Shown piece by piece: positions 1-64,000 of a DNA stretch of 64,000 nucleotides. Positions within the stretch are counted from its first letter, which is position 1; each line of letters begins with the position of its first letter. The translations under genes were made by a program, and so were the position numbers. The notes under the pieces are model-generated. The model saw only the letters and a list, made by a program, of their open reading frames with translations, ran no database searches and was not told the origin of the DNA. The stretch is from positions 1 through 64,000 of IMG/VR virus record IMGVR_UViG_3300029142_000001. One strand, 5' to 3'. This stretch comes from a virus. Lineage: Duplodnaviria; Heunggongvirae; Uroviricota; Caudoviricetes.

Positions 1-652
1 AAATAATTATGACAAAAATATGTTACTGGTTTTTTAAGAAAAGTTGCCATTTCTACAACATATCTATCTTCTGTAATAACCTCTTTACAATTACTAATTC
101 TTGCTGCCATTTCATGATATGAATCACACATATTTATAATGTTAAGATTATCTATTGAATTACAAAATTCTTCATATTCTTTCAATAAAGGATTCATTTC
201 AATTGTAGAAAGAACATAACCATCATCCGTGAAAGAATAATATTGTCCTAGATTATCTAAAAGAGGATTACCAGAATTTTTTACAAGACTAATATCTATA
301 TTTTCAAGGAAAAGATTATTTTGTGAATCGGTTGTTGAGCAAAAATGATAAGAACACATTTGAGTTATTGCTCTTCGAAATCTTTCGTTTAAATCATGAT
401 CATTAAATGTTCTGTATCCCGCATCAATTTGAATAATTGGTATTCCATATGTGTGAGCATCAATACATCTTTGAAGAGACTGAATCCCTTCACCCTGGAG
501 AATTAATACAGATTCAGGATCATAATATTTTCTTAGCTTATAAGAAGGATCACAAGAAATGAAATCATATCTATCATCTTTTTGTAATTCTTTAGATAAT
601 CTATCTACATAAAATTCATTTTCATATAATATGAATACTTTGATTTTTTCCA
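1..652 (-). CDS. hypothetical protein (N-terminal part; ORF runs off window start)
   Basis: Open minus-strand frame from ATG at 650-652 (MEKIKVFILYENEFYVDRL...) with no stop before position 1; sits in a glycosyltransferase neighbourhood. Confidence 0.4.
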
Positions 653-661
653 TATAAATCC

Positions 662-1480
662 TTAAAAATAACATCTTCCATCAATAGGACTGAATGGACC
701 ATTTACTTGCCGAGAAGGTCTAATCCAATCTTCATTGTTAAAATCTCTGTGTTCCCATCTTTTACCCATGACTCCAAATAATAATTGAAGTGGACCACCC
801 ATATGAATTGCTGAAGTTTTCATTTCAGTTTTAACCCAGGATGCAAGAGGCAAACCAATAGCTCCGCAACCAATCAATACCAAATCGATATTATGGAGAT
901 TCATCAATTCATTCTGAAGTCTTTTATTTTCTTCATCCCATGACAAATACCCATTTTCTGGATCAATAATTTGAGAATAATTAGATTCAATAAACTGAAA
1001 ATCCGCTCTTTGTGGAAACCAATCTTGATTGTCCCAAAAAGAAAAACGATCCATTTGATACTTGTAATCATCAACAAACGGACTTACAATAGCAATTTTT
1101 TTATCTGATAAAGATCGAGTCCAGATAGGATTTGGATCGAAAGCACCTAAGTCAATAAGTTTTCTATCTGAAGATGCATATCTTTCATCTAATACATTTT
1201 CGAAAGGAATATTAGTCCACAAACAAAGAGCATCTATATGACTTAACCCATTCAAATAATATTTACAAAATTTAACGAAAGATTCTTCGTGTAATGGATG
1301 AATTCCAGCAGATCCTGTTATTTGATATTCAATATTTCCAGTTAAAGGAATCGGATGCATTTTTTCAGTTAAAGGATTATACAATTTATTTATCGCATGT
1401 AATTCAGTAGCTCCAATTTTTCCAGCAGCAAAGGGAGTATTAGATTCAATCAATTGTTTTAGTAATTCAGGACCGTACAT
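662..1480 (-). CDS. hypothetical protein, possibly glycan-biosynthesis associated
   Basis: 272-aa ORF tightly packed with two glycosyltransferases; no decisive motif recognised. Confidence 0.4.
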   Translation of the reverse strand: MYGPELLKQLIESNTPFAAGKIGATELHAINKLYNPLTEKMHPIPLTGNIEYQITGSAGIHPLHEESFVKFCKYYLNGLSHIDALCLWTNIPFENVLDERYASSDRKLIDLGAFDPNPIWTRSLSDKKIAIVSPFVDDYKYQMDRFSFWDNQDWFPQRADFQFIESNYSQIIDPENGYLSWDEENKRLQNELMNLHNIDLVLIGCGAIGLPLASWVKTEMKTSAIHMGGPLQLLFGVMGKRWEHRDFNNEDWIRPSRQVNGPFSPIDGRCYF

Positions 1481-2288
1481 AACCAGATTCCTTCACGATT
1501 TCTAAAGTAGTATCAAAAGATCCTTTTGAAGAACAATTCTTTTTATACCATTCATAATTATTTTGTTGAATAGATTCTAAAATATCATCAGAAGTATTAT
1601 AGATACCTTCAATATCATCCTCTGTTTCCATACGAAGGAAGTTTACTCCTTCTTCCCACTCATTCCAATAGTCTGTCGCAACTCCAGGAGTAACAACAGG
1701 AATCGCACCTAAAGCAGTTGCTTCGATATCTCGATTACACTTCGGACCATATCCTGGAAGAAGGAAAGCAAATTTAGTGATACTCATATTATAGAGATAG
1801 TCTTGGGGCGTGTATGGATATGGTGTCTGGGCACCTTTAACTACGGCAAAATTTTGAATATGTTTAGTCCAATCGATTTTCGTTTGAAATCTATTTTTGA
1901 ACTGAGTTTCATTTTCTACTTTACCAACAAACATGGATTTCCACATTCTGTATCGCGGAAGAACTTTTTTCATAGTTAAAACAGCTTGTTCTAGTAAATG
2001 CGGATTTCGAGCCCATAAAATCCAAGGATATGCATTATCGATATCTTGGGGAACTTGATTTCCAAAAAGCCCAATTTTAAATTCTGGAAGACCGCCAAAA
2101 TCAGTTACAAGATCATAATCATACAGAAGAATTTCTCCATGATCATCCATCCAAACATACCGATCAGGAGATTCTAAAACATCAACAAATCCATCCCTAT
2201 GCCATAGCTTAATGATTTCTCTAAAGCTATCTCCTTTATGTCCCCATGCATCATTTGGGTAATATACAGTTCGTTTCATACAATCCAT
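1467..2288 (-). CDS. glycosyltransferase, GT-B fold (GT1/GT4-like)
   Basis: C-terminal LLPGYGPKCNRDIEATALGAIPVV resembles the E-x7-E / EAxAxGxPVI sugar-donor binding motif of GT-B enzymes. Confidence 0.5.
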   Translation of the reverse strand: MDCMKRTVYYPNDAWGHKGDSFREIIKLWHRDGFVDVLESPDRYVWMDDHGEILLYDYDLVTDFGGLPEFKIGLFGNQVPQDIDNAYPWILWARNPHLLEQAVLTMKKVLPRYRMWKSMFVGKVENETQFKNRFQTKIDWTKHIQNFAVVKGAQTPYPYTPQDYLYNMSITKFAFLLPGYGPKCNRDIEATALGAIPVVTPGVATDYWNEWEEGVNFLRMETEDDIEGIYNTSDDILESIQQNNYEWYKKNCSSKGSFDTTLEIVKESGYVRS

Positions 2289-2959
2289 GCTCCAGCATTT
2301 TTTAGTGCATTAACTTTTGTCTCATAACCAATCATATAATTGGCATGTATCAGGTATTTATTGGGACATTCATTACCCTCATTGAAGAAAGTATTTCCAT
2401 TCGGAAAAAGTTCTTGGGGAAGTGTCACAACAGGAATTCGAGTTTCAACACAATAACGAATGAATCGTAACTGATCATCAAAAATTCCATCTGTATCTGG
2501 ATTATAATCATTGACCATATCAATGACTCTGTAGGATGCTTCAGATGGTCTCAGACCTAAGAATCCGGTACAGATAGCTGTATGGGGAGGATCAGTCTGG
2601 CAGACCACATCAGCGACTTCTAACTCCCCCTCAATATATGGAACAGGATCCTGAAAATAGAAGAGATCACTATCACAGAAAATCACATCACCATATTTTT
2701 CCATCTGTTCTTTGATAATGAAAAACTTATTCTGAATCAGATCTCGATAATCCAGAGTTCCCCAATCCATTGCTTCAGAGTTACATTTTTTGTAATCTAT
2801 AACGATACACTCATGACCCTCTGATTCTAATGCATCTTTTGATTCAATATCCATACAGAAAATCGTAATAGGAGTATAGGAGTTCACTTTACGAAAACTT
2901 CGAACCATATTACGACACATCTCAGTATGACCAAAATTAGTGTATGTGATTAATTTCAT
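2276..2959 (-). CDS. nucleotide-diphospho-sugar transferase, GT-A fold (PF03407-like)
   Basis: DxD motif (FCDSDLFYF) and C-terminal LIHANYMIGYETKVNALKNAGAW typical of the Nucleotid_trans family. Confidence 0.5.
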   Translation of the reverse strand: MKLITYTNFGHTEMCRNMVRSFRKVNSYTPITIFCMDIESKDALESEGHECIVIDYKKCNSEAMDWGTLDYRDLIQNKFFIIKEQMEKYGDVIFCDSDLFYFQDPVPYIEGELEVADVVCQTDPPHTAICTGFLGLRPSEASYRVIDMVNDYNPDTDGIFDDQLRFIRYCVETRIPVVTLPQELFPNGNTFFNEGNECPNKYLIHANYMIGYETKVNALKNAGAWIV

Positions 2960-3675
2960 TCTTTATCATCCATATCAATATATTCTAGAATTTGCTCTTC
3001 AATATCATCACCAGAAAATATTTTCATGATTTGATAACCAGCATCACAAAGATTTCCACCGCAATCAATATCATCCACTAAAACAATTTCATTTTCTTTT
3101 GAAATACGAACATTATATGTGGATTCAGAATTTAATGTTTTTTTATAATCCAATAAAAGATTTCGGTAAAAATCTAATGTAAAATCAGTATCAGTATATA
3201 CTCTCCCATCAGAGACTGTCCATAGACCATATTTAAAAGTACAATCTCCATAAACTTTAGCCAATACATTAGTTCTTTTTGAACTAAGAGATTCTTCATA
3301 CAATGAAGAAATATATTCTAAAATTTCTTTACCAATATTATCAGAAAGATCAAAACTTGTAATATATTCTCTATCATCAGGACAACAACCGCAATGAGAA
3401 GGAATATGTTCATAAAATTCGATCTCTTTACTATCAATCTCCATTACAATATTGCCATTATTTAATTGGGTCATAAGCTTAATGGCATCAATATTTGAAA
3501 TATGAATTATTCTTTCTCCATCAGGAAGAATCCAAAAATACTCTGTGTATTCATCTACAACATATTCAACATTAGATCTAATTTTTTTTTCTTCTTTATA
3601 TTGTACATCTTCCCCGTATATAAATTTTAAAGCACGAGTGATAGTCTCATTTTTTTCAGATTTAATTGCGATCAT
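2956..3675 (-). CDS. hypothetical protein
   Basis: 239-aa ORF, 4-bp overlap coupling with neighbours. Confidence 0.5.
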   Translation of the reverse strand: MIAIKSEKNETITRALKFIYGEDVQYKEEKKIRSNVEYVVDEYTEYFWILPDGERIIHISNIDAIKLMTQLNNGNIVMEIDSKEIEFYEHIPSHCGCCPDDREYITSFDLSDNIGKEILEYISSLYEESLSSKRTNVLAKVYGDCTFKYGLWTVSDGRVYTDTDFTLDFYRNLLLDYKKTLNSESTYNVRISKENEIVLVDDIDCGGNLCDAGYQIMKIFSGDDIEEQILEYIDMDDKE

Positions 3676-3901
3676 CTTTTAATTCCTTGCATTTTTCTTG
3701 ACTACACGGACAACTTATAGATCCCCAAACACAAAAACATGTTTTACATGTTACTCCAGTTCCATCAAAATATCCTTTTGATCCGCATGGAAGATTAATA
3801 CCTTTATGACTATCTCCATCATCATATTTTAATCTTATTTCATCCATAATGAATTTCTCAGAAACAAGTAGAACATAGTACACCGGGTTGTAGCTGATCA
3901 A
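3662..3901 (-). CDS. small cysteine-rich protein (zinc-ribbon-like)
   Basis: CGSKGYFDGTGVTCKTCFCVWGSISCPCSQEKC cysteine cluster. Confidence 0.4.
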   Translation of the reverse strand: MISYNPVYYVLLVSEKFIMDEIRLKYDDGDSHKGINLPCGSKGYFDGTGVTCKTCFCVWGSISCPCSQEKCKELKDDRN

Positions 3902-4151
3902 ATAATCTAACAGGTATTTCTACAAATATTTGTGTTCCCATTGGATATCCTGGGCCATATCGCAAATCACAATCTTCAGTAACATTAATTTTTACTGGTT
4001 CATTCCATTCCGTAATTTCGTACCCTTCATATTCTTCTTTGTATTCATTTAATGTAAAATCAAAACAATCACAATGAATTCTAAGAGCATGATCTTCGCT
4101 TTCTGCTACTACATGATGAATCTCACCATCATCAATCTGATACACTTTCAT
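3858..4151 (-). CDS. hypothetical protein
   Basis: Internal Met (MKVYQ) preceded by AAGGAG RBS; the longer ORF to 4178 would overlap the terminator hairpin. Confidence 0.45.
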   Translation of the reverse strand: MKVYQIDDGEIHHVVAESEDHALRIHCDCFDFTLNEYKEEYEGYEITEWNEPVKINVTEDCDLRYGPGYPMGTQIFVEIPVRLFDQLQPGVLCSTCF

Positions 4152-4159
4152 TATACACT

Positions 4160-4203
4160 CCTTAAAATAAAAACGCAATACTCTTTTTCAAAAGTATTGC
4201 GTT
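4160..4203 (-). terminator. rho-independent terminator downstream of SPFH gene
   Basis: 10-bp stem aacgcaatac/gtattgcgtt with A-run on plus (T-run on minus) after the hairpin. Confidence 0.5.
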
Positions 4204-4208
4204 GAATG

Positions 4209-5210
4209 TTATTCACTTGGCGGGGTGCTTGGGATTTGAATTAAAGTTCCTGCTCCGCTTCCATCTCCACCGTTCATCATTTCAACAGATGGACGGACAC
4301 CATTCCATTTTTCAATCCATTGCTGGAATGCCTGAATTCTCAATAGTTCAATATAATCCGATCCTGACTGAACAGCCTGCTCGATTTCATATCGACGAGC
4401 ATCTGCTTGAAGTTGTGCAACATGCTTTGCAGCTTCTGCTCTTTCAATATCAGTTGCGTTACGAATGGTCTGTGCTTCCTGCTCTGCAAGTGCAGATGCC
4501 TTGTCCTGTTGTGCTTCCACAACTCGATCAATTGCTCTCTGAATTTCTGTAGATTCATAAGCGAATCCAGACCCCATACCAATCGTGGTAATAGTAATTC
4601 CTCTTTCGGCAAAGTATGGAATTGTATTATCTCGAACCGTGGTCATGATTTGATTTTTCATAGTTCGAAGAATATCCATATCATATTCAGCACACTGTCT
4701 AGCCAATTGATCCTGAATGAATGCTCTCACTTCGGTATCCAGAACACCATCCAATCGATCATTTCCTTCCATAGACGGATACAAGTAAAGGAATTGAGGA
4801 ACATCTTCTGGATTAATCTGTGCTACGATTGTAATATCAATCGAAAATCCTACGGAATCTCTTGATTCAACCCAAATTGAATTTGCGTTTCCTGCTTCCC
4901 AATCACGAGTCTTCGGGGCACGATCGACTACGATAACTCGAACAGTATCAATATAATCTCCAGAGAACCAAAGATATCCATCTTTCTTCCATCGGCGAGG
5001 AACTTGAATTCTTCGAGCCGCTACCTTACTTTGACGAAGGAATGCAACGGATTCAAACGAATCCTGTGCAAGACTATCTCCCTCAAGGGGAATTACAAAT
5101 GCCGTTTCATTTGATCCGATTTCAACATATTTCGGTTCATTAAACTTCCTACAGCCGATCATAGTCAGTGCAAGAAAAATCAACATCGAAATCATCATAT
5201 ATTTTTTCAT
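4209..5210 (-). CDS. SPFH/band-7 (prohibitin/HflC-like) domain lipoprotein
   Basis: Signal peptide with lipobox (LTMIGC), SPFH-like core, C-terminal coiled-coil AEQEAQTIRNATDIERAEAAKHVAQLQADARRYEIEQ. Confidence 0.65.
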   Translation of the reverse strand: MKKYMMISMLIFLALTMIGCRKFNEPKYVEIGSNETAFVIPLEGDSLAQDSFESVAFLRQSKVAARRIQVPRRWKKDGYLWFSGDYIDTVRVIVVDRAPKTRDWEAGNANSIWVESRDSVGFSIDITIVAQINPEDVPQFLYLYPSMEGNDRLDGVLDTEVRAFIQDQLARQCAEYDMDILRTMKNQIMTTVRDNTIPYFAERGITITTIGMGSGFAYESTEIQRAIDRVVEAQQDKASALAEQEAQTIRNATDIERAEAAKHVAQLQADARRYEIEQAVQSGSDYIELLRIQAFQQWIEKWNGVRPSVEMMNGGDGSGAGTLIQIPSTPPSE

Positions 5211-5239
5211 TTTAAAATTAACTCCTAATTACCTTTAAA

Positions 5240-5794
5240 TTAAACCATTTCTTCGCGGAGACTTTTTTCTAATTCTTCCATACTCAAATTAGCCCATTCT
5301 AAAAAACTATACGATTCATGTAATGCAATCGGATAATATGGATCTATTTTAGAGTTAGGATCTTTTAATTGTTCTTTATAAAAATCTAAAATTTCTAAAT
5401 CAGAATATCTTCCTTTCGTATGTGGTTTTTCTTGAAACCCACGATAAAATTCAACCTGTTCAGTATCAAAATTGATGATATATCCGTATTCACAAAAACA
5501 AGAATCACGAACAAATTCATTTTCAAAAATCATTCTTGTTTCTTCTCCATTCATCCATAGAATGGGTTCTCTTGATACTCTTCTAATTTCATCATAATGA
5601 GAATCTCTTTCAACACCCTTTAGATTTGCAATTCTTTCTCGTACAACAGAATAATCTAATGGATGATTTACAAGAAGCCATTGAATCGCGGCTTTTACAC
5701 CTTCACCTAAAAAATCTGGATATGAATCAAAATGATTATAAGATAAATAATCTTTTTCATTAACTCTAAATCCAACAATTCCTCTTGTTCCCAT
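5240..5794 (-). CDS. hypothetical protein
   Basis: 184-aa ORF. Confidence 0.5.
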   Translation of the reverse strand: MGTRGIVGFRVNEKDYLSYNHFDSYPDFLGEGVKAAIQWLLVNHPLDYSVVRERIANLKGVERDSHYDEIRRVSREPILWMNGEETRMIFENEFVRDSCFCEYGYIINFDTEQVEFYRGFQEKPHTKGRYSDLEILDFYKEQLKDPNSKIDPYYPIALHESYSFLEWANLSMEELEKSLREEMV

Positions 5795-5798
5795 TTTA

Positions 5799-6080
5799 TT
5801 ATTCCTTATCTAATGGGATTGGAAACGGAGATGTTCCATCTTCAAGACCCAAAGCTTTTTTTGCATCATCCCATAATGCAGTTTCATCAACATTTCTATC
5901 ACATGTCCAATGCCCTGCATTATACAGGTTCAAAAGAGCATTTTCAAGTTCTGCATTGAGAGATAAAACTCTTTGAAGAACTTTTAATACTGATACATCA
6001 CTATTATCCATTTGTAGAAGTATCCCTTCTTCGAATTCCTCTGATAAGAACAATAACACCACCAGCATTAAGAATAGCAC
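5799..6080 (-). CDS. hypothetical protein
   Basis: 93-aa ORF, overlaps next ORF in a different frame. Confidence 0.3.
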   Translation of the reverse strand: MLFLMLVVLLFLSEEFEEGILLQMDNSDVSVLKVLQRVLSLNAELENALLNLYNAGHWTCDRNVDETALWDDAKKALGLEDGTSPFPIPLDKE

Positions 6081-6276
6081 CGGTAAAAATAATGTTTCCT
6101 CTTACTTGTTCATATCTAACCATATCTCTACTTGCACTTGGAGAATTCAAAGCCAGAACAGCTTGATCATCCATAACATCAGCTTCAATCATATTGTAGC
6201 CAGTTAAAGTTGCTCCAGCAATCAAGAGAACAAGAAGAATTCTCCACAACGATACTTTATATTGTCCAAATTTCAT
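6004..6276 (-). CDS. small membrane protein
   Basis: Two hydrophobic segments (ILLVLLIAGATLTGY, IFTGAILNAGGVIVLI). Confidence 0.4.
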   Translation of the reverse strand: MKFGQYKVSLWRILLVLLIAGATLTGYNMIEADVMDDQAVLALNSPSASRDMVRYEQVRGNIIFTGAILNAGGVIVLIRGIRRRDTSTNG

Positions 6277-6791
6277 TAAAGTCCTTTCGATTCTAAATAT
6301 TCTTCAAAAATTCCCAAACTATCATAGTGTACAACATATGGAGTAACATGATGCTTTTCACATAATTCTTTATATTCGGCCATCATTTCACGATAAAAAG
6401 ATTCAAAAGATTCAACATCATCGATACTCCACCAATTACTATAAATATGATGAGTTCTAACTACAAGATTATAGAAAATTCTTCCGGAATCGATATACAT
6501 TCCGATGCCATTGCTCTTGTCTCCCATAAGATATTCACCAGTACCAACTCTTTCCCATTCTAATTCTGGTTCTAATTCATTTTCAGTTGAATCAATGTTC
6601 TCTAAAATATTTAAAATAGTAGTAACAACTGATTCAATATTTACACCGGCAGCAAACATCGCAGACTTATTTTGCAATGCATGAGAAATAGGATTATTAT
6701 GAGTAACTTTTCCTCCACCAAACGAAGGAAATTTTTCGGAAAGTTCTTTTACAATACTTCCAATATGTACATCACTAACTTCAACTAACAT
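6276..6791 (-). CDS. hypothetical protein
   Basis: 171-aa ORF. Confidence 0.5.
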   Translation of the reverse strand: MLVEVSDVHIGSIVKELSEKFPSFGGGKVTHNNPISHALQNKSAMFAAGVNIESVVTTILNILENIDSTENELEPELEWERVGTGEYLMGDKSNGIGMYIDSGRIFYNLVVRTHHIYSNWWSIDDVESFESFYREMMAEYKELCEKHHVTPYVVHYDSLGIFEEYLESKGL

Positions 6792-7059
6792 TATAATTTC
6801 CTTTTCCTCTTTGAATGGTTCTATACTGAGCCAATCTTTTTGAATACTTTAATTGGTATTTTGTCTTAGGAGTTCCCAGTGTCATAATTCCACTGATCCC
6901 ATCAACAAATGCTCCAATCGAACACATGATTTTGAAAAATCTAAGATTGAGATTCATCATATTTCTCCAATTGAAATCCGCAAATTTCACACGAGATGAT
7001 TGTTGTGGGATCATTATGATCCACTGATCTTTCAATAACAACCTCACTTTTACAATCAC
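6781..7059 (-). CDS. hypothetical protein
   Basis: 92-aa ORF. Confidence 0.3.
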   Translation of the reverse strand: MIVKVRLLLKDQWIIMIPQQSSRVKFADFNWRNMMNLNLRFFKIMCSIGAFVDGISGIMTLGTPKTKYQLKYSKRLAQYRTIQRGKGNYNVS

Positions 7060-7095
7060 AAGATGGACAATAATCTTCGTAAATCATATCATACC

Positions 7096-7602
7096 TTACT
7101 TAAATGGTTCATCAAGAATCAAATTCATGTATCGTTTAATCTTCTTACCAACAGCTTGCTTCATGGTAAAACCAAACTTTTCTGGAGCGGTCTGAGTGAC
7201 CCACTCTCGAAAGTTCGTTCCCATTTCTGTAGAACGAGCCCACCAATCGGCAACCATTTCAGCAAGATAGATATCGGGCATCTTATCAATACCACCCCAA
7301 TATTCTGGATGATGAGAATTAGATTTTTGATGATTCAAAATTGCATAAGGAATTGCATCCTTATTTTCTGAATCTCGACACCCGATTGCTTCCCATTCAA
7401 TTCCACGAAATTTACTCTGATCATGAATAAATGAATTTGCAATAAGAGTTCGGCCAAATTCACTTTCACCTTCTTCGATGAGAGCTTCGCCCATTCGAAT
7501 ACATGCATTCTGTACATTCTGAATATGGCGTGTCAATTCTCTTAACTTTTTCAAATCAATAAGAACATCTTCCGCAGCGATTTTAGGTGTTTCGGTGGTC
7601 AT
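7096..7602 (-). CDS. putative HD-domain phosphohydrolase
   Basis: H...HD...H...HH...D pattern (TRHIQ, SFIHDQ, NHQ, HHPEYW, VAD) reminiscent of YfbR-like HD hydrolases. Confidence 0.35.
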   Translation of the reverse strand: MTTETPKIAAEDVLIDLKKLRELTRHIQNVQNACIRMGEALIEEGESEFGRTLIANSFIHDQSKFRGIEWEAIGCRDSENKDAIPYAILNHQKSNSHHPEYWGGIDKMPDIYLAEMVADWWARSTEMGTNFREWVTQTAPEKFGFTMKQAVGKKIKRYMNLILDEPFK

Positions 7603-7634
7603 TATTACTCCTATACATGGAGATATATGTATGG

Positions 7635-7976
7635 TTATGAATTTTCGATTTCGTTGGATTGATTACACATCAGATCATGAACAACCTGAATCAAAGTCAA
7701 ATGAGTTTCCTGTCGGAAAAATGAAAAATCACGACCATCAGTAGAACAAACTTCAGTAGAACAAACTTCAGGATTAAAAATCACTGGACATTTATTCATT
7801 CGTCCCATAGCAATTTGAGTCCCAAGATCTTTTTGGAAAGTATCAGAAGGATTGCATTGGGACCAGCCAACATGGACATGATCCCCGACACTTTGGGCAA
7901 CAATAACTCCAAAAGGACGACCCCGACCTTGACTATTCGAACCTGCTTGTTCCCGAACATAACGCTTAATCATCAT
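7635..7976 (-). CDS. hypothetical protein
   Basis: 113-aa ORF; contains a 15-bp tandem duplication (EVCST EVCST). Confidence 0.4.
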   Translation of the reverse strand: MMIKRYVREQAGSNSQGRGRPFGVIVAQSVGDHVHVGWSQCNPSDTFQKDLGTQIAMGRMNKCPVIFNPEVCSTEVCSTDGRDFSFFRQETHLTLIQVVHDLMCNQSNEIENS

Positions 7977-8038
7977 TTATCCTTTCATGTGAGAGGGTAC
8001 ATTCCTCTTTATAGAGTATATGCATAAAATTTTGAAAG

Positions 8039-8614
8039 TCAAGTGACTTTTTTATCTTTTTTAAGCAATTTTAAAACCTCAAGTGCCACTTCACTCGGAT
8101 CAAATAAACTATAAAATTTATATGAAAGTCCTATTTGATCATAACAATAATCTTCCGAGAAAAGATCTTTCCACATTTTTTCACGAATTAACCATTCTTT
8201 TTCTGCTTCCACATATTCTTCGGAGGTAATTTTTTTATCTTGAAGAGCATACGCAAACCAAGGATCAGATTGATTTTGATAATGCCAATCTGAAAATCTA
8301 TCATCAATAAATTTTGGTGCGTTAGAATCTATAAAAGTAGCACAGAAAATTTCATTATTATAAAATATAATTGTACAAGATGCCTTTATATCAAAATAAT
8401 CACCCCAAGAATTGTAGTTTTTATCTGTTTCTTCCTTAATAGATTCATAAATTTTTACATAGTCCATTGATGATTTAAGATCATATTTTAAAATTTTATC
8501 ATGGATATCATCTATCTTATACTGAATCCACTTCTTTCTGTATTGTTTCATATAGTCCATTAATTCTTCAATGGTTCCATCAAATTTATAGACATTTAAA
8601 ATTTTCATACTCAT
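8039..8614 (-). CDS. hypothetical protein
   Basis: 191-aa ORF. Confidence 0.5.
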   Translation of the reverse strand: MSMKILNVYKFDGTIEELMDYMKQYRKKWIQYKIDDIHDKILKYDLKSSMDYVKIYESIKEETDKNYNSWGDYFDIKASCTIIFYNNEIFCATFIDSNAPKFIDDRFSDWHYQNQSDPWFAYALQDKKITSEEYVEAEKEWLIREKMWKDLFSEDYCYDQIGLSYKFYSLFDPSEVALEVLKLLKKDKKVT

Positions 8615-8629
8615 AATAAAATAAATTCC

Positions 8630-8947
8630 TTAAATTGGTAATTCGTTGGAATGGTCTTTTTTAATCATTCTTTTTGAAATTGCTTCTGCTTCAATCTTAT
8701 CTCGAATGGGACCAGAAATCATAGACGAAACAGCTTCTGGTTCAATCTCGTGAATCTCACACATATCAATAATTGTTTCAATATACTGTGGAGATTTTCC
8801 ATCTGTTGCAGATTGTACTAGACGAGCTTCAAGCTCCTGAATGAATTCTCGCCTAAAAGATGGATCGAGATGTTTCGTTTGTAATACCATTCCGTTTTCT
8901 AGCATTTTTAGTCCTTTAAAAAAACAATCTCCACGCCTTTTAGACAT
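8630..8947 (-). CDS. hypothetical protein
   Basis: 105-aa ORF. Confidence 0.45.
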   Translation of the reverse strand: MSKRRGDCFFKGLKMLENGMVLQTKHLDPSFRREFIQELEARLVQSATDGKSPQYIETIIDMCEIHEIEPEAVSSMISGPIRDKIEAEAISKRMIKKDHSNELPI

Positions 8948-8959
8948 GGAGATCTTAAA

Positions 8960-9361
8960 TTAAAATTGATACTCTTCAAATAAGTCCATGATATCTGTCG
9001 GGATATCTTCTGGGTTTTTGGTTGCTCTGGCTATTGCTCTTTCCATTTCGTGCTGAGTCAATGCATAAGTATGATAACCGTGTTCATTCACATCTGGTAG
9101 ATTACCATTTGCTGGTTTGACAATTCCCACATAATAAAATTTGTTTGCGGAAGTTTTACGATCATCGTTGCTCACAAAATAGGTCACACCACATACATAT
9201 TCACGAATTCTTCGTTTACGCATTTGTTCTACAGCATCTTGATCTACTTCTAGACTATCATCTTTAAAATCATGATCTCGCGTAAGAGAAATTGCAAAAC
9301 CTAAAAACAATCCATAAACGCATTCACAAAATTTAAGTAACCATATTCTCATCGTATTCAT
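8960..9361 (-). CDS. hypothetical protein
   Basis: 133-aa ORF. Confidence 0.45.
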   Translation of the reverse strand: MNTMRIWLLKFCECVYGLFLGFAISLTRDHDFKDDSLEVDQDAVEQMRKRRIREYVCGVTYFVSNDDRKTSANKFYYVGIVKPANGNLPDVNEHGYHTYALTQHEMERAIARATKNPEDIPTDIMDLFEEYQF

Positions 9362-10053
9362 ACTAAAATCTCCATATTATTTAATTGCCTAAATTGTCGA
9401 ATCGTTTTCAATAATTGAGGAACATAATCCATAGATTTTTGTCGAAAAATTTGACAAAATCCAGCCTCATTCCCCATGATTATAACGGTATCATCTATTC
9501 TTTGTCCAGTCATTTCTTCCCACATGATTGCATAAGTAGTAGCCTGAAGAAAATAGTTCTCAATCCACTTTTCTTTTTTGATTTTATCGGAACCTTTAAA
9601 ATCGATGATAGAAAGAGTTCCATCGTATTCAGCAACACAGTCCACTCGACCAGCAATTTTTAATGTATGTGAATAAAGAGGAACTTCAAGAGCATGAACA
9701 TTATTAATTTTATGAAGATATGGTTTCATGGAATTCAGAATACTTCGATGATTAACATCTTCTACTTCCGAAAAATCTTCAATATCATTGTTTAAATATC
9801 GTTCAATAGTATCATGAACGATATTTCCTCTGCTAGTTGCCTTTTCAGATTTTGTTTTATTTCCTGGTTGACTTCGCCACTCTTTAAAAAAATCTTGTTT
9901 ACTGAAACCGGTGACGGTCGTAACTGACGGATAATTCACATAGATACTTGGATCATTAGGAGACGGAACGGCGTATGTTCTACTGCCACTATCAAGAGTT
10001 GTTGATTCAATCTCTTCAAAAATAATCGGGGTTTTAACATGAGTAAATTTCAT
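9358..10053 (-). CDS. PD-(D/E)XK nuclease (RecB/Cas4/lambda-exonuclease-like)
   Basis: GRVDCVAEYDG...IIDFKGSDKIKKEKW...YFLQATTYA matches the D / ExK / QxxxY motifs of RecB-family nucleases. Confidence 0.55.
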   Translation of the reverse strand: MKFTHVKTPIIFEEIESTTLDSGSRTYAVPSPNDPSIYVNYPSVTTVTGFSKQDFFKEWRSQPGNKTKSEKATSRGNIVHDTIERYLNNDIEDFSEVEDVNHRSILNSMKPYLHKINNVHALEVPLYSHTLKIAGRVDCVAEYDGTLSIIDFKGSDKIKKEKWIENYFLQATTYAIMWEEMTGQRIDDTVIIMGNEAGFCQIFRQKSMDYVPQLLKTIRQFRQLNNMEILV

Positions 10054-10332
10054 TTAGAATTTTCTATTAAGAGTTGATCCTGGAGTTCCCTCGTGAATTT
10101 TTGCAAGGGTCTCTTTCCATCCATTATCATTTTTCAAACCACTTAGACGAACAGAATCAATAATTGCAAATGTATGTGCCCCTTCGGTTTCTGGAATATA
10201 TTTTTCAATACACCCTACTTTACCACAATGAGGGCATGGTTGGTCATAAACATCCATGACTTCAAATTTATCTTCAAGTTCCATATTCCATTCATGCCCA
10301 CAATCAGTGCAACGAAAATTATATTCTGCCAT
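10054..10332 (-). CDS. zinc-ribbon protein (FmdB-like)
   Basis: CTDCGHEW...CPHCG two CxxC pairs. Confidence 0.45.
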   Translation of the reverse strand: MAEYNFRCTDCGHEWNMELEDKFEVMDVYDQPCPHCGKVGCIEKYIPETEGAHTFAIIDSVRLSGLKNDNGWKETLAKIHEGTPGSTLNRKF

Positions 10333-10342
10333 ATAAATACCT

Positions 10343-10723
10343 TTAATCTCTGGGCATGTAAGCTAAGTTAGGAATATTATTTAGATCACTGATAATATCA
10401 GGATAATGAGGAATTTCAAAACAATTTGTTGTAAGTTGAACTATTTCATCAATTCTTTGATTAATTTCCTCTGCATAAGAAGTATAATCTTCAATTCTTT
10501 GTTCTAAAGCTTCAAGATAATAATCAATTTTCTTTTTATTGAAAAAATTCTTTTTGGAAGACCATTCATTCCATAAATTTTCATATTTTTCAAGTCTTCG
10601 ATGAATTGATGTATCAATCTTTTTTAACGAAACGAGAATAGATTTTGCATCAAGAAACATGCATAAATTATATATGCCAGCTTCGACAAAAATTTGATTT
10701 GAAGTACGAATTTTCTTAGACAT
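10343..10723 (-). CDS. hypothetical protein
   Basis: 126-aa ORF; last gene of the minus block before the divergent region. Confidence 0.45.
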   Translation of the reverse strand: MSKKIRTSNQIFVEAGIYNLCMFLDAKSILVSLKKIDTSIHRRLEKYENLWNEWSSKKNFFNKKKIDYYLEALEQRIEDYTSYAEEINQRIDEIVQLTTNCFEIPHYPDIISDLNNIPNLAYMPRD

Positions 10724-10864
10724 AAAGCAATTTTTCCTCTATAGTATATATGCCCCAATCATAACTCCTTGGAAACAATGATTACCATGAGTATTATATA
10801 TCCGGGGGTGGGCGGGGATATTGATAGGGTAACAACTAGAAATCGATTTGTCAATAGGATTTTT

Positions 10865-11329
10865 ATGGAAAAGCGAAAAAAAATTAAGGCTATCGTCGCC
10901 TATGATGAAAATTTTGGAATAGGAATAAATGGAAATCTTCCGTGGAATAATTCCAGAGATTTACAACATTTTAAAATTCAAACAAAAGATCATATCTGTA
11001 TTATGGGACGAACTACTTGGGAAAGTTTACCGAATAAAAGGCTTCCTGGGAGAGAAATTTGGGTATGTACACAAACTGTCCATGAAAAAATGGATGGCGT
11101 TCAATTTTATACCGAAAAAGAAATACGAGATAAAATTTATAAAAATTCTGATTTGACTTTTATGATTTGTGGTGGTATAATGACATGGAAGACATTTCAA
11201 GATATCATTGATGAATGGATTATCACAGAAATACCAGGAGTTTATGAATGTGATACATTTTTTGATCCAAGCATGATTCATAATTTTAATGAAAATCTTT
11301 CAGTAAAAATTTACCAAAGGAATGTGTAA
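10865..11329 (+). CDS. frd: dihydrofolate reductase
   Basis: IKAIVAYDENFGIGINGNLPWNNSRDLQHFKIQTKDHICIMGRTTWESL is the classic DHFR N-terminal signature; start moved to the Met before this motif. Confidence 0.75.
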   Translation: MEKRKKIKAIVAYDENFGIGINGNLPWNNSRDLQHFKIQTKDHICIMGRTTWESLPNKRLPGREIWVCTQTVHEKMDGVQFYTEKEIRDKIYKNSDLTFMICGGIMTWKTFQDIIDEWIITEIPGVYECDTFFDPSMIHNFNENLSVKIYQRNV

Positions 11330-11589
11330 TGCGAGTTTCTTATGACGAACAAGGTAATCAAGTATTTTATACTGACTGTGGAAATTATGTTGGATATTTG
11401 ATGGAGCTTTGTGAATATGAGAAATATGGCGAATCAAAATATGTTTTTGGAATTCATTTAGATAATGGTATTCCAAAAAATGATCGAATTAATTTCAATG
11501 GTCATCCATTTATTTCCCGAGGTACTAAAGGGAATTATTGTTATTTTCGATCTGTTTTTAATGATGATGTTATGGAAAATATTCAATGA
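11329..11589 (+). CDS. hypothetical protein
   Basis: 86-aa ORF, start overlaps frd stop. Confidence 0.45.
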   Translation: MRVSYDEQGNQVFYTDCGNYVGYLMELCEYEKYGESKYVFGIHLDNGIPKNDRINFNGHPFISRGTKGNYCYFRSVFNDDVMENIQ

Positions 11590-11870
11590 AAAATGCAGAA
11601 ACAGTTGTAGATAAATTGCGTGAACGAATAGAGCAAAATCATGAAGGATATGATTCTAAAGATTTAGAAAATGCATCTGATTATGATACTGTCTTAGATA
11701 TTGAAATTTTAAAAAAAATTGAAAAATTGAAAAATATTCTTGATAATGTATCTGAAATTTTAAATAATGTATCTCATATTCCGTTTTATGCCTACGGAGA
11801 TAATCAAGCGGCTTGTGAAATGTCAGAAACTATTGGAAGGGCTCTTGAGATTATTTTAGAAAGAGAATAA
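11586..11870 (+). CDS. hypothetical protein
   Basis: 94-aa ORF. Confidence 0.45.
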   Translation: MKNAETVVDKLRERIEQNHEGYDSKDLENASDYDTVLDIEILKKIEKLKNILDNVSEILNNVSHIPFYAYGDNQAACEMSETIGRALEIILERE

Positions 11871-11874
11871 TAAA

Positions 11875-12159
11875 ATGAATAATAAAATGATATTATTTGT
11901 AATTTTCTGTTGTTTATTTCTTTTTATTTTTATTGGTTTAGGTGCTGGTGCAGTTTCTAATTCTCTAAAGCAGGATGCTAAAGAAGCTCAGAAAATTCAT
12001 TCTATTACTCAATTTGATTGTAATGGAAATATCATCGGAGAATGGATTTCTGTCGGGAATGTGTACACCTATAACTATCCCGGTGTAAAATTTACAGATA
12101 GTAATGGTATAGAAATTCAATTAATGGGGACAATTCAAATTATTGAATTGTCTTATTAA
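11875..12159 (+). CDS. small membrane protein
   Basis: N-terminal hydrophobic segment ILFVIFCCLFLFIFIGLGAGA. Confidence 0.45.
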   Translation: MNNKMILFVIFCCLFLFIFIGLGAGAVSNSLKQDAKEAQKIHSITQFDCNGNIIGEWISVGNVYTYNYPGVKFTDSNGIEIQLMGTIQIIELSY

Positions 12160-12178
12160 GAATTAACGGAGTTAAATA

Positions 12179-12451
12179 ATGAGTAATGATTCAAAAATAT
12201 TTGATGATGGTGGAGCGGCATTCCCACGATCTCACAGTAAAGATCAGCATCAGAATGAGAAAGGTTGTTGGGCACAAGACGGCATGACCCTTCGTGATTG
12301 GTTTGCGGGCCAAGCGTTAAGCGGGATGTTAGCTTATGGTGGATCCATCAAAGGAGACTATCATACCAATGCAAGCTTTGAAGCAGCAGCCCTTGATGCT
12401 TATGTATGGGCAGATGCTATGATTGATGTTAGAAAGGGAAAAAATGAGTAA
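12179..12451 (+). CDS. hypothetical protein
   Basis: 90-aa ORF. Confidence 0.4.
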   Translation: MSNDSKIFDDGGAAFPRSHSKDQHQNEKGCWAQDGMTLRDWFAGQALSGMLAYGGSIKGDYHTNASFEAAALDAYVWADAMIDVRKGKNE

Positions 12452-12716
12452 ATATAGTAAATGGATTTTGAAACAAGCATCTGATCCAAGTGTGTGGGGC
12501 ACTCCTGGAAAATATACTATTAAACATTTACCTACGGGAGAATGTTTATGGATTTCTAATGGAGCTTCTGGACTTCATTGGGATACTTTCGAAGGTAGAA
12601 GAAATACTATAATCCCTTGGTGGTGTAAGCGTCGTCTATGGAATCGTCTCCAAAAAATGCTTCAAAATCGTATGATGGGCTCTAATAAAAATGGAGAAAC
12701 CCATGAAGAATCATGA
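12423..12716 (+). CDS. hypothetical protein
   Basis: 97-aa ORF. Confidence 0.4.
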   Translation: MMLEREKMSKYSKWILKQASDPSVWGTPGKYTIKHLPTGECLWISNGASGLHWDTFEGRRNTIIPWWCKRRLWNRLQKMLQNRMMGSNKNGETHEES

Positions 12717-13059
12717 AAAAATTATAAAGTATCTTAGAGAAGCAGATCAAATTGATGGTGCTTGCATGAATCATAGAGGATATGGTACATATGCTGATGC
12801 TGCTGATTTGATTGAGCAGATGCAGAAACTTTTAAATTCATGGCCTATGACTAAAGATGGTGTATACCTTCCATTAGATGAAGCAATTATTGTTTGGTAT
12901 ATGGATGGAAATGTTCTAGTACAAGGAGCGGCTGGTATTGAGGTTGAAGTATTGTTTGCGGATCCTAACAATTCAGAAATTTTATTCAGTCCCAATGATG
13001 GTGTCAGATCGTGCTTTTTTTCTAAAAAAGCAGCTTTAGATAGTATTAATCCCACTTGA
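12691..13059 (+). CDS. hypothetical protein
   Basis: 122-aa ORF. Confidence 0.45.
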   Translation: MEKPMKNHEKIIKYLREADQIDGACMNHRGYGTYADAADLIEQMQKLLNSWPMTKDGVYLPLDEAIIVWYMDGNVLVQGAAGIEVEVLFADPNNSEILFSPNDGVRSCFFSKKAALDSINPT

Positions 13060-13083
13060 CATTTTACTTAAATCGTATATAAT
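13056..13083 (+). promoter_or_regulatory. sigma70-like promoter (TTGACA-16-TATAAT)
   Basis: ttgaca at 13056-13061, tataat at 13078-13083. Confidence 0.5.
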
Positions 13084-13127
13084 GTATGAAGGATAGAATA
13101 AATTATTCTGATTTTAGGAGAAATCAA

Positions 13128-14282
13128 ATGGCCCGAGGCCGAGCAATTTCAAAATCCGTTGGACAGGTTCTGAGTAAACAACTTGCAGGATCCCGACCAG
13201 TGTTTGATACTGATGATTTGGATCATGAATATAGTTCTGATGTTCAAGTCATGTCTGCTTTGAACTGGTATAGTTCAATGGCTTCTGATAAGAAAGAGCG
13301 GACTTGGTTTGTTGCGTACATGAAGGAACAAAAGATCTTTACAGGATCTGATCTCTCTCGAATCAAAGATTTTGATTCGAAGATTTTCTCTCGTGTTGGT
13401 CGTTATTGTCAAATGCTTTCTGATGGATATCCGATTGATTCGTGGGCACTTCCTAAGATTCAAGAAGTTGTTCGTGATTTGCAATTGCGTCTTAAGCCAG
13501 TTGCTAATTCTTCTTACAGTTCTTCCGGACCTTCTGTTCAAGATCGTATGAACGAAAAAGCTTTGGAGTATGCTTCGAATATTCAGACAGTTATTGATGA
13601 TTTCACTCTGACTATCCGAGATCGTAAAAAGTCAGAAGATTCAGATGTGTTTGATATTGTTTCTTTTGTGAATGTGCATGAAATCAAGCCTCTGATGGCA
13701 AATCGTATTGTTCCATATATTGAGGAATCTAAGAATACTTGGGCTGATGTGGTCAAATCACAAGATCCTGATATTCGTGAAGGCTATTCTATCTACACAA
13801 CTTCTCAAATGAATCGAATCATTCGATTTCATGATTGGATTCTTGAAGGATTGTCTGCGAAGGGTTCGGAAAAGAAGGTTCGTAAGCCTCGTAAGACCAA
13901 AAAGAAAACTCCAACTCAGCTTGTGAAGGCTGTTCAGTTTCTTGATAGTACAAAAGAATATGGAGGTTTGAAGTCTATTAAGCCAGAATCAATTATTGGT
14001 GCTGGTAAGCTTGTGATGTTTAATACCAAATATCGTGAGTTTACGATCTTCGAAGCTTCTGATGTTGATGGATTTGGAATGAAGGGAACGACCCTTCAGG
14101 GATTTGATCCTTCCAAATCTGTTTGTAAGCGAGTCCGTGAACAATATGTCAAGGATCTTTTGGGAACCACTTCGAAGGGAATTCGAGCCATTCGAAACGG
14201 ATTCAAAAGCATTAACAGCAAGGAAAACACACCAACGGGACGAATCAATAAGGATTGCATTCTCGTAAAGGTAATGAAGTAA
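13128..14282 (+). CDS. hypothetical protein
   Basis: Start placed at MARGRAISK after AGGAG RBS; 384 aa; lysine-rich segment KKVRKPRKTKKKTP. Confidence 0.5.
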   Translation: MARGRAISKSVGQVLSKQLAGSRPVFDTDDLDHEYSSDVQVMSALNWYSSMASDKKERTWFVAYMKEQKIFTGSDLSRIKDFDSKIFSRVGRYCQMLSDGYPIDSWALPKIQEVVRDLQLRLKPVANSSYSSSGPSVQDRMNEKALEYASNIQTVIDDFTLTIRDRKKSEDSDVFDIVSFVNVHEIKPLMANRIVPYIEESKNTWADVVKSQDPDIREGYSIYTTSQMNRIIRFHDWILEGLSAKGSEKKVRKPRKTKKKTPTQLVKAVQFLDSTKEYGGLKSIKPESIIGAGKLVMFNTKYREFTIFEASDVDGFGMKGTTLQGFDPSKSVCKRVREQYVKDLLGTTSKGIRAIRNGFKSINSKENTPTGRINKDCILVKVMK

Positions 14283-14294
14283 AAGGATATAGAA

Positions 14295-14504
14295 ATGAGT
14301 CTTTCATTTGAGTTTCTAATTAATAATCCGTATACACAACATGTTCCTCTTGGATCTTTGTTAAGGATCAAAAATTCAGAGGAAAAGTATAAGGGCCAAT
14401 CAAAAGCATACCTCAAAGGTGCCCATCAAGAAGTTTCTGAGGAACCAGTAAAGGAAACTCGACAACAGAGACGGGCAAGAGAAAGAAAAGAAAGAAAGTC
14501 ATGA
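14295..14504 (+). CDS. hypothetical protein
   Basis: 69-aa basic ORF. Confidence 0.35.
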   Translation: MSLSFEFLINNPYTQHVPLGSLLRIKNSEEKYKGQSKAYLKGAHQEVSEEPVKETRQQRRARERKERKS

Positions 14505-14665
14505 AGAATGAAGCAACTAATCAAGAACGCTTCGATACCGGAGCTTTGTTAAAAGAACTTCGTGAAAAGAAAAAAATTGCAAAAGAGAAACTTCGCAAAA
14601 CTTGCACACAAGAAGAATCTTGTTTCGCAAGATTGCGTAGAATATTCAGTTAAGGGAAATATATT

Positions 14666-15091
14666 ATGAATCGTGAAGATGTAGACACAAGGGACAATCA
14701 GTCTATTTTTAACTATTTTTGGCAGAAGTTTATTGTTGAAAGTGTACCTCGATGTACTAAAGAAAATGGTAATGGATGTCAATACGCTCCTACTCCTGGT
14801 ACCGGTCAGATTGGATGTGCTATTGGTTGTTTATTGGATCCTGAAGATGCAATTCAATGGGATAATGAATTGCCATTATTTACAACAATTAAAGATATAT
14901 ATTCGAGTCACCCAGACAAATACAATAAATATTTTGATTATACCCAACTTGAATTTTTAAAAAATCTTCAAGTTCTGCATGATTCAGGATTAGTTTATAA
15001 AGAAGATCCTTCTATGTATCGACATTATCAAAATCTTCTCAATATCGTTCTTCGTTATAATGTGACAATTTCTGAAGGAGTTATAGAATGA
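14666..15091 (+). CDS. hypothetical protein
   Basis: 141-aa ORF with GGGAAA RBS. Confidence 0.45.
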   Translation: MNREDVDTRDNQSIFNYFWQKFIVESVPRCTKENGNGCQYAPTPGTGQIGCAIGCLLDPEDAIQWDNELPLFTTIKDIYSSHPDKYNKYFDYTQLEFLKNLQVLHDSGLVYKEDPSMYRHYQNLLNIVLRYNVTISEGVIE

Positions 15092-15372
15092 ATTCAGAAG
15101 AGATCACTTCAGAAGAAATTGATGTTATGAATCGATTCATCACTGAATGGATGATTTGTGCAATGATTGAATTGTATGGAGAAGTTGATGAAGAAGAGGT
15201 TGCCGATCATTACTATATGTGCGTTTCAAAAATTCCTGACGACGGAATTGAAAAATTAGAACTGATTCAAATCGTAGCAGATTATTTGGATGATATTGGA
15301 GCAAATGGAGCATCAATGGAATTGAGAACTAAGTTTTTAGCTCTGTTAGTAAACTCATTGGAAGAAAAATAA
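15088..15372 (+). CDS. hypothetical acidic protein
   Basis: 94-aa ORF, ATGA overlap with the upstream gene. Confidence 0.4.
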   Translation: MNSEEITSEEIDVMNRFITEWMICAMIELYGEVDEEEVADHYYMCVSKIPDDGIEKLELIQIVADYLDDIGANGASMELRTKFLALLVNSLEEK

Positions 15373-15744
15373 ATGAACAAAGATGAAATGATTAAAAAAC
15401 TCCAAAAAGAAAGAGATATTTTAATTTGCATGGCTGTAGATGCGGAAATGATTTCATTTAGAGATGCCAATGATCTTGACTCTGATGAAGATCCAAATAA
15501 TTGGGGATTTTATTTCTATCATACAGGCGAACTTTTACTTGAAGGTGATATTGAAACTTGGGGGAAAGGAAAAGAATATTTAATCAGAGAAAAGGAAACA
15601 TTGAATCAAACACCCGAATATGATAATAAACCAGAATTGATTTGTCCAGAATGTGGAAAGGGACTTAGTAGAGAAAATAGTAGATGTTGCGGTATGGTGT
15701 ATGGTCGAAGAGGATGGAGACAATTGGGAATGTATGACGGATGA
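15373..15744 (+). CDS. hypothetical protein
   Basis: 123-aa ORF. Confidence 0.4.
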   Translation: MNKDEMIKKLQKERDILICMAVDAEMISFRDANDLDSDEDPNNWGFYFYHTGELLLEGDIETWGKGKEYLIREKETLNQTPEYDNKPELICPECGKGLSRENSRCCGMVYGRRGWRQLGMYDG

Positions 15745-15929
15745 ATTGTGTAAACAGATGTGTATGTTTTGAAACTTTTTTCTTGGATATAGAAAAACTG
15801 ATTGATTCTTCCTTGACATTACAAGAAAATTTTGATAACATAGAAAAGATTACAAAATGCGGAACTGCCTGTGGATTATGTATTCCATATATTGAAGATT
15901 TAATATCTAAAAAGAGTAAAAATAAATGA
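15741..15929 (+). CDS. BFD-like [2Fe-2S]-binding mini-protein
   Basis: CVNRCVC...CGTACGLC resembles the CxC...CGxC pattern of bacterioferritin-associated ferredoxin domains. Confidence 0.35.
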   Translation: MNCVNRCVCFETFFLDIEKLIDSSLTLQENFDNIEKITKCGTACGLCIPYIEDLISKKSKNK

Positions 15930-16216
15930 TGTATGAAAAAGTTGAGATTGAAATACATTCAATAGAAGAACCGTCATCATCCGAAACTGAATTTCCTACC
16001 TATCGTTATAGACAACTTTTAAGAGAAGGTGAAGTAGGTGTTTGGGAATCAAATGTAGGACCGTTGGCAGTTCTTTTTGAAGATCCATTAGGAAATAGAT
16101 TTTTGTATTGGTTCGATGGAAATATGGTTTATGGGCACCCTTCAAATACTTTTACAAAAGTAGATAATGTTTTTGCAAAAGTAAGTATTAATGGTTGGAT
16201 GAAAGCCATTTATTAA
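15926..16216 (+). CDS. hypothetical protein
   Basis: 96-aa ORF. Confidence 0.4.
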   Translation: MMYEKVEIEIHSIEEPSSSETEFPTYRYRQLLREGEVGVWESNVGPLAVLFEDPLGNRFLYWFDGNMVYGHPSNTFTKVDNVFAKVSINGWMKAIY

Positions 16217-16228
16217 AAAGGATCCATA

Positions 16229-16609
16229 ATGAATATTGTTATTCTTATCATGTTAGCGATTCTTGTATTAATGGTATGGGTTACTATTAATGATTATGTA
16301 AAATCTCAAAAAGAAAAAATGCATGATAAAGAAACGAATGAAGATATATGGGAATCAGCATATTCTGCTGTTCGTAAATTTTATGAAAATGAAGAAGATC
16401 CAGAAGGAAAAGAAATTCTAGAAAAAACAATCAAACATCTTGATGCATTGAGATCATTTAATTTTCCACCGCCCTTATATGTTATATACGATGATCACGA
16501 TGGAGCAAAACAATTTTATTCAACAATTGAATATCACTCAGATACATCATTTTTCACGATTGATATCGATGAAAATGGAACAGATACATTTATTGGATTT
16601 AGAAAATGA
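16229..16609 (+). CDS. hypothetical protein with N-terminal TM helix
   Basis: MNIVILIMLAILVLMVWV hydrophobic start. Confidence 0.45.
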   Translation: MNIVILIMLAILVLMVWVTINDYVKSQKEKMHDKETNEDIWESAYSAVRKFYENEEDPEGKEILEKTIKHLDALRSFNFPPPLYVIYDDHDGAKQFYSTIEYHSDTSFFTIDIDENGTDTFIGFRK

Positions 16610-17406
16610 AAAACGAATACAGGCATCCTAAAGAATTGAGTTTTGAAAAACTCCAAGAATACGATATGTATGTAAACAATGGTGTTCTTTTTGTTAAAAA
16701 TAATACTGATGAAGAAGAATTTGAAGAACAACACCCAGGAGATGGGTTTTCTATGACTTATTTACAGAAGACCATCCAGGTCAAGGATACCACATTTGGT
16801 CAATTCTGGGAATTGATGCGTCCGAATATGGATGTATGGAATGTTATTTTTGCCGGGGCTCTTGCAAACCATGATCTTTTGGTTTTTGATGAGAATATGC
16901 AAAAAGATTTGCCTGTTCGTGATAAAGTTTCTAATTTCATTGATAGTATTGATTATCTTGAGGTTAGTAGAACTTATGAATGTGAAAATTTTACTGGAAT
17001 AGATAGATTAAATCCTCTTATGGATTTTGGCGGGTACGGTGTGGTTAAGGATGATGTGTTCCCAGAACCCACTCCGATGGCCAAGGGCATTTCATTTATG
17101 AATATGTACGAATTGAAAAATATTCCTTTTTATATTACTGAAAAGTTTTATATTTATGATTCTAGATCGGAAGATCATCCTTTGGGAGAAAAACATGATT
17201 ATGGAGAACAAACATTTACTTTGTATGATGTTCTTAAAATGATTTTTTGGGAGATTACTTGGTATGGATATCCTGATGAAGTCCAAGAAATTAGAAAGGG
17301 ACTTGTTCAAAGAGTTGAAGATATCAAAAGTGGAAAAATTAAAACGACTCCAATTGAGGATGTGGAATTCTTCTGTGATTTGAATTTTAAAGAAGGTGCT
17401 GATTGA
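16606..17406 (+). CDS. hypothetical protein
   Basis: 266-aa ORF, ATGA overlap. Confidence 0.5.
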   Translation: MKNEYRHPKELSFEKLQEYDMYVNNGVLFVKNNTDEEEFEEQHPGDGFSMTYLQKTIQVKDTTFGQFWELMRPNMDVWNVIFAGALANHDLLVFDENMQKDLPVRDKVSNFIDSIDYLEVSRTYECENFTGIDRLNPLMDFGGYGVVKDDVFPEPTPMAKGISFMNMYELKNIPFYITEKFYIYDSRSEDHPLGEKHDYGEQTFTLYDVLKMIFWEITWYGYPDEVQEIRKGLVQRVEDIKSGKIKTTPIEDVEFFCDLNFKEGAD

Positions 17407-18170
17407 TACTGATTGATTTCAATCAAATTGTTATTACAAGATTGCATATGTTCTTTCTTCGCGGAGAGAAGAATAATGATATATTCAGTAATCCAATTTT
17501 GAAAAAATCTCTTGCAAATGATATATTCTTTTTCTTGAAATCCATTCACTTTAACTATGGGTCAAGATATGGAGATGTTGTTTTATGTTTTGATGGAAAA
17601 AATGTTTGGAGAAAGGAAATATTCGAGCATTATAAAGTAAAAAGAAAAAAGGCAAAAAGCTCCAATGCTGAAATGTGGAAATTTGTCCATGAATTTCTTG
17701 TTTACTTTTATGAAAAATATAAAACCGGACCATTAAAATTATACAATTTTGATAGATTTGAAGCAGATGATGTTATCTCTGTTCTTATTCATGAAAATCC
17801 TGATGAGAATCATTTGATTGTTTCAAAAGATAAAGATTTCCATCAACTACATGTATTTGACAATGTTCTTCAATATGACTATAGTAAAAAGCATACCATA
17901 CAGGAAAAAACAGATAATCTTAAAGAACATATCATTCGTGGAGATGTATCTGATGGAATTCCAAACATTTTAAGTGATTCAGATACATTTGTGAACGATA
18001 AGAAAAGGCAAACTCCACTTTCTAAGAAGAGATTTGAAGCTTTGATTAGCAAAGATCCTTCCGAATATGATGAAAAAACCAGAAAAAACTATGAAAGAAA
18101 TCGAATTTTGATTTCATTAAGGGATATTCCCGATGAAATTTACAATGAAATCAAAGAAAAGACTAAATAG
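17403..18170 (+). CDS. rnh: RNase H / 5'-3' flap endonuclease (T4 rnh-like)
   Basis: Collinear matches to T4 RNase H: LIDFNQIV, VVLCFDGKNVWRKEIFEHYKVKRKK, DRFEADDVISVL, SKDKDFHQLH, IIRGDVSDGIPNI. Confidence 0.8.
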   Translation: MILIDFNQIVITRLHMFFLRGEKNNDIFSNPILKKSLANDIFFFLKSIHFNYGSRYGDVVLCFDGKNVWRKEIFEHYKVKRKKAKSSNAEMWKFVHEFLVYFYEKYKTGPLKLYNFDRFEADDVISVLIHENPDENHLIVSKDKDFHQLHVFDNVLQYDYSKKHTIQEKTDNLKEHIIRGDVSDGIPNILSDSDTFVNDKKRQTPLSKKRFEALISKDPSEYDEKTRKNYERNRILISLRDIPDEIYNEIKEKTK

Positions 18171-18197
18171 AATTAGTATAAATTATAGGAGAATTAT

Positions 18198-18608
18198 ATG
18201 CGTACTATTGGAGAAACATTGGAGGCTTTTGATCTCCTTGAAAATGATGAAGATAGATTTTCTTTTATGCGTGAGCATTATACCAATGCAATGATGAATT
18301 TTATAAAATTAGCATATGGTGACAATGCTTGGACCTATGAAAATCGTGAAATTCCTTCTGTCAATATTGATGATGCTCCATATGGATATTCCGATACAAA
18401 TCTAACATTTGAACTTAAAAGAATGTATATTTTCCTGGAAAATTCAGATGTTGGTCATGATCGCCAAGATGAAATTTTTATTCAGATTGCAGAAGGTCTT
18501 CCAGCTTTCGAAGCATCATTATTCATGAATATGGTTCAAGGAAAAAGTCTTGGAGTTGATGGGTTAGATGAATTTGTTGCAAGTAACTTTGCGGATTTGG
18601 TTGCATAA
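18198..18608 (+). CDS. hypothetical protein
   Basis: 136-aa ORF. Confidence 0.45.
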   Translation: MRTIGETLEAFDLLENDEDRFSFMREHYTNAMMNFIKLAYGDNAWTYENREIPSVNIDDAPYGYSDTNLTFELKRMYIFLENSDVGHDRQDEIFIQIAEGLPAFEASLFMNMVQGKSLGVDGLDEFVASNFADLVA

Positions 18609-18770
18609 TAATGTCAAAAAAAGATAGACATAATGAAGATAAGTTTTCAGATCGCCTTTCGGAAGAAAGAGAAAAAAGATCTAAAAGAAATAGTACCAAA
18701 AAAACTTTAAGAAATCTTCGTGATATGTTAGCGGATAAAGAATACGATGTAGATTGGGAGGAAGATCTCT

Positions 18771-18962
18771 ATGATGAAAATTCTAGGTAAATGTTCAAAT
18801 TGTGGTGGAAATGTAATGGAACCAAATATCGTCCATTCTACCGTCCCAATTCCTCCAAAGTGTGATGGATGCGGAAATGTTCCAGAATCTTATATGAAGA
18901 TTATTAAGACAGTTCCCGAAAAGAAAAACGACGATACAAATAAAACATTTTTACAGGAGTAA
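18771..18962 (+). CDS. zinc-ribbon protein
   Basis: CSNCGG...CDGCGN. Confidence 0.4.
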   Translation: MMKILGKCSNCGGNVMEPNIVHSTVPIPPKCDGCGNVPESYMKIIKTVPEKKNDDTNKTFLQE

Positions 18963-18965
18963 TAT

Positions 18966-19583
18966 ATGAAGCGTGAAATTATTATGATCATTGACAGATC
19001 AGGATCTATGTCCAGTATGGCCAGCGATGTTCGAGGGGGATTTGATTCTTTTATTGATGAACATAGAAATGAAAATGTAGAGGCAGGATTTACACTTGTT
19101 CAATTTGATGATCAATATCAGGTTGATTATGAAGGTGTTCCGATTAATTCTGAAATTTCTCTAGATTTTACCCCGAGGGGAATGACCGCACTGCATGATG
19201 CGATCGGAAAAACGATTATCTCTCAGGGGGAAAGATTCGCAAAAATGAGCGAAGCAGATCGACCAGAAAAAGTCCTTGTCATTATTCAAACAGATGGTAT
19301 TGAAAATGCTAGTAAAGAATACACCGCTGATAGAATTAAAGATCTAATCGAACAGCAAACAAGAGATTATAACTGGGAATTCATGTATCTTGGTGCGAAT
19401 CAAGATGCTATTGTTGAAGCAAGGAAATTTGGAATTGCGGCTGGTTCTTCTCTTACATATGGTGGAGATAAAATGTTCAATACTATGAGTGCAGTTGCAA
19501 CAAAATCTGTTGGTTATACTAGGAGTTCTATTGATGAAGGTGTTCAAGAATTCTCTGCTGAAGAAAGAACCGAACTTAGCTAA
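18966..19583 (+). CDS. von Willebrand factor A (vWA) domain protein
   Basis: MIDAS motif IIDRSGSMSS near the N-terminus, downstream TDG acidic loop. Confidence 0.55.
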   Translation: MKREIIMIIDRSGSMSSMASDVRGGFDSFIDEHRNENVEAGFTLVQFDDQYQVDYEGVPINSEISLDFTPRGMTALHDAIGKTIISQGERFAKMSEADRPEKVLVIIQTDGIENASKEYTADRIKDLIEQQTRDYNWEFMYLGANQDAIVEARKFGIAAGSSLTYGGDKMFNTMSAVATKSVGYTRSSIDEGVQEFSAEERTELS

Positions 19584-20145
19584 TATTTTCTAATCCATAT
19601 TTACACAAGAAATAGGCATCCACGATATCTGAAACTGGATTGCCTATTTCTTTTTTGTTTGGTGATATAAGCATTTTCAAATCTATTCCGGTTTCTTCTA
19701 TAAAGCTTTCATGCATTTTTAGTTTATCTGCATTGCCTTTTCCGCTTGCAAATTTTTTGATTGTGGTTGGAGCGATTACTAAAACTGGAATAGCTGCAAG
19801 ATGGAGAGATAATTTCAACACTCCAGTATTTTCGGCAATGTTGAATACCTTTCCTTTGGATCCCATTGAATATCCTTCTAAACATACATGAATATTTTCG
19901 TAATTTTTAAGTATATCAATCACCCAACTTGATAGATTTAAATATCTTTCCATATCATTTTTATATGGTTTGGCTAAATTTCCAGATATGTTTTTTCGGA
20001 ATTTAGTTCCCAAACTTGTTACTTTTGTATAATAAAAAACATCACAATTATCAAATGTAAATTCATCGTTTTTTGATGAGTATACGCAAATACATGGCGT
20101 AGTCATCGAATAATCTATTCCAACAATCGTTTTTGGGGTTGACAT
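19576..20145 (-). CDS. RuvC-like Holliday junction resolvase (putative)
   Basis: TIVGIDYS...CLEGYS...DIVDAYFL arrangement of acidic residues typical of RuvC/RNaseH-fold resolvases; lone minus-strand gene in a plus block. Confidence 0.45.
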   Translation of the reverse strand: MSTPKTIVGIDYSMTTPCICVYSSKNDEFTFDNCDVFYYTKVTSLGTKFRKNISGNLAKPYKNDMERYLNLSSWVIDILKNYENIHVCLEGYSMGSKGKVFNIAENTGVLKLSLHLAAIPVLVIAPTTIKKFASGKGNADKLKMHESFIEETGIDLKMLISPNKKEIGNPVSDIVDAYFLCKYGLENIS

Positions 20146-20175
20146 AATAATCTCCAGAAGGTACAATATTTAGTC

Positions 20176-21198
20176 ATGATTAGCTTAACACTTGAAAGAG
20201 ACTTCATAACAAAATCTGGATCTCACTTAGATCAATTTAGGTGGAAAGATCAGCATAAAACTGCTGTTTGCCGTTGTCCATATTGTGGTGATTCTAAAAA
20301 GAGTACCACAAAGGCAAGAGGATATTTTTTCATCAATAATAAATCTGGTGGATATTCATATAAATGTTTCAACTGTGGAGTTGTTAAAGGATTATACAAT
20401 TTTCTGGAAGATCATTTTCCGGATTTATTCATTCAAATGAAATATGAATTTATCAAGGAAAAGAAATTTGAACAGAAGATGAAATCTACATTGCCAATAA
20501 TAAAATCTGTTCCAAAAACGATTTCATATGTTCCGGATCTTATGGATCAATATCCATCTATTATGGATTTATCAGAATCTCATGAAGCTAGGGTGTATAT
20601 GGAAAAAATTCGTATGCTTCCTAAAGAATCTCTTTCTAGGATATATTATTGTGATGATTTTTCTGTCTTAGCTCCAGAAATTGATCCAGCCAAAGATAAT
20701 TTACATTCAGACGCAAGAATTCTCTTCCCTCTCTATACCAGAGATAAGGTATTCTTTGGCGTATCTGCCAGATGTATTGGGTCTCAATCAGATTTGAGAT
20801 ACATCACTATTAAAAATCCAAATATTGATCATGATAAAATCTATGGATTGGAAAGATTTAACAGTAATATCCCCGGATATTGTGTAGAAGGTGCCTTAGA
20901 TTCAGAATTTATTCCTAATTGTATTGCACAAACAGGAATGGGGATGAAGAATAATTTTTCTAACATAACCTTAATAACTGATAACGAACCTCGTAATAAA
21001 GAAGTGTGTAACTACATCAAAAAGAATCTTGAAAAAGGATTTACTGTTTGTATGTGGGGGAATGAATTCACTTTCAAAGATATTAATGAAGCCATTCAGA
21101 ACGGATGGACAACGCAACAAATAGTTAATCATATCGAAAAAAATTCTTACAAAGGTCTTCAAGGAACGCTTAAAATGGCATCTTGGGCCAAGTGTTGA
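20176..21198 (+). CDS. DNA primase (T4 gp61-like, zinc ribbon + TOPRIM)
   Basis: CRCPYCGDSKK...YKCFNCG zinc-binding domain, then CVEGALDSE and ITLITDNEPRNKE TOPRIM-like acidic motifs. Confidence 0.6.
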   Translation: MISLTLERDFITKSGSHLDQFRWKDQHKTAVCRCPYCGDSKKSTTKARGYFFINNKSGGYSYKCFNCGVVKGLYNFLEDHFPDLFIQMKYEFIKEKKFEQKMKSTLPIIKSVPKTISYVPDLMDQYPSIMDLSESHEARVYMEKIRMLPKESLSRIYYCDDFSVLAPEIDPAKDNLHSDARILFPLYTRDKVFFGVSARCIGSQSDLRYITIKNPNIDHDKIYGLERFNSNIPGYCVEGALDSEFIPNCIAQTGMGMKNNFSNITLITDNEPRNKEVCNYIKKNLEKGFTVCMWGNEFTFKDINEAIQNGWTTQQIVNHIEKNSYKGLQGTLKMASWAKC

Positions 21199-21241
21199 AT
21201 CTACATAAGAGTACCAAATAAAATACAGAATATAACAGAGG

Positions 21242-22117
21242 ATGTTTATGATAAAAAATCATGAAGAGATGCAGTATTTACAATTACTAGAAGAATGCAT
21301 TAATCAAAAAGATTTACAAGAAGACAGAACGGGTACTGGGACTTTCGGAGTCATAGGGAGATCAATGAGATTTGATCTCTCTCATAATAGGATGCCTCTG
21401 TTAACAACAAAGAAAGTATATTGGAAGGGTGTTGTAGAAGAACTTCTGTGGTTTATTTCAGGACATACAAACTCTCAAATTCTCGAAGATAAAGGTGTGA
21501 ATATCTGGAAGGGAAATACTTCTAGAGAGTTTTTAGATAATAGAGGTCTTGAATCATATCCAGAAAAAGAAATTGGTCCAGGATATGGATTTCAATGGAG
21601 AAACTGGAATGGTGATTATGATGTATGGTTAAATTGGGGAATTCGAACCGGAATTGATCAGTTTGATACCCTTATTAATGAAATTAAAAACAATCCTTCA
21701 TCAAGAAGGCATGTCTTATGTTCCTGGAATGTATCCGCCATTCCGCATATGGTTCTTCCACCATGCCACTGTCTTGCACAGTTCTTTGTAAGAGGGAATA
21801 AATTATCTTGTTTGTTATATCAAAGATCATGTGATATGTTTTTAGGTGTTCCTTTTAATATTGCGAGTTATGCTCTATTAACACATATGATTGCAAAGGA
21901 AACTGGTCTCGAAGCCGATGAATTCATATGGAATGGTGGAGATATCCATCTATATTCAAATCATATAAATCAAACAAAAGAGCAAATTAGTAGAACCCCG
22001 TATGAATTCCCCACGGTTGAATTACCAAATAAATCAATTTATGATATTACAATCGAAGACATTCAATTAAATGATTATCAGTCCCATCCGTCTATCAAAG
22101 CAGATATGGCGGTTTAA
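21242..22117 (+). CDS. td: thymidylate synthase
   Basis: DRTGTGT, FGxQWRNW, PPCHCLAQF, LSCLLYQRSCDMFLGVPFNIASYALLTHMIA signatures; true start possibly 21248 or 21269. Confidence 0.85.
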   Translation: MFMIKNHEEMQYLQLLEECINQKDLQEDRTGTGTFGVIGRSMRFDLSHNRMPLLTTKKVYWKGVVEELLWFISGHTNSQILEDKGVNIWKGNTSREFLDNRGLESYPEKEIGPGYGFQWRNWNGDYDVWLNWGIRTGIDQFDTLINEIKNNPSSRRHVLCSWNVSAIPHMVLPPCHCLAQFFVRGNKLSCLLYQRSCDMFLGVPFNIASYALLTHMIAKETGLEADEFIWNGGDIHLYSNHINQTKEQISRTPYEFPTVELPNKSIYDITIEDIQLNDYQSHPSIKADMAV

Positions 22118-22137
22118 GTTTTAGGAGTTACGAGTCG

Positions 22138-25100
22138 ATGTCAAATATTTCTTTCCCTATAGAAAATCAAAATAATGATATGGCAGATTACTGCTTCGTT
22201 TCAAAGTACGCCATGTACGATAAATCAAAGAAGAGACGAGAATCTTGGCCAGAAGCAACAAATAGAGTAATGAAGTGTCTTACTAAGAAATATCCTCAAA
22301 TGGAAGATATTATTCAAAATGAGTTACATGCGGCTTTTAATAACAAAGAAATTTTAGGATCTCAACGACTTTTGCAATTTGCTGGAAAGGCTGTTGAAAA
22401 GCATAATCTGAGAGTTTACAACTGTGCTGGATCATATGTTGATCGTCTTGATTTCTTTCATGAATGCATGTATGTTCTTCTCTGTGGTACAGGGGCTGGA
22501 TTTTCTGTTCAGAAGCATCACATTGCAAAACTTCCAGGATTAAAATCTCAAGATCAGATTCAATCTAGAACTTTGAAGACATTTGTAATTCCAGATACTA
22601 TTGAAGGATGGGCTGATGCTGTTGGTGTTTTGGTATCATCATATTTTTCAGAACCAATAGAGAAATTTAGAGAATATGCAGATAGTCATGTTATTTTTGA
22701 TTATACTGAAATCCGTCCAGAAGGTTCTCCGTTTTCTCATGGAATTGGGCGAGCCCCCGGTCCTGCCGGTCTTCAGAAGACTCTTGAAAAAATCAAAGAA
22801 CTTCTTGATCGTCTGGTAAAATCTCAAGTCAAAAACATCCGTCCTATTCACGCTTATGATATGGTGATGCATATTGCAGATGCCGTATTGTCTGGTGGTG
22901 TGAGAAGATCTGCTACGATTTGTATGTTTTCTCATGATGATATGGAAATGATTCAAGCAAAGTCTGGTAACTGGTTTATTGAAAACCCACAAAGAGCGAG
23001 ATCCAATAATTCTGCAATGCTTCTTCGAAATAAAATTACCAGAAAAGAATTTGAAAAGTTTAAGGAATACACCAAGCAATTCGGTGAGCCTGGATTCTTA
23101 TGGGTTGATAGTCTTGAATATATTTTCAATCCCTGCCTTACTGATGATACATGGATTCATACATCTGATGGTCCACGAATGATTTCTGATTTGATGGGAA
23201 CTCAATTTGAAGCTGTTGTAGATGGAAAAATTGAACAGTCAACCGAGAAAGGGTTTTATAATACGGGAACTCAAGAAGTATTTGAGATTCATACTGATCA
23301 TGGTTATACTCTTCGAGGAACCGCAAACCATCTTATTGAAACAGAAGAAAGTGGATGGGTTCCTATTCATCTTCTTAATGAAAATGACTCTATCAAGCTT
23401 CAAGATCAGCGCCAATTTTCCTCTTGGGATGGTCAGGGATCGTATTCTGATGGCTGGTTGCTAGGATCTCTCGTTGGAGATGGAACATTTCATGATGATA
23501 CTGCGTATCTGTGTTATTGGGGGGAAACAAAAGAACATATGAGAAAGTATGCAGTAGATTTACTACATGAATCTGTTTCATGCAGATCTCATTGTGGATC
23601 TGCAAAGTCATTCGTCCCACATGATAAAATAACAATTTCAAGTAGAGGATTGTATGATTTAGCTTCAGAATTTGATATTGATAAGACAAAAGTACTTACC
23701 GATTCTGTAGAGAAAACATCATCTTCTTTCCATAAGGGATTTTTATCTGGATGGTTTGATGCAGATGGATCCGTACAAGGAAACACTAAAAAGGGTGTAA
23801 GTATTCGTCTTACTTCTACTTCTCTTGAAAATCTTCGTAGAGGTCAACGAATGCTTCTTCGTATGGGAGTGGTTTCTAAGATCTATGAGAATAGACGAGA
23901 AGCTGGTTATAGGGAAATGCCTGATGGTCATGGAAATACAAAAAAGTACTATTGTAAAGCTGTTCATGAATTGATTGTTTCTAAAGAAAATATTCTGAGA
24001 TTTTCTAAAACTATTGGATTTTCTGATCCAGAGAAACAAGAAAAGCTTGACTCTCTTATCAATTCATACACAAGAACTTTGAATAGAGAATCATTTACCT
24101 CTAGAGTTACCGGAATTAGATCTGCTGGGATTGAAAAGGTATATGATTGTACAATCGATTCTGATAGACATGCTTTTGATGCAAACGGAATAACATCACA
24201 TAATTGTGTTGAAATTATGTTCTATTGCTATAACGAACAAGGAGAATCTGGATGGCAGTTCTGTAATCTTAGCACAATTAATGGTAGTTTGGTTAAAAAC
24301 AAAACTGATTTTTATCATGCTGCTGAAATGGCATCTCTCATCGGAACACTTCAAGCTGGGTTCCATGATTTTCCATATCTTGGCAGAGTAACAGAAGAAA
24401 TTGTCCGGAAAGAAGCTCTTATTGGTGTTTCTATTACTGGAATGATGACAAATCCTGATATTCTTTTTGATCCTGAAACTCAAAGAAATGCTGCTTCTAA
24501 AGTTCGCAGAATGAATCAACGAATTGCCAAGGCTATCGGCATTAATCAAGCTGCTAGAAATACATGCGTAAAACCAGAAGGATCTACAACAACTATGTTG
24601 GGACTTGCGGCACTTTCAGGATGTCATGCCGGTAAAGGAAAGTATATCCTTCGTAGAATTCAAGCAAATAAATCAGAAAATCCAGTCGGATTTTACAAGA
24701 ATATTAATCCAACTTCTGTAGAGCATTCTGTGTGGTCTAGTGGAGGAACGGACGATGTAATCACATTCTGCTGTGTATCTGATGATGATGTTATTCAAGA
24801 AAAGAATCTCACGGCATTAGAATTTCTCTCTAAAGTTCTTTCTACTCAAATGAATTGGGTAGAATACGGGACAAATGAAGAACTTTGTTCAGAACCTACA
24901 ATGAGACATAATGTTTCAAATACTGTTCGTGTTCGTGATGACGAATGGGATAGTGTTTGGGATTATATCTATGAAAATAGACAACATTTTGCTGGTATAT
25001 CTTTCTTATCAATGACTGGTGATAAGGATTATAATCAGGCTCCATTCTGTGAAGTATTTACGGCAGATCAAATCGTTGAAGAATATGGACAATGTTCTCT

Positions 25101-25560
25101 ATTCTCTTCGGGATTAATTGAATCAGCTTTGAAGTACTTTCCAAACCTGTGGGATGCATCATCGTGTCTTCTCGGATACGGAGAAATCATTGATGCCCAG
25201 GCATTGAGGGCAAAGATTACTTTTGAATGGGACAATCCAGAGCAAAAAAGAGATTGGAAGGAAAGAGGACTTTCTCCACGATCTATCAATGAAGAATTAG
25301 ATGTTTGGCTTGATCAGACAGTAACAAATCTATCTGGAAAGAGATATTGGATTGCAAAATCAAAAGCATTTGCCGGAAAGTACATGGATGGAAATCTTCG
25401 CCAATACACATATATGATCAAGGATGTATTCAATAACAAACTGTGGCATGATATTATTCGTGAGCATAAGCCTGTAGATTACACAAAGATGATTGAAGAA
25501 CATAACATGACAAAGGGTTCAGAAGAACTTGCATGTGCCGGTGGTACATGTGAAATTTAA
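22138..25560 (+). CDS. ribonucleotide reductase catalytic subunit (probably class II, NrdJ-like) containing an intein
   Basis: No ATP-cone and no adjacent small subunit; active-site NPC|VEI split by a 357-aa insertion; extein about 783 aa; CNLSTIN downstream. Confidence 0.75.
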   Translation: MSNISFPIENQNNDMADYCFVSKYAMYDKSKKRRESWPEATNRVMKCLTKKYPQMEDIIQNELHAAFNNKEILGSQRLLQFAGKAVEKHNLRVYNCAGSYVDRLDFFHECMYVLLCGTGAGFSVQKHHIAKLPGLKSQDQIQSRTLKTFVIPDTIEGWADAVGVLVSSYFSEPIEKFREYADSHVIFDYTEIRPEGSPFSHGIGRAPGPAGLQKTLEKIKELLDRLVKSQVKNIRPIHAYDMVMHIADAVLSGGVRRSATICMFSHDDMEMIQAKSGNWFIENPQRARSNNSAMLLRNKITRKEFEKFKEYTKQFGEPGFLWVDSLEYIFNPCLTDDTWIHTSDGPRMISDLMGTQFEAVVDGKIEQSTEKGFYNTGTQEVFEIHTDHGYTLRGTANHLIETEESGWVPIHLLNENDSIKLQDQRQFSSWDGQGSYSDGWLLGSLVGDGTFHDDTAYLCYWGETKEHMRKYAVDLLHESVSCRSHCGSAKSFVPHDKITISSRGLYDLASEFDIDKTKVLTDSVEKTSSSFHKGFLSGWFDADGSVQGNTKKGVSIRLTSTSLENLRRGQRMLLRMGVVSKIYENRREAGYREMPDGHGNTKKYYCKAVHELIVSKENILRFSKTIGFSDPEKQEKLDSLINSYTRTLNRESFTSRVTGIRSAGIEKVYDCTIDSDRHAFDANGITSHNCVEIMFYCYNEQGESGWQFCNLSTINGSLVKNKTDFYHAAEMASLIGTLQAGFHDFPYLGRVTEEIVRKEALIGVSITGMMTNPDILFDPETQRNAASKVRRMNQRIAKAIGINQAARNTCVKPEGSTTTMLGLAALSGCHAGKGKYILRRIQANKSENPVGFYKNINPTSVEHSVWSSGGTDDVITFCCVSDDDVIQEKNLTALEFLSKVLSTQMNWVEYGTNEELCSEPTMRHNVSNTVRVRDDEWDSVWDYIYENRQHFAGISFLSMTGDKDYNQAPFCEVFTADQIVEEYGQCSLFSSGLIESALKYFPNLWDASSCLLGYGEIIDAQALRAKITFEWDNPEQKRDWKERGLSPRSINEELDVWLDQTVTNLSGKRYWIAKSKAFAGKYMDGNLRQYTYMIKDVFNNKLWHDIIREHKPVDYTKMIEEHNMTKGSEELACAGGTCEI
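23134..24204 (+). mobile_element. LAGLIDADG-type intein in the RNR active site
   Basis: Begins with Cys (CLTDDTW), two LAGLIDADG-like motifs (LLGSLVGDGTF, LSGWFDADGSV), ends ...SHN followed by extein Cys. Confidence 0.7.
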
Positions 25561-25571
25561 AGGAGAATAAT

Positions 25572-25847
25572 ATGGATATGTCAAATAAAATTCGCCCGAA
25601 CAAAAATCTTATGGCCGTTATTCGTGATAAGGCAAAAGAAAAAACTGAATCAGGACTTTTTATTCCTGAAACATCAAATAAAAGTGTAAATTCAGGAACT
25701 GTTGTTGCCATAGGAGATGATCTTCCTGATTTTATTACAGTTGGATCGAGGGTTTCATTTGCTGCTGTTGCTCGAACAGAAATAGAACTTGAAGGTCAAA
25801 CTCTACTTATGCTGCATATAGATGATTTATATGCAAAAATACTTTGA
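25572..25847 (+). CDS. groES: GroES-like co-chaperonin
   Basis: IRPNKNLMAVIRDK...EKTESGLFIPE...GTVVAIGDD matches the GroES mobile-loop and core pattern. Confidence 0.6.
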   Translation: MDMSNKIRPNKNLMAVIRDKAKEKTESGLFIPETSNKSVNSGTVVAIGDDLPDFITVGSRVSFAAVARTEIELEGQTLLMLHIDDLYAKIL

Positions 25848-25854
25848 AATTAAC

Positions 25855-25883
25855 TTGACTTTATGATTTATGAATCCTATACT
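25855..25883 (+). promoter_or_regulatory. promoter (TTGACT-17-TATACT)
   Basis: -35 at 25855-25860, -10 at 25878-25883, member of the cTTGACTTT family. Confidence 0.5.
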
Positions 25884-25902
25884 GTAAAGTGTAGGATTTT
25901 TT
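25873..25902 (+). terminator. rho-independent terminator overlapping the promoter -10
   Basis: aatccta...taggatt stem followed by TTTTTT. Confidence 0.5.
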
Positions 25903-25915
25903 ATAGGAAAATTAA

Positions 25916-26137
25916 ATGAAATTTATAGATAAGATTGGTAATTGGATTCGGTTAGCAATAGAAATAATCTTTTTACAGCCCTATAGATTATTTCAACTTA
26001 TTGGATCAAAATGTGAAAATGAAAACAATGTTGAGCTATTTGAATCTATTGGGGTGCTTTTGACTTCTTTGTGGGCAACTTTTTTCATTTTTGCTATAGT
26101 AATGTTTCTTATAGTTTGTATAGCTGTTCTTTTATAA
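25916..26137 (+). CDS. small membrane protein, paralog 1 of a tandem array
   Basis: 73 aa, C-terminal TM helix; TAAAGGAAT-type RBS. Confidence 0.5.
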   Translation: MKFIDKIGNWIRLAIEIIFLQPYRLFQLIGSKCENENNVELFESIGVLLTSLWATFFIFAIVMFLIVCIAVLL

Positions 26138-26149
26138 AGGATTTTAATA

Positions 26150-26341
26150 ATGATTTCACTCATTTTGTGTGTGGCAATGTATTTTCTGGGGGTGATTAGT
26201 TTTCGTAATACTCGTTTATATGAATATATGGAATCTGGAAAGGGCATTGTAAATATTATAACTTTAATTGTATGGCCTTTAATTATCATTCATTGTATTA
26301 TTGATTATATACTTACTTTTGCATATGAAAAATTGCTATGA
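26150..26341 (+). CDS. small membrane protein, paralog 2
   Basis: 63 aa, two hydrophobic segments. Confidence 0.5.
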   Translation: MISLILCVAMYFLGVISFRNTRLYEYMESGKGIVNIITLIVWPLIIIHCIIDYILTFAYEKLL

Positions 26342-26541
26342 CTAAAATTCTAAACTATATTATAGATTGGCCTTCTTATATTGTAGATTGGGCTATTCCT
26401 AAAATTTATAATTCATGGAATAAAGATCTTGTTGATTGTTTTTTGCATATTATGGCACTTATTCAAGTTTTATGGGTGTTAGGTATAATGGTTACATGTA
26501 TATCTTTAATTGTAGGAATTATTTCAGCATTGATTTTATAA
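26338..26541 (+). CDS. small membrane protein, paralog 3
   Basis: 67 aa; WP motif then VLWVLGIMVTCISLIVGIISALIL. Confidence 0.5.
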   Translation: MTKILNYIIDWPSYIVDWAIPKIYNSWNKDLVDCFLHIMALIQVLWVLGIMVTCISLIVGIISALIL

Positions 26542-26551
26542 AGGAATTTCC

Positions 26552-26767
26552 ATGAATATTTTTGATAGAATTGCATTATTTATATCCCGAACAATATCTA
26601 TTATAACACTTCCTATTGTATGGCCTCTGGCTTTAGGAGACTATATTTCAATGAAGTGTACTACACATAGAACAAGTGAAATTTGGACAACTGTATCTAT
26701 AGTGATCCAAATTATATGGGTATTAGCTATATTTTCTTTAATTTTGTTTGCTGGATTTATCTTTTAG
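26552..26767 (+). CDS. small membrane protein, paralog 4
   Basis: 71 aa; VWPLALGDY then IIWVLAIFSLILFAGFIF, similar to paralog 3. Confidence 0.5.
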   Translation: MNIFDRIALFISRTISIITLPIVWPLALGDYISMKCTTHRTSEIWTTVSIVIQIIWVLAIFSLILFAGFIF

Positions 26768-26776
26768 GAATTCATA

Positions 26777-27874
26777 ATGAATATTGAATCTTTAGGATTT
26801 ACAATTGTAGAACTTGAACAAGCCATTGAAGATGGCTTTGTTTCTGTTCGTGATCATCCTACAGAGGATCTTCGTATTTACAATTATACTGCAAAAGCAC
26901 AATATTCTAGAACATGGAATTCTGTAACAAGACAATGTAGAGGTCTTATTTTAGATCATGATTTGAACATCATTGCTTTGCCCTATGCTAAGTTCTTCAA
27001 TATTGAAGAAGAAATGGCAAATCCTGATAGTACTTGGCATACACCGACCAAATATTTCCTACAGGAAAAGCATGATGGTTGGTTGGGAATTCTTTATAGA
27101 GAACCAAAGTCTGGTTTGCTTTCAATTGCATCTCGTGGATCTTTTGATAGTTCTGGTGCTATTATTGCAACAAATATTCTCCGCACTAATCACTCTGATT
27201 TTGTTCCGGTGGAAGGTCTTACATACATGTTTGAAATCATTCATCCAGAAACAAAAATTGTTCTGGATTATGAAGGAAAAGAATCTCTCGTGTTTTTTGG
27301 CGTGAATAGTGTAAATGGACCCAACAATGATGTGAGTATATTTGACCAAATGCGGAAAAATGGTTTTGAAATTTGTGAATTCAAAGAACTTGGATGTGGA
27401 AATCTACGATTTTTGTTTGAAGAATACAAGCATGAAAATACAAAGAACAAAGAAGGATATGTTGTTGTAGATGCCAATGATTTTTCAAATCGGCTCAAGA
27501 TCAAATTTGAAAATTATATTCGTGATCATAGAATCATTACTCAACTAACCCCTCTTCGAGTGTGGGAAGCATTGCGTGATGGAGTCTACGATAATATTGT
27601 ATCCGTGTGTCCAGATGAGCATATGGAATGGTTACAGGAAATGCGAAATGAAATCGTAGAGCAATACAACGAAATTTTCTGGAAATCAAAGGCTGCGTTT
27701 GCAAGTTTGATGCTTCAGGTTTGGGATTTAATGTCCGATCCTTTGACTATTGATCGGAAAGAATTTGCTCAAAAAGCATTAAAATATCCAGAATTTGCAC
27801 CAATTTTGTTCGCTATGCTTGACAAAAAGGATTTTTCTCCTATAATTTGGAAGAAAATTAGACCAAATTCTTAA
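26777..27874 (+). CDS. rnlA: RNA ligase, Rnl1 family (T4 RnlA-like)
   Basis: LRIYNYTAKAQYSRTWNSVTRQCRGLIL and KFFNIEE parallel T4 Rnl1 YRIFSYNYASYSDW...ECRGIMF / KFFNLNE; motif I EKHDGW (KxDG). Confidence 0.65.
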   Translation: MNIESLGFTIVELEQAIEDGFVSVRDHPTEDLRIYNYTAKAQYSRTWNSVTRQCRGLILDHDLNIIALPYAKFFNIEEEMANPDSTWHTPTKYFLQEKHDGWLGILYREPKSGLLSIASRGSFDSSGAIIATNILRTNHSDFVPVEGLTYMFEIIHPETKIVLDYEGKESLVFFGVNSVNGPNNDVSIFDQMRKNGFEICEFKELGCGNLRFLFEEYKHENTKNKEGYVVVDANDFSNRLKIKFENYIRDHRIITQLTPLRVWEALRDGVYDNIVSVCPDEHMEWLQEMRNEIVEQYNEIFWKSKAAFASLMLQVWDLMSDPLTIDRKEFAQKALKYPEFAPILFAMLDKKDFSPIIWKKIRPNS

Positions 27875-27889
27875 TAAAGGAATTTTAAA

Positions 27890-28123
27890 ATGATTGATTA
27901 TGTGAATGCTTATGAAGTTAGGGTTCAATTTTGTTTGAGAATTCCATTGTTTTCCAAAGCTATTGATCGTGATGATACTCGTGATCGATGCTTTAAGCCC
28001 TGGGCATGGAGAGTCACAACCCGTGCATTTTCTCAAAAAAAATATAAAAACAATCGCATTTATATGAGTATGACTGACGCACTTTTGTTTGCTTCATGTG
28101 AAATGACAAACGAGTATACCTAA
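27890..28123 (+). CDS. hypothetical protein
   Basis: 77-aa ORF. Confidence 0.4.
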   Translation: MIDYVNAYEVRVQFCLRIPLFSKAIDRDDTRDRCFKPWAWRVTTRAFSQKKYKNNRIYMSMTDALLFASCEMTNEYT

Positions 28124-28150
28124 AACGATTTATATTAAAGGAATATTTTA

Positions 28151-29533
28151 ATGAACATGAATAATTTTATTTTGCGAACTGATGCATATAAGCTGACTCA
28201 CTGGCTCCAATATCCCCCAGGAACTCGGCATGTATATTCATACATGGAGTCTCGTGGTGGTGACGGTGACAGTACTTTGTTTTTCGGGTTGCAGTACTAT
28301 CTTCGTGAATATCTTGAAGGAACTGTTGTATCTCTAGAAGATGTTGATGAGGCACGAGAATTTGCACAATCTGTTTTCGGAACGGATAATTATTTTAACT
28401 ATGCTGGATGGTTGCGTATTGTGAATATGCATGGAGGTCGATTGCCTGTTCGTATTCGGGCTGTTGAAGAAGGGACTTGGATTGGTAAGCAAAATGTGAT
28501 GCTTACAATCGAAAATACAGATCCTGAACTTCCTTGGATTACTAATGTCATTGAAACTCTTTTGATGAAGCTTTGGTATCCAATTTCTGTTGCTTCTTAT
28601 TCTGGAAGCATCTATGATCTTCTTCGTGCAAAGGCAGCACTTACAGGTGGAGAAGTTTCTCCATTCCATTTGAATGATTTTGGATATCGTGGGGTTTCAT
28701 CCGAAGAATCTGCTGGTATCGGTGGGATGGCCCACCTTGTAAACTTCATGGGAACTGATACCCTTCGAGGAATCTTGTTTGCTCAGAAGTATTACGATGC
28801 AGAATATGGAACTGGTATGAGTGTTTTTGCTACGGAGCATTCCACAACCACAACTCACCTTGAATCGGGAGAAGAAGCAGCTATCGGTCAATATCTTGAT
28901 AACGCTGTAGGTATTGCTTCGATTGTTATGGATTCGTATGATACTTACCGATTTGTTGATGAATATATTGGAAAGGTATATCGAGATCGAATTGTTCATG
29001 GAAATGTCCGTGTTGTTCTTAGGCCAGATTCTGGAAATCCCATCGATCAAGTGATGTATATTCTGAATTCTTTGGAAAAGACTTTCCCGATTGAAAGAAA
29101 TGAAGAAGGATACAAACTACTTCATCCAAACATTGGAATCATCTATGGAGATTTCATGTCTTTTGAGACAATCGGAGAAGTTTGTAATGCCATGAAGGAT
29201 GCTGGATGGGCTATCGATGGTCGAAATGTGGTGTTTGGAATGGGTGGAAACCTTCTTCAGAACACTAATCGAGATACCCATCAATTCGCTCTGAAGTGTT
29301 CCTCATCGATGAACGGGGATGGGGAGTGGTTCGATGTCTACAAGGATCCAAAGACCATGCAATCTAAGAGATCCAAGAGAGGGCGTTTGGGACTGATTCG
29401 AGATGATAACGGAGATTTTCAAACTGTTCCAGAGGCTGATGGGGACGAATCTCTACTTTCCGTTGCTTTTGAAAACGGACGAATTGTTCGTCGCACAACA
29501 TTCAGTGCTGTTCAAAAGACTGCACAAATGTAA
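28151..29533 (+). CDS. nadV: nicotinamide phosphoribosyltransferase (NAMPT)
   Basis: N-terminal NFILRTDAYKLTHWLQYPPGT and overall 460-aa architecture typical of NAMPT/NadV. Confidence 0.8.
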   Translation: MNMNNFILRTDAYKLTHWLQYPPGTRHVYSYMESRGGDGDSTLFFGLQYYLREYLEGTVVSLEDVDEAREFAQSVFGTDNYFNYAGWLRIVNMHGGRLPVRIRAVEEGTWIGKQNVMLTIENTDPELPWITNVIETLLMKLWYPISVASYSGSIYDLLRAKAALTGGEVSPFHLNDFGYRGVSSEESAGIGGMAHLVNFMGTDTLRGILFAQKYYDAEYGTGMSVFATEHSTTTTHLESGEEAAIGQYLDNAVGIASIVMDSYDTYRFVDEYIGKVYRDRIVHGNVRVVLRPDSGNPIDQVMYILNSLEKTFPIERNEEGYKLLHPNIGIIYGDFMSFETIGEVCNAMKDAGWAIDGRNVVFGMGGNLLQNTNRDTHQFALKCSSSMNGDGEWFDVYKDPKTMQSKRSKRGRLGLIRDDNGDFQTVPEADGDESLLSVAFENGRIVRRTTFSAVQKTAQM

Positions 29534-29585
29534 CCATACACTGCCCCGTTTATGAAAATGAACGGGGCAATTTTAGGAGAATACA

Positions 29586-29822
29586 ATGAAATCCGTACCT
29601 AATTGTGATCGTCTTGATTGTAGATTTGTTAGTCTTGGAATGTCTGCAACGGCTGTTCATTCTCCTATCGTGTATGATAAGTATGGAAATCCCGTCGCTG
29701 GTGGATCAAATAGAATTACTGAAACAGTAGAATGTATTACATGTGGAAAGAGATTTACAAACTCACAAACGGAACTTGAGATTGCTCAAGAGGAAATTCC
29801 AAATTGGAAGGAATACGAATGA
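29586..29822 (+). CDS. hypothetical Cys-containing protein
   Basis: 78-aa ORF with GGAG RBS. Confidence 0.4.
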   Translation: MKSVPNCDRLDCRFVSLGMSATAVHSPIVYDKYGNPVAGGSNRITETVECITCGKRFTNSQTELEIAQEEIPNWKEYE

Positions 29823-30193
29823 GAGCCACTAGAAAAGAAATTTTAAAAATTGTATTAGATAATATTCGAAATAATTTTGATAATTGTAAACTTAGACATA
29901 CTGCCCTAGATTATTATTCACATTATTCATATATAATTGAATATTCAAAAGTTTGTACTGAAAAATCAAATGTGATTGTGATTGATTGTGACAGACGAAG
30001 AAAACCAATTTATGTTTATTTTGGAATATGTTGTAAAAATGGATTTATTTCTGAAAACGATGTTATTAAATATGAATTTTCTCGAAGAAATTTAAGAAAA
30101 ATTAAAAGAGCATTGAGAAAGAGTCTGAAAGCTCAAGCAAAAAAAGAAAGTGAAGAAAAAGACAAGAAGATTCTTGACTTTTTAGAGAAATAG
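29804..30193 (+). CDS. hypothetical basic protein
   Basis: 129-aa ORF, lysine/arginine-rich C-terminus. Confidence 0.4.
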   Translation: MEGIRMRATRKEILKIVLDNIRNNFDNCKLRHTALDYYSHYSYIIEYSKVCTEKSNVIVIDCDRRRKPIYVYFGICCKNGFISENDVIKYEFSRRNLRKIKRALRKSLKAQAKKESEEKDKKILDFLEK

Positions 30194-30367
30194 ATCTATA
30201 ATGTATTAACTCTCTGATGATTCCATGAAGGATGAAATTCATATTGAATCAGAGTTTGAACATCGGCAAAATATAGATGTCCTTAAAAGTGAATTTATGA
30301 TACTTCGATTGATTAAATTTCACAGGTTTTTCGAAAGCCGACGAAATACGCAAGACCAAGGGACAGG

Positions 30368-30400
30368 ATTTCCATCTCTGGCGAGGGATGGAAATTTTTT
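30368..30400 (+). terminator. rho-independent terminator
   Basis: 9-bp perfect stem atttccatc/gatggaaat followed by TTTTTT. Confidence 0.65.
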
Positions 30401-30410
30401 ATAAAATAGC

Positions 30411-30438
30411 TTGACTTTTCTTTATTTTTTGATATAAT
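30411..30438 (+). promoter_or_regulatory. promoter (cTTGACTTTt-16-TATAAT)
   Basis: -35 at 30411-30416, -10 at 30433-30438, AAGGAG RBS and ATG at 30458. Confidence 0.6.
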
Positions 30439-30457
30439 AAGGTAAAGGAGATTTATT

Positions 30458-30829
30458 ATGAGTCTTATGACTAACATTCTTGATGTTCCTCAAATTCCGG
30501 GAATGGCTGACGAAGAATATCAGAAGCTGTATAACAGAGTTGAAATTTTTATTCGAGGAATGCGGCGGTGGATCGTAGATGTTAAGGGATATAACCCCGA
30601 AAGAATTTTGAATGATGTGAATTGCCCTTATTGGTGTGAGGCATTTGGAATTCTCCACGCCCTTGAAATTCTTGGATACGGATTTATGGGTCCAGAGAGT
30701 GTTCCGACTCAAAACGGAGAATTCAATCTTAAGTATTGGCTTAATCAAATTCTTCTAAATGTTGCTTATGAGACAGGCTATAAGAGAAATTATTTTGAAA
30801 ATCTAAAAAGGTTAAAAAATGAAAAGTGA
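30458..30829 (+). CDS. hypothetical protein
   Basis: 123-aa ORF directly downstream of the promoter. Confidence 0.5.
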   Translation: MSLMTNILDVPQIPGMADEEYQKLYNRVEIFIRGMRRWIVDVKGYNPERILNDVNCPYWCEAFGILHALEILGYGFMGPESVPTQNGEFNLKYWLNQILLNVAYETGYKRNYFENLKRLKNEK

Positions 30830-30960
30830 TTATATGTTGAAATTACTCAGAAGTATCAAGACTTAATCGGAAATTGATAAAGAAATCCTTTTTATGGCTT
30901 CTCATCATATTCAAAATCTAGAAGAAAAACTGGAAAAACTCGAATCTGGAGATAATAGTA

Positions 30961-31335
30961 ATGGATGCAATTGAAATCAGTAGATGGGGAAAAGATCATT
31001 GGTCTTTGTTTGCATATCTTGGTACAAGAGTGGTTGATTATCAAGGAACTACAAACCCTCAACATATGCGAGGTAAGTTTAATAACATGTGGAAACCAGA
31101 ATATGGATCTAGATTGAAAGGTTATTTTGAAAATAGAGATCCAGAATATCTTCTTGATGATCATGATGATTACGATTGTCTCCATGATATCGAAGCTGCT
31201 GGATTTATCAAAAACAATGGAAGTGGTATTAATCCACTTGTATCTTTTACTGATGAAGGGTATGATGTACTTCTAAAGCTTACGAAACACAAAGCAAGCG
31301 GTGGAAATTTTGCAGAGTTTGAATATAAGGAATAA
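30961..31335 (+). CDS. hypothetical protein
   Basis: 124-aa ORF. Confidence 0.45.
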   Translation: MDAIEISRWGKDHWSLFAYLGTRVVDYQGTTNPQHMRGKFNNMWKPEYGSRLKGYFENRDPEYLLDDHDDYDCLHDIEAAGFIKNNGSGINPLVSFTDEGYDVLLKLTKHKASGGNFAEFEYKE

Positions 31336-31338
31336 TAC

Positions 31339-32313
31339 ATGTCTACACATATTTGTCCGGTAGTACGGATTAAAAAGAGTCCACACCCAAATGCGGATTC
31401 TCTTTCTATTATGGAAATTATGGGATATGAAGTAGCTTTACGGAGTGATGATTGGGAAGATGGTCAATTGGCTGTTCATATTCCTCCTGATTATTGGGTT
31501 CCAGATACTTATCCATTTCAGTTTCTAAAACCAACTTCAACAAAGTGGCAGCGTACTCGAACAAAGAAGTTTCGTGGTCGTTATTCCTATGGATTTTTGA
31601 TTCCTTTGCCTGAAGAATTAAATCTTCAGGTAGGGGATAATGCTATGGAAGCTCTTGGAATCATTCGATATGAAGCACCAGAAAACACTTTTTCTGGAGA
31701 TAATGAATCCGCACCAGAAGGAATTTATCCGAAATACGATATCGAAAACTATCAGAGATACACGGATCTATTGGTAGATGGTGAAACTCAGGTTATTGTA
31801 ACCGAGAAAATTCATGGTGCAAATGCTCGATTTGTATTTACAGACGGGCGTATGCGTGCCGGTACAAGAACTCAATGGAAGAAAAGAGATAGTACCTGTA
31901 TGTGGTGGAGAGCAGTAGAACAAAATCCTTGGATTGAGGAATGGTGTACTGCAAATCCAGACATTACCATATATGGTGAAGTATTTGGTAATGTTCAAAA
32001 TTTAAAGTATGGTGCGATCGGTGGACAAATTTTCTTCCGGGCGTTTGATCTTCTTCAAAATGGTGAATGGATTGATTACACTAATTCCAGAGAAATTGGA
32101 AAGGGTATCGAATGGGTTCCTCTTGTTTATAGTGGACCAATGAACATCGAACTCTTTTCGGAAATCATTTTGGGCAATACTCAATTGATGGATCCAAAGA
32201 ATGCTCATATGATGGAGGGCGTGGTTATTCGTCCATTTGAAGAGATGTATGATTCTTCTGTTGGAAGAGTTATTCTTAAGCTTGTCTCGCCTAGATATTT
32301 GGAGAAGAACTAA
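31339..32313 (+). CDS. RNA ligase, Rnl2-like nucleotidyltransferase domain fused to an N-terminal Myf/EMAP-type tRNA-binding OB domain
   Basis: N-terminal ICPVVRIKKSPHPNADSLSIMEIMGYEVALRSD...QLAVHIP fits the tRNA-binding arm consensus (v.kI...HPnAdkL.v..vd.G); motif I EKIHGANARF matches Rnl2 KIHGTN. Confidence 0.6.
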   Translation: MSTHICPVVRIKKSPHPNADSLSIMEIMGYEVALRSDDWEDGQLAVHIPPDYWVPDTYPFQFLKPTSTKWQRTRTKKFRGRYSYGFLIPLPEELNLQVGDNAMEALGIIRYEAPENTFSGDNESAPEGIYPKYDIENYQRYTDLLVDGETQVIVTEKIHGANARFVFTDGRMRAGTRTQWKKRDSTCMWWRAVEQNPWIEEWCTANPDITIYGEVFGNVQNLKYGAIGGQIFFRAFDLLQNGEWIDYTNSREIGKGIEWVPLVYSGPMNIELFSEIILGNTQLMDPKNAHMMEGVVIRPFEEMYDSSVGRVILKLVSPRYLEKN

Positions 32314-32627
32314 TGGGTGTGTCTATTTTTAAGGTCTCAAATGGAACAAATATAGAAAAGGGAAATCCTAATCCCAAAAATTTTAATATTTTAGAGGTTA
32401 GGGAAATAGATTCATATTTGATTGCTAAAATTAATTTTCCAGATTGTACAAATTACGAGGGAAACAAAATAATTGTTTTCCAAAATATGTCAAGCAAACA
32501 TCTTTATACCCTAAAAGATGTTGACCCACATTTTACAGAGAATAATAGCATAATTGCTAGATTTAGACCAGATGAGCTAGGAATGAAGATGGCAGTTTTG
32601 TTGTGTGTTAATTCAAAAGGATTATAG
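32313..32627 (+). CDS. hypothetical protein
   Basis: 104-aa ORF, ATG overlaps the upstream stop. Confidence 0.4.
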   Translation: MGVSIFKVSNGTNIEKGNPNPKNFNILEVREIDSYLIAKINFPDCTNYEGNKIIVFQNMSSKHLYTLKDVDPHFTENNSIIARFRPDELGMKMAVLLCVNSKGL

Positions 32628-32628
32628 T

Positions 32629-33348
32629 ATGAGTAAAAAAGTCATGTTGGTTATTGCGAATTACAAAGACGAGAGGCAATCTATTTTTGATAATCAAATC
32701 TCTCCGAGAAATCAAGAATTTGCAGATGAACATGGATACGAATATATTGTCAGTAAAGGCGGTGATATATTTCGAGGTAATCCAACATGGTGGAAATTTA
32801 CTATACCTGTACAAATGATTAATGAGGGTGTTCTTCGACAAGAAGACACTCTTTTACATTTAGATGCAGATATGGTTATCACCAGAATCGGTAAAGATTA
32901 TCCTAATGATAAAACTTTTGCATACTCCATTGATAATGGAAATACGCATTGCATGGGAAATTATTCTCTTAAGATCAATGATTGGTCTGTAAATATGATT
33001 CGCCATATTCTTAGTGAAGAACTTTGGATGAAGATGCAAAATGATTATCATTGGTCCAGATTCAGAGAACAAGCTGCTTGGTATACTCTTTCTGGTGTGT
33101 GTCATCATAGCTGGGTTCCATTTTTGGATATGCCGAATTATGGATGGCATTCACACTTTACGGATGAAACTCGATATTCTGTAAGAGAACTACACGAAAG
33201 AGTGCATGTTTTAGGACCAGAATGGAATACGACTCTTGTAAATCCTCAAGAGAGATACTATATTCAACCATCAGACCCAAGCGAAACAATAATTAGACAT
33301 TTTGCTGGTGGTCAAAGATGGGATGTTAGTGATTGGATTTGGGCATGA
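32629..33348 (+). CDS. putative GT-A glycosyltransferase (DxD)
   Basis: LHLDADMVI DxD motif; start placed at MSKKVML after GGATTATAG RBS-like stretch. Confidence 0.4.
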   Translation: MSKKVMLVIANYKDERQSIFDNQISPRNQEFADEHGYEYIVSKGGDIFRGNPTWWKFTIPVQMINEGVLRQEDTLLHLDADMVITRIGKDYPNDKTFAYSIDNGNTHCMGNYSLKINDWSVNMIRHILSEELWMKMQNDYHWSRFREQAAWYTLSGVCHHSWVPFLDMPNYGWHSHFTDETRYSVRELHERVHVLGPEWNTTLVNPQERYYIQPSDPSETIIRHFAGGQRWDVSDWIWA

Positions 33349-34247
33349 AAAAAGATACAATTAGAATATGTTTTGTAGATTTTTGGCCTAATCTGTTCCA
33401 GGACGATAATTATTTTTATAATCTTCTATCAACAAAATACAATGTGATTATTGATTTTGAAAATCCAGATATTGTATTCTATTCTGTTGATTATATGAGG
33501 CGTGGAGATATTCGTAGATACATGGATAAACCATGTAAAAAGATCTATTACACAGGAGAAAACACACTTCCTGATTGGAATGTTGCTGATCTCGGATTCA
33601 CATTCGATTATGCATCACATGGAGGAAAGAACTACAGACTTCCTCTTTGGTCTCTCCTTATTAACTGGTTTGATCGTCCATACATTCAAGAAAGAGATCA
33701 TGCATATCTCCATGATCCAGAATATCTTCTAAATTCTAAGAAATTCTCCGGATTCAAGAATCTATTTTGTAATTTTGTATACACACAACCCAAAGCCCGT
33801 AGAGTTACTATATTCCCTAAATTGACCGAGGCATTTCCGGGTATGATTCATTCTGCTGGATCTGTTTTTAACAACACCGGAACAAAACTTCCCGGTCGTG
33901 GAGATACAAAGGATAAAGTAGATTATTTGTCAAATTTTAAATTTACCATCTCATTTGAGAATCAACAAGCAAGTGGATATCAAACCGAAAAAATATTCCA
34001 TCCAATGATGGTTGGAAGTATTCCAGTTTATTGGGGAAATCCAACTGTAAAGACTGATTTTAATCCAGACTCTTTCATCAATGCAAATACCATGACTGAT
34101 GAAGAGGTTATACATAGAATGCGTGAAATTCATGAAGATGATGAGCTATATCAGCATATCTTATCTCAACCGTGGTTTCACGATAATAAGTTTCCAGATT
34201 TTATCATGCCCACTAATGTTCTTGCAAAGATAGAGAGTATTTTATGA
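33345..34247 (+). CDS. alpha-1,3-fucosyltransferase-like (GT10)
   Basis: FKFTISFENQQASGYQTEKIFHPMMVGSIPVYWG matches the GT10 FxLxFEN...DYxTEK motif. Confidence 0.55.
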   Translation: MKKDTIRICFVDFWPNLFQDDNYFYNLLSTKYNVIIDFENPDIVFYSVDYMRRGDIRRYMDKPCKKIYYTGENTLPDWNVADLGFTFDYASHGGKNYRLPLWSLLINWFDRPYIQERDHAYLHDPEYLLNSKKFSGFKNLFCNFVYTQPKARRVTIFPKLTEAFPGMIHSAGSVFNNTGTKLPGRGDTKDKVDYLSNFKFTISFENQQASGYQTEKIFHPMMVGSIPVYWGNPTVKTDFNPDSFINANTMTDEEVIHRMREIHEDDELYQHILSQPWFHDNKFPDFIMPTNVLAKIESIL

Positions 34248-34909
34248 TTCCAACAACTTATGTTTTACATTATGATAAATTGCCAGAGAGAAGACAATTT
34301 ATGGAATATCAATTTGAACATCAAAAATTTTGTGATGTTGTTTGGTATACCGATGAGGAAGATAATCTAGAAGGAATTTACGATGGTGTAAACTCTTCTA
34401 GATTTACTGAAAAGGTCCGGATTGGTGGTTGGAATACAGAAGAACATCGTCCCCGATTTTTAAATCAAGCAGAAATATCATTAACAGCAAAATTCGGAAG
34501 AGTTTTTAGATTGATCGCAGAAAATCCAAATCCATATTCTTTGCTGTTTGAAGATGATGCTTGTTTATGCCCACATTTTCTTCAAAATATGAATTTATAT
34601 TTGCATAACACTCCAGATGATTGGGATGTTATCTATATGGGATCTGGTGCAAATTTACATCCTAAAAATCTTGAAATTGGAAAATATGCATATTTGATGG
34701 ATCATCCAGCTTCTCGTTGTGCAGATTCTATTCTTATCAAAAGAGAAGCGGCCAAGAAACTCGCAGATGATTTCTTTCCGTTTGATCTCTGTTCAGATTG
34801 GGAAATTGGATATCTTCAGGCAAAACATAAAATGAATGTTTATTGGTGGGAACCTTCTTTGGTTCATCAAGGATCTGAAACTAATCTCTTTAATTCTTCT
34901 CTAAGGTAA
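34244..34909 (+). CDS. glycosyltransferase family 25 (LPS/LOS-type)
   Basis: YVLHYDKLPERRQFMEYQF N-terminal and LLFEDDACLCPHF motif typical of GT25. Confidence 0.5.
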   Translation: MIPTTYVLHYDKLPERRQFMEYQFEHQKFCDVVWYTDEEDNLEGIYDGVNSSRFTEKVRIGGWNTEEHRPRFLNQAEISLTAKFGRVFRLIAENPNPYSLLFEDDACLCPHFLQNMNLYLHNTPDDWDVIYMGSGANLHPKNLEIGKYAYLMDHPASRCADSILIKREAAKKLADDFFPFDLCSDWEIGYLQAKHKMNVYWWEPSLVHQGSETNLFNSSLR

Positions 34910-34915
34910 AAGTAT

Positions 34916-35497
34916 ATGTCAGAAAGATACATCATAACCCCAGGAGCGTGTGGAACACATGCTCTTATAGATTTTATGGGGTCAAGCTATTCGAAACGAG
35001 ATCATCATCGTAGAAACTCAAATAGCTTTCAGGCAAATTCAAAAATTGTGTATCTTTTTGCAAATCCATATGATACCATTCTTTCTTTTTTCAGGAGAAA
35101 CGATCAAGGAGGAAAATTCCTTGAATCTCATTGCAAACATATGGAAGGAAATGATGGATATTTCCATAAGAAGAAAATTACACTGGAAGAGTTTTTGAAA
35201 GATCCCAATGATCCTTTCATGCTGGAAGATCATTATCTGGAGTATGTAAATAATGTAAATAGAAACTATGATCTTCTGGTTGTAAGATATGATACTCTTA
35301 AATATGAAGGTCCAAAATCGATTATTGATTTTTGGGGATTGGATATCGATCCATCCAAATTTAAATTTATAAAAAGAAATTCTTGTTGGACTGATCAGTC
35401 AGAAGAAATACAGGATCTTTTTTATCAGAAATATGGAAAGTTCAAAGACATGTATGATCAGCTTCCTAATTCCCAATTGTATAAGAGAGAAAATTAA
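34916..35497 (+). CDS. putative sulfotransferase
   Basis: IITPGACGTHAL (5'-PSB-like P-loop) and LFANPYDTILSFF (3'-PB RNPxD-like) motifs. Confidence 0.4.
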   Translation: MSERYIITPGACGTHALIDFMGSSYSKRDHHRRNSNSFQANSKIVYLFANPYDTILSFFRRNDQGGKFLESHCKHMEGNDGYFHKKKITLEEFLKDPNDPFMLEDHYLEYVNNVNRNYDLLVVRYDTLKYEGPKSIIDFWGLDIDPSKFKFIKRNSCWTDQSEEIQDLFYQKYGKFKDMYDQLPNSQLYKREN

Positions 35498-36465
35498 TGA
35501 AAAAAATTGTATTTTATTCTGATCATTGTGATATTCGAGGAACTGGAATTACCATTTTTGAATTCGCTATTGGATGTCGAGATATTCTTGGTCATGATGT
35601 TCTTTGTGCTTTTTCCAGAAATAACAAGCACAATCATCCAGACGCAATCAAAAAATTTGAAGATCATGGACTTACAATGGCATGGTTTGATGATGTTCAT
35701 CAAGCAAAGAATATTATTCCGAGTCTTGGCTATGAGTATGTTTTTCAGATTCGAAGTGAGGGGTATAACCCGGATTATGATTTTCCTGGTATGAAGAATT
35801 TGATTCAACAAACAGGTGTTCGAACTCCTGCAAGTCAAGCCTATGGTCATAGATATTCCCATGTATCTCGATGGGTAGATAAATTTTGTGGTGGTGATGG
35901 ATCAAATGCTGTTCCAATCCCTATTCGTCTTCATGAAACAAAAGAAGATTTGAGAGAAGAATTAGGAATTCCTAAAGAAATGACTATTTTTGCAAGAACT
36001 GGTGGTGAAGATACTTGGAATCTTTGGTTTGCTAATAATGCAATTGTAAAGGCTTTGGAACAAAATGAAAATATAGGATTTTTGTTCCAAAATACTCCGA
36101 ATGTTCCCTCTCATCCAAGAATATTTCATGCAAGAACAACAGCAGATGCAGAGTATAAAAGAAAATTTATTAACACATCTGATTTTATGCTTCATTGTCG
36201 AGTAGAAGGAGAATCTTTTGGAGTTGCTGTTGCTGAATTTTCATCTGCAAATAAACCTGTAATCACATGGTCAGAATCACGAGAAAGAGCCCATATAGAT
36301 TATTTGGGTTCTAAGATGTATCAATATACGACTGAAGATCAATTGGTCAATCTTTTAATTTATTTTGATCGTGGAGGGAAAGCAAAAATAGGTGATTGGA
36401 ATGCATATGAAGATTTCACTTCAGAAAAGATCATGAAAACATTTGAAAGGATCTACCTATCATGA
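35497..36465 (+). CDS. glycosyltransferase, GT-B fold
   Basis: EGESFGVAVAEFSSANKPVI matches the E..FG...EA...G.PVI donor-binding motif. Confidence 0.5.
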   Translation: MKKIVFYSDHCDIRGTGITIFEFAIGCRDILGHDVLCAFSRNNKHNHPDAIKKFEDHGLTMAWFDDVHQAKNIIPSLGYEYVFQIRSEGYNPDYDFPGMKNLIQQTGVRTPASQAYGHRYSHVSRWVDKFCGGDGSNAVPIPIRLHETKEDLREELGIPKEMTIFARTGGEDTWNLWFANNAIVKALEQNENIGFLFQNTPNVPSHPRIFHARTTADAEYKRKFINTSDFMLHCRVEGESFGVAVAEFSSANKPVITWSESRERAHIDYLGSKMYQYTTEDQLVNLLIYFDRGGKAKIGDWNAYEDFTSEKIMKTFERIYLS

Positions 36466-37265
36466 GAAATGAACTAACTGTACTTATTCCTACACATGCA
36501 GTCAAGGTTGAACAGATTGGACCATACAAAAATCATCGTCAACAAAATCGAACCGCTCCATATACCGATTTGATTGAAAAGGTGATCAAAAACATTCAAG
36601 AATCATTAACTTTATTTGATTTACAATTTGTGATTGGATTGGATCATAAAGAAGACGATGATCTTTCTTGTGAGTATTTGGAAAATCTCAAGAAATTGGG
36701 CCATACTGTGATAACAACAGATTCTAAACTTGAAGATAAACCTCTTACAACTGTTACAGCAACTAGAAACTTTTTGAATCTCATTGATCATTCTCCTACC
36801 GAATGGTTTATGTTATGGGAGCATGATTGGGTATTTTCAGATTCTGACTTTATTCGAGAAAAGCAAGAATCTATTTTAGCAAGTACATTATGGCATACTC
36901 CATTGGGAAGAGATGTCATGCTTAGATTTAACCAAAGAGAAAATAAAACATATGAAGGCCATGAATTTGTATGGGTTGAATATGAATCTCCAGAAACAAA
37001 AGGCCAAGTTTTAAGAACAAGTCTCTATTCTAATAATCCATTCATCACCAGTAAAACATATTGGAAAAAATTCTTCGAGCCATATGCAAGAGAAATTCCT
37101 GATTGGTGGGGAGAACATGGGGCATTTATTGAAGGTCCAATCAATAGAAATCTTAAAGAAAAACACAATGTAGAAGATTATACGATTAACCTATTTGGAA
37201 ATATGGGAATGAAAGCCTCAGTTCATCATTTAAACGGGCAAGTATGGGATAATAGAAATGACTAA
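36462..37265 (+). CDS. hypothetical protein, possible GT2-like glycosyltransferase
   Basis: ELTVLIPTHA resembles the GT2 N-terminal strand; weak. Confidence 0.3.
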   Translation: MRNELTVLIPTHAVKVEQIGPYKNHRQQNRTAPYTDLIEKVIKNIQESLTLFDLQFVIGLDHKEDDDLSCEYLENLKKLGHTVITTDSKLEDKPLTTVTATRNFLNLIDHSPTEWFMLWEHDWVFSDSDFIREKQESILASTLWHTPLGRDVMLRFNQRENKTYEGHEFVWVEYESPETKGQVLRTSLYSNNPFITSKTYWKKFFEPYAREIPDWWGEHGAFIEGPINRNLKEKHNVEDYTINLFGNMGMKASVHHLNGQVWDNRND

Positions 37266-38151
37266 AAAAATTGCGATGTTTTGGGATTATGATCCAAATC
37301 AACCAGATCAATGGTGCACTCCTTATGGGATTTATAGTCATCTCAAAAATGTTTTTCGATATGAGATGAGGCAATATTGTACTCTTAAAGGAGACAAGAC
37401 AAAAGGATTCAGAGATTATCTTGAAGATGATTTTCAAGCTGATGCTCTTGTTCTTTTTAATGCTGGACCACTTCCAGGAGCAGAAAATTACTGGAATAAA
37501 GAAGTTATGGGAGATGCTCTATTAATTCAAGAAGCTGGTGATGAACCTCAATGCTATAATCACACTCTTTCATTTAGTACAAATTCTGATCTTGTCCTCA
37601 CTCCCGATCTCCGATGTGTAGAGATGTATGAAACTCGTGGAGTTAATGTTGAATGGATGACTCATTGGTGTGATGAAAAGATTTTTTTCGACAAACCAGA
37701 TCAAGAAATTACAAATGATGTTGTCAGTTCTATGTGTGGAGGAAGACAAAGAGCAAGTGTCATTCAAAATCTTGTTGGTCCAGAAAAATTTAAAAATGCG
37801 ACTGGATTAATCGGATTGCAAAATGGAGAATGGCTTCGAACAGGAAAAATTATTCTCCAAGATTCTAGATATGATGAAATAACCAGAAGAATTTTCGAAG
37901 GTATGGGATGTAAAAGAATGGTCCTGACAGATAGGATTTCGAAGGATACAGGACTTGAAGATCTTTTTGTTGATAGAGAGGATATCGTATATTACGACTC
38001 ACCAGAACATGCGGTTGAACTTATTGAGTACTATCTTAAGAATGATTCTGAAAGAGAAAGAATAGCCGAAAATGGCTATTTAAAGGTCATGGAGGGGCAT
38101 ACTTCTCTCCATAGAGCAGATCAAATTTCTCAATTTATTTTATCAAATTGA
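37258..38151 (+). CDS. CgeB-like glycosyltransferase (putative)
   Basis: C-terminal EHAVELIEYYLKNDSERERIAENGYLKVMEGHT resembles the Glyco_trans_1_2/CgeB C-terminus. Confidence 0.4.
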   Translation: MTKKIAMFWDYDPNQPDQWCTPYGIYSHLKNVFRYEMRQYCTLKGDKTKGFRDYLEDDFQADALVLFNAGPLPGAENYWNKEVMGDALLIQEAGDEPQCYNHTLSFSTNSDLVLTPDLRCVEMYETRGVNVEWMTHWCDEKIFFDKPDQEITNDVVSSMCGGRQRASVIQNLVGPEKFKNATGLIGLQNGEWLRTGKIILQDSRYDEITRRIFEGMGCKRMVLTDRISKDTGLEDLFVDREDIVYYDSPEHAVELIEYYLKNDSERERIAENGYLKVMEGHTSLHRADQISQFILSN

Positions 38152-38153
38152 CT

Positions 38154-38181
38154 TGACTTTTACATGTTTTTCTCCTATACT
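38154..38181 (+). promoter_or_regulatory. promoter (TTGACTTT-16-TATACT) with conserved RBS cassette
   Basis: -35 at 38154-38159, -10 at 38176-38181, GGAAAGGAGAA RBS. Confidence 0.6.
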
Positions 38182-38200
38182 ATGGGAAAGGAGAAATACC

Positions 38201-38416
38201 ATGAATATGGATACTATTAAAACTCTTCTCCAAGAAGGAATCCACGATGTTACATCTGATTCACCTGACTTTTATGAGCGTGATTCTAGAGAATGTATGA
38301 GAATTGCCCGTATGGAAAATGGATTTATTTCATTGATTGGTATTCTCGTTGAAAACGGCATTCTCAAAGAAGATGATGTCCTTAAGATTGAAATGGATAT
38401 TTATCATACTTATTAA
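38201..38416 (+). CDS. small early protein
   Basis: 72 aa; start chosen downstream of the promoter/RBS cassette. Confidence 0.5.
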   Translation: MNMDTIKTLLQEGIHDVTSDSPDFYERDSRECMRIARMENGFISLIGILVENGILKEDDVLKIEMDIYHTY

Positions 38417-38444
38417 ATATTTTCCTGGAAGTGTTTGACTTTCA

Positions 38445-38472
38445 GGGATTTTAACATAGTATACAAAAAGGA
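38445..38472 (+). promoter_or_regulatory. promoter (TTGACTTT-16-TAGTAT) embedded in an imperfect terminator hairpin
   Basis: cctggaag...ctttcaggga-tttt hairpin around the -35 at 38445-38450. Confidence 0.45.
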
Positions 38473-38480
38473 AAATTATC

Positions 38481-38897
38481 ATGAACATTGTTGATTTTAC
38501 ATTTGGAATTGCACCTTCTGTCCAAGCAATCGCTCAGATGCTTAATGGTCGGAGTGAAGAAATGAGTTCTTCCCTTACTCCACTTACTCTTTTTAAAACT
38601 TCCCCTTGGTATAATGGCCGAGAAAGGGGAATGGTATTCACTCTTGGAATTCCTGAAATTTGTAAGAGTATGAATATCGTGGTATTCGAACATCGTAACG
38701 GTGGTGGACTATGTGGTTATGCTTGGATTACAGATAGTGCATATTATCTAAATCCCCCATCTCTTAATGATTCACTTGATCGTATCTATGAAGACGAAGA
38801 AACAATTTCATTTTTCTGTTCTGAAAATGAAATTAATGAAATGGCAGAGCGTATTTATGACACTTTTTCTGAATTTATTGATGAATATGTAGATTAA
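38481..38897 (+). CDS. hypothetical early protein
   Basis: 138-aa ORF with AAAGGAAAAT RBS. Confidence 0.5.
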   Translation: MNIVDFTFGIAPSVQAIAQMLNGRSEEMSSSLTPLTLFKTSPWYNGRERGMVFTLGIPEICKSMNIVVFEHRNGGGLCGYAWITDSAYYLNPPSLNDSLDRIYEDEETISFFCSENEINEMAERIYDTFSEFIDEYVD

Positions 38898-38902
38898 ATT
38901 GT

Positions 38903-38931
38903 TTGACTTTTGCATGTTTTACTACTATACT
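38903..38931 (+). promoter_or_regulatory. promoter (TTGACTTT-17-TATACT), near-identical cassette to 38154
   Basis: ttgacttttgcatgttttactactatactatgggaaaggagaatt is a close copy of the 38154 cassette. Confidence 0.6.
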
Positions 38932-38950
38932 ATGGGAAAGGAGAATTATC

Positions 38951-39154
38951 ATGTTGACTCAAGGAACCATTCTTGTTGCCCCCGCTGGAAACTTTATTCT
39001 CGGGGCCATTACAATTTATCCGGATCCTATTGATAATACTCCAGTTATTGAAATTCCTGCTACGCATATAGGAACAAATCAAACTCATATGTTGAATGTT
39101 GAGTCAACTCTTCAAAATATTGCTGAAGGCGTGATTAAAATTCATGAGAAATAA
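38951..39154 (+). CDS. small early protein
   Basis: 67 aa downstream of the cassette. Confidence 0.5.
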   Translation: MLTQGTILVAPAGNFILGAITIYPDPIDNTPVIEIPATHIGTNQTHMLNVESTLQNIAEGVIKIHEK

Positions 39155-39166
39155 AGGTAAATAAAA

Positions 39167-39571
39167 ATGAGAAAATTGTATGTTACATATGAAATGAACT
39201 GTTTTGAAGATACATCCAATCATTATGGCCCAGGGGCTTATGATTATGAATGGAGTACTCGATACGATCCTGAATTAACAGCAGTTTATTCTGAATTTCC
39301 TGAAAACTTTCAGTTTTCCTATGAAAAGTTTTCTGTTGATTTTGATTCAACTGAAGTTTATGTTCTTGCTGTTGTTTATTCAAGTGGTGATACTTTCGGT
39401 AATTCTTCGGGAAATCTTGCAATTGTTGGTATTTATGAAACAATTGAACAGGCTAGAGAAATTGAGAAAAGCATTCTTTCGAATACTTTTGATCCTGAAA
39501 AATATCATCCTTGGGGTGGTTATTTTGAAAGAATTGAAGAAATTAAGATTGAGAAATTTGGAGTTATGTAA
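39167..39571 (+). CDS. hypothetical acidic protein
   Basis: 134-aa ORF. Confidence 0.45.
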   Translation: MRKLYVTYEMNCFEDTSNHYGPGAYDYEWSTRYDPELTAVYSEFPENFQFSYEKFSVDFDSTEVYVLAVVYSSGDTFGNSSGNLAIVGIYETIEQAREIEKSILSNTFDPEKYHPWGGYFERIEEIKIEKFGVM

Positions 39572-39763
39572 TGAAATATGAAAGCGTAAAAGATATTCCA
39601 GATGAACTATTAATCTCTTTGTGTAGGCGTAATCTTAATAAGTGTTGGCTTGATGATTTCACCACTACAATGCTTGTAAATGAGCTTGCACTTCGAATGC
39701 AAATTCGGAACGAGGAATTGCATAATTGCAAGAAAGATCAATACTAAAACATTCCCTGAAAGC

Positions 39764-39791
39764 TTGACTTTCGGGGATTTTTTGATATAAT
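39764..39791 (+). promoter_or_regulatory. promoter (TTGACTTT-16-TATAAT) with -35 in the loop of a terminator-like hairpin
   Basis: ccctgaaag(cttgac)tttcgggg followed by TTTTTT; -10 at 39786-39791. Confidence 0.55.
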
Positions 39792-39796
39792 AGATT

Positions 39797-40060
39797 ATGG
39801 AAAATACTCCGTACATTTTGATCAAGTCCGAAGATTTTATGTTTACATACATCAATTATAAGACACACGATGTTGTTGCTTTTAATTGGTTGTCAATAGT
39901 CATTGGCGGATTCATGCTGCTGTTTTGGCTGTATGTCCTTTTTGAATTTATGATCGTTCGGGTACAAGGAAATTCACATCTTATTGAAGAGGGGCAATTT
40001 CCTGTTTATGTGATGTTTTTCTTTCAAATTGTTTTGACAGTAGTATTAATTATTATGTGA
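39797..40060 (+). CDS. small membrane protein
   Basis: 87 aa with two TM-like segments. Confidence 0.45.
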   Translation: MENTPYILIKSEDFMFTYINYKTHDVVAFNWLSIVIGGFMLLFWLYVLFEFMIVRVQGNSHLIEEGQFPVYVMFFFQIVLTVVLIIM

Positions 40061-40072
40061 AAAGGTTTTGTA

Positions 40073-40669
40073 ATGGATAAAATGTTGGCAAAATGTTTTG
40101 AAATTTCGATGAAAGCTCATGAAGGTCAGACTCGAATTGGTGGGGGATCATATTTCTTTAATCATGTTTTGGAAGTATATGCTCGTGCAGTTGCGGCAAT
40201 TCCCGAAGAGTATGATGATTCATCGGAACTTCGACTTATTATTGGATGTATTGCTCTTCTTCATGATGTAGTAGAAGATTGTGAAGATTGGACCATTGGA
40301 AGAATTAAAAAAGAATTGTCGGGCATGGAACATTCCCAATCTGTTATTTTATTTACAAATGAAATGGATTTAAATCAATGGGTTCAAACCCAATATGATT
40401 CAAAAACCGATAAAATCGTGTATATGATGGAAAATTGTTCTAGATATACTGCTATTGTGAAGCTTGCAGATAGATTGTGTAACATCAAAACACTTCATGA
40501 ATTGGAACAATGGAATTCAACAAAGAAATATGATTATCTTATGGATGCAACGATTATTTGCCATAAAGCAGCTAAAAGATTTTATTATTTTGAACCTGTA
40601 TTGGCCTTATCTCTACACCTAAAAAGAGAGATTCGTAAGCAATTAACCCATTTGAATGGAGAGCAATAA
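40073..40669 (+). CDS. HD-domain (p)ppGpp hydrolase-like small alarmone hydrolase
   Basis: KAHEGQTRIGGGSYFFNHVLEV...ALLHDVVED matches the SpoT/Mesh1 HD hydrolase core (H...HD...ED). Confidence 0.55.
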   Translation: MDKMLAKCFEISMKAHEGQTRIGGGSYFFNHVLEVYARAVAAIPEEYDDSSELRLIIGCIALLHDVVEDCEDWTIGRIKKELSGMEHSQSVILFTNEMDLNQWVQTQYDSKTDKIVYMMENCSRYTAIVKLADRLCNIKTLHELEQWNSTKKYDYLMDATIICHKAAKRFYYFEPVLALSLHLKREIRKQLTHLNGEQ

Positions 40670-41141
40670 TATGTTTGATGGATATGTGAGTATAGAAAAA
40701 GAAACTCTAAGAAATGTGTGTCTCAAAAGAATTAAAATTGAAGAAAACAGAGCCATAGAAAAGAATAGAGAATCCTTAGAATCTCAAAGAATGTATATTG
40801 GTTCTAATCCAAGATTTATGATTGGAAACCGTGGATTCTTTTTTAGAACATGGACACAAGAAACCATTGAAGAAGTTGAAACTCGACTCAAGAAAGAAGC
40901 AAAAGATTCTGAAAAATATGTACGAAGAAGATCTGCTTATCATAATAATAGATCACATTTGTCACTCAAACAAAATTGTTGGGATTGGTTTAATCGCAAT
41001 ATATTTTTTGATACTACGATCAATTATAGAAAAGAATTCTTTTTGGCAAAAAGATATCTTAAAATTGCTAAAAGTGCAAATGCACTAGAACCAATTTACA
41101 TCTCAGCAAATGATTTTGATTTACTTAATATAGATCTTTGA
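40656..41141 (+). CDS. hypothetical protein
   Basis: 161-aa ORF. Confidence 0.4.
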   Translation: MESNNMFDGYVSIEKETLRNVCLKRIKIEENRAIEKNRESLESQRMYIGSNPRFMIGNRGFFFRTWTQETIEEVETRLKKEAKDSEKYVRRRSAYHNNRSHLSLKQNCWDWFNRNIFFDTTINYRKEFFLAKRYLKIAKSANALEPIYISANDFDLLNIDL

Positions 41142-42288
41142 CCTGATCATATTTCAAAACATAATCACCAGTAATTACTTCTTCCGCATCATATTCAATG
41201 AGCGGAAGATTTTTTAATCTCCTGGAATTTACTTTTGTGGTTTCATAGAATCTATCCATAAATTGATCTGTCATTTCTGCATTTGGATTCCAGAATGAAG
41301 AATCTGGATTCCAAAGAATCATAGTATCAATCCCCATATGGAATAGATGTTTATGCATAGCAGTCCACAATGCAATTTCTTTAGACATATCTTCTTTTCT
41401 TGTCCATGAATTTTTTCCATATCTTCCATATCCTGGTGGAGCAATCCAAGGCACTACAATTCCATTATCCGCACATTGTCTGCATATATTTAATTGGAAA
41501 ATAAAGAAATTCCATCTGGGATTCTTTGTATAATCTTTGAAAAAATGTTCAGATGGTTTATCAAAGTAAAATATTGGAGAAGACCGAGAAGTGACAGAAT
41601 CTGCTCTTACTCTCCAATTTGTATCTGTATACATCACATCAGTTAAATTTAAATCTGCATAGTTAGAGTGTGGAATGCTTTTACCGAACATTGGAAACAT
41701 TGGTCGATTAAATATTCTTCGAATAGCATCGGCGGTTTCATCAATGATATGATCGTTGTAATCGTTAATTGCAATTCGTGTTTCCGGATTTGTTATGTTG
41801 AAAAAATCTTCAAATTGTACATTTCGTACAGATTCTGGAAGCTTTCTCATGGCATCAGAATCATCGAAAATAGAACGAAAAAAATCTTCTCTTTGATTTC
41901 CTTTAGGAATATTCCAATAAAGTGGAGAATCTTCAAAATCATGAATAAAATAATCTGGGGATATGTTTAATTGAACAAGATGCCAAATGTAATCTCTCCA
42001 ATATTGCCAAACTCCATCAATAAATGGTCCATTTTTAATAAATTCTGCTGGATTTGATCTGTCAAATGAATATCTCAATCCAGGAACATTGAATTCTTTC
42101 CAGAATCGTAGCCCTATTTTATTGGGTTGAATTTCTTCTATTTTTTGCTTGGTATCGTTAGCAAGCTGTTCGGGTGTCTTGTTTCGAGGATCTACAACGA
42201 TTGATTCAGACATATTTTCGAATTTTTCTTCACTGGATCTCATCCATGTGTATACTGTTAGGTCTTTGGTAAGCATATATTCCTCCAA
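41125..42288 (-). CDS. hypothetical protein (opposite-strand insert)
   Basis: 387-aa minus-strand ORF embedded in a plus-strand region; Trp/Asp-rich, no motif recognised. Confidence 0.5.
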   Translation of the reverse strand: MEEYMLTKDLTVYTWMRSSEEKFENMSESIVVDPRNKTPEQLANDTKQKIEEIQPNKIGLRFWKEFNVPGLRYSFDRSNPAEFIKNGPFIDGVWQYWRDYIWHLVQLNISPDYFIHDFEDSPLYWNIPKGNQREDFFRSIFDDSDAMRKLPESVRNVQFEDFFNITNPETRIAINDYNDHIIDETADAIRRIFNRPMFPMFGKSIPHSNYADLNLTDVMYTDTNWRVRADSVTSRSSPIFYFDKPSEHFFKDYTKNPRWNFFIFQLNICRQCADNGIVVPWIAPPGYGRYGKNSWTRKEDMSKEIALWTAMHKHLFHMGIDTMILWNPDSSFWNPNAEMTDQFMDRFYETTKVNSRRLKNLPLIEYDAEEVITGDYVLKYDQVKDLY

Positions 42289-42305
42289 TTTTATTTAGGA
42301 AATTG

Positions 42306-42334
42306 CTTGACTTTAATAAAATAAGGGATATAAT
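42306..42334 (+). promoter_or_regulatory. promoter (TTGACTTT-17-TATAAT)
   Basis: -35 at 42306-42311, -10 at 42329-42334, AAAGGAG RBS. Confidence 0.55.
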
Positions 42335-42353
42335 GTTTTAAAGGAGAATCTCT

Positions 42354-42620
42354 ATGTGGAAATTTTTTAAGAGATTTCAAACGCGAGATCTTATTCGAGA
42401 GAACATCGAAAATATCGATCCATCTGATTTTGAACTGCAACTTGTAGAACTTAAAGCTGGTTTTTTGGAAGATTGTAGATTTGATAAGAGAGGGTATCAT
42501 CATACCAAATATTTCATTTTTAAGTATTCTGGTCATATCGTTCTTATGATTAATGGAGTTCAGGAACGAGTAGATGAGCCCTGGTTGGTTAACTATTACG
42601 AGAGAATTATTGCATCATAG
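42354..42620 (+). CDS. hypothetical protein
   Basis: 88-aa ORF after the promoter. Confidence 0.45.
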   Translation: MWKFFKRFQTRDLIRENIENIDPSDFELQLVELKAGFLEDCRFDKRGYHHTKYFIFKYSGHIVLMINGVQERVDEPWLVNYYERIIAS

Positions 42621-42633
42621 TAAAGGAATAAAA

Positions 42634-43845
42634 ATGCAGCATGTAGTTTACGATAAGAATTCTGGAATGCGTGTTCCTGTCAAGGTTTGGACCAAGGATT
42701 ATGAACGGTCAGCACTTGAACAAGCAATGAATGTTGCTCGTCTTCCGTTTATTCATAGTCATGTTGCACTTATGCCTGATACACATTTTGGGTATGGTGT
42801 TCCTATTGGATCCGTTGTTCCCTGTGATGGTTATGTGATTCCCAACGCGGTTGGAGTTGATATCGGATGTGGTATGTGTGCTGTGAACACTCGTATTCAT
42901 CTAGGGGATTTTAGTGATTCTGATATTGATACTCTTTTCAATACATTGAAGACTAGAATTCCTGTTGGTTCAAACTGGCATAAGTCAGATGAATATACTG
43001 CATTGCGATTCGATGAAACCGCTAATGAATTGGCAGATATTTTTGGTCGATATGATCCTGTTGGAAAGAAGCCAATCGATGAAAATTCTTTGGTTCGAAT
43101 GTCTGGAACACTCGGAGATGGAAATCATTTCGTTGAGCTTCAGATTGATGAACACAAGAATATTTGGATCATGATTCATTCGGGATCAAGAGCTTTTGGT
43201 GCATCTATCGCAGATCATTATCATCGTCTTGCAAAGAGAATGTGTGAGCTATACCATAGTGACCTTCCTACGCTTGATCTTGCATATCTTCCTGTGAATT
43301 CCGAAGAAGGACAGGGATATATCCAGGCAATGAATCTTGCTTTGGAATTTGCATATCTTAACCGACGAGTAATGATGCTCAATGTGTTGGAAGTGCTGAG
43401 AAGTATGATTCATGGGGCTCCTATGATGGATGAAATGATTAACATCCACCATAACTATGCAGCCATTGAAAATCACAGAGGAAAGAATGTGTGGGTGCAT
43501 AGAAAGGGAGCAACTTCTGCCCGAGAAAATCAGATTGGAATTATTCCTGGATCTATGTGTACCAAGTCGTACATTGTAAGAGGAAAGGGAGATGGTCATT
43601 CCTTTATGTCTTGTTCTCATGGATCGGGTAGAAACTTCAGTCGAAAGGAAGCAAAGAGACGAATTGATGATGGAATTGATCCTTCTCAGGAAGATCAGTT
43701 GAACGGAGTCAAGGTTTTTGGAGCTTCGGATGTTCGTGATGAAGTTTCATCGGCATATAAGAATGTGGAAGATGTCATGGGATATCAGACAGATTTGGTT
43801 GAAATTTTGCATGAATTGCGTCCTCTGGCAGTTCTAAAGGGTTAA
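42634..43845 (+). CDS. rtcB: RNA-splicing ligase RtcB
   Basis: MPDTHFGYGVPIG, GVDIGCGM, GDGNHF, HSGSRAFG, NIHHNY, CSHGSGR motifs of the RtcB family; start at 42634 after AAAGGAATAAAA. Confidence 0.85.
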   Translation: MQHVVYDKNSGMRVPVKVWTKDYERSALEQAMNVARLPFIHSHVALMPDTHFGYGVPIGSVVPCDGYVIPNAVGVDIGCGMCAVNTRIHLGDFSDSDIDTLFNTLKTRIPVGSNWHKSDEYTALRFDETANELADIFGRYDPVGKKPIDENSLVRMSGTLGDGNHFVELQIDEHKNIWIMIHSGSRAFGASIADHYHRLAKRMCELYHSDLPTLDLAYLPVNSEEGQGYIQAMNLALEFAYLNRRVMMLNVLEVLRSMIHGAPMMDEMINIHHNYAAIENHRGKNVWVHRKGATSARENQIGIIPGSMCTKSYIVRGKGDGHSFMSCSHGSGRNFSRKEAKRRIDDGIDPSQEDQLNGVKVFGASDVRDEVSSAYKNVEDVMGYQTDLVEILHELRPLAVLKG

Positions 43846-43898
43846 ACCCATATAAGATGTGGAATGAAAGTTTCACATCTTTTTTGAAAGGAAGAAAA

Positions 43899-44090
43899 AT
43901 GGAACAATATCATACATATGCAACAGAAGATCTTGTAGAAATTATTGAAACATCAGAATTTCAAAATATCAATGCTATTGCCGCTCTATGCGGAAGGGCT
44001 TTAGAGCTTGAAGATGAGCTTTTTGATTATCGAGATGATGAGGATCCGGAATGGGATAATACAGAAGCTTCGTATCCTCCAATTTTTTAA
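43899..44090 (+). CDS. small acidic protein
   Basis: 63 aa after GAAAGGAAGAAAA RBS. Confidence 0.4.
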   Translation: MEQYHTYATEDLVEIIETSEFQNINAIAALCGRALELEDELFDYRDDEDPEWDNTEASYPPIF

Positions 44091-44107
44091 ATTTTATTCA
44101 AAATCCC

Positions 44108-44136
44108 TTGACTTTTACATGTTTTACTGCTATACT
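44108..44136 (+). promoter_or_regulatory. promoter cassette (TTGACTTT-17-TATACT), third near-copy
   Basis: cccttgacttttacatgttttactgctatact matches the cassettes at 38154 and 38903. Confidence 0.6.
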
Positions 44137-44171
44137 TGTCTTAGGGAATAGCCCCTCAAAGGAGAATTGAA

Positions 44172-44444
44172 ATGACTACTGAAAATGTTGCTCAGAAAAT
44201 GATGGAAGTAAATGCTCATACTCGCTTGGTAAATCACACTAATGCAATTGCACATAGACTTGAACAAATTGCTGAAGATATTCGACGCGAAGCGGATATT
44301 TTTGAAAAAGATATTGAAGGAAATCATATTGTGGGGGTTTCTCAAGTTCAAGCTTTGGTTATTCAAGGAATTGCAAATGTGGGATTGGATAATCTCCCTA
44401 TTCTAGCTAATGAAGTGATTGAAGTTCTAAAAATGAGATCTTGA
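44172..44444 (+). CDS. hypothetical early protein
   Basis: 90-aa ORF with AAAGGAGAATTGAA RBS. Confidence 0.5.
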   Translation: MTTENVAQKMMEVNAHTRLVNHTNAIAHRLEQIAEDIRREADIFEKDIEGNHIVGVSQVQALVIQGIANVGLDNLPILANEVIEVLKMRS

Positions 44445-44463
44445 TTTTTATTTTGAAAATAGC

Positions 44464-44492
44464 TTGACTTTTAAATGATTTTACCGTATAAT
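44464..44492 (+). promoter_or_regulatory. promoter (TTGACTTT-17-TATAAT)
   Basis: -35 at 44464-44469, -10 at 44487-44492. Confidence 0.55.
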
Positions 44493-44534
44493 TAATTGAA
44501 CACTAAAAAGGGCAAAAGCCCAGGAGAATTGAAA

Positions 44535-44873
44535 ATGATTGATGAAACTCGTATTGATGAATTTGTTGTGGAATGGAATAACGCTCGCCAAGATATTGGA
44601 ATGTCACCCGTCACTTCTCGGCGTGGATACAAGTACACTCGCGTCTTGGACAATGAAGGAACGACTCTTGGATTTGTCGATAATTCCACTGGAGATGTTC
44701 TGAAGGCAGCTTCGAATGCAGCACCCGCAACCAACCATGTTCGTGGATCTGCAACCAACCCGGCATCTGATATGCTTGTTGATGGAGCAATTCCCCATCT
44801 CAAGCGTGGTCGTCGTCCCCGTGGTGAAACCGTGGAAGTTGTTGAAGTCGAATCGCCTGAAAGCGTTGCATAA
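44535..44873 (+). CDS. small protein with AT-hook-like motif, GC-rich coding
   Basis: Start after CAGGAGAATTGAAA RBS; KRGRRPRGE resembles an AT-hook; local GC much higher than surroundings. Confidence 0.45.
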   Translation: MIDETRIDEFVVEWNNARQDIGMSPVTSRRGYKYTRVLDNEGTTLGFVDNSTGDVLKAASNAAPATNHVRGSATNPASDMLVDGAIPHLKRGRRPRGETVEVVEVESPESVA

Positions 44874-44936
44874 ACACAACAAGAAAGTAGCCATGAAACA
44901 CTGACTACTTTCTTTTTACAATTCGGAGAAATTTGT

Positions 44937-45239
44937 ATGAAGTATAAAATTAGACGATTAAGAATTTTGTTGATCGCATTTATAGGAATTTTTATTGGAT
45001 TGTTGGTGACTTCAATTATAATAAATAATTCTATCAATAATGAGGTTGACAAGCAGATCAGAAGTTTGTATGATATCAGAGGCAATTCCATGTTTACCGA
45101 TATTGTTTTTATGACTGATAAGCAGAAGGAATTGTACGCGGAAGAATTGGCTAATACTTATGTTAAGGAATCATGGACTAATCAGAACTGGCTGTTTAGG
45201 ACTGTATTTAAAGAAAAATTCGAGAGAGAAGTTTTTTAA
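44937..45239 (+). CDS. membrane protein
   Basis: N-terminal TM helix LLIAFIGIFIGLLVTSIII. Confidence 0.45.
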   Translation: MKYKIRRLRILLIAFIGIFIGLLVTSIIINNSINNEVDKQIRSLYDIRGNSMFTDIVFMTDKQKELYAEELANTYVKESWTNQNWLFRTVFKEKFEREVF

Positions 45240-45252
45240 GGAGATTTTTAGT

Positions 45253-45573
45253 ATGAAGAAGTGTTTGAGTATTGTTCTTGGTCTTGGTATTCTTTTTGGA
45301 ATGGGGTGTAATCGTGTTGAACGCATTGGATCAGTTGGTGAACAGAGTTTCTATGTTGTCCGTTCAAGTGCATTTGAAGGTCCAAATGTTGCTGCACTAT
45401 ACACAGATGACGGTACTCCCGGATCTCTTTCTATCGTTGGTACATTTGCAGCAGATGGTGTTCTGAATGCGGCTGTACAAGCTGGTGGGGCTGTAGCGGC
45501 AGCAGAGGTTCAGGATGCAGATACAACCGAAGTTCGATTGCTTAATCGTGCTGCACCACCGCCCCGTCCATAA
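45253..45573 (+). CDS. small lipoprotein
   Basis: MKKCLSIVLGLGILFGMGC lipobox; GC-rich Ala/Pro-rich tail. Confidence 0.5.
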   Translation: MKKCLSIVLGLGILFGMGCNRVERIGSVGEQSFYVVRSSAFEGPNVAALYTDDGTPGSLSIVGTFAADGVLNAAVQAGGAVAAAEVQDADTTEVRLLNRAAPPPRP

Positions 45574-45579
45574 ATCTTA

Positions 45580-45608
45580 AAACGAAATGTATCACTTCAG
45601 TTTCGTTT
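45580..45608 (+). terminator. hairpin terminator (weak T-run)
   Basis: aaacgaaa / tttcgttt 8-bp stem with 13-nt loop. Confidence 0.35.
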
Positions 45609-45653
45609 ATGCTCTGGAAACAGGGCATTTTCGATTATACAAAGGGAGATTTT

Positions 45654-46166
45654 ATGAGAAAAGACATTATTGATCTAGCAAAAAGATTAAATCGTAGATG
45701 TGAGATGGCTGGTGATGGATATTCTTACGAACATATTCGCACAGAACCAGATGGATCTCCAATAGAAGGATATGATCTAGAACTCGATATGAGAATTCTT
45801 TCTGCTTTAGAGAAATATCTTATTTCCCAGGATTCTGTCAGAGAAGATATTTTTGATCATATCAATCAAGAACGACTTCGACAAGATCAAAAATGGGGTG
45901 TCCAAAGACATCCATTTATTTATTCTAATTCTCAAAGACTTAAAGATATCTTTGATTATTATGGATTAATCGATCCAGGAAAAGCTAAACATCAATGCGA
46001 TAGTCGTGCTGATAATGGAACATTGACCTGGACAGATATTCTTTATGAGGAATTTACAGAATGGGTAGAATCTGTCCATAATAAATCGAAAGAGGAACAA
46101 AGAGAAGAATTAATTCAGCTTGTAGCGGTTGCAGTTGCTGCATTAGAACAGCTTGACAAAGAATAA
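45654..46166 (+). CDS. MazG-like nucleotide pyrophosphohydrolase (dATP/dGTP PPase-like, putative)
   Basis: NQERLRQDQKWGVQRHP resembles the ERxRQxxKWG motif of phage all-alpha NTP pyrophosphohydrolases. Confidence 0.4.
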   Translation: MRKDIIDLAKRLNRRCEMAGDGYSYEHIRTEPDGSPIEGYDLELDMRILSALEKYLISQDSVREDIFDHINQERLRQDQKWGVQRHPFIYSNSQRLKDIFDYYGLIDPGKAKHQCDSRADNGTLTWTDILYEEFTEWVESVHNKSKEEQREELIQLVAVAVAALEQLDKE

Positions 46167-46180
46167 TACTTCTATATAAT
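46153..46180 (+). promoter_or_regulatory. promoter for the tRNA cluster (TTGACA-16-TATAAT)
   Basis: -35 at 46153-46158, -10 at 46175-46180, first tRNA begins 46188. Confidence 0.55.
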
Positions 46181-46187
46181 GATAGTA

Positions 46188-46260
46188 GGGGGATTGGTGA
46201 AACTGGATATCATGAAAGACTACGAATCTTTTGTTCCGAGTTCGAATCTCGGGTTCCCCG
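46188..46260 (+). tRNA. tRNA-Arg (anticodon ACG)
   Basis: Acceptor GGGGGAT/GTTCCCC (2 GU), AC stem aaaga/tcttt loop ctACGaa, T-arm ccgag-ttcgaat-ctcgg; D-arm not cleanly resolved. Confidence 0.55.
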
Positions 46261-46268
46261 TTTAAACT

Positions 46269-46352
46269 GGAAGAGAACCGGCTGGATCAGGAGCCTGTCT
46301 TGAAAACAGGTAGGGTTAATAGCCCTTGGGGGTTCGAGTCCCCCCTCTTCCG
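46269..46352 (+). tRNA. tRNA-Ser (anticodon TGA), class II
   Basis: Acceptor ggaagag/ctcttcc, AC stem cctgt/acagg loop ctTGAaa, long variable arm, T-arm ggggg-ttcgagt-ccccc. Confidence 0.7.
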
Positions 46353-46374
46353 CTTCTATTTAAAGGAGAAAAAT

Positions 46375-46572
46375 ATGAAAATTTTAGCAGTTTTAGTGTT
46401 TTGCTTGTTTGTTCTTTCTGGATGTTCAACATCTAGTACAGATGTTTCCCAGGTTGATGACTCCGGAGTATCATTAACCGTGGTTAATCCAGATACAGGC
46501 ATTCAAGAAACACTTCGTTTCGATTCTAAAAGAGAAGCAGATGAATACATGTCGGGATTGTATTCAGATTAA
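46375..46572 (+). CDS. small secreted/lipoprotein
   Basis: MKILAVLVFCLFVLSGC signal/lipobox after TAAAGGAGAAAAAT RBS. Confidence 0.5.
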   Translation: MKILAVLVFCLFVLSGCSTSSTDVSQVDDSGVSLTVVNPDTGIQETLRFDSKREADEYMSGLYSD

Positions 46573-46593
46573 TTTTTTCAAAAAGGAAGAAAA

Positions 46594-47436
46594 ATGCACA
46601 GACTAATTTCGTTGATACTATTTTGCATCGTATGTTTAAGCATAGGTACAAGTTCAGCATTTGCAAGTGGAGATTATCCGTATCCATATACAGGACCAAG
46701 TGATGGTCAGTCTGGATATGGATATGTTCCTGAACATCACTACGATCCAGGAACAGGAAATGGACCTACAGATCCATATACTATTTTCCTTTTGGAAATG
46801 ATTAATGGAGCAGATGAATATGAAGAAGTAAGCAAGAAGAATTTGTCTCTTTGTTTATTCTTTGCAACTACTCCGTATGAAAGATTGCAATGCATCATCG
46901 GCCATGCAAGTAACGATCGAATCGAAGCAGAAAAACACCATGCTTGGATGCAAAGACGAGACAATTACATGCAATTTTTATTCTGTAGATGTATGGAAAA
47001 TGCAGGAGATTTTGGTACATGTAACGATAAGTATCCAACACATCCAAACGATCCTACATGGTACCCAACTCCATCATATTGTGATGGACTAGATGAGGCA
47101 ACTTGCCCTGAATGGGATCCAGATGCTGGTGAAGATGGTTTCGGTGGTTGTGTGGGTCAAGGAGAAGGAGATTGGGATTGGCTTGAAAATCTGAATTACC
47201 CAGTTGGTGATCCAGAAAGCAATGACGGATTCGATTCTTGGACACAAGAAATGCACGATGTTTATGAGGACTGGAGAGTTTCAGTTGCAACAAACATGAG
47301 AGATTTCTATACAGATATTGAAAACGGAGAAACTCTTGAAGATGCAATCGTTTTCTTTTACATTGCATATGATGCTGATACAAGTGCTTTTATCTCATCA
47401 TTTTACGCAGAAGTTATCGCATCTGGTAACTATTAA
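46594..47436 (+). CDS. secreted cysteine-rich protein
   Basis: Signal peptide MHRLISLILFCIVCLSIGTSSAFA; acidic, Cys-rich mature region. Confidence 0.5.
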   Translation: MHRLISLILFCIVCLSIGTSSAFASGDYPYPYTGPSDGQSGYGYVPEHHYDPGTGNGPTDPYTIFLLEMINGADEYEEVSKKNLSLCLFFATTPYERLQCIIGHASNDRIEAEKHHAWMQRRDNYMQFLFCRCMENAGDFGTCNDKYPTHPNDPTWYPTPSYCDGLDEATCPEWDPDAGEDGFGGCVGQGEGDWDWLENLNYPVGDPESNDGFDSWTQEMHDVYEDWRVSVATNMRDFYTDIENGETLEDAIVFFYIAYDADTSAFISSFYAEVIASGNY

Positions 47437-47466
47437 GTATAAACACATTGCCCTATAAGGGCAATT

Positions 47467-47551
47467 GGAAGATAATCCCCGATGGTGAAGGGCCTCGCTT
47501 GGAAAGTGAGTGGAGCTTAATAGGCTTCTGGTTCGATTCCAGTATCTTCCG
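47467..47551 (+). tRNA. tRNA-Ser (anticodon GGA), class II
   Basis: Acceptor ggaagat/atcttcc, AC stem ctcgc/gtgag loop ttGGAaa, long variable arm, T-loop ttcgatt. Confidence 0.6.
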
Positions 47552-47580
47552 TTTTTAAAATCTCATTTTAAATAAAATCT

Positions 47581-47669
47581 GGAAAGTAGGCAACTATCGG
47601 TTCGTTGCACCACCCTGCTAAGGTGGCGTATTCTTCGGAGTACTAAGGGTTCGAGTCCCTTACTTTCCG
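47581..47669 (+). tRNA. tRNA-Ser (anticodon GCT), class II
   Basis: Acceptor ggaaagt/actttcc, AC stem ccacc/ggtgg loop ctGCTaa, long variable arm, T-arm aaggg-ttcgagt-ccctt. Confidence 0.65.
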
Positions 47670-47675
47670 CTTAAC

Positions 47676-47749
47676 ATTCCTGTAACTCAATTGGCCAGAG
47701 TGCTTGCTCGACATGCAAGTGGTTCCCAGTTCGAATCTGGGCAGGAATA
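47676..47749 (+). tRNA. tRNA-Val (anticodon GAC)
   Basis: Acceptor attcctg/caggaat, D actc/gagt, AC cttgc/gcaag loop tcGACat, T-arm cccag-ttcgaat-ctggg. Confidence 0.7.
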
Positions 47750-47762
47750 TTTTGAAAATTAC

Positions 47763-47790
47763 TTGACTTCCTCGAAATATCTCCTATAAT
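47763..47790 (+). promoter_or_regulatory. promoter (TTGACTTc-16-TATAAT)
   Basis: -35 at 47763-47768, -10 at 47785-47790. Confidence 0.55.
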
Positions 47791-47827
47791 GTATTATAAT
47801 GTATGTAAAGACTTGAATGGAGTTAAA

Positions 47828-48022
47828 ATGGTAGATCCTGTCATGGCTTTAATTATTTTGGGTGTAGGAATTTTATATTGTGTTATTCGTATTGCAACGA
47901 ATTCGCCCGAAAGAATGTATAAAATTCAGAAAAAAGCCTTCGAAAGACAGAAACGAACTGATGAAGCTTTTGCTTCATATTTGGGTGAATATTACAAAAT
48001 TAAAAATGATGTGTACAAGTAA
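47828..48022 (+). CDS. small membrane protein
   Basis: 64 aa, N-terminal TM helix. Confidence 0.45.
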   Translation: MVDPVMALIILGVGILYCVIRIATNSPERMYKIQKKAFERQKRTDEAFASYLGEYYKIKNDVYK

Positions 48023-48037
48023 TTATAGGAATTTATA

Positions 48038-48256
48038 ATGGAATTTGATCTTGAAAAAGTAATTGAAGAAATCATTGTTGGTAATTCAAATGGAATCAAA
48101 TATACTGCATTGATTGCAGAAGTTCTCGATATCGCACAATCTTCCGGAGCTATTGTAACTCTCGATGAGATCGAAAATGCTGTTACATCAAAGTATACTT
48201 ATCTCAAATACACATTCCAAGGGCGGGAAAAGTGGTTTGTTTTTAAGAATAGTTAA
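48038..48256 (+). CDS. hypothetical protein
   Basis: 72-aa ORF. Confidence 0.4.
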   Translation: MEFDLEKVIEEIIVGNSNGIKYTALIAEVLDIAQSSGAIVTLDEIENAVTSKYTYLKYTFQGREKWFVFKNS

Positions 48257-48268
48257 ACGGAGTATATC

Positions 48269-48727
48269 ATGAATACAATCAATGAATTCACAGATGAAGA
48301 ACTTCAGCAAGAACTTGATCGAAGAAAGATTCAAGCTGCTTGTGAAGAAACTCTAAAAAAGTTGAAGGAATGGGGAAATCCTTATGGAGTGTGGAGGATT
48401 TCAACAGAAGGTGATTGTGAAGGGCGTACAGTAAATGTTCTTGCAACTCGAAAAGGCCATATTGCTGATCTTGCAAGAATCTATGAGAGGGATAAGATGT
48501 ACACTCTCACATTCACAAAAATTGATTTGGATGAAGATGATATTGTAGATACGCCTTCAGAAAAAGGTTCATTCTCTCTTAATTATCACACTTTTCCATC
48601 AGAAGTTGGAGGACATCATCTTGCAATGAGTCAAAAAGTTCATATTGTACAAGAATGGATTGGACCTAATTTTATTGTAGAGAGTTATGAACGAGGATCT
48701 TTTATTGTTAGTAAGAAAAAAACATAG
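48269..48727 (+). CDS. hypothetical protein
   Basis: 152-aa ORF. Confidence 0.45.
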   Translation: MNTINEFTDEELQQELDRRKIQAACEETLKKLKEWGNPYGVWRISTEGDCEGRTVNVLATRKGHIADLARIYERDKMYTLTFTKIDLDEDDIVDTPSEKGSFSLNYHTFPSEVGGHHLAMSQKVHIVQEWIGPNFIVESYERGSFIVSKKKT

Positions 48728-48779
48728 TTTAAAATAATATGAAAGCCTTCATTTTCCTATATAACTATAGGAGAGTGAA

Positions 48780-49271
48780 ATGGAAAAGAAAGTTTTAAAT
48801 GATTTAATAAATTCTGGATTGACACATAAAGAAATTGCAAATAAGGTGGGATGTAGTCAAACCAATGTAAGATATTATATCAAAAAATATAACATTAAAA
48901 AAGGATATTGTATAGTATGTAATAATCAATTGCAAGGAAATCAAAGAAAATATTGTTCTGATCAATGTAAGGGAAGAATATATAAAGAAAATGCAAATAT
49001 ATATGAAAATCAAAAAAAGAGAGCAATTGAAAGAAAAATTAAATTAATAAATATGTGTGGTGGTGAATGTTCTGTATGTGGTTATAAAAAAAATATAGCA
49101 GCATTACATTTTCATCATATTTTACCGGATACAAAATTATTTCAATTAGATTCTAGAAAATGTGCAAATTCTAAATGGAGTACACTACTAACAGAAGTTA
49201 AAAAATGCTCTCTTTTATGTGCAAATTGTCATGCTGAATTACATCATAAAAAATACAATAATTTGATTTAG
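48780..49271 (+). CDS. HNH homing endonuclease with N-terminal HTH
   Basis: LTHKEIANKVGCSQTNVRYYI HTH; HNH core ALHFHHILPD...CSLLCANCHAELHHK. Confidence 0.6.
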   Translation: MEKKVLNDLINSGLTHKEIANKVGCSQTNVRYYIKKYNIKKGYCIVCNNQLQGNQRKYCSDQCKGRIYKENANIYENQKKRAIERKIKLINMCGGECSVCGYKKNIAALHFHHILPDTKLFQLDSRKCANSKWSTLLTEVKKCSLLCANCHAELHHKKYNNLI

Positions 49272-49357
49272 GGGCGAGTTCCATAGCGGCCTAATGGACC
49301 GGACTCATAATCCGGCGAGTTCACACTCAAACGCAGGTTCGAATCCTGTCTCGCCCA
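49272..49357 (+). tRNA. atypical class-II-like tRNA with CAT anticodon
   Basis: Perfect acceptor gggcgag/ctcgccc, D ccat/atgg, AC ccgga/tccgg loop ctCATaa, 17-nt variable region with gagt/actc stem, T-arm gcagg-ttcgaat-cctgt; 86 nt. Confidence 0.45.
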
Positions 49358-49376
49358 TTTTAAAGGAGAATATAAC

Positions 49377-49907
49377 ATGATTTGGCTGGGATGTATTTAT
49401 ATTAGTGTAATTCTTTTGTTGGTGGCCATTTTTGATCCTGGAGATTTTTTTGGATGTATAGCATTAATGTGGTTTATTTTATCTTTATTGATGCTCCTGG
49501 TACTCACTCCCGCTTTTTATGCTGAATCCCGAAGACTTAATCCGAATAGATTGGTTCAACAAAAAGTAATTTTTGAAGAATCTATTCTTCCATCGGAAGA
49601 AGGTTACTATGGTTTATATTTAAATGAATGGAGTGAATTTCATTATGTATCAACTGGATTTGCATTTAGATATTCAGATGGAACAAAAGATTTTGTAGAA
49701 TCGTACTCAATTTCCTTTTCAGATGATGTAGATGCTCCTACAGTATTTAAGTACAAGAATATCTATGAGGTAAATGATTTGTTTTTTCCTTCTTTCAAAT
49801 CGCACATTACTCATGAAGATGGTGTATATTATTTCGTATTTCCATCATCATATCGATCAGAATTTAATACAAAATTCATTACTACTACTTTGTACGAGGA
49901 TTTTTAA
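49377..49907 (+). CDS. membrane protein
   Basis: 176 aa, two N-terminal TM helices. Confidence 0.45.
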   Translation: MIWLGCIYISVILLLVAIFDPGDFFGCIALMWFILSLLMLLVLTPAFYAESRRLNPNRLVQQKVIFEESILPSEEGYYGLYLNEWSEFHYVSTGFAFRYSDGTKDFVESYSISFSDDVDAPTVFKYKNIYEVNDLFFPSFKSHITHEDGVYYFVFPSSYRSEFNTKFITTTLYEDF

Positions 49908-50275
49908 TGGAATGGTACTTTCTTATTATTCTGGCCATTTTTATCACAAAACACCTTATTGTTGATTTTTTCTGGCAGTCTGGATATGAAGTGGCAAACA
50001 AAGGAACTTATGGACATTTCGGTGGTATTTTACATACCGGAAAACATGTCATTGTTTCGGCTTTCTTTCTTATGTTTCTTGTTTCTCCTTTGACTCTTTT
50101 TCTTCTATGTGCATTTGAATTTGTGGTCCATTACCATATGGACTGGTTTAAGATGTGGTGGGGAAAAAGAAAGAAATTTACACCAAATGATGCAAAATTT
50201 TGGCATTGGATGGGAATAGATCAATATATACATTACTTTACTTATCTGATTATGGTTGCTATAATGCTTCTGTAA
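49907..50275 (+). CDS. multi-pass membrane protein
   Basis: 122 aa with 3-4 hydrophobic segments. Confidence 0.45.
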   Translation: MEWYFLIILAIFITKHLIVDFFWQSGYEVANKGTYGHFGGILHTGKHVIVSAFFLMFLVSPLTLFLLCAFEFVVHYHMDWFKMWWGKRKKFTPNDAKFWHWMGIDQYIHYFTYLIMVAIMLL

Positions 50276-50285
50276 GATAAAATTG

Positions 50286-50358
50286 GCTCCTGTATATCAA
50301 TGGCGAGATGGCTTCCGTTACATGGAAGAGGTTGCTGGTTCGAATCCAGCCAGGAGCA
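50286..50358 (+). tRNA. tRNA-Val (anticodon TAC)
   Basis: Acceptor gctcctg/caggagc, AC cttcc/ggaag loop gtTACat, T-arm gctgg-ttcgaat-ccagc. Confidence 0.7.
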
Positions 50359-50360
50359 TT

Positions 50361-50510
50361 ATGACAAAAGAAGAAGCAAACAAAAAGTTAGAAGAAATTA
50401 TTGAAAATTATAGGAAAGAATTTATAATTTTAGATAAAATTCGTAAAGATGAGCAGGAAAAATTTGATAATTCTTGGATAGGTAAAATTGTAAACAGATT
50501 GGAATTTTAA
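50361..50510 (+). CDS. small hypothetical protein
   Basis: 49-aa ORF beginning right after the tRNA; the longer listed ORF would overlap the tRNA. Confidence 0.3.
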   Translation: MTKEEANKKLEEIIENYRKEFIILDKIRKDEQEKFDNSWIGKIVNRLEF

Positions 50511-51085
50511 TTATGAAAAATAGCACAGATTTCCAAAAAAATGTCTAGAATATTTCATTATATTTTTTCATGTATGGAACCCATTATGGGAAATGATATG
50601 CAAGAATTTGTTTTAGAATGTGAAGAAGACTAAAAATGAATAATTTATCATATAACGAAGACAAAGCGGATTTAATCAGGAAGGCAGCAGTAAATGAAGC
50701 TTTTAAGTTTCTAGAAAATCCTGATGATCTCGATGTTTTAGAAAGATTAATAGAATATGGAACTATTTTGAAAAATATAAAAAATGAAAGTGAAGGAGCA
50801 TATAGTAATGGATATTGATATTTTGACAAGTGGACTGAAAGATTTTCTGAAATCATTTGACCCAACCCTTGAAACATGCTATAATGCTGATGACCCTTCA
50901 GAATGGTATACCGGAAATGCAGATGACGATATGAGCAATGGATATGATGCTGGATATCACGCGGCACAAGAACAAATTATGGGAATTGTGAAGGCAGCAG
51001 AAGCAGGTAGATAATATATACAAAGGCGGCGTGAAACTTAAACGGTCAAGACGAAACTTTGACTCCGGATTCGTAACCGGAATTT

Positions 51086-51158
51086 GGGACGGTAGCTTAG
51101 TTGGTAAAGCGTACCGCTGATAACGGTGAGATCATAGGTTCAAGTCCTATTCGTCCTA
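51086..51158 (+). tRNA. tRNA-Ile (anticodon GAT)
   Basis: Acceptor gggacgg/tcgtcct, D gctt-agttggta-aagc, AC taccg/cggtg loop ctGATaa, T-arm atagg-ttcaagt-cctat; resembles E. coli tRNA-Ile. Confidence 0.7.
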
Positions 51159-51190
51159 TTTTTTAGATATTATTCACAGGAAATTATAAA

Positions 51191-51379
51191 ATGAATACCA
51201 AGCATAAATCTATTAGGCATTCAAAGAAAAATCTACGAATCAAATCACATCATATTGATTCTAATTTTCCACCACGGCTTAATATTGATGGGATACAATT
51301 AAAATCATCTATCCCTACAACATATTCTACCGGAGATTATATTTTATGGGGACCAAAAAGATTTAGAACAGAAAGTTGA
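51191..51379 (+). CDS. hypothetical basic protein
   Basis: 62-aa ORF. Confidence 0.35.
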   Translation: MNTKHKSIRHSKKNLRIKSHHIDSNFPPRLNIDGIQLKSSIPTTYSTGDYILWGPKRFRTES

Positions 51380-51639
51380 ATATTATGGAAACTTTTGAAG
51401 ATAAAATTGATGAATTAATCAGTCTTTTAGAGTATATGAAGGATGAAATTCCATCAGAAGAATTAAAAGAACCTTCAAATATTTCAATTGGAATTGCAAT
51501 GCATGGATGGACGCATAGAAATTCAGATATGCATAGAACTGAATACCGAATGATACGATGGGCAGATATCTATACAAGAGGCATGGGTATAGAAGCATCA
51601 TTGGTAAAATCTAGACATTTTAGTAAAATTTCAGATTAA
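51376..51639 (+). CDS. hypothetical protein
   Basis: 87-aa ORF. Confidence 0.4.
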   Translation: MNIMETFEDKIDELISLLEYMKDEIPSEELKEPSNISIGIAMHGWTHRNSDMHRTEYRMIRWADIYTRGMGIEASLVKSRHFSKISD

Positions 51640-51645
51640 AATTTG

Positions 51646-51717
51646 GGGGTAGTAGCTCAGTGGTAGAGCTTTTCGTTGATAACGGAACGGTCGGAGGTTC
51701 GAACCCTCCCTGCCCTA
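51646..51717 (+). tRNA. tRNA with GAT anticodon (Ile, second copy)
   Basis: Acceptor ggggtag/ctgccct (2 GU), D gctc-agtggta-gagc, AC tttcg/cggaa loop ttGATaa, T-arm ggagg-ttcgaac-cctcc. Confidence 0.55.
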
Positions 51718-51743
51718 TTGTTTGACATTAAAGGAGATATATT

Positions 51744-52070
51744 ATGTCAACTCCAACAGGTGGAAATTCCTTGCATGTTCTTGGCTCAAAGCCTCTTCAT
51801 AGAAGGTATGATACAAAAATGTTCATGAAGTATATTCGACCATCGTATTACATGGCAAACGCTCCTGAATGTTTTTGCTTGTCTGTTTTCTTCTTCTGTA
51901 TTCTTGCAGGATTGATTCCTTTTACAAGCTTGCTTACTGGAAGCACTTTGCTTATTGGTTTGAGTGTACTTGGATTTATGTTTCTAGCTTCTGCTTTGTT
52001 TTTGATGCTTGGAATTTATTCAAAAATTTCTTATGCACGAGAGAGAAATAAGAAAAATTCCTCTACATAA
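51744..52070 (+). CDS. membrane protein
   Basis: 108 aa, two TM helices. Confidence 0.45.
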   Translation: MSTPTGGNSLHVLGSKPLHRRYDTKMFMKYIRPSYYMANAPECFCLSVFFFCILAGLIPFTSLLTGSTLLIGLSVLGFMFLASALFLMLGIYSKISYARERNKKNSST

Positions 52071-52077
52071 TAGTAAT

Positions 52078-52149
52078 GCTCTTCTGCCCGAATGGTTAGG
52101 GTCTGGATTGCAAATCCAGTATATTTCGGTTCGAATCCGAAGGGGAGCT
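52078..52149 (+). tRNA. tRNA-Cys (anticodon GCA)
   Basis: Acceptor gctcttc/ggggagc, AC ctgga/tccag loop ttGCAaa, T-arm ttcgg-ttcgaat-ccgaa. Confidence 0.65.
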
Positions 52150-52157
52150 TTAAAATT

Positions 52158-52229
52158 GTCCTTATGGTGATAGTGGTAACACACTTTCTTGGTACGAAAG
52201 AATCTCAGGTTCGATTCCTGATAGGGACT
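52158..52229 (+). tRNA. tRNA-Thr (anticodon GGT)
   Basis: Acceptor gtcctta/tagggac, AC ctttc/gaaag loop ttGGTac, T-arm tcagg-ttcgatt-cctga. Confidence 0.65.
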
Positions 52230-52243
52230 TTGGAGAATACACA

Positions 52244-52546
52244 ATGAATTTTTATGATGTGCATGGAAGAAGAATCTATGTTTATAGAGTTTACCATTAT
52301 GAATCAAATGAATTATATGTTACATCTCAAAAAGGTGTAGAAGATGAAATCAAAAAAATCATTAATAGAATTGAGATTTTGTTCAAAGAGATTATGGACT
52401 TAGATTATGATAATTCAGAACATGAAGAAATTGAGAAAAATCTAATTGATCAAATAAACTATTTACGAGAAAAAGCGTTTTCTAAATATGGACTCACTAA
52501 GATTGAAGCTGAAGAAGATCGTACTTTTATGAGTATGCATTTCTAA
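52244..52546 (+). CDS. hypothetical protein
   Basis: 100-aa ORF. Confidence 0.45.
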   Translation: MNFYDVHGRRIYVYRVYHYESNELYVTSQKGVEDEIKKIINRIEILFKEIMDLDYDNSEHEEIEKNLIDQINYLREKAFSKYGLTKIEAEEDRTFMSMHF

Positions 52547-52558
52547 AGAAGATTTGAT

Positions 52559-52798
52559 GTGAAAAGAACAGCAATTATCTATTTTAAAGACGGCACACAC
52601 ATAAAAACACAAAAACATATCTCTTCTAAACAGATTGAAAATTCATATTTATCTAGAACTGAAATAAGAGATATGATTGATAATGAAATTAGAAAATCTG
52701 TTAGGGCGTTTTTAGTTAGACATGATCGAAAAATTGAAAATATTGATTTCACCAGAACAAATTCAGCAATGATTAAATTTGTGTTTGAAGAATCTTGA
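52559..52798 (+). CDS. hypothetical protein
   Basis: 79-aa ORF. Confidence 0.4.
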   Translation: MKRTAIIYFKDGTHIKTQKHISSKQIENSYLSRTEIRDMIDNEIRKSVRAFLVRHDRKIENIDFTRTNSAMIKFVFEES

Positions 52799-52822
52799 CT
52801 TTCAAAAAATATACTCTATAAT
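52795..52822 (+). promoter_or_regulatory. promoter (TTGACTTT-16-TATAAT)
   Basis: -35 at 52795-52800, -10 at 52817-52822. Confidence 0.55.
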
Positions 52823-53033
52823 GAAGACAAAGGGAGATATTCATGAAACTTTGGTCTCTTAGAATGATGATCGCTTTTGCTCAATTTGTAAGTGCAATTA
52901 TTTGCATATTTACTTTGGCAGCAATTCGACCTTCATTTCAAACAAAATTTCAAATGAAGCTCCTTAGATCATATTGTGAAGATCTTGAAAAAGAACTACC
53001 CAAATCCAATATGTAAAAATTTCTTTAAATGGC

Positions 53034-53061
53034 TTGACTTTACATATTTTTATGTTATAAT
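53034..53061 (+). promoter_or_regulatory. promoter (TTGACTTT-16-TATAAT)
   Basis: -35 at 53034-53039, -10 at 53056-53061. Confidence 0.55.
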
Positions 53062-53079
53062 GTGTATAGGAGATTAATC

Positions 53080-53427
53080 ATGTTTGAAAATGAAGATTAT
53101 TGCGAGTCTGAATTTAATCAATTGATCGATTGTGTCTCATATGACCCAGAGGGAAAGGTTTCTGATTTGATTCGGGAGCTTCAAAAAATCAAAGAGAGAT
53201 ATGAGGGTGCCACAATCATTCAAGATGGGTATCCGGAAGATGGAAGATATTGTGTAGTCCATTATGTCCGAAAGACTCCTGAAGAGATTGAAGAATATAA
53301 AAAAGAACAAGAGGCCAAGGAACAAGAGAAAAGGCGAAGAGAAGAGAATCAACGAAAAGGCGATTTGATGATTATGAGAAATCTTGCAAAAAAGCATAAT
53401 ATTCGTATTGAATTTCCAGAAAATTGA
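53080..53427 (+). CDS. hypothetical charged protein
   Basis: 115 aa after GGAGATTAATC RBS. Confidence 0.45.
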   Translation: MFENEDYCESEFNQLIDCVSYDPEGKVSDLIRELQKIKERYEGATIIQDGYPEDGRYCVVHYVRKTPEEIEEYKKEQEAKEQEKRRREENQRKGDLMIMRNLAKKHNIRIEFPEN

Positions 53428-53446
53428 CTATATAATGCTACAACAT

Positions 53447-53520
53447 GAGAGTGAAGCTTATTAGGAAAAGCGGTAGATTTCCAATCTACAGTCTTGCGGG
53501 TTCAAATCCCGTCACTCTCT
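53447..53520 (+). tRNA. tRNA-Gly (anticodon TCC)
   Basis: Perfect acceptor gagagtg/cactctc, D gctt/aagc, AC gtaga/tctac loop ttTCCaa, T-arm gcggg-ttcaaat-cccgt. Confidence 0.7.
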
Positions 53521-53769
53521 TTACTCCTGTTGAGGATTCGCCAAAATCCAAGATAGCGGGACTAAAATTTGGGATAGATGCAAAGGACGATTTTAAATCT
53601 TGGCGGGTTTATTATGACAGTCTTGTTGAATACCAAATTTTAGGATTTTATAAATGGGAGTGTCGGCTCGGCTGTTAAGAGCAGTATGAATACTATAGAT
53701 CATGCTATTTGAGAAGATTGATCGTCTTAACTCAAGCACGCGGGTTCAAATCCCGACCACTTCCTGCCT

Positions 53770-53841
53770 GTCCCTGTAGTTTAACTGGGAAAACAGTTGA
53801 CTTGTAATCTACAGATCTCGGTTCGATTCCGAGCGGGGACT
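53770..53841 (+). tRNA. tRNA-Thr (anticodon TGT)
   Basis: Acceptor gtccctg/cggggac, D gttt-aactggga-aaac, AC gttga/tctac (one U-U) loop ctTGTaa, T-arm ctcgg-ttcgatt-ccgag. Confidence 0.6.
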
Positions 53842-53977
53842 TTGAAACTTGGTTAGGGCGGAAAGGGCACTGGAACTAACCACCAACCCTTTCCGTCAAT
53901 TTCCGGTTAAGCATAAAAAGCGATGCGTTCGCCTTGTAAGCGAAATAACTCGGGGCAGTACCGGGAACCGGATTTTT
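53842..53977 (+). ncRNA. structured GC-rich small RNA embedded in the tRNA cluster (non-tRNA)
   Basis: 9-bp perfect hairpin cggaaaggg/ccctttccg (53859-53895), then a 71-nt domain closed by tccggtt/aaccgga (53902-53972), then TTTTT; no ORF. Confidence 0.45.
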
Positions 53978-54049
53978 AGGACTATAGTGTAACTGGCAGC
54001 ACTAGAGACTCTGACTCTCTCAGTACAGGTTCGAATCCTGTTAGTCTTG
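53978..54049 (+). tRNA. tRNA-Gln (anticodon CTG)
   Basis: Acceptor aggacta/tagtctt, D gtgt/gcac, AC agaga/tctct loop ctCTGac, T-arm acagg-ttcgaat-cctgt. Confidence 0.65.
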
Positions 54050-54058
54050 TTTTCATCT

Positions 54059-54131
54059 AGGATCGTCGTATAACGGCTTATTATAGCGGGCTTTGAACCC
54101 GTTGATGGGGGTTCGATTCCCTCCGGTCCTG
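54059..54131 (+). tRNA. tRNA-Gln (anticodon TTG)
   Basis: Acceptor aggatcg/cggtcct, AC gcggg/cccgt loop ctTTGaa, T-arm ggggg-ttcgatt-ccctc; D-arm slightly irregular. Confidence 0.55.
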
Positions 54132-54154
54132 TTCAAAAATAAAATAAAAATTGC

Positions 54155-54183
54155 TTGACTTTTCGAGATAAATCTCCTATAAT
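54155..54183 (+). promoter_or_regulatory. promoter (TTGACTTT-17-TATAAT)
   Basis: -35 at 54155-54160, -10 at 54178-54183. Confidence 0.55.
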
Positions 54184-54211
54184 GGTATAGTACCAAATAG
54201 GAGATTTTTTA

Positions 54212-54685
54212 ATGCTTACTGAATCTATTACTCTGATGACAAAAACTCGTATTGGTAAATCTACTTGGAATGTGAAATTTCATCCCAGCGTGGAAACTTA
54301 TGAAAAGATTCGTTGCCTGATTGGGAAAAATTCTTCATTTTTTCGGGCTGAAAATCGAAATCGTTATACTAGTGAAATGACCTGGGATGAAATGATTGAG
54401 GCTGGAAAGAGCTATATGGTAGGGAGTGATGTCCCCACTAAGAAGTATCTTGCATCACATACAACTTACATGAATGATTCTCAGTGGCTTTACTGGGCTG
54501 TTCAGTGGGCATTTGAAAATGAAGATGGGCGATTGATTGTGAAAACGCATTCAAAAGATTATGAGATTTACCGTAGGGGTGAATGGGTTGAAATTGCTCT
54601 TCCTCATCATGGTCGAGGCGGTGAAAAGCATTGGGTTGTTCATAAGAGCAATCCAAACAAGAAGATTTTGATTAATGTTGATTGA
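54212..54685 (+). CDS. hypothetical protein
   Basis: 157-aa ORF after AATAGGAGATTTTTTA RBS. Confidence 0.5.
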   Translation: MLTESITLMTKTRIGKSTWNVKFHPSVETYEKIRCLIGKNSSFFRAENRNRYTSEMTWDEMIEAGKSYMVGSDVPTKKYLASHTTYMNDSQWLYWAVQWAFENEDGRLIVKTHSKDYEIYRRGEWVEIALPHHGRGGEKHWVVHKSNPNKKILINVD

Positions 54686-54693
54686 GAAATAAA

Positions 54694-54882
54694 ATGAAAA
54701 AGTATCGAGTTCAGTGGACATATTTGGTAGATAAATCTAGAACTGCAATTGTAGAGGCAGAATCAGAAGATGAAGCTTCTGAAATTGCATCCATGCTGGA
54801 AGATACTGATCCTAGAATGGTAGAACAACGAGATAAAACCGAACCATTGAATTGGGAAGTTGAGGAAATTGAAAATGACTGA
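54694..54882 (+). CDS. small acidic protein
   Basis: 62 aa. Confidence 0.4.
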   Translation: MKKYRVQWTYLVDKSRTAIVEAESEDEASEIASMLEDTDPRMVEQRDKTEPLNWEVEEIEND

Positions 54883-55495
54883 TCGAAAACTTACATCTTA
54901 TGGAGGGTCTGGATTTTCATATGAACAAGATGGAAAAGTTTATGATGTAGATGCTCATACCGATAAACAAAATTCCATTATCAGTATGCTTTTTGAGTAT
55001 GATTTTCGAAGGGTGGATAATGAATTTCTAGAAGAAAATGGATTTTATCCAGATGATGAGAATGTACATCATCTATTTCATAAAATGACAGATGCTGTTG
55101 ATGAATGGAAAGAAGAAAATCCAGGTGTTTTTGGATATAAACTAATGAAATTTATGGAAGATACAGTAAACAATGATGTTTTTCTTAGGAATCATGTTAC
55201 GGTTGCATATGTGGATGATGATTCACATGCAAGTTCCGTAGTATTTTTGGTTCCTCATTATACAAATTACAGATACATGGGAACATCTGTTTGGTATGTT
55301 CCTCAATGCACAGGAGAAGAAGATATTCGTTTTTTCCTGTACCCAGGGGCTCATAGAGAAATGATTCGTGCGTTGAATCTTATTGTTGAAAAATATTTTG
55401 ATGAAGGATATCCACAAGTAAAATCCCCAATGGACAGAGAAATAGATAGACTAAAAGGAGAACTTCTAGACACAGTTGATGGAGAAGAACAATGA
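54875..55495 (+). CDS. hypothetical protein
   Basis: 206-aa ORF. Confidence 0.45.
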   Translation: MTDRKLTSYGGSGFSYEQDGKVYDVDAHTDKQNSIISMLFEYDFRRVDNEFLEENGFYPDDENVHHLFHKMTDAVDEWKEENPGVFGYKLMKFMEDTVNNDVFLRNHVTVAYVDDDSHASSVVFLVPHYTNYRYMGTSVWYVPQCTGEEDIRFFLYPGAHREMIRALNLIVEKYFDEGYPQVKSPMDREIDRLKGELLDTVDGEEQ

Positions 55496-55857
55496 ATGTT
55501 GATTATGCAGATATTGGATCTTGCTTGCATACTGTCATGCGAAAATTTTTAAGTAGTGATGTATCAGCAATTGTTTGGAATTTCATTCATATGGATGCAG
55601 CAAATGATGCATGGGAAATTATTCTAAAGGATATTTCCAAAGAATTTGAAGAACTTGAACTAGATCCAGAAGATCCGGATAGTGTAAAAGATGAACAAAT
55701 TGCAAAAGTTCTCCGCTATGCATGGATTGAAAATTATAACCCATTTGATGCAAAAAGAGAAGAAACTATTCTTCGTGTAGCTGGAAGAGGATTTGATCAG
55801 GAAAATGATTGGCTTGGATTTGCAAATTGTCTTAGAGAATGGGTAATTGAATCATAA
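55492..55857 (+). CDS. hypothetical protein
   Basis: 121-aa ORF, ATGA overlap. Confidence 0.45.
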   Translation: MNVDYADIGSCLHTVMRKFLSSDVSAIVWNFIHMDAANDAWEIILKDISKEFEELELDPEDPDSVKDEQIAKVLRYAWIENYNPFDAKREETILRVAGRGFDQENDWLGFANCLREWVIES

Positions 55858-55867
55858 GATTTATCAA

Positions 55868-56173
55868 ATGAAAAAGAAACAATTAATTCGATATAATTTC
55901 AGAGAAGAGGTATTCAAGAGAGATGATTATCGGTGTAGATGTTGTGGTATAAAAGATGTAAAATTGGATGCCCATCATATTATTGATAGAAATAATATGC
56001 CAAATGGTGGATATGTGAAAGAAAATGGCATATCATTATGCGAACCATGTCACGAGAAAGCAGAGTTTGAACATCAGGGAATGGAGCCCCTTCCAGGGTA
56101 TAGCAGAAGAGAATTGTTTTTACTGATCAATTCAAATGAGAAATTGGCCAGATACAAATCAGAAAGACTTTGA
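55868..56173 (+). CDS. HNH endonuclease
   Basis: YRCRCCG...LDAHHIIDRNNMPNGG...CEPCHEKAE HNH core. Confidence 0.6.
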   Translation: MKKKQLIRYNFREEVFKRDDYRCRCCGIKDVKLDAHHIIDRNNMPNGGYVKENGISLCEPCHEKAEFEHQGMEPLPGYSRRELFLLINSNEKLARYKSERL

Positions 56174-56810
56174 TATGTGCTATAAATATCCTAGAACCTT
56201 TCATTTAGATTGTTCTCCTGGAGTGCAGTCTGATGATAAAATCTTTCCAGATATGAGTGTGTTGAAAAAGCATCGCTTCGTTATGACAGAAAAGATGGAT
56301 GGAGAAAACACCACTCTTTATCGTGATAAAATGCACGCTAGATCTTTGAACTATCGACATAACTATACTAGAGATTTGATTAGATCCTATCATGCTCTTA
56401 TCAAGTATGATATTCCACAGGGTTGGAGGATATGCGGAGAAAATCTTTCATATGTTCACAGTATTGAATATAAAGAATTGCCCCACTATTTCATGGTATT
56501 TTCTGTGTGGGATTCAAATAATAATTGTCTTTCATGGGAAGACACAAAATCATTTTGCTCCGATCGGGGAATCTATATGGTTCCAGAAATTGGAAAAGAT
56601 TTTACTGGAACTGTTGAAGACACTGCAAGATTGTTTATGGAATATGAAAAAAACAAAGAATGTGAAGGCTTTGTTTTGAGAAATCAGGATGCATTTTCAT
56701 ATGAAGATTTTGGAAAAAATGTATTTAAATGGGTAAGAGAAAATCATGTTCAAACGGATGAACATTGGCTAAAGAATGCCATCCCACAAAGGTATAATAA
56801 GGAGATTTGA
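56136..56810 (+). CDS. putative RNA/polynucleotide ligase (KxDG nucleotidyltransferase, Rnl2/DRB0094-like)
   Basis: KYPRTFHL near the N-terminus and TEKMDGEN motif I; alternative start at 56175 (MCYKYPRT); 5' end overlaps the HNH gene. Confidence 0.45.
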   Translation: MRNWPDTNQKDFDMCYKYPRTFHLDCSPGVQSDDKIFPDMSVLKKHRFVMTEKMDGENTTLYRDKMHARSLNYRHNYTRDLIRSYHALIKYDIPQGWRICGENLSYVHSIEYKELPHYFMVFSVWDSNNNCLSWEDTKSFCSDRGIYMVPEIGKDFTGTVEDTARLFMEYEKNKECEGFVLRNQDAFSYEDFGKNVFKWVRENHVQTDEHWLKNAIPQRYNKEI

Positions 56811-56811
56811 T

Positions 56812-57027
56812 ATGAAATTTGAAGTTGGGTGTGCCCCTGTTGTTTTGGTATTTATTGTATTTTTGATTCTTAAGCTGACCGGTGCTATTGGCTGGAGTTG
56901 GTGGTGGGTTACTGCACCAATTTGGATTCCTGCTGGAATTGCTGCAATTACTGGATTGTTTTGGATTGCATTTATTGTAGTTGTATTTCTTGGGGCACTT
57001 ACATATGGACTTCTTACCGCCAAATAG
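56812..57027 (+). CDS. small membrane protein
   Basis: 72 aa, three hydrophobic segments, GGAGATTTGAT RBS. Confidence 0.45.
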   Translation: MKFEVGCAPVVLVFIVFLILKLTGAIGWSWWWVTAPIWIPAGIAAITGLFWIAFIVVVFLGALTYGLLTAK

Positions 57028-57033
57028 GGGAAT

Positions 57034-57282
57034 ATGATGTTTGAAGTACTTTTATTTGTTTATATTATTGTAGGAATTGTTTTAACACTTCCATGTATGA
57101 TGATTATTTCAAATTTGGATGAAGATTTTTCTGCTATGATTGATAATGAATCAAAATCTTTGAATTATGATACCTTTCTCAATCTTTTAATAGTAATTTT
57201 GTTTGCTTCATCTGGTCCTTTCGTGGGAATTTATATTTATTTAAAATACAAAGCAGGGAGATCTATTGATGAAATTGTATAG
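57034..57282 (+). CDS. small membrane protein
   Basis: 82 aa, two TM helices. Confidence 0.45.
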   Translation: MMFEVLLFVYIIVGIVLTLPCMMIISNLDEDFSAMIDNESKSLNYDTFLNLLIVILFASSGPFVGIYIYLKYKAGRSIDEIV

Positions 57283-57637
57283 CGTTGGAGAAGATGAATT
57301 AAATGAATTTGATATAAAAGAATTAGAAAGATCATATTCCGTTGAATGGGGAGTGTATCATTACACCGAAGATGGATATGATGGATGGGGAAATCTTGTA
57401 TTTAAGACCACTGATGGAAAATATTTTGCACATGATTTTTCCCATTGTTCTTGTTTCGGTCCTTTGTCTTTTTGTGATCTTGGAATGCCTGAAGAAGTTG
57501 ATTTTATCTCTATGATTAGAGATATTAGAGGTCTTGAAAATGTCATGGTAAAAGATAAAAAATCAAAAGAATATCAAATGCTTAAAAAGATTGGAAGAAT
57601 TGAAAAAATTAAAATTTCTGAATTGATGAAATTGTAA
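57266..57637 (+). CDS. hypothetical protein
   Basis: 123-aa ORF. Confidence 0.45.
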   Translation: MMKLYSVGEDELNEFDIKELERSYSVEWGVYHYTEDGYDGWGNLVFKTTDGKYFAHDFSHCSCFGPLSFCDLGMPEEVDFISMIRDIRGLENVMVKDKKSKEYQMLKKIGRIEKIKISELMKL

Positions 57638-57686
57638 AAATCCATAAATAGTAAAGATCATTAACTATTAAAAAGGATCTTTACAG

Positions 57687-60041
57687 ATGGCAAATTACTA
57701 TATCCGCCAGGATGCTACTTCTGGCGATGGATCAGAAAATTCTCCATATGGCTCATTTACAGAATTTCTAGCAGCAGAATCGCCTTCTTCTGGTGATTCT
57801 GTTTTTATATCAAACCTTAAACCCCTTCTAGAAGGAGAAGTCACTATGACTGATCTAACTGGGGTGACTTTTGATGTTTGGGATGAAAGAAATGATGGAT
57901 CGAGATGGCAAAAATGGAATGCAGAATCTGCTACACCGGCGACACTTCATGCTACCGGTGCAGGATTTAGAGTATATAAAACTGCAACAGCAGTAAATGC
58001 AAATGCTTTAGGGGCAACAGAAGAATGGAGCAAATCTAAAGATTCAAATGGCAATCGTTATGGATTTCTAGAAGAACAAGCAAATACAACTGCATTAGAA
58101 ACAAATCGTGGACATTTTATCGATGGATCCAATATTTTGTTTGTTTCTGTGCCTCTTTCTACAGATACAACAGGAAAAGAATATCTTGTTCTGATTCCTG
58201 GTCATGGAATTATCATGACCGGATGTACAAATTGTACTATGAAAAATGGTGTTGTAGGTTTAACCACAGAAAATGGTAACGGTAACGGATATGGTATTCG
58301 AATTACCGGATCTAGTAAAAACAATACATTTATTGATATGGAATTTGATGGTTGTCAATATCATGGATTTGGTGATATTTCAAATTCTCCTACACACACA
58401 TTAACAAGACCAATTTTTAGAACACATATCCGAGGAACAGATTCTCAATATGTTGCATTTGGTAATAATGGGATTATCGAAAATTGTGTTGTTGATGGTG
58501 CCCATTTCTGGCCAGCACCTTGGATGTATGTTGATCAAACTTCTGTAGATGATTGGCAGTCATCTTCTTTGACGGCTGGAATCAAAGCTATTGCAGCACA
58601 CCATGCGGATGATACTGATTGTTCAACAGCAGTGCAAGGAATTGTTATTAAAAATTCTATACAACATCCAAATACATATCTCCCAGAAGTAAGATCTGAA
58701 TATGCAACATTTTCTGCAAATGCAACAAACCATCCAGTTCCTTCAGATTTAGATGATTGGGAAACATATCCGGTCGTGTTTAGAGATAGTGAAGCTTCTG
58801 GAGAAATTCAAGTTGGTGGAGGTTCAAAAGGCTCTACAAATTCTGTAAATCATGTAAATATTGCTATTGTTAGAAGTACTTTTGATATTGATGGATCTGA
58901 TGCATCCAGGCCAAATACTGCTTACGGTGGATTTATCGCAACGAGTTGTCAGTCTGTAGATGCTGATATTACCTCTAATATTCTTTGTGTTTCTTCTCTT
59001 CTGGCTGCAAAAACAAATTCTACGGCAGATACAAGAGTTATATTTAATCGATTAAACGGTGCAACTATGACTTTGATAAATTGCACACTGTATCTAAAAG
59101 GATCATACTCTGATAGACAGGCTATATGGAGCGGTGCGTCTAGTATGGGACAATTAAAAATTATTGATAGTATCTTTGTTGCGGATGAAGAAGATGGTGG
59201 AGATACAACACCAGGATTGCTAGCCGGTGGTGGAATGACACAAGCAAAAATTACTTCAGATTGTGTCATGGAAGGAAATTGGTATTCTCCTAATCTTTCA
59301 GATACTTACAACAATGCTGTTGGTGGAGTTAGTAAATCTTGGTGGCAATCAAATGTTGATGTTGCTGCAAATGATCCAGAATTTACAAGAACACCATCTT
59401 ATAATTCTTCAAATGAACCTTCTGTCAATATTAAAAATCTTAGATCAAATAGAAAAACTACTGGACCAGAAGGAAGAAATTCAAGACCATTCAATCAGAG
59501 ATATGGGCCAGATCAATATGGATTGGCAACTTCAAGAAAAGCTGGATTATGGGGAGTATCATCATCTAATGTTGATAGTCCTAATTGGTTAAGTCCTATT
59601 GAGCAAAAATCAGCAATTCTTACACAAAGAGGATGGGAAATTAGATCAAACGGTAATGGAAATCCAAATGCGATGGAAGTTATTGTAAGTGGTAATTTTG
59701 CAAATTCGGAATCAATTAATGAAGCACCAAGATTTTATGAAGGTTCGTATGATCTTTCTAGAACATTAGTGGGTGTTTCAGGTGCAGAAATCAATCCGTA
59801 TTTGATTGAAGTTGTAGACTCAAATAAAATTCTTGGAGAAGATACGGTAACAATTGGATCTACTTCTGGATTCCCTGGAGGCGTATATGTTGAACCAGCT
59901 TCAAATATTACAAGTCCTATAACCTTATTCAGAATTGTTGGAACTCCCGAAGTTACTGGAGAAGGAATTGGAAGTATTACCTTTGCTGATTCATATGGAT
60001 TAGAGGTTAATGCTCAAATAACCTATTCTATCGAAGAATAA
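57687..60041 (+). CDS. right-handed beta-helix (pectate-lyase fold) protein, possible tailspike/depolymerase or glycan-modifying enzyme
   Basis: 784 aa; YYIRQDATSGDGSENSPYGS N-terminal signature and repeated short beta-strand units (NCTMKNGVVGL, GIRITGSSKNNTFIDMEFDG...) typical of parallel beta-helix proteins. Confidence 0.5.
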   Translation: MANYYIRQDATSGDGSENSPYGSFTEFLAAESPSSGDSVFISNLKPLLEGEVTMTDLTGVTFDVWDERNDGSRWQKWNAESATPATLHATGAGFRVYKTATAVNANALGATEEWSKSKDSNGNRYGFLEEQANTTALETNRGHFIDGSNILFVSVPLSTDTTGKEYLVLIPGHGIIMTGCTNCTMKNGVVGLTTENGNGNGYGIRITGSSKNNTFIDMEFDGCQYHGFGDISNSPTHTLTRPIFRTHIRGTDSQYVAFGNNGIIENCVVDGAHFWPAPWMYVDQTSVDDWQSSSLTAGIKAIAAHHADDTDCSTAVQGIVIKNSIQHPNTYLPEVRSEYATFSANATNHPVPSDLDDWETYPVVFRDSEASGEIQVGGGSKGSTNSVNHVNIAIVRSTFDIDGSDASRPNTAYGGFIATSCQSVDADITSNILCVSSLLAAKTNSTADTRVIFNRLNGATMTLINCTLYLKGSYSDRQAIWSGASSMGQLKIIDSIFVADEEDGGDTTPGLLAGGGMTQAKITSDCVMEGNWYSPNLSDTYNNAVGGVSKSWWQSNVDVAANDPEFTRTPSYNSSNEPSVNIKNLRSNRKTTGPEGRNSRPFNQRYGPDQYGLATSRKAGLWGVSSSNVDSPNWLSPIEQKSAILTQRGWEIRSNGNGNPNAMEVIVSGNFANSESINEAPRFYEGSYDLSRTLVGVSGAEINPYLIEVVDSNKILGEDTVTIGSTSGFPGGVYVEPASNITSPITLFRIVGTPEVTGEGIGSITFADSYGLEVNAQITYSIEE

Positions 60042-60056
60042 TTTCTCAAATTCTAC

Positions 60057-60084
60057 TTGACAAATTCAAATCTCCTGCTATAAT
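60057..60084 (+). promoter_or_regulatory. promoter (TTGACA-16-TATAAT)
   Basis: -35 at 60057-60062, -10 at 60079-60084. Confidence 0.5.
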
Positions 60085-60104
60085 CATATAGTGGGAGATT
60101 TTTT

Positions 60105-60311
60105 ATGACGAATTTGTTGGAATGGGCTCTTAAAAATAGAGAAGAGCTAATTGAATGCCGTCCGAAAAGGGGATGGAATGCATATACTTTTCGACTCTTC
60201 ACGGAAGTAAGAATTCCAGAAATGAGCGAAAATGAAATTAAAATGCATGATTGGGAAAAAATTTCAGAAAAAATAGAGAAAAATTTGACTTTTGGCGGAA
60301 AACTCGTATAA
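60105..60311 (+). CDS. hypothetical protein
   Basis: 68-aa ORF after GGGAGATTTTTT RBS. Confidence 0.4.
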   Translation: MTNLLEWALKNREELIECRPKRGWNAYTFRLFTEVRIPEMSENEIKMHDWEKISEKIEKNLTFGGKLV

Positions 60312-60331
60312 TTAGTAGTACCAAATAACTT

Positions 60332-60405
60332 GTCCCTATAGTTTAAGTGGTTTAGAATTTCTGACTTTCAATCAGAGGATCCGGGTTCGAGCCCCGGTAG
60401 GGATG
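60332..60405 (+). tRNA. tRNA-Glu (anticodon TTC)
   Basis: Acceptor gtcccta/tagggat, AC tctga/tcaga loop ctTTCaa, T-arm ccggg-ttcgagc-cccgg; resembles E. coli tRNA-Glu. Confidence 0.6.
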
Positions 60406-60442
60406 CTTCTTCTTTGAAAAGTGAATGAAGGTAAAGATAAGT

Positions 60443-60517
60443 GGGGCGGTAGCTCAGTTTGGTAGAGCAGTTGGTTGAAGTCCAGCGTTGTCGCAGGTTC
60501 AATTCCTGTCCGCCCCA
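60443..60517 (+). tRNA. tRNA-Phe (anticodon GAA)
   Basis: Perfect acceptor ggggcgg/ccgcccc, D gctc-agtttggta-gagc, AC gttgg/ccagc loop ttGAAgt, T-arm gcagg-ttcaatt-cctgt. Confidence 0.7.
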
Positions 60518-60769
60518 TTGAATGGTATAATCCTTACGCCATACGAGACAGCAGGAAGATCCTGCCCGTCAGTAAAATGTGGGATCGGTAAACTAAAGGC
60601 CGCATGGTTCCCTGTGTCTGATCAGCACATATCCAGTAAACCAAGAGACAAGGGAAAGACCTTTGACGATCGGAATAGACGATAGTTTTATGTGGTGTAA
60701 ATGGTGATGCACACCTGGAGTCGTATTATTCCAGGAGGAATGGGTTAGATACCCATCATACAAACTTTT

Positions 60770-60851
60770 CCACCTGTGGCAGAGCGGCAATTGCGGCAGA
60801 TTGTAAATCTGTTCCCGTTTGGGTTCGGGGGTTCGAGTCCCTCCGGGTGGA
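60770..60851 (+). tRNA. tRNA-Tyr (anticodon GTA), class II
   Basis: Acceptor ccacctg/cgggtgg, D gcag-agcggcaa-ttgc, AC gcaga/tctgt loop ttGTAaa, 14-nt variable arm, T-arm ggggg-ttcgagt-ccctc. Confidence 0.65.
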
Positions 60852-60856
60852 CTTTT

Positions 60857-60928
60857 GGGGGATAAGCTTTAATGGTGAAGCACTTGACTTTTAATCAAGA
60901 GAACGGGGATCGTTACCCCGATCCCCTA
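60857..60928 (+). tRNA. tRNA-Lys (anticodon TTT) with atypical T-loop
   Basis: Acceptor gggggat/atcccct, D gctt/aagc, AC cttga/tcaag loop ctTTTaa, T-arm cgggg-ATCGTTA-ccccg (A54/T58 swapped). Confidence 0.55.
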
Positions 60929-60948
60929 TTTATAATGATAGGTAAAAA

Positions 60949-61378
60949 TATGCATAATAAAATAAAAGGTACGATAGGAGAAGCAAAAATACTCCATGAT
61001 TTGCTTGAAAAAGAATTTAGGGTTTTTACTGAATTTGGAGATCTTTCTAAGATTGATTTGATTGCTGAAAAAGATAATAAACTTTTTCGATTTCAAGTAA
61101 AAGCATATCATTCTAAAAATGGAGTTGTTAACTTAGAAAGAAGAAAAAGAGGTCCAAATTATAAATTTGTATACCAAGAAAAAGATGTAGATATTTTTGC
61201 AGTATATGTTTTAGATAAAGATTTAATATTTTATGTTTCAAGTGAAGATTTATGTTCTGCTAAAACTCAACTAAGTTTCAGAATAGATCCACCAAAAAAG
61301 AAACAAACAAAAAATATTAGATATTTAAAAGATTATACACTTGAAAAAGCACTTTCGAGGGATAAGCTTAAGTGGTGA
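60949..61378 (+). CDS. PD-(D/E)XK-type nuclease-like protein inserted between two tRNA-Lys genes
   Basis: GDLSKIDLIAEKDNKLFRFQVKA fits D...(D/E)xK; start placed after the tRNA; 3' end overlaps the next tRNA by about 20 nt. Confidence 0.4.
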
Positions 61379-61428
61379 AGCATTCGGTTCTTACCCGAAA
61401 GAATAGAGTTCGATTCTCTAATCCCTTA
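61357..61428 (+). tRNA. tRNA-Lys (anticodon CTT)
   Basis: Acceptor gagggat/atccctt, D gctt-aagtggtg-aagc, AC ttcgg/ccgaa loop ttCTTac, T-arm tagag-ttcgatt-ctcta; 5' half nearly identical to the tRNA at 60857. Confidence 0.6.
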
Positions 61429-61457
61429 TTTTAAATTAAAACATAAGGAAATATATT

Positions 61458-61718
61458 ATGGATAATACACATCTAATGCAAAGATTGAATAATATTGATT
61501 ATGATTTTTTTACTTTTGGTGATAATGATTCTCGTCAGGAAGAACAAATTCTTGCTGAACTTGAAATGGCATCTGTTGATCAGTTGTTTAGAGGATATCA
61601 TAATCTTCTTCACGAAGCAGAACATTGGTCTATTGGATCGCGTATAGATCGTGTAGTCGTATCTCTTTGTTTTGAAAGAATGCAAATCATTCAAAGGCGA
61701 ATTGAAGAAATTATTTAA
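61458..61718 (+). CDS. hypothetical protein
   Basis: 86-aa ORF after AAGGAAATATATT RBS. Confidence 0.45.
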   Translation: MDNTHLMQRLNNIDYDFFTFGDNDSRQEEQILAELEMASVDQLFRGYHNLLHEAEHWSIGSRIDRVVVSLCFERMQIIQRRIEEII

Positions 61719-61723
61719 TCATT

Positions 61724-61795
<72 letters not shown>

Positions 61796-61973
61796 TTAAA
61801 AATGAGTATATTTGGTATCTATGCCAATTTTGCGGGTGTAAAATAGGTATCACCTGTCAATATACGGGATTACCCGAAGGTTGGGATTATGTCAGGACTT
61901 CCATGCTTGAGTTGTCAAGGCACCAGCTACAGTTTAAGCATTGTGGGAATGGAGACCCACTATATTCATTTTA

Positions 61974-62057
61974 GAATCGGCTGGGCGATGGCGAGCCCAA
62001 GAGACCGTACATCTCTTAGAAACAATTTTTGTGATGGTTCGAATCCATCCCGATTCA
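61974..62057 (+). tRNA. class-II tRNA with GTA anticodon (Tyr-like, atypical anticodon loop)
   Basis: Perfect acceptor gaatcgg/ccgattc, D gggc-gatggcga-gccc, AC agaga/tctct loop ccGTAca (C33, C37), 16-nt variable arm, T-arm gatgg-ttcgaat-ccatc. Confidence 0.45.
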
Positions 62058-62077
62058 TTTTTTTTATTTTAAATTGC

Positions 62078-62105
62078 TTGACTTTCTCATATTTCACGCT
62101 ATAAT
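62078..62105 (+). promoter_or_regulatory. promoter (TTGACTTT-16-TATAAT)
   Basis: -35 at 62078-62083, -10 at 62100-62105. Confidence 0.55.
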
Positions 62106-62258
62106 ATAACTCTCAACCATATTGTGGGTAAAAGATAAGAGTGAAAACACCGCCTAGAAAGTTCGATTCTTTCATATCTAGAAATGAGAGCCAGATATCT
62201 GGAAGGATAGGTCAAAAGAGTTCGATTCTCTTAATATGGTTTTAAAAGGAGATTTCAA

Positions 62259-62468
62259 ATGTTTGAAGGATTTATTATTGCTATTTTCATTATTACTGTT
62301 TTGGTTGGATTGGCATTCATTGTAACAGCAAATATGTTTCCTGGAATGACTGAAATCGGAGATCCGACACCTAAGCGATATCGAAATGTTCCTATCGGAC
62401 AAATTAATCATACCAAATATTATGGAAAAGTATAAATCGAATGAGAACCTTGGGAAGTCCAAGTAGTA
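62259..62468 (+). CDS. small membrane protein (ORF absent from the supplied ORF track)
   Basis: 69 codons read directly from the sequence after a strong AAAAGGAGATTTCAA RBS; N-terminal TM helix FIIAIFIITVLVGLAFIV. Confidence 0.5.
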
Positions 62469-62499
62469 TTATTCCCCAGAGTCTTCGGACTCCATATTT

Positions 62500-62583
62500 G
62501 ATTGGGTGGCTGAATGGTTTAAGCAACGGACTGTTAATCCGTGAGATTAATTCTCAATGCAGGTTCGAATCCTGTCCCAATCG
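62500..62583 (+). tRNA. atypical class-II (Ser-like body) tRNA with GTT anticodon
   Basis: Perfect acceptor gattggg/cccaatc, D-arm tggctgaatggtttaagc like tRNA-Ser, AC acgga/tccgt loop ctGTTaa, 16-nt variable arm with gaga/tctc stem, T-arm gcagg-ttcgaat-cctgt, discriminator G. Confidence 0.45.
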
Positions 62584-62601
62584 TTCATAAGGAATTAGAG
62601 T

Positions 62602-63165
62602 ATGAAGGAAATTATAAAAGATTGTAAACATCATGGACAAAATCAAATACATGTTGTAGACAGTATTGGAAGAAGTAGATGTAAAAAATGTAGGTCTAAA
62701 GCAGTTATAAAATCAAGAAAAAAAAGAAAACAAAAACTAGTAGAATACCGTGGCGGTAGATGCGAATTATGTAATTATAGTAAATGTTATGATGCATTGG
62801 AATTTCATCATATTAATCCAGATGAAAAAGAATTTGGATTATGTGTAAGGGGATTGACAAGATCGTGGGAGGAAATAATTAATGAATGTATGAAATGTAT
62901 TTTAATTTGCTCAAATTGTCATAGGGAACTACATAACGGGATGACTAAAATACCGGAAGATTATACTCCAATAATAAATGAAAAAATAGAATTAAAAATT
63001 ATAAAGGGTCGATCAAGACCTTACGATAAAAAAGATATTAGAGTTTGTACGAATTGTAATAAAAAATATCAAGCAAAATCAAAAAATCAGAAATATTGTT
63101 CATCAAAATGTAATATTCAAGTAAAAAATAAATTAAATAGGACATCAAAAAAAATAATGAAATGA
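62602..63165 (+). CDS. HNH homing endonuclease
   Basis: CKKCRSKA...CELCNYSKCYDALEFHHINPDEKE...CSNCHRELH HNH core with zinc-binding cysteines. Confidence 0.6.
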   Translation: MKEIIKDCKHHGQNQIHVVDSIGRSRCKKCRSKAVIKSRKKRKQKLVEYRGGRCELCNYSKCYDALEFHHINPDEKEFGLCVRGLTRSWEEIINECMKCILICSNCHRELHNGMTKIPEDYTPIINEKIELKIIKGRSRPYDKKDIRVCTNCNKKYQAKSKNQKYCSSKCNIQVKNKLNRTSKKIMK

Positions 63166-63173
63166 TGTTTATT

Positions 63174-63245
63174 GACTCCTTAGCTCAGAGGCAGAGCGTT
63201 CGGTTGTTAACCGAAGTGTCGAGATTTCGAAATTCTCAGGAGTCG
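63174..63245 (+). tRNA. tRNA-Asn (anticodon GTT) with atypical T-arm
   Basis: Perfect acceptor gactcct/aggagtc, D gctc-agaggca-gagc, AC ttcgg/ccgaa loop ttGTTaa, T-arm gaga-tttcgaaat-tctc (4-bp stem, 9-nt loop). Confidence 0.55.
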
Positions 63246-63626
63246 TTACGATAGATAGACTTACTCAATGAATTGTGATCAGATTCGAGTAAGTGGTAAG
63301 GGCTATGGAATGGCACGAGTAAAACAGTATTGTCATGCATCCCTGCGAGATTCGAAACTCGCCTATCATTTTCAGTGCTTGGGTGGAGAGACATTCAAAA
63401 TTCGAAATCATCAAATATAGTTTGTGCATGAATTATATGAGATGTTGCAGAATGTACAGGTTCGATTCCTGTCACTGGACTTTAAAAAGGTTTTGAAGCA
63501 CGAATAGATTAAGTGATTCATAAAGCCCTATCTAGCCTGGATAAGAGATTATCCGACCGAGAGCAGGGCAGAATAATCAGGTTCGAATCCTGATATCAAT
63601 ATTTTATTTTATGAAAGGAAATATTT

Positions 63627-63971
63627 ATGACAACAATTTACAATGATGGAAATCGAAGAGTAGCGAGATTGGGAACCCCAACAGCAGGGGGAGCATTTGC
63701 TAGTTATGGTGTCTATGAAAGTGATTCTATTGATCCTTTGGCCACCATTTATTTTCAACCAGATACAATTCCAAATGTTGGAGTCGTAGGAAATACAAAT
63801 GAAACTCTCATCTCTATGGTAATTGATCGTCTTGAATGTTTCCAGGCTAGTCAATTCTCTTGTGCTGAAAATCAATTCGCTTTAGAAAATCTAAAAGAAG
63901 CATTAAATTGTCTAGAAGAACGAACAAGAAACAGACAACAAAGAGGCGTAGAAGGGACACATGAGGCTTAA
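63627..63971 (+). CDS. hypothetical protein
   Basis: 114-aa ORF after GAAAGGAAATATTT RBS. Confidence 0.45.
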   Translation: MTTIYNDGNRRVARLGTPTAGGAFASYGVYESDSIDPLATIYFQPDTIPNVGVVGNTNETLISMVIDRLECFQASQFSCAENQFALENLKEALNCLEERTRNRQQRGVEGTHEA

Positions 63972-64000
63972 ATGTGGAAGAGCAATCAAATACTTTTTAT

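Follow-up and report, generated by a model that had tools for sequence, protein, structure and literature searches.

Organization of the cluster

The window, a 64,000-nucleotide (64-kb) stretch of DNA, comes from an uncultured, AT-rich, marine T4-like phage. Its primase is of the phage gp61-like type, and a T4-type RNA ligase gene and a tRNA array are found in the region. At positions 32629-38151 of the plus strand there are seven contiguous ORFs (G1 to G7), each starting with ATG. These ORFs, their flanking features, and a second cluster on the minus strand are as follows.

30411..30438, plus strand: candidate sigma-70-like promoter TTGACT-16-TATAAT, 11 of 12 consensus positions matched
32313..32627, plus strand: G0, hypothetical ORF of 104 aa between the RNA ligase gene and G1
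32629..33348, plus strand: G1, soluble DxD protein of 239 aa
33345..34247, plus strand: G2, GT10 alpha-1,3/4-fucosyltransferase-like protein of 300 aa
34244..34909, plus strand: G3, GT25-family glycosyltransferase of 221 aa
34916..35497, plus strand: G4, minimal sulfotransferase-fold protein of 193 aa, putative glycan-tailoring enzyme
35497..36465, plus strand: G5, probable GT4-like GT-B protein of 322 aa with EX7E motif ESFGVAVAE
36462..37265, plus strand: G6, protein of 267 aa
37258..38151, plus strand: G7, CgeB-like GT-B glycosyltransferase (Glyco_trans_1_2) of 297 aa
38153..38181, plus strand: promoter-like site TTGACTTTT...TATACT, one base past the G7 stop codon
662..3675, minus strand: M1-M4, four overlapping genes
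2276-2959, minus strand: M3, nucleotide-diphospho-sugar transferase (PF03407 at 1.5e-19)

The spacings between successive genes from G1 to G7 are -4, -4, +6, -1, -4, and -8 nt. The initial annotation described a translationally coupled cluster of seven genes, and this layout agrees with it. Upstream, G0 is joined to the RNA ligase gene at -1 nt and to G1 at +1 nt; it has no Pfam match and is absent from the conserved block at related loci. Each of G1-G7 has homologues elsewhere (34-79% identity), and five of them are found in unchanged order in other viral contigs. Therefore, all seven ORFs are real genes. Transmembrane-like segments were found in none of the cluster proteins.

Promoters were called purely as consensus matches. 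The site at 30411..30438 belongs to a motif family, TTGACTTTT-N14-TATAMT, which occurs 8 times where chance would give 0.04, each time on the plus strand. It is the closest strong candidate 5' of the cluster, and the transcription unit would start there. The site at 38153..38181 is probably the 3' limit of the unit; further on, AAAGGAGA precedes the ATG at 38201. The motif flanks the unit and does not occur inside it. Because they follow one another with hardly a gap and have an early-type sigma-70-like promoter on either side, G1-G7 are probably expressed from one transcript early in infection.

Predicted glycosyltransferases of the cluster

The initial annotation described G2 as a GT10 alpha-1,3-fucosyltransferase-like protein, and this is supported. 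It matches both FucT_N (PF18025; 1.5e-18, 67.5 bits, gathering score 27.2) and Glyco_transf_10 (PF00852; 1.1e-13, 51.7 bits, gathering score 23.9). Its residues 8-273 align to Helicobacter pylori FucT (GT10; 2nzw) at 9.4e-23 (phmmer), where YYTGEN is paired with FYTGEN, the Arg of PKARRV with the Arg of NAPIRN, and FENQQASGYQTEK with FENTQGYGYVTEK. FENQQASGYQTEK is the form that the FENxxxxxYxTEK motif takes in G2. Thus the FxxxFENxxxxxYxTEK motif of alpha-1,3-fucosyltransferases, the catalytic Glu of GEN, and the Arg are all kept, as they are in the H. pylori enzyme (2nzw, 5zoi). The matched H. pylori chains have 371 and 420 aa, while G2 has 300 aa and lacks the C-terminal part, which in full-length H. 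pylori FucT carries heptad repeats and amphipathic helices. G2 is the catalytic core alone, without C-terminal repeat or membrane anchor. The prediction of a GT10 fucosyltransferase-like protein is solid, and GDP-L-fucose would be its donor.

The assignment of G3 as a GT25 enzyme is also supported. The match to PF01755 is marginal in G3 itself (24.3 bits, cut-off 24) and clear in its orthologue in the viral contig L014 (34% identity; 44.7 bits, E 1.8e-11). G3 has an acidic motif, FEDD, and matches PHROG families 2835 and 854, both glucosyltransferases. G5, proposed earlier as a GT-B enzyme, is probably a GT4-like GT-B glycosyltransferase. It has the EX7E motif, and across this region it matches Glycos_transf_1 (PF00534) weakly (11.7 bits, gathering score 26.4, E 0.19). 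Its L014 orthologue (35% identity) matches the same family at 24.2 bits (E 2.8e-5), and G5 matches a PF00534 protein in contig L006 at 7.7e-6 (tblastn). G5 has no sequence match in PDB. G7 was called CgeB-like and this holds: it matches PF13524 at 7e-23 (81.6 bits, cut-off 25) and has homologues in L014 (39% identity) and L009 (34%).

The two remaining genes belong to poorly annotated families. G1 has a large, unannotated, marine family of 327 homologues, none of which has a Pfam domain. G1 itself has no Pfam match and its family profile no PDB match. D79-A80-D81 is invariant in 35 aligned sequences, among which weak matches to Glyco_transf_34 are found in four (best 0.0016) and to DUF273 in three. 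The proposed GT-A DxD assignment is partly supported; G1 is probably a GT-A-type, GT34-like glycosyltransferase. G6 had been considered a possible GT2, which the searches do not bear out: G6 and its 16-member family have no match in Pfam, PHROG, NCBIfam, or PDB. None of the 17 homologues carries a Pfam domain, and hhalign against GT2, GT25, and PF03407 sequences gives probabilities below 1%. The family alignment contains the motifs IPTHA, DHKxD, TATxNF, and WEHDW, and the order IPT / DHKxD / WEHDW suggests a GT-A-like layout. In L009 a G6 homologue lies alongside a G7 homologue and an epimerase.

The window also has the second, minus-strand glycosyltransferase cluster that had been noted. Its genes exist at 662-3675, with M3 the clear member and M1 showing a weak GT-D-like match (0.0084).

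A minimal sulfotransferase-fold protein

G4 had been described as a sulfotransferase with both PAPS-binding motifs. The fold, the homology, and both loops are there; the Lys of the one loop and the Arg of the other are not. The HMM check that clearly supports GT10 for G2 gives G4 a score just reaching the cut-off for Sulfotransfer_1 (PF00685; 22.7 bits, cut-off 22). PF00685 is matched by 38 of 64 members of the G4 family, and a profile of these 64 sequences gives SULT chains as matches at 5.6e-8. The sulfotransferase fold of G4 and its homology to the family are confirmed; its cofactor site is atypical. All 64 members have H31 and R154. H31 lies before the 3'-PB strand and R154 in the loop that leads into the last helix, positions that correspond in topology to the catalytic base (His) and to the C-terminal, 3'-phosphate-binding RK(G) loop.

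Known counterparts of G4 are cytosolic PF00685 sulfotransferases such as mSULT3A1 (7v1o), SULT7A1 (5x2b), and SULT1B1, and also StaL and TPST. The 5'-PSB loop of G4 reads TPGACGT. Where sulfotransferases have a catalytic Lys or Arg (PKSGTT or PRSGS; Lys in cytosolic SULTs), G4 has Ala and the 64 family members have Gly (41), Ser (9), Ala (8), Cys (5), or Asn (1); in either possible register, none has Lys or Arg. The Arg of RNPKD at the 3'-PB (canonical motif RNPxDxxxS) is Ala in G4 and is replaced by Gly (23), Ala (14), Ser (13), or Cys (7) in 57 of the 64, while the 3'-PB Ser (S57) is kept in 59. As is established for SULT1E1, the PSB-loop Lys and the 3'-PB Arg of characterised sulfotransferases make contact with the sulfate-bridging oxygen and with the 3'-phosphate. 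G4 also lacks the substrate-binding loops of cytosolic SULTs, is approximately 90 residues shorter than its PDB matches (193 vs 281-350 aa), and sits in phage glycosyltransferase operons.

Since the Lys position is substituted throughout the family and the Arg position in most of it, a PAPS-dependent activity of G4 is uncertain. G4 may instead use changed chemistry or another donor (e.g., APS or another nucleotide-linked group), or may only bind a ligand, so that the glycan would be fucosylated but not classically sulfated. We consider this quite possible, though short of probable. The two substituted positions, the small size, and the borderline PF00685 score speak for it, as does the lack of any PAPS-synthesis gene near a G4-like gene at the loci examined.

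The G4 family consists of approximately 340 metagenomic proteins, most of them unnamed and around 200 aa long (source names were checked for 10), and its closest members are phage-borne. G4-like domains are also found fused to a GT11-like domain, a SAM methyltransferase, or a GT2-TPR protein. Annotated sulfotransferase-family proteins exist in the cyanophages P-SSM7 (196 aa), ACG-2014f (207 aa), and S-SCSM1 (281 aa), and S-SRM01 and OM43 phages have Sulfotransfer_3 proteins. These small proteins are, like G4, phage-encoded, about 200 aa long, and similar in general fold (Foldseek TM 0.36-0.45, probability 0.57-0.87). However, they have no detectable sequence similarity to G4 and belong to PF13469 where a Pfam family is stated. 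They are described as proteins of unknown function (PMC10580990).

Related clusters in other viruses

Three IMG/VR contigs (L014, L015, and L019; 32-49% identity) preserve the order G1-(MTase)-G2-G3-G4-G5, with G1 homologues 47% identical in L014 and L019. There the block follows genes for GDP-mannose 4,6-dehydratase (Gmd; 3.4e-157) and an Fcl-like epimerase, and psbA is nearby; these are cyanophage contigs. G2 orthologues (47-49% identity) are thus found in operons that start with GDP-fucose synthesis genes. M3-like and M2-like genes adjoin the G7/G1/G2/G3/G4/G5 homologues in the same three contigs. A second architecture (L017 and L018) has Gmd and an Fcl-like gene, and a GT6 gene directly 5' of the G4-like gene. 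Related clusters also carry FkbM sugar O-methyltransferases. T4-like contigs have further G4 and G1 homologues, in glycan clusters that lie downstream of regA. The 64-kb window itself has neither gmd nor fcl.

Clusters of this kind are known. In marine T4-like phages, glycosyltransferase and LPS-gene clusters are common and are read as modifying the host O-chain (PMC7029224), and genes for fucosyltransferases are present together with gmd and fcl in the cultured cyanophage S-SCSM1 (PMC9602691). As in the present cluster, those of cyano- and pelagimyophages are runs of soluble glycosyltransferase genes in variable genome regions, with or without nucleotide-sugar enzymes; fucosylation genes are included and the presumed role is host-surface modification (PMC9602691, PMC7029224). 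Unlike S-SCSM1, for which GT11, NodZ, or POFUT-type fucosyltransferases are listed, the window has a GT10 enzyme. Synechococcus phage S-SKS1, of a different lineage (Llyrvirus), has a cluster (SWZG_00055-00038) with Gmd, an Fcl-like epimerase, and M3-like, M2-like, and GT25-like proteins. It shares with the present cluster the GT10 fucosyltransferase (37% identity to G2; its annotated gene is shorter) along with a G5-like protein (36%), but lacks homologues of G4, G1, and G7. The G1, G4, and G6 families have no tblastn match in 50,697 deposited phage genomes.

Fucosylation cassettes have already been reported in marine phages, as have sulfotransferase genes. Since phage sugar cassettes are already known, only G4 is unusual: the cassette is of an ordinary type, and one tailoring enzyme in it is atypical.

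Possible function and acceptor

We consider it somewhat probable that the cluster is a modular, early co-transcribed glycan-assembly cassette. Five or six soluble glycosyltransferases (G1, G2, G3, G5, G7, and possibly G6) and the tailoring enzyme G4 would act in the cytoplasm on nucleotide sugars, building or extending a fucose-containing oligosaccharide. GDP-fucose would be supplied by the host or by phage genes outside the 64-kb window. G4 would then decorate the oligosaccharide, with sulfation from PAPS as the likeliest reaction. The earlier proposal of a sulfated, fucosylated glycan divides accordingly into two parts: fucosylation is likely, and sulfation is no more than possible.

The most likely acceptor would be a precursor of the host's envelope glycans (an intermediate of LPS, capsule, or EPS), and the altered surface of the infected cell may, for example, block superinfection. 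The host envelope is only the default reading, as an initiating transferase, a flippase, a polymerase, and a transporter are all missing from the cluster.

The same make-up, soluble enzymes without lipid-carrier or export functions, would fit direct glycosylation of proteins in the cytoplasm. The cassette might then modify the phage's own capsid or tail fibres. Particles would carry a coat with fucose and possibly sulfate groups, which would influence their adsorption, stability, or grazing. Mycobacteriophages are an established case of virions that are glycosylated by the phage's own glycosyltransferases. In contig L016 a G4-like gene adjoins genes for two proteins of kinds typical of fibres, one with collagen repeats and one with a beta-helix, and the G4 fold has giant-virus homologues in capsid-glycosylating genomes (judged by names only). 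However, the present cluster lies among early-type promoters and nucleotide- and RNA-metabolism genes and not in a structural module, in T4-like relatives it is in the replication module after regA, and no protein-O/N-glycosyltransferase signature was found. We regard a virion target as unlikely.

DNA is a far less credible acceptor still. Glycosyltransferases might hypermodify phage bases to evade restriction, as with the glucosyl-hmC of T4; this T4-like phage has a gene for a thymidylate-synthase-family enzyme (21242-22117), and T-even phages have glycosyltransferases acting on DNA (as cited in PMC7029224). But GT10, GT25, GT4-like, and CgeB-like enzymes use glycan, lipid, or protein acceptors, and homology to the T4 alpha- and beta-glucosyltransferases is absent. 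The PHROG families matched by G3 are generic 'glucosyltransferase' moron families. GDP-fucose synthesis, FkbM O-methyltransferases, and GT6 in related clusters make up an oligosaccharide pathway. Assembly of a fucose-containing glycan on a host envelope precursor is thus the reading that we prefer.

A bolder idea, which we hold to be improbable, concerns G4. Its family may form a new clade: minimal enzymes of the sulfotransferase fold that dispense with the canonical PSB-loop Lys and 3'-PB Arg, either by using other conserved arginines (R33, R60, R61) in their place or by drawing on a non-PAPS donor (e.g., APS). In concert with GT10, GT25, and the GT6 enzymes of relatives, they would produce sulfated Lewis- or blood-group-like glycans. 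If this is true, marine phages would make such glycans on infected cells or virions.

Organization and predicted transcription of the cluster

Seven ATG-started open reading frames (ORFs), denoted here as G1 to G7, occupy positions 32629-38151 on the plus strand. The gaps between consecutive ORFs are -4, -4, +6, -1, -4, and -8 nt. Upstream, a 104-aa ORF and an RNA ligase gene are joined to this run. No transmembrane-like segment is present in any of the seven proteins.

Genes of the glycan cluster
32629-33348, plus strand, G1, orphan family
33345-34247, plus strand, G2, predicted GT10 fucosyltransferase
34244-34909, plus strand, G3, GT25-like
34916-35497, plus strand, G4, sulfotransferase-like (193 aa)
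35497-36465, plus strand, G5, Glycos_transf_1-like
36462-37265, plus strand, G6, family with conserved motifs
37258-38151, plus strand, G7, CgeB-like

A promoter-like motif, TTGACTTTT-N14-TATAMT, is found in eight copies in the window (0.04 expected), every one on the plus strand. These sites are probably the early promoters of the phage. TATAAATA, the T4 late promoter, occurs in the window no more often than expected (7 sites vs. 6.9).

Promoter-like sites in the window
11153, 25855, 30174, 38153, 38903, 44108, 44464, 54155 (within 11153-54183), plus strand, TTGACTTTT-N14-TATAMT
30411 (30411-30438) and 39764, plus strand, consensus match with a 16-nt spacer

After the 30411 unit, the next promoter-like copy begins at 38153, one base past the stop of G7, and there is no strong promoter-like site between 30411-30438 and 38153. 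From consensus matches only, we infer a single early-type transcript from ~30.4 to 38.15 kb. Four copies with a common motif context (30411, 38153, 38903, and 39764) were aligned. Each has a gene start downstream, and in three of them this start is preceded by an AAAGGAGA ribosome-binding site and consists of an ATG. Note that two ORF calls, 38153-38416 and 38903-39154, take the TTG in a promoter -35 box as their first codon and thus have similar false N-termini (MTFTCFSPILWERR and MTFACFTTILWERR). The true start of the 38153-38416 ORF is probably the ATG at 38201, following the ribosome-binding site. For the 38903-39154 ORF, an equivalent ribosome-binding site and ATG are visible in the alignment of the promoter copies.

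Putative glycosyltransferase genes

The initial annotation described fucosyltransferase-like (GT10), GT25, and CgeB-like genes in this cluster, and profile searches bear out all three, GT25 marginally. G2 matches FucT_N (1.5e-18) and Glyco_transf_10 (1.1e-13), each over the Pfam cut-off. It also matches 2nzw, the Helicobacter pylori fucosyltransferase (9.4e-23), and the alignment pairs up the GEN, Arg, and FEN-x5-Y-x-TEK elements. G2 is thus firmly predicted to be a GT10 enzyme. G7 matches PF13524 at 7e-23. The GT25 match of G3 is barely over the cut-off (24.3 vs. 24 bits); its orthologue in the related IMG/VR contig L014 (34% identity) scores 44.7 bits. G3 is also the sole cluster protein with a match among PHROGs. 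G5 has a weak Glycos_transf_1 match located on the EX7E motif. G5 matches a PF00534 protein at 7.7e-6, and an orthologue of G5 matches PF00534 at 2.8e-5.

The other two genes belong to families with less annotation. The G1 family includes >300 marine proteins (Tara, JGI, and ENA) with ~50% identity, has an invariant DAD motif, and has no Pfam domain. Weak GT34 matches are found in only four of 35 members, and the family profile has no match in PDB. By these comparisons G1 appears to represent a well-conserved orphan family. G6 has 17 homologues with the conserved motifs IPTHA, DHKxD, and WEHDW. It was proposed as a possible GT2, a label that is rejected here as unsupported: G6 has no match in the Pfam, PHROG, NCBIfam, or PDB libraries, and neither hhalign against sequences of GT2, GT25, and PF03407 nor a profile-profile comparison with G1 lends support. 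NCBIfam has no match for any of the seven proteins, and PDB sequence and profile searches with G1, G3, G5, and G6 produced nothing meaningful.

Glycosyltransferases of the cluster could also be thought to take part in DNA hypermodification. The enzyme families present in the cluster speak against this role, making it highly improbable.

The sulfotransferase-like gene

Taken alone, G4 is a borderline member of the sulfotransferases. It scores 22.7 bits against PF00685 (cut-off 22 bits), over residues 38-153 only, and phmmer against PDB finds SULTs at E ~0.14. A word-indexed protein search returned a single homologue, P0002 (42% identity). With an exhaustive HMMER search, 339 proteins were recovered at E <=1e-3, mostly of 190-210 aa. 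From an alignment of 64 of these family sequences, the profile matches cytosolic sulfotransferases at 5.6e-8, and 38 of the 64 match PF00685. The sulfotransferase assignment thus has HMM support. A genome-contig profile scan with a narrower G4 alignment found no cellular relatives. The AF2 model of G4 based on the 64-sequence alignment has a pLDDT of 96.2; it replaced, after the exhaustive search, an unusable model from a two-sequence alignment (pLDDT 48.8).

G4 had been described as having both PAPS-binding motifs. Both loops are recognizable, but their key basic residues are not kept. Column counts over the 64 members give [ST]-x-G-[GSAC]-[CSVA]-G-[TS] for the 5'-PSB loop. Where the catalytic Lys of PKSGTT would stand, the members have Gly (41), Ser (9), Ala (8), Cys (5), or Asn (1), and never a basic residue in either register. 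The 3'-PB segment reads Y-[LVI]-[YF]-[GASC]-[ND]-P-x-[DN]-x-x-x-S, in which the Ser is kept in 59/64 members and Gly, Ala, Ser, or Cys stands in for the Arg of RNPKD in 57/64. All 64 members have H31 and R154, Y125, D99, and P51 are nearly invariant, and R61 and R33 are found in 56 and 46 members, respectively. Based on topology and partial HMMER alignments, H31 is tentatively mapped to His108 of SULT1E1, S57 to Ser138, Y125 to Tyr193, and R154/S156 to Arg257/Lys258. Residue roles follow the SULT1E1 literature. By our own count, G4 would retain about five of seven canonical contacts and lack two basic residues that are key. The predicted cofactor site of G4 is thus atypical.

PAPS-dependent sulfuryl transfer by G4 has roughly even chances. 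That its chemistry is non-classical is nearly as plausible as not; this is a separate question, which overlaps the other readings of the cluster. No PAPS-synthesis genes were seen beside the G4-like genes in four related loci (L001, L014, L016, and L017). G4-like domains are fused to a GT11-like domain and to a SAM methyltransferase (among proteins P0263, P0282, P0280, and P0149), and one is fused to an unassigned DxD-like domain. In the cyanobacterium Gomphosphaeria aponina, another forms the C-terminal end of a GT2-GT2-TPR protein of 1759 aa. G4 also aligns structurally with a Megaviridae protein of 429 aa that is named GT25. These fusions and the structural match, together with the gene neighbourhoods, point to glycan tailoring.

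Gene order in related loci

The most informative loci are three IMG/VR contigs, L014, L015, and L019. In L014 the gene order is Gmd (3.4e-157), Fcl-like epimerase, M3-like, M2-like, G7-like (39%), G1-like (47%), FkbM methyltransferase, G2-like (47-49%), G3-like (34%), G4-like (40-42%), G5-like (32-35%), FkbM methyltransferase, and epimerase. All of these 13 genes abut or overlap, and psbA is nearby. L015 is the same as L014 across homologous genes, and L019 has no detectable G7-like gene. From the gene orders of these three contigs, therefore, the order G1-G5 is conserved across deep divergence, and the block is linked to GDP-fucose synthesis in related phages. Homologues of M3 and M2, which belong to a second cluster on the minus strand of the window, are physically joined to the block in all three contigs.

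Another architecture is found in L017 and L018, which have Gmd and an Fcl-like gene at the start. In this architecture a GT6 gene (2e-48; 7198-7989 in L017) is located directly upstream of a G4-like gene (7986-8591 in L017), and a second G4 paralogue exists in the same cluster (3899-4513 in L017). GT6 is the blood-group A/B-type glycosyltransferase family. Its position beside the G4-like gene hints at blood-group- or Lewis-like glycans.

P0002, the closest homologue of G4, is found in T4-like contigs (L001-L003) with gp45, gp44, regA, DNA polymerase B, and a RecA-family (UvsX-like) gene. Its glycan cluster differs from that of the window and includes Gly_transf_sug, Glyco_trans_1_2, methyltransferase, epimerase, and GT2 genes. 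A G1 homologue is found inside another post-regA glycan cluster (L006-L008), and homologues of G6 and G7 are found together with an epimerase in L009. In the marine T4-like contigs L001-L003 and L006-L008, a glycan island exists at one place within the replication module, directly downstream of regA (gp45-gp44-regA-island), and its gene content varies between contigs.

The source phage

The window is AT-rich (GC ~34%) and derives from a large phage, known so far from a contig of ~79 kb. Its gp61-type primase is matched in 2,401 phage records, mostly T4-like, with a best identity of 36% to cyanomyophage primases. The cluster as a whole has no megablast match among 50,697 deposited phage records. 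The source is therefore an uncultured phage and no more than a distant relative of the known T4-like phages. Thymidylate synthase and exonucleases are also encoded. Genes are on the minus strand in 1-10053 and on the plus strand in 10769-64000, and the sign of the GC skew flips at the same place (~10 kb).

RNA-related genes in the window
26777-27874, plus strand, T4 Rnl1-type RNA ligase
31339-32313, plus strand, second (PF09414) RNA ligase
42574-43845, plus strand, RtcB
46188-63246, array of 24 tRNA genes

Together these look like a module for tRNA repair and replacement. Other genes include a class II (B12-dependent) ribonucleotide reductase (22138-25560; 1140 aa) split by an intein that carries a homing-endonuclease domain of the LAGLIDADG type, NAMPT (nicotinamide phosphoribosyltransferase; 28151-29533), which is an NAD-salvage auxiliary gene, an HD-domain protein (40073-40669), and an SPFH/Band 7 protein (4209-5210, minus strand).

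Known systems and proposed function

Islands of glycosyltransferase and LPS genes are reported to be common in pelagimyophages and cyanomyophages and have been read as modifying the host O-chain (PMC7029224). The products of such islands in marine T4-like phages are uncharacterised, with function merely presumed (PMC7029224, PMC9602691). S-SCSM1 carries gmd, fcl, and several fucosyltransferases (PMC9602691). Sulfotransferase genes of unknown function are listed in phages and viromes (PMC10580990, PMC8290583), and small sulfotransferase-family proteins are already annotated in P-SSM7, ACG-2014f, and S-SCSM1. A cassette of glycan genes is thus a known kind of system and is to be expected in a marine phage. 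New here are this particular conserved block and the G4 family, which is atypical and unannotated. G1 and G6 likewise represent families that lack annotation and are missing from deposited phage genomes; tblastn with G1, G4, or G6 against the 50,697 records gave no match. Synechococcus phage S-SKS1, which is in culture, also carries Gmd, Fcl-like, M3-like, M2-like, GT25-like, FucT, and G5-like genes; G4, G1, and G7 are missing from it.

In our best reading, the cluster would be a co-expressed cytoplasmic assembly line for a fucose-containing oligosaccharide, which G4 would tailor, and the most likely acceptor would be an intermediate of a host envelope glycan. As a whole, this statement is held with slightly better than even confidence. 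Neither gmd nor fcl was found in the window, and no acceptor-defining gene was found in the cluster. Glycosylation of the virion by the cassette is a serious rival that we consider rather unlikely.

The conserved, portable five-gene block G1-G5, tied to GDP-fucose synthesis in relatives, leads to a concrete prediction, a fucosylated oligosaccharide. Having much of the pathway, S-SKS1 offers a partly cultured handle. The G4 family consists of very small, unannotated proteins with the sulfotransferase fold, and the residues conserved among them differ from those of the textbook PAPS site. Should G4 prove inactive as a sulfotransferase, the family would represent a change of function inside the sulfotransferase fold. 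If it is active, phages would sulfate glycans, and a minimal sulfotransferase scaffold would be defined.

Follow-up and report, generated by a model that had tools for sequence, protein, structure and literature searches.

Reused promoter and ribosome-binding cassettes in front of small ORFans of an uncultivated, tRNA-rich phage are organised like PeSL elements

The window analysed here, a stretch of 64,000 nucleotides from the IMG/VR record IMGVR_UViG_3300029142_000001 (Caudoviricetes), includes three closely similar intergenic sequences. These are quite probably paralogous copies of one compact expression cassette that is organised like the promoter-early stem-loop (PeSL) cassettes of other phages, and that owes its near-identity to recent copying or gene conversion. 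The reuse of promoter cassettes in this genome is real but ordinary, matching a kind of element that has already been described.

The part common to all copies, TTGACTTTTRCATGTTTTWCTMCTATACT, is a 29-nt sigma70-type promoter composed of TTGACT, a 17-nt spacer and TATACT, with 10 of 12 consensus matches in each copy. It occurs without mismatch at 38153-38181 and 38903-38931 and with one mismatch at 44108-44136, always on the + strand, so that the positions 38154, 38903 and 44108 given in the sequence-only reading are confirmed except for the first, which is off by one. The 29-nt motif was not matched in any of 100 dinucleotide shuffles (3 observed versus 0 expected), and a looser promoter pattern gave 10 matches versus 0.52 expected. 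Apart from the metagenomic origin of the sequence, nothing speaks for an assembly artefact or a chance similarity, and this explanation can practically be discarded given the failure of the shuffles to produce a match, the identical sequence of the locus in three independent assemblies (one JGI, two Logan) and the placement of each copy between genes, before a Shine-Dalgarno (SD) sequence and an ATG.

Copy 1 (38153..38203) includes the -35 TTGACT at 38153-38158, the spacer TTTACATGTTTTTCTCC, the -10 TATACT at 38176-38181 and a short leader with GGAG at 38190-38193, followed by ATG at 38201. Copy 2 (38903..38953) has its -35 at 38903-38908, the spacer TTTGCATGTTTTACTAC, the -10 TATACT at 38926-38931, a leader and SD as in copy 1, and ATG at 38951; the two are identical at 46 of 51 positions from the -35 through ATG. 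In copy 3 (44108..44174), the -35 at 44108-44113 is followed by the spacer TTTACATGTTTTACTGC (containing the TGn of an extended -10), the -10 TATACT at 44131-44136, a 35-nt leader (TGTCTTAGGGAATAGCCCC..AGGAGA) and ATG at 44172. The 29-nt promoter is the only part that copy 3 has in common with copies 1 and 2; its leader, TGTCTTAGGGAATAGCCCCTCAAAGGAGAATTGAAATG, is different and recurs at two promoters outside the window. The description of the cassettes as near-identical thus holds for copies 1 and 2 and, for copy 3, is limited to the promoter, and as the leader differs, more has changed downstream of the -10 than the wording ‘small changes’ suggests. In all three copies, the SD (AAAGGAG) lies 6-8 nt 5' of ATG (at a distance of 7 nt in copies 1 and 2 and of 8 nt in copy 3), the SD and start codon form the 3' end of the element, and an AT-rich stretch is visible 5' of the promoter. 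The leaders of copies 1 and 2 (designated U1) are unstructured (z -0.7 and +1.4).

The copies are homologous only as far as the start codon; the genes that follow are unrelated ORFans, all on the + strand. Copy 1 precedes orf71 (38201..38416), which is separated from copy 2 by another ORFan, orf138 (38481..38897), and copy 3 precedes orf90 (44172..44444), which relatives lack at the syntenic position. Copy 2 is followed first by orf67 (38951..39154) and then by orf134 (39167-39571) and orf58 (39571-39747), with no promoter or terminator between these genes, and it probably drives all three (67, 134 and 58 aa) up to a terminator at 39753-39777. Of the ORF lengths originally proposed (72, 67 and 90 aa), the last two stand and the first is corrected to 71 aa, and one short ORF per cassette is probably too few for copy 2. 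The gene caller of the source assembly reported the same orf71, orf67 and orf90. None of these three matched Pfam, orf71 and orf67 had no match in PHROGs, and homologue searches in sets of 5.8 and 1.8 billion proteins returned only the query itself for orf138, orf71 (in the set of 5.8 billion) and orf90. No two of the region's small ORFs were found to be alike by blastp. Single-sequence AlphaFold2 models of orf71 (pLDDT 55) and orf67 (pLDDT 52) were unusable, and fold matches from such models would be meaningless.

A search beyond the window revealed a fourth copy at extended coordinate 68810 (15184-15212 of the sequence L077), 4.8 kb past the window end. A terminator hairpin lies upstream of it, its leader is that of copy 3, and its downstream gene is unrelated to the one behind copy 3. 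The motif is over-represented, with this additional copy and a family of about 26 similar promoters. Among the four copies, 14-16 of 17 spacer positions are identical, as compared with 6.2 on average, and never more than 12, in the other 72 promoter pairs, and the four form a discrete, tight promoter subfamily. Within it, modules are combined as in a mosaic: the shared spacer is joined to leader U1 at copies 1 and 2 and to a second leader, U2, at copies 3 and 4, and at extended coordinate 68503, U2 follows another spacer. Blocks of identity extend through the leader to ATG in copies 1 and 2, and through the leader and the upstream region in copies 3 and 4. The longest perfect runs common to copies are about 19-21 nt, which is short for efficient homologous recombination. 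Homology of the upstream flanks between copies is weak (p about 0.007-0.008 before correction for six tests), and that of copies 1 and 2 (TTTCTCAATTTATT versus TTTCTGAATTTATT) was set aside, its significance being weak (p 0.007, uncorrected for multiple testing). Given the mosaic of modules, recombination between cassettes may have taken place.

The four copies belong to a wider set of promoters. Strong sites of the form TTGAC(T/A/C)-N16-18-TAnAnT number 26 on the + strand and 2 on the - strand in 74 kb; most are located directly 5' of an SD and start codon, and nearly all are co-oriented with the genes. At least 23 further strong co-oriented promoters have AT-rich upstream regions, and several are joined to terminator hairpins. 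Alignment of 23 sites gives the consensus aaa.aT.tttt.aAaat..C-TTGACTTTt...TATAAT, and the AT content 8-20 nt upstream of the -35 of 23 promoters is 83-96%, versus 65% for the genome. One such promoter (42307..42334, + strand, TTGACT-16-TATAAT) precedes orf88 (42354-42620) and RtcB (42634-43845). Another (44464..44492, + strand, TTGACT-17-TATAAT) precedes orf112 (44535-44873), which has a weak match to DUF7717; with 12 of 17 spacer positions identical to copy 1, this is the nearest non-member of the subfamily. All four further promoters listed at the outset, at 38445, 39764, 42306 and 44464, are present, the true positions of the first and third being 38435 and 42307. The proposed reading of the region as a string of individually promoted small genes is supported, the cassettes before them being near-consensus sigma70-type promoter/SD units.

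This common design raises the question of whether the copies could have become alike by convergence, through selection for maximal promoter strength and for translation initiation in a genome rich in AT, with no common ancestry and no role in recombination. All promoters of the genome and its relatives have an extended consensus in common, with TTGACTTT and a T-rich spacer among its features, eight promoters are of the same compact design with 17-20 nt from -10 to ATG, and an unrelated bacterial-type locus of 28% GC fits a relaxed 23-base form of the cassette pattern. However, promoter function constrains the spacer only weakly, and 19 other strong promoters in the 74 kb, with hexamers equal or better, differ greatly in theirs (mean identity 6.2/17). 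In addition, the two nested identity blocks, one for each of the pairs 1/2 and 3/4, reach non-promoter positions, as expected of copying. Convergence is therefore an unlikely explanation.

Two distant relatives, L079 and L080, encode an RtcB that is 55-56% identical, and keep RtcB, orf112 and orf106 as anchors. Between these anchors, including the slot between RtcB and orf112, they have different, unrelated small ORFs, supporting the conclusion that the cassette region behaves as a variable ORFan region. Both use the same promoter dialect without the spacer of the copies. A nucleotide search of cultured phages with the region gave no match, and the exact cassette pattern was not matched in IMG/VR or the metagenome collection. 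The relaxed 23-base pattern identified only the bacterial-type locus mentioned above, represented by three contigs without homology to the phage. Exact-protein look-ups retrieved the same genome only (one JGI and two Logan samples) and no variant contexts, and a look-up for the window's left end had no match. Hence, searches of cultured phages, IMG/VR, the metagenome collection and exact proteins yielded neither a close relative nor a population variant.

The conservation of the 17-nt spacer, TTT[A/G]CATGTTTT[T/A][C/G]T[C/A/G]C, could alternatively reflect an operator for a phage or host DNA-binding protein that co-regulates early genes, for example in shut-off, with identity kept by selection for binding. 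Such a role would account for a spacer identity far above that of other promoters of the same genome, and for retention of the spacer in copies with differing leaders; the spacer also includes a palindromic core, CATG, which is extended to ACATGT in three of the four copies. This palindrome is only 4-6 bp long, however, and the site has neither the extended dyad nor the direct repeat that operators typically show. L079 and L080 lack the spacer despite the same promoter dialect, as do IMG/VR and the metagenome collection save for the one unrelated locus, and no candidate regulator was identified. As identity runs past the spacer in both pairs of copies, copying fits better than a 17-bp binding site, and the operator is considered improbable. 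The same holds for the broader proposal that the shared spacer is a recognition site, either for the regulator of a separately timed sub-regulon of early ORFans or for a recombination or helper protein that mobilises integron-like cassettes, which is likewise doubtful.

Copies of one cassette, the preferred reading, are interspersed with intrinsic-terminator-like hairpins, some of which are physically fused to the next promoter. At 38422..38462 (+ strand), a hairpin (38422-38448; -14.4 kcal/mol, z -4.1) with a U-run behind it holds the -35 TTGACT of the next promoter (38435-38440) in its loop and 3' arm, with a weak -10, TAGTAT, at 38457-38462. At 39753..39791 (+ strand), the hairpin at 39753-39777 (-14.5 kcal/mol, z -5.6), followed by six U, encloses the -35 TTGACT at 39764-39769; the -10 TATAAT is at 39786-39791 and the ATG of orf87 is 5 nt further. 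A third hairpin, after RtcB (43854..43881, + strand; -14.7 kcal/mol, z -4.6), also precedes six U. The genomic background averages -8.05 kcal/mol (5th percentile -13.1), and hairpins at or below this percentile were found at 6 of 27 promoters. Copies 1-3 have no significant stem-loop of their own, the best hairpins being -8.3, -7.1 and -6.8 kcal/mol. A stem-loop in the leader of copies 3 and 4 (GGGA..TCCC) was considered as a stabilising 5' element and rejected, as it folds no better than shuffles (z -0.1 to -0.6; for copy 3, z -0.14). The stem-loop feature is present at copy 4, in its upstream terminator, at the neighbouring promoters 38435 and 39764, and at four other promoters.

PeSL cassettes have been described in the T4-type phages RB49/phi1, T4/PST and KVP40/nt-1 (Arbiol, Comeau and Krisch 2010, PMC2839356; Comeau, Arbiol and Krisch 2014, PMC4122927). 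They lie in hyperplastic regions, where inter-cassette recombination inserts, deletes and swaps ORFans, and crossovers have been mapped between the -10 and the SD or ATG (PMC2839356, PMC4122927). The recombinational shuffling suggested for the present cassettes would correspond to this published mechanism (PMC2839356, PMC4122927). Both kinds of element are repeated and intergenic, of ~50-100 bp, and cluster in variable regions of a large tRNA-bearing phage. In each, an AT-rich stretch is combined with a near-consensus sigma70 promoter (N16-17 spacer) and with the SD and start codon of a small ORFan. The terminator hairpins of neighbouring elements overlap the -35, enclose the -10 or precede the -35, all positions listed in those papers, and the promoter/leader chimeras are what crossovers in the mapped interval would be expected to produce. 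However, because copies 1-3 have no significant stem-loop, one defining component of a PeSL is missing, and they resemble the degraded or promoter-only elements of those authors; the stems found here are also not of the polyG/polyC type. PeSL evidence includes mini-circles, indels between sister genomes and reporter assays.

The early promoters of T4 depend on host sigma70 and have an extended consensus with UP-like A/T tracts. The promoters described here are similar in their strong -35 and -10, their AT-rich upstream element and their many co-oriented copies before small non-essential early genes. They differ in that the -35 is TTGACT rather than the T4-type TTTACW, the form found in T4/PST (PMC4122927), and in that the identity of the four copies goes well beyond the family consensus. 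Copy 1 with orf71 and the terminator at 38422-38448, a small gene between its own promoter and terminator, also recalls a moron. The morons of lambdoid phages have no conserved flanks and are thought to be moved by illegitimate recombination, usually in temperate phages (PMC2839356), whereas the flanks here are repeated and the units are co-oriented with surrounding early genes.

The phage would also be distant from the T4-type phages in which PeSLs were found. Its gp61-type primase has its best matches in T4-like cyanophages, at 35% identity (2401 mostly T4-like records match), and a T4-type RNA ligase domain is the only other T4-like sign. No structural or late-transcription genes were found in the window, TATAAATA was not enriched, and Rfam identified tRNAs only. 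It is a large, tRNA-rich phage whose kinship with T4-like phages, if any, would be distant.

If the cassettes function as predicted, the UP-element-like AT-rich stretch, TTGACT, optimal 17-bp spacer and TATACT would form a near-consensus promoter for the primary sigma factor of the host, followed by a short unstructured leader and a strong SD. Host RNA polymerase would then read the cassettes from the start of infection, so that each small gene would be expressed strongly and independently, and hairpin and U-run terminators would insulate neighbouring units. Promoter activity, start sites and early timing are predicted here from the motifs. The near-identity of the copies exceeds the needs of promoter function and most likely arose by recent intragenomic copying or gene conversion, and inter-cassette recombination that swaps ORFans probably occurs as in PeSLs.

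An anti-defence role may be supposed for the small ORFs. A Gad1 homologue and NAD-salvage genes belong to the same gene string, though to different transcription units. The first idea, that copy 4 drives the Gad1 gene, was abandoned, as a terminator and a new promoter intervene and the link is therefore one of neighbourhood only. A weak precomputed Acb2/Tad1-like match at 63627-63971 was not reproduced at E <= 0.01.

No new mechanism is revealed by these cassettes. Should the shared spacer after all be a recognition site, it would define a sub-regulon or actively mobile units in a lineage far from the T4-likes. The genes orf71, orf67, orf90, orf138 and others are candidates for host-takeover and anti-defence screens, and the cassettes are compact natural promoter-RBS parts. 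The finding extends the PeSL style of genome organisation, in which repeated promoter/SD cassettes insulate and possibly shuffle small ORFans, to an uncultivated tRNA-rich phage lineage that would be only distantly T4-like.

The 29-nt promoter TTGACTTTTRCATGTTTTWCTMCTATACT occurs on the + strand of the window at 38153-38181 and 38903-38931 without mismatch (copies 1 and 2) and at 44108-44136 with one mismatch (copy 3). The repeated string that the sequence-only reading had reported at three sites was thus recovered at each of them, and dinucleotide-preserving shuffles gave no match (0/100). As judged by reading of the sequence and by a repeat finder, copies 1 and 2 are identical at 46 of 51 positions in the stretch that starts with the -35 hexamer and ends with the downstream ATG. 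Copy 3 has only the 29-nt promoter in common with them, followed by a longer, different leader. The cassette region has the same sequence in one JGI and two Logan assemblies, and the repeat is therefore not an assembly artefact.

Overlapping stretches of the same JGI contig, identical to the window where they cover it, lengthened the sequence to 73,971 bases, and this was scanned for TTGAC(T/A/C)-N16-18-TAnAnT. There are 26 such sites on the + strand versus 2 on the - strand, and most lie directly 5' of a Shine-Dalgarno (SD) sequence and start codon or of a tRNA gene; the promoters at 46153 and 60285, which belong to this family, are directly followed by tRNA genes. The motif search suggested by the earlier reading, run over these 73,971 bases, yielded a promoter family and, in addition, a fourth copy of the cassette. 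The further promoters noted nearby were also found, at 38435, 39764, 42307 and 44464. The consensus of 23 sites is aaa.aT.tttt.aAaat..C-TTGACTTTt...TATAAT, and the AT content 8-20 nt upstream of -35 at these sites is 83-96%, compared with 65% for the genome; this stretch is UP-element-like. In eight promoters the distance from -10 to ATG is only 17-20 nt, so the compact promoter-SD-ATG layout is a general trait of this genome. No enrichment was seen for the T4 late-promoter box TATAAATA, with 7 occurrences against 6.9 expected. Promoter 39764 has no SD behind it: only 5 nt separate the end of its -10 hexamer from the ATG of orf87, which encodes a predicted membrane protein (39786-39799). The mRNA may thus be leaderless, or the start codon misplaced.

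Copy 4, TTGACTTTTACATGTTTTAGTGCTATACT, lies at extended coordinate 68810, ~4.8 kb past the window end (15184-15212 of L077, a piece of the same contig), and heads genes for DUF6876 and DUF932 proteins. In a comparison of the 13 promoters whose spacer is 17 nt long, spacer identity within the four copies was 14-16/17, whereas the other 72 pairs gave a mean of 6.2 and a maximum of 12. The four copies are a discrete subfamily among these promoters. Between -10 and ATG, copies 1 and 2 have leader U1 (ATGGGAAAGGAGAAWTAYCATG) in common, and copies 3 and 4, which are identical at 68 of 100 positions overall, have leader U2 (TGTCTNAGGGAATnnnCCC..AGGAGA) together with ~20 nt upstream of -35. Leader U2 recurs at extended coordinate 68503 (L077 14877-14905), there behind a promoter whose spacer is unrelated. 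The cassette family is thus a mosaic of spacer and leader modules.

The spacer of the copies is absent from IMG/VR and from two distant relatives, L079 and L080, both of which use the same promoter dialect, and it is specific to this genome. With a relaxed pattern, the sole match in the metagenome collection was one unrelated locus of 28% GC. This locus carries TTGACTTTTTCATGTTTTTATATTATACT in the same sequence in three contigs (L082 9060-9088, L083 836-864 and L084 4553-4581); promoters of AT-rich genomes can thus acquire the relaxed motif independently.

Homology between the four near-identical copies stops at the start codon, and their cargo genes are unrelated ORFans. The near-identity probably reflects recent copying or gene conversion. 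Less probably, it could reflect conservation of the spacer as an operator, or convergence of the cassette sequences. However, identity is nested in blocks (copies 1/2 and 3/4), U2 also stands behind an unrelated spacer, and the spacer is lacking in L079 and L080; all three observations favour copying over both alternatives.

The genes behind copies 1, 2 and 3 are orf71 (38201-38416, 71 aa), orf67 (38951-39154, 67 aa) and orf90 (44172-44444, 90 aa), all on the + strand. Each is preceded at 6-8 nt by AAAGGAG and is also among the genes predicted by the source assembly's own caller. By blastp, no two small ORFs of the region resemble each other, and the genes downstream of copy 3 and of copy 4 are unrelated as well. 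No Pfam match was found for the three genes, and no PHROG match for orf71 and orf67. Only self-matches were obtained for orf71 and for orf138, located between copies 1 and 2, among 5.8 billion proteins, and for orf90 when 1.8 billion representatives were searched exhaustively with HMMER. AlphaFold2 models of orf71 (pLDDT 55) and orf67 (pLDDT 52) were too poor for use.

The relatives L079 and L080 encode RtcB proteins 56% and 55% identical to that of the window, respectively. L079 retains homologues of orf112 (DUF7717-like), orf106 and the DUF3307 gene, and L080 those of orf112 and the HD hydrolase, but the small ORFs between these anchor genes differ from those of the window in both. The cassette region thus behaves as a hyperplastic region. 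In L080, the HD hydrolase gene adjoins rtcB, whereas in the window the two are separated by orf156, by orf383 on the reverse strand and by orf88, which has a promoter of its own; given the adjacency in L080, the three intervening genes look like an inserted module. The sole reverse-strand gene in the + block, orf383 (41128-42276, - strand), has no Pfam or PHROG match. The HD-domain phosphohydrolase (198 aa, 40073-40669) gave weak HD, HD_4 and YfbR-like Pfam matches and a match to phrog_990 at 2.4e-16; its substrate may be a nucleotide or an alarmone. Copy 1 directly follows a gene cluster (33333-38151) that contains at least two glycosyltransferase genes, one fucosyltransferase-like and one Glyco_trans_1_2; the last stop codon of the cluster precedes the -35 of copy 1 by 1 nt.

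Hairpins followed by a U-run were found at 38422-38448 (-14.4 kcal/mol, z -4.1), 39753-39777 (-14.5 kcal/mol, z -5.6), 43854-43881 (-14.7 kcal/mol, z -4.6) and just upstream of copy 4 (-10.2 kcal/mol, z -2.3). In the first two of these, the -35 hexamer of the following promoter lies in the loop and 3' arm and the U-run serves as that promoter's spacer, so that both elements are read as putative terminator-promoter fusions. When the best hairpin near each of 27 promoters was set against the genomic background, six promoters (25855, 30411, 38435, 39764, 54155 and 60057) fell at or below the 5th percentile. The spacers of promoters 54155 and 60057 pair with their own SD, followed by a T-run. Such complementarity of a promoter spacer to its own SD or leader was seen at 54170-54207, 60068-60101 and 25872-25899, where strong hairpins (-14.5 to -17.4 kcal/mol) with a T-run after them surround the -10. 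These would terminate or mask read-through transcripts, and the promoter's own transcripts would keep a free SD. The best hairpins of copies 1-3 do not stand out from the background (-8.3, -7.1 and -6.8 versus a mean of -8.05 kcal/mol), and the GGG..CCC hairpin of leader U2 is not significant.

The predicted transcription units are orf71 from promoter 38153 to terminator 38422; orf138 from 38435; orf67, orf134 and orf58 from 38903 to terminator 39753; orf87, the HD hydrolase gene and orf156 from 39764; orf88 and rtcB from 42307 to terminator 43854; orf63, for which read-through expression is presumed; orf90 from 44108; and orf112 and onward from 44464. The units combine near-consensus primary-sigma promoters and UP-like regions with strong, canonically spaced SDs, unstructured leaders and flanking intrinsic-terminator-like hairpins. 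T4-type early promoters are transcribed by the host RNA polymerase right after infection, and on this established knowledge we infer that the host enzyme would transcribe the cassette units immediately after infection.

The genome is phage-like: large, ~34% GC, with 24 tRNA genes (46188-63246). It encodes a class II (B12-dependent) ribonucleotide reductase (22138-25560) interrupted by a LAGLIDADG homing-endonuclease intein, NAMPT, thymidylate synthase, a primase, two exonucleases, RtcB and the HD-domain hydrolase. The RNA-repair set next to the tRNA genes is unusually complete, with a T4 Rnl1-type ligase, two RNA_ligase-domain (PF09414) proteins and RtcB (26777-27874, 31339-32313, 42634-43845 and 56136-56810). 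A T4 gp61-type enzyme, the primase matched 2401 phage records, mostly T4-like, the best being T4-like cyanophages at 35% identity, and T4-superfamily affinity is probable. The region had no nucleotide match among cultured phages, and RtcB identity does not exceed 50% to proteins in IMG/VR or 59% to those in the large protein collection; the phage therefore belongs to a distant, uncultivated lineage.

Nothing ties orf71, orf67 or orf90 themselves to anti-defence. The genomic context is compatible with the anti-defence or host-takeover role proposed for such genes. The same co-oriented, promoter-headed string includes a confident homologue of Gad1 (Gabija anti-defence 1; L077 18881-19888, Pfam E 2.9e-42) and, just outside the window, a NUDIX protein (L077 16804-17733) whose N-terminus gave a weak, cytidylyltransferase-like match (E 0.0026), read as a putative NMNAT-NUDIX fusion. 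Together with NAMPT (28151-29533), the latter presumably resembles the phage NAD-reconstitution pathway. The string also holds RtcB, three RNA-ligase-domain proteins and the 24 tRNA genes. Copy 4 was rejected as the driver of Gad1, since the DUF6876/DUF932 genes are set apart from the Gad1 unit by a terminator and another promoter. An Acb2/Tad1-hairpin assignment for a 114-aa protein (63627-63971) was likewise discarded, as the weak Pfam record of the source collection was not reproduced at E <= 0.01.

The closest known kind of element is the promoter-early stem-loop (PeSL) cassette of T4-type phages, which combines an AT-rich stretch and a sigma70 promoter with an SD and an ATG, has a stem-loop at one of five sites around the promoter, and is conserved over ~100 bp (Arbiol 2010, PMC2839356; Comeau 2014, PMC4122927). 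PeSLs cluster in hyperplastic regions beside ORFans, and recombination between copies is seen as indels between sister phages and as mini-circles (PMC2839356, PMC4122927). Four of the five features compared are present here, but copies 1-3 lack a significant stem-loop, whereas copy 4 and several neighbours have one. The elements are therefore filed as PeSL-like early promoter cassettes, with copies 1-3 as putative promoter-only members and early timing as a prediction. The earlier interpretation was broadly right in that it corresponds to this described class; to it are added the fourth copy, the two leader modules and the putative terminator-promoter fusions. The class of element is already described, and its occurrence here is in a new, distant phage lineage, where the copies could act as sites of homologous exchange at which ORFans would be inserted, deleted or swapped.

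Follow-up and report, generated by a model that had tools for sequence, protein, structure and literature searches.

Work since the 1970s-1980s has revealed tRNA-like stable RNAs in phage tRNA clusters, such as species 1 and 2 of T4 and RNA1, RNA2 and RNA3 of T5, for which no function was found. Phage-encoded Lys(UUU), Thr(UGU), Asn(GUU) and Tyr tRNAs have now been shown to defeat host immune systems that cleave tRNAs. Only a few tRNAs are known targets for destruction by anti-phage nucleases, tRNA-Thr(UGU) among them, and variant tRNA copies encoded by phages serve to counter such nucleases. AriB acts on the Lys(UUU), Thr(UGU) and Asn(GUU) tRNAs (PMC12409363) and P2 OLD on Thr(UGU) (PMC12445682), and tRNA-Tyr is the target of a retron and of Septu (PMC11555353, PMC13096335).

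The window analysed here is a 64,000-nt stretch of phage DNA. The gap between its tRNA-Thr(UGU), which ends at 53841, and tRNA-Gln(CUG), which starts at about 53977/53978, contains a strong hairpin and a hidden, oddly built threonine tRNA copy. This element (53842-53976, plus strand) folds as two domains, with the hairpin preceding the tRNA cloverleaf. The features of the locus are as follows.

53408-53436, plus strand: sigma-70-like promoter TTGAAT-17-TATAAT, most likely driving the operon that holds the element
53770-53841, plus strand: canonical tRNA-Thr(UGU), directly upstream of the element (61.9 bits)
53842-53901, plus strand: domain 1, structured leader or spacer of 60 nt
53850-53856, plus strand: 5' tail UGGUUAG, candidate pseudoknot strand pairing with the loop segment CUAACCA
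53857-53867/53887-53897, plus strand: 11-bp hairpin GGCGGAAAGGG / CCCUUUCCGUC with a 19-nt loop (53868-53886)
53876-53882, plus strand: loop segment CUAACCA, candidate pseudoknot partner of the 5' tail
53902-53973, plus strand: domain 2, non-canonical tRNA-Thr(UGU)-like gene (21/21 pairs, canonical spacing)
53902-53908/53966-53972, plus strand: acceptor stem of domain 2 (7 bp, tccggtt/aaccgga)
53909-53910, plus strand: A8A9
53911-53926, plus strand: D arm
53915-53922, plus strand: D-loop AAAAAGCG, non-canonical, lacking the G18G19 dinucleotide but with a G at the G19 position
53927, plus strand: G26
53928-53944, plus strand: anticodon arm
53935-53937, plus strand: anticodon UGU (Thr), in the loop CUUGUAA (53933-53939) with U33 and A37
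53945-53948, plus strand: variable loop
53949-53965, plus strand: T arm
53954-53960, plus strand: T-loop GGCAGUA, non-canonical, with U54, U55 and A58 lost and C56 kept
53973, plus strand: discriminator U
53974-53977, plus strand: UUUU 3' trailer or spacer, preceding tRNA-Gln(CUG)
53978-54049, plus strand: tRNA-Gln(CUG), the next gene, predicted to lie on the same transcript as the element
54059-54131, plus strand: tRNA-Gln(UUG), following tRNA-Gln(CUG)

The features originally described for the 136-nt gap between tRNA-Thr and tRNA-Gln were all recovered in place, including the perfect 9-bp stem cggaaaggg/ccctttccg (53859-53867/53887-53895), which extends to 11 bp. RNA folding, proposed as a check, was performed and gave a minimum free energy (MFE) of -45.7 kcal/mol for the whole element (z -2.62; 2/200 shuffles equally good), in support of a structured non-coding RNA embedded in the tRNA cluster. 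A GC content far above background had also been claimed. This holds against the coding flanks (0.27-0.42), but the value for the gap (0.49) equals that of the neighbouring tRNA genes (0.42-0.56) and is thus tRNA-like rather than exceptional. The gap is free of ORFs in practice, as had been stated, although mechanically a 47-codon ORF starting with TTG exists at 53849-53992. It shows no visible ribosome-binding site before its start and reads into tRNA-Gln; as it is the sole ORF, a small protein gene in the gap was rejected.

With the element, a further case joins the tRNA-like RNAs that T4 and T5 have long been known to carry. Like T4 species 1 (rnaC) and species 2 (rnaD), it is a small structured RNA at the end of a run of tRNA genes, and its two-part layout is that of rnaC, in which a 5' extension is followed by a tRNA-like 3' part. 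In rnaC, however, the T arm GGUUCGAAUCC is canonical and a normal anticodon arm is missing, whereas the reverse is true of the element. The T5 record (NC_005859) provided RNA1, RNA2 and RNA3, 'tRNA-like stable RNAs with unknown functions', as well as RNAI, RNAIII and RNAIV for comparison. As in T5, a non-coding RNA adjoins tRNA genes head-to-tail, small ORFs and promoters are scattered through the cluster, and the RNA adopts a tRNA-like fold without being a standard tRNA. The element resembles RNA3, a 73-nt putative tRNA-like RNA that has a non-standard T-loop and adjoins tRNA-Asn. RNA1 and RNA2 combine a canonical T arm with an expanded middle, whereas the element keeps the whole cloverleaf and has changed loops; RNAI and RNA3 encode CCA, which the element does not. 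Three other uncalled elements are present in the window (53656-53765, about 63371-63483 and about 63490-63606); they have a canonical T arm and are closer to T4 species 1 and T5 RNA1/RNA2 than domain 2 is.

The original prediction of a counterpart of the T4 species 1/2 RNAs is thus upheld as to the general kind of RNA but not as to descent, with no homology detectable by covariance model or blastn. A covariance model of the element retrieved nothing at E<=10 from the T4 tRNA region. From the T5 tRNA region, it retrieved tRNA-Thr(UGU) (32.6 bits), tRNA-Gln (16.6 bits) and a third match inside a CDS (7 bits, E=1), with none of the annotated T5 stable RNAs matched. Homology to T4 rnaC/rnaD or to the T5 stable RNAs was therefore rejected on the covariance-model and blastn results. 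Searches of 50,697 phage records with megablast and blastn gave no match. Exact and degenerate patterns for domain 1, domain 2, the adjoining tRNA-Thr and the tRNA-Gly T arm had no match in IMG/VR or in the JGI metagenomes, a collection from which the source contig itself is absent, and GTDB genomes gave either no match or unrelated tRNAs only. None of the collections searched contained relatives on which covariation might be judged. In a synteny search, the upstream neighbouring ORF proved to be an orphan, and the downstream 157-aa ORF and the 784-aa ORF had homologues in unrelated phages sharing that one gene only; in IMG/VR, neither RNA ligase nor the 784-aa protein had a match.

The 7-bp stem tccggtt/aaccgga, originally described as closing a second domain, is present, but the whole of that domain is a complete cloverleaf, which had been overlooked. 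Its spacing is 7/2/4-8-4/1/5-7-5/4/5-7-5/7, and the cloverleaf is both the MFE and the centroid structure of domain 2, its -23.2 kcal/mol making it the third most stable among the 16 in the cluster. As expected of a tRNA, the anticodon loop is 7 nt long and carries U33 and, at position 37, a purine. ARAGORN with bacterial settings (default, -ps90, -ps80 and -ps70) left the element uncalled. In metazoan-mitochondrial mode (-mt), it called Thr(tgt) at 53902-53973; this mode yields 17 extra calls per 64-kb window, is weak on its own and was set aside as stand-alone evidence. Because of this over-calling, a strict cloverleaf scan of the window with canonical geometry was used instead, with dinucleotide shuffles (<=1 mismatch) as chance control. 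The scan returned the 15 tRNAs called by ARAGORN, the element and nothing else, with 0 matches on the minus strand of the window. Chance cloverleaves with <=1 mismatch numbered 2 in 1.28 Mb of window shuffles, and shuffling the local tRNA operon gave 0 in 0.84 Mb.

The Rfam scan that had been proposed identified the element as tRNA (RF00005; 34.1 bits, E 5.1e-6, 136 nt searched with lax filters), above the curated gathering threshold of 29 bits, yet with the lowest tRNA score in the window (34 vs 40-71 bits). Standard filtered scans of the whole window and of 501 nt did not report domain 2, because the filters drop it. Besides tRNA, other curated RNA families (riboswitch, ribozyme, tmRNA, sRNA) gave chance-level matches of <=13 bits only, and a riboswitch, ribozyme or tmRNA was rejected for want of Rfam support. 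A second covariance model, built from the phage's own tRNAs, was dropped, as its MAFFT alignment set the anticodon and variable regions in the wrong places. Taken together, 53902-53973 is very probably the gene of a cloverleaf RNA that derives from a tRNA and is structurally constrained.

Domain 2 shares with canonical tRNA-Thr(UGU) (RF00005) the exact cloverleaf geometry, U33, the UGU anticodon, A37 and a possible G19-C56 pair, and its position, leader and trailer are like those of its neighbours. The upstream tRNA-Thr(UGU) carries an identical anticodon loop CUUGUAA and an identical 5' strand of the T-stem (CUCGG), with a U-U mismatch within its anticodon stem. A8A9 and the D stem GCAU/AUGC are identical to those of T5 tRNA-Thr(UGU) and resemble those of the phage's own tRNA-Lys genes, two of which, as called, also carry A8. 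The element differs from canonical tRNAs in that it escapes both standard ARAGORN and Rfam scans with filters, in having a 60-nt hairpin leader in place of a short spacer, and in its elbow. Its residues at the conserved tertiary positions are A8, A14, A18, G19, G54, G55, C56 and G58, so that A14, G19 and C56 alone are kept of the consensus U8/A14/G18/G19/U54/U55/C56/A58. The D-loop GG is present in every other tRNA of the strict-scan set, and the other T-loops read UUCxAxx in 14 cases and AUCGUUA in one. Loss of these motifs is compatible with decoding elsewhere: tRNA-Pyl, without G18G19 and T-Psi-C, decodes amber codons, and most mitochondrial tRNAs also lack the motifs (PMC7609411). Like the element, tRNA-Pyl and type II mitochondrial tRNAs form a full cloverleaf with D and T loops devoid of the conserved interaction motifs (PMC7609411), but they compensate with features such as a short D loop, an anticodon stem of 6 bp or a variable loop of 3 nt and have dedicated partners, whereas arm and loop lengths are standard in the element.

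The same losses could mark the element as a decaying pseudogene of an old phage tRNA-Thr(UGU) duplicate that lost its D- and T-loop consensus, with the hairpin as an incidental spacer. The universally conserved U8, G18, U54, U55 and A58 are gone, gene finders at default settings fail on the element, a canonical isoacceptor adjoins it, and the collections searched contain no relatives to show conservation; moreover, phage tRNA arrays do hold pseudogenes, such as T5 tRNA-Gln2(CUG), which is flagged as one in its record. Against this, hand alignment gives an identity of only about 50% to either tRNA-Thr (the phage's own or that of T5), and yet the element has preserved every one of its 21 stem pairs together with U33, the anticodon, A37 and the signatures of both flanks. 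Neutral decay to such divergence should break stems, and random sequence gives such a cloverleaf only about once per 0.6-1.3 Mb. In addition, the changes cluster in exactly the two mutually interacting loops and the cloverleaf is among the most stable of the cluster. Pseudogene decay thus seems rather unlikely.

Judged from its sequence signals, the element sits inside a polycistronic, promoter-bounded tRNA operon. The next promoter-like site downstream of 53408-53436 lies at 54155-54183, beyond both tRNA-Gln genes, which lack a promoter of their own, and the terminator-like sites on the plus strand between these two promoters are T-arm look-alikes only. No tRNA of the cluster encodes CCA, and the 5' leader of domain 2 ends in caauu, like that of tRNA-Ser(GGA). 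The U-run reported just before the next tRNA is present (TTTTT, 53973-53977). It is the generic UU 3' trailer of the cluster and not a terminator: UU directly follows the discriminator in 15 of the 16 cloverleaf tRNAs (TT background 0.106). A terminator or attenuator within the operon, whose GC-rich stems and U-run would modulate read-through into the tRNA-Gln genes, could invoke the U5 run directly after the 7-bp stem. However, that stem closes a three-way junction and no simple hairpin, the terminator scan made no call at 53966-53977, the trailer is common to the cluster, and the downstream tRNA-Gln pair has no promoter of its own. This reading was rejected on the scan and trailer results and is given next to no credence.

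The hairpin of domain 1, folded alone, reaches -21.7 kcal/mol (z -3.45; 2/200 shuffles equally good), and the 60 nt of the domain contrast with the 4-8 nt typical of other spacers between tRNAs in the operon. The 5' tail and the loop (53850-53856 vs 53876-53882) share a Watson-Crick run of 7, with a chance of 0.03-0.065 for a run of >=6. The stems of such a pseudoknot would lie just 0-2 nt apart and its complete form would be sterically strained; it is a possible candidate, for which the complementarity is suggestive. No Rfam family matched domain 1 at E<=10 and the window holds no paralogue of it. Domain 1 as a hairpin or pseudoknot RNA of 60 nt, or else the entire 135-nt RNA, could in principle be the functional product, a stable small RNA of the sort proposed for T4 and T5. 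The tRNA-like domain would then be mainly a processing handle, at whose 5' end an RNase P cut would set the 3' end of the sRNA, by analogy to MALAT1/mascRNA; this we consider very unlikely. In favour of such a product, domain 1 is thermodynamically the most unusual part of the element, its tail offers 7 nt of complementarity to the loop, the structured spacer stands out in the operon, and the T5 and T4 records annotate stable RNAs of unassigned function head-to-tail with tRNAs. On the other hand, domain 1 has no Rfam family, paralogue or homologue, the pseudoknot complementarity is barely above chance and its geometry strained, and a mere processing handle needs no intact anticodon loop.

The most likely function of the element is that of a second, variant tRNA-Thr(UGU). 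The promoter at 53408-53436 would give rise to one transcript comprising tRNA-Gly, an odd tRNA-like RNA, tRNA-Thr(UGU), the element and two tRNA-Gln, from which host tRNA-processing enzymes would excise domain 2, with RNase P cutting at 53901/53902 and a 3' endonuclease after U53973. Addition of CCA to the processed domain is proposed because no tRNA here encodes it. The predicted products are a tRNA-like RNA of ~72 nt plus CCA and a 60-nt hairpin RNA (53842-53901), which may be stable through its 11-bp stem. The unusual elbow, with only G19-C56 kept, may alter the set of host enzymes by which the RNA is recognised. Of the Thr codons in the phage, 39% are ACA. Same-anticodon duplicates occur in the window for Ile GAU, Lys UUU, Tyr GUA, Asn GUU and Thr UGU, several of the second copies having aberrant features, and its RNA-repair genes encode RtcB and three RNA ligases. 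That the element works as a tRNA-Thr back-up is plausible, if somewhat short of an even chance. A canonical tRNA-Thr(UGU) already lies 60 nt upstream, and U8, G18, U54, U55 and A58 are missing; both observations were counted against a back-up. In bacteria, loss of universal tertiary nucleotides speaks against an RNA being used normally by RNase P, EF-Tu and the ribosome. The 60-nt hairpin leader has no explanation under the variant-tRNA model. The full statement, function included, that a cryptic divergent tRNA gene follows a structured 60-nt leader is about evenly balanced between right and wrong.

By analogy with the described systems, the variant tRNA may have a role in evading host tRNA nucleases. 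Like the nuclease-resistant phage tRNA-Thr(UGU) of T5 and others, which rescue PARIS/AriB and P2-OLD toxicity, it has a UGU anticodon, belongs to a tRNA-rich lytic phage with adjoining defence-targeted isoacceptors (Lys UUU, Asn GUU and Tyr GUA), lacks a CNG/CNG pseudo-palindrome in the anticodon stem and has G39 and A16 in place of AriB's U39 and U16. Those tRNAs differ in having normal D and T loops and shown ACA decoding. With respect to the AriB determinants, which come from an E. coli system, the element carries G39, G41 and A16/A17 and no CNG pair. G39 as a specific anti-AriB adaptation is weakened, because an ordinary bacterial tRNA-Thr has the same stem-closing pairs CGC...GCG; the anticodon-arm form CGC-CUUGUAA-GCG is present there too and thus provides no specific anti-nuclease signature.

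Alternatively, the element might be a non-translating tRNA mimic, a decoy or sponge that combines a tRNA-Thr(UGU) anticodon arm with a disabled elbow keeping it from translation, and that binds, titrates or inhibits a host enzyme acting on tRNA-Thr(UGU), candidate targets being AriB/OLD-type Toprim nucleases, toxSAS FaRel2-like enzymes and ThrRS. Its anticodon loop is identical to that of a genuine tRNA-Thr(UGU), the elbow nucleotides are replaced, and RNA-repair genes abound in the window. Both AriB and P2 OLD have tRNA-Thr(UGU) as a prime target (PMC12409363, PMC12445682), and the authors of the AriB study suggest that over-expressed viral tRNAs might be competitive inhibitors (PMC12409363). 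FaRel2 is reported to select tRNA-Gly and tRNA-Thr (PMC11245113), and the operon pairs a canonical with an aberrant copy of each of these. The replacement of U39 and U16 can be read in favour of a decoy, yet it would weaken binding by an AriB-like enzyme. Moreover, the argument rests wholly on analogy to E. coli systems, the rescue tRNAs of the OLD study acted by replacement and not by competitive inhibition (PMC12445682), and no protein partner is evident nearby. We regard a decoy as unlikely. In its most specific form, which is quite unlikely, the 135-nt RNA would be a dedicated anti-defence decoy with an anticodon-arm mimic of tRNA-Thr(UGU) on a cloverleaf that its disabled elbow keeps from translation. 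The RNA, perhaps held or stabilised by the upstream pseudoknotted hairpin, would sequester or inhibit a host effector directed at tRNA-Thr(UGU), for instance a Toprim nuclease like AriB of PARIS or like OLD, or a toxin that modifies tRNAs. If this were the true function, the long-puzzling stable RNAs of T4 and T5 might be devices of this kind as well.

In this orphan phage, a perfectly paired, elbow-altered second copy of tRNA-Thr(UGU) occurs in company with several more aberrant duplicates and with four enzymes of RNA repair. The bacterial settings of ARAGORN and the default filters of Rfam both overlooked a tRNA-like gene of perfect structure, and phage tRNA counts may therefore be underestimates. 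The element is a concrete candidate for linking the puzzle of the stable RNAs with tRNA-based anti-defence.

The region between tRNA-Thr(UGU) and tRNA-Gln(CUG), a gap of 135-136 nt, consists of a structured leader hairpin (domain 1, 53842-53901) and a cryptic, structurally perfect, elbow-altered tRNA-Thr(UGU)-like gene (domain 2, 53902-53973). The features surrounding this element were:

53408-53436, + strand, promoter-like site upstream of tRNA-Gly
53521-53655, + strand, non-coding 135-nt spacer 3' of tRNA-Gly, moderately structured by prediction (-31.8 kcal/mol, z -2.2)
53656-53765, + strand, uncalled 110-nt tRNA-like RNA between tRNA-Gly and tRNA-Thr
53770-53841, + strand, tRNA-Thr(UGU), 5' border of the gap
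53977/53978 onward, + strand, tRNA-Gln(CUG), 3' border of the gap
54155, next promoter-like site, downstream of the second tRNA-Gln

The observation behind the original prediction was confirmed. The perfect 9-bp stem (53859-53867/53887-53895), the 7-bp closing stem (53902-53908/53966-53972) and the U-run before the next tRNA (five T, 53973-53977) were all located, and folding of the whole element yielded -45.7 kcal/mol (z -2.6). The GC content (0.49) was above that of the coding flanks but equal to that of the adjacent tRNA genes, and the stated absence of an ORF held apart from a mechanical 47-codon TTG frame running into tRNA-Gln.

For positions 53902-53972, the cloverleaf was both the MFE and the centroid structure, with exactly canonical spacing. 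The acceptor, D, anticodon and T stems have 7, 4, 5 and 5 bp, and the D, anticodon, variable and T loops 8, 7, 4 and 7 nt; 2 nt separate the acceptor from the D stem and 1 nt the D from the anticodon stem, and a discriminator and U-rich trailer come last. The canonical tRNA-Thr 60 nt upstream has the same anticodon loop, CUUGUAA (U33, UGU, A37). Both strands of the window (128 kb) were scanned for cloverleafs of canonical geometry with at most one mismatch in 21 pairs, which returned 16 matches, all on the + strand; 15 were ARAGORN tRNAs and the remaining one was the element, without any mismatch. Dinucleotide shuffles gave two matches in 1.28 Mb, and shuffling of the local sequence gave none over 0.84 Mb, so the chance of such a cloverleaf within the gap is about 1e-4. 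With -23.2 kcal/mol, domain 2 ranked third of the 16 in energy; the cloverleaf was the MFE structure for it and just one other. A rival reading of these intact stems is a pseudogene in which they have yet to decay.

Gene finders miss the element because its D-loop (AAAAAGCG) lacks GG and its T-loop (GGCAGUA) lacks UUC..A, motifs present in all other tRNAs of the set except for one AUCGUUA T-loop. Standard ARAGORN made no call on it, even with thresholds lowered to 70%. The mitochondrial mode reported Thr(tgt) at 53902-53973; this call was rejected as evidence by itself, given 17 extra calls in the window in that mode. The suggested Rfam scan left the element unreported at the gathering threshold (window) or at E<=10 (501 nt) but reported it when the 136 nt were searched alone with laxer filters, where the tRNA model scored 34.1 bits (curated threshold 29, E 5e-6). 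Domain 2 is thus a tRNA-family member by the covariance-model criterion. By the criterion of tertiary nucleotides it is not, with A8, A18, G54, G55 and G58 in place of conserved bases, of which A14, G19 and C56 alone are retained.

Both flanks resemble those of neighbouring tRNA genes. None of the tRNA genes of the cluster (46188-63246) encodes CCA; UU directly follows the discriminator in 15/16 cloverleaf tRNAs (TT background 0.106), which looks like a cluster-wide 3'-processing signature. Since the element carries U73 followed by UUUU, its U-run represents the same generic 3' trailer; a terminator scan made no call there, and a role as terminator was rejected. The leader ends in caauu, as does that of tRNA-Ser(GGA). 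With one promoter-like site at 53408-53436 and the next at 54155, the element lies within one polycistronic tRNA precursor (tRNA-Gly, 135-nt spacer, odd tRNA-like RNA, tRNA-Thr, element, two tRNA-Gln), and its tRNA-Thr(UGU)-like gene is most likely processed from this operon. Alternatively, the product could be a stable sRNA, with the cloverleaf serving as its processing handle.

The domain 1 hairpin extends to 11 bp (z -3.45 when folded alone). CUAACCA (53876-53882) in its 19-nt loop is the complement of UGGUUAG (53850-53856), which immediately precedes the stem; runs of at least six Watson-Crick pairs between tail and loop occurred in 3-6.5% of shuffles. A tail-loop pseudoknot is a possible but unproven candidate, and a full H-type fold would be strained because the stems are only 0-2 nt apart. 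Domain 1 matched no Rfam family and had no paralogue within the window.

DNA searches with exact, loop-only and transition-tolerant patterns found no relevant relatives in GenBank phages, IMG/VR, JGI metagenomes or GTDB genomes; the only copies of the sequence were identical ones, L003 from JGI 3300029145 and L004, which starts just downstream. The surrounding genes are orphans or single mobile genes common to unrelated phages. The 157-aa (54212-54685) and 784-aa (57687-60041) ORFs behave as such mobile genes, with homologues 46-52% identical in otherwise unrelated phages, among them a T4-like contig that has a tRNA cluster itself and temperate phages in which the gene adjoins terminase.

The phage genome is large, AT-rich (34% GC) and of lytic type, and no close relative was found among GenBank phages. 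ARAGORN called 24 tRNA genes at 46.2-63.2 kb, with small ORFs and sigma-70-like promoters scattered among them. This arrangement is similar to the T5 tRNA region. Accompanying genes were:

26777-27874, 31339-32313, 42574-43845 and 56136-56810, RNA-repair set (Rnl1-like ligase, two RNA_ligase (PF09414) proteins, RtcB)
28151-29533, NAMPT
22138-25560, + strand, class II (B12-dependent) ribonucleotide reductase, split by an intein that contains a LAGLIDADG endonuclease domain
60872-61378, + strand, ORF with a PD-(D/E)XK endonuclease domain (PF11645), starting inside the variant tRNA-Lys(UUU) gene 60856-60929

RNA-repair genes are unusually many for one 64-kb window. The best phage matches of the reductase are only ~40-44% identical, and the position of the PF11645 ORF recalls the HNH endonuclease genes overlapping tRNA genes in T5.

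The proposed counterparts, the T4 species 1/2 RNAs (rnaC/rnaD), are positioned after tRNA-Arg, and in rnaC a 5' extension precedes a tRNA-like part, whose T arm is canonical and whose acceptor has 8 bp. Eight stable RNAs are annotated for the tRNA region in the T5 record, among them RNA1 and RNA2, each labelled 'tRNA-like stable RNA with unknown functions', and RNA3, labelled 'putative tRNA-like RNA'; acceptor and T-arm modules are visible in their folds. The element is the same kind of RNA but not a homologue, as its covariance model (R1) had no match in the T4 tRNA region. In the T5 region, R1 matched only tRNA-Thr(UGU) (32.6 bits) and tRNA-Gln. T5 tRNA-Thr and the element share A8A9, the D stem GCAU/AUGC and the anticodon-arm top GC-CUUGUAA-GC, and the phage's own tRNA-Lys genes have AAGCuU...AaGC in common with it, so domain 2 falls within phage tRNA lineages. 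Whereas the T4/T5 RNAs retain the T arm but have a remodelled middle, the element shows the inverse, a whole cloverleaf with changed elbow loops. In the T5 region, standard ARAGORN misses three annotated tRNAs (Gly UCC, Trp CCA, Ile2 CAU), so phage tRNAs in general are under-called by default gene finders; the T5 record notes that tRNA-Gly is an effective amber suppressor once its anticodon is replaced.

Three other uncalled elements of the window (53656-53765 and the first two entries below) follow the T4/T5 design. The RNA at 53656-53765 resembles T5 RNA1/RNA2 and T4 species 1. Its acceptor (GGGAGUG/CACUUCC) contains a G3-U70 pair, the alanine identity pair. The T arm is the same as in tRNA-Gly 240 nt upstream, the variable arm is long, and there are a D arm and an 'anticodon' stem of 7 bp closing a 10-nt loop. 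The RNA matched the tRNA-like ends of Rfam tmRNA below threshold (20 bits, E 3e-6), and ARAGORN called tRNA-Ser(gct) with a 12-nt 'intron' at lowered thresholds only. Further uncalled or aberrant elements were:

~63371-63483, + strand, uncalled element with canonical T arm, acceptor strand and UU trailer at its end (GTACAGGTTCGATTCCTGTCACTGGAC-TTT)
~63490-63606, + strand, uncalled element of the same make-up (AATCAGGTTCGAATCCTGATATCAATA-TTTT)
60686-60765, + strand, tRNA-like structure whose anticodon would have four bases (gtat), from the ARAGORN mitochondrial mode, which is prone to many false positives
60856-60929, second tRNA-Lys(UUU), T-loop AUCGUUA, A8
second tRNA-Tyr(GUA) copy, anticodon loop CCGUACA (C33, C37)
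second tRNA-Asn(GUU) copy, variable region with a 13-nt insertion

The first two had no match in Rfam, and ARAGORN with introns allowed read ~63371-63483 as tRNA-Ala(tgc) with a 19-nt insert; the 60686-60765 call falls between tRNA-Phe and tRNA-Tyr, which are 250 nt apart. Same-anticodon duplicates exist for Ile GAU, Lys UUU, Tyr GUA and Asn GUU, and for Thr UGU if the element is counted; several second copies are aberrant (60856-60929, 61974-62057, 62499-62584).

The original interpretation was upheld in part, domain 2 being a cryptic tRNA-Thr(UGU)-like gene. Most likely, it serves as an extra variant tRNA-Thr. ACA accounts for 39% of Thr codons in the long ORFs of the window, implying a high demand for a tRNA that reads it through UGU. 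tRNA-Pyl decodes amber codons despite having neither G18G19 nor T-Psi-C, and these motifs are also absent from most mitochondrial tRNAs (PMC7609411); a translating role is therefore possible for the element. Killing by P2 OLD occurs through amputation of the tRNA-Thr(UGU) anticodon arm, and rescue by phage copies of tRNA-Thr works by replacement (PMC12445682). Retron and Septu effectors target tRNA-Tyr (PMC11555353, PMC13096335), and the isoacceptors duplicated here, Lys UUU, Asn GUU, Thr UGU and Tyr GUA, correspond to known targets of anti-phage nucleases (PMC12409363, PMC12445682, PMC11555353). Compared with E. coli nuclease determinants, the element carries G39, G41 and A16/A17 in place of U39, A41 and U16, and its anticodon stem lacks the CNG/CNG pair; its closing pairs are likewise found in an ordinary bacterial tRNA-Thr. 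These differences may serve as context, not proof. A rival reading is a non-translating decoy. As an extra variant tRNA-Thr or otherwise, the element belongs among the phage tRNA-like RNAs and non-canonical phage tRNAs, as a further variant.
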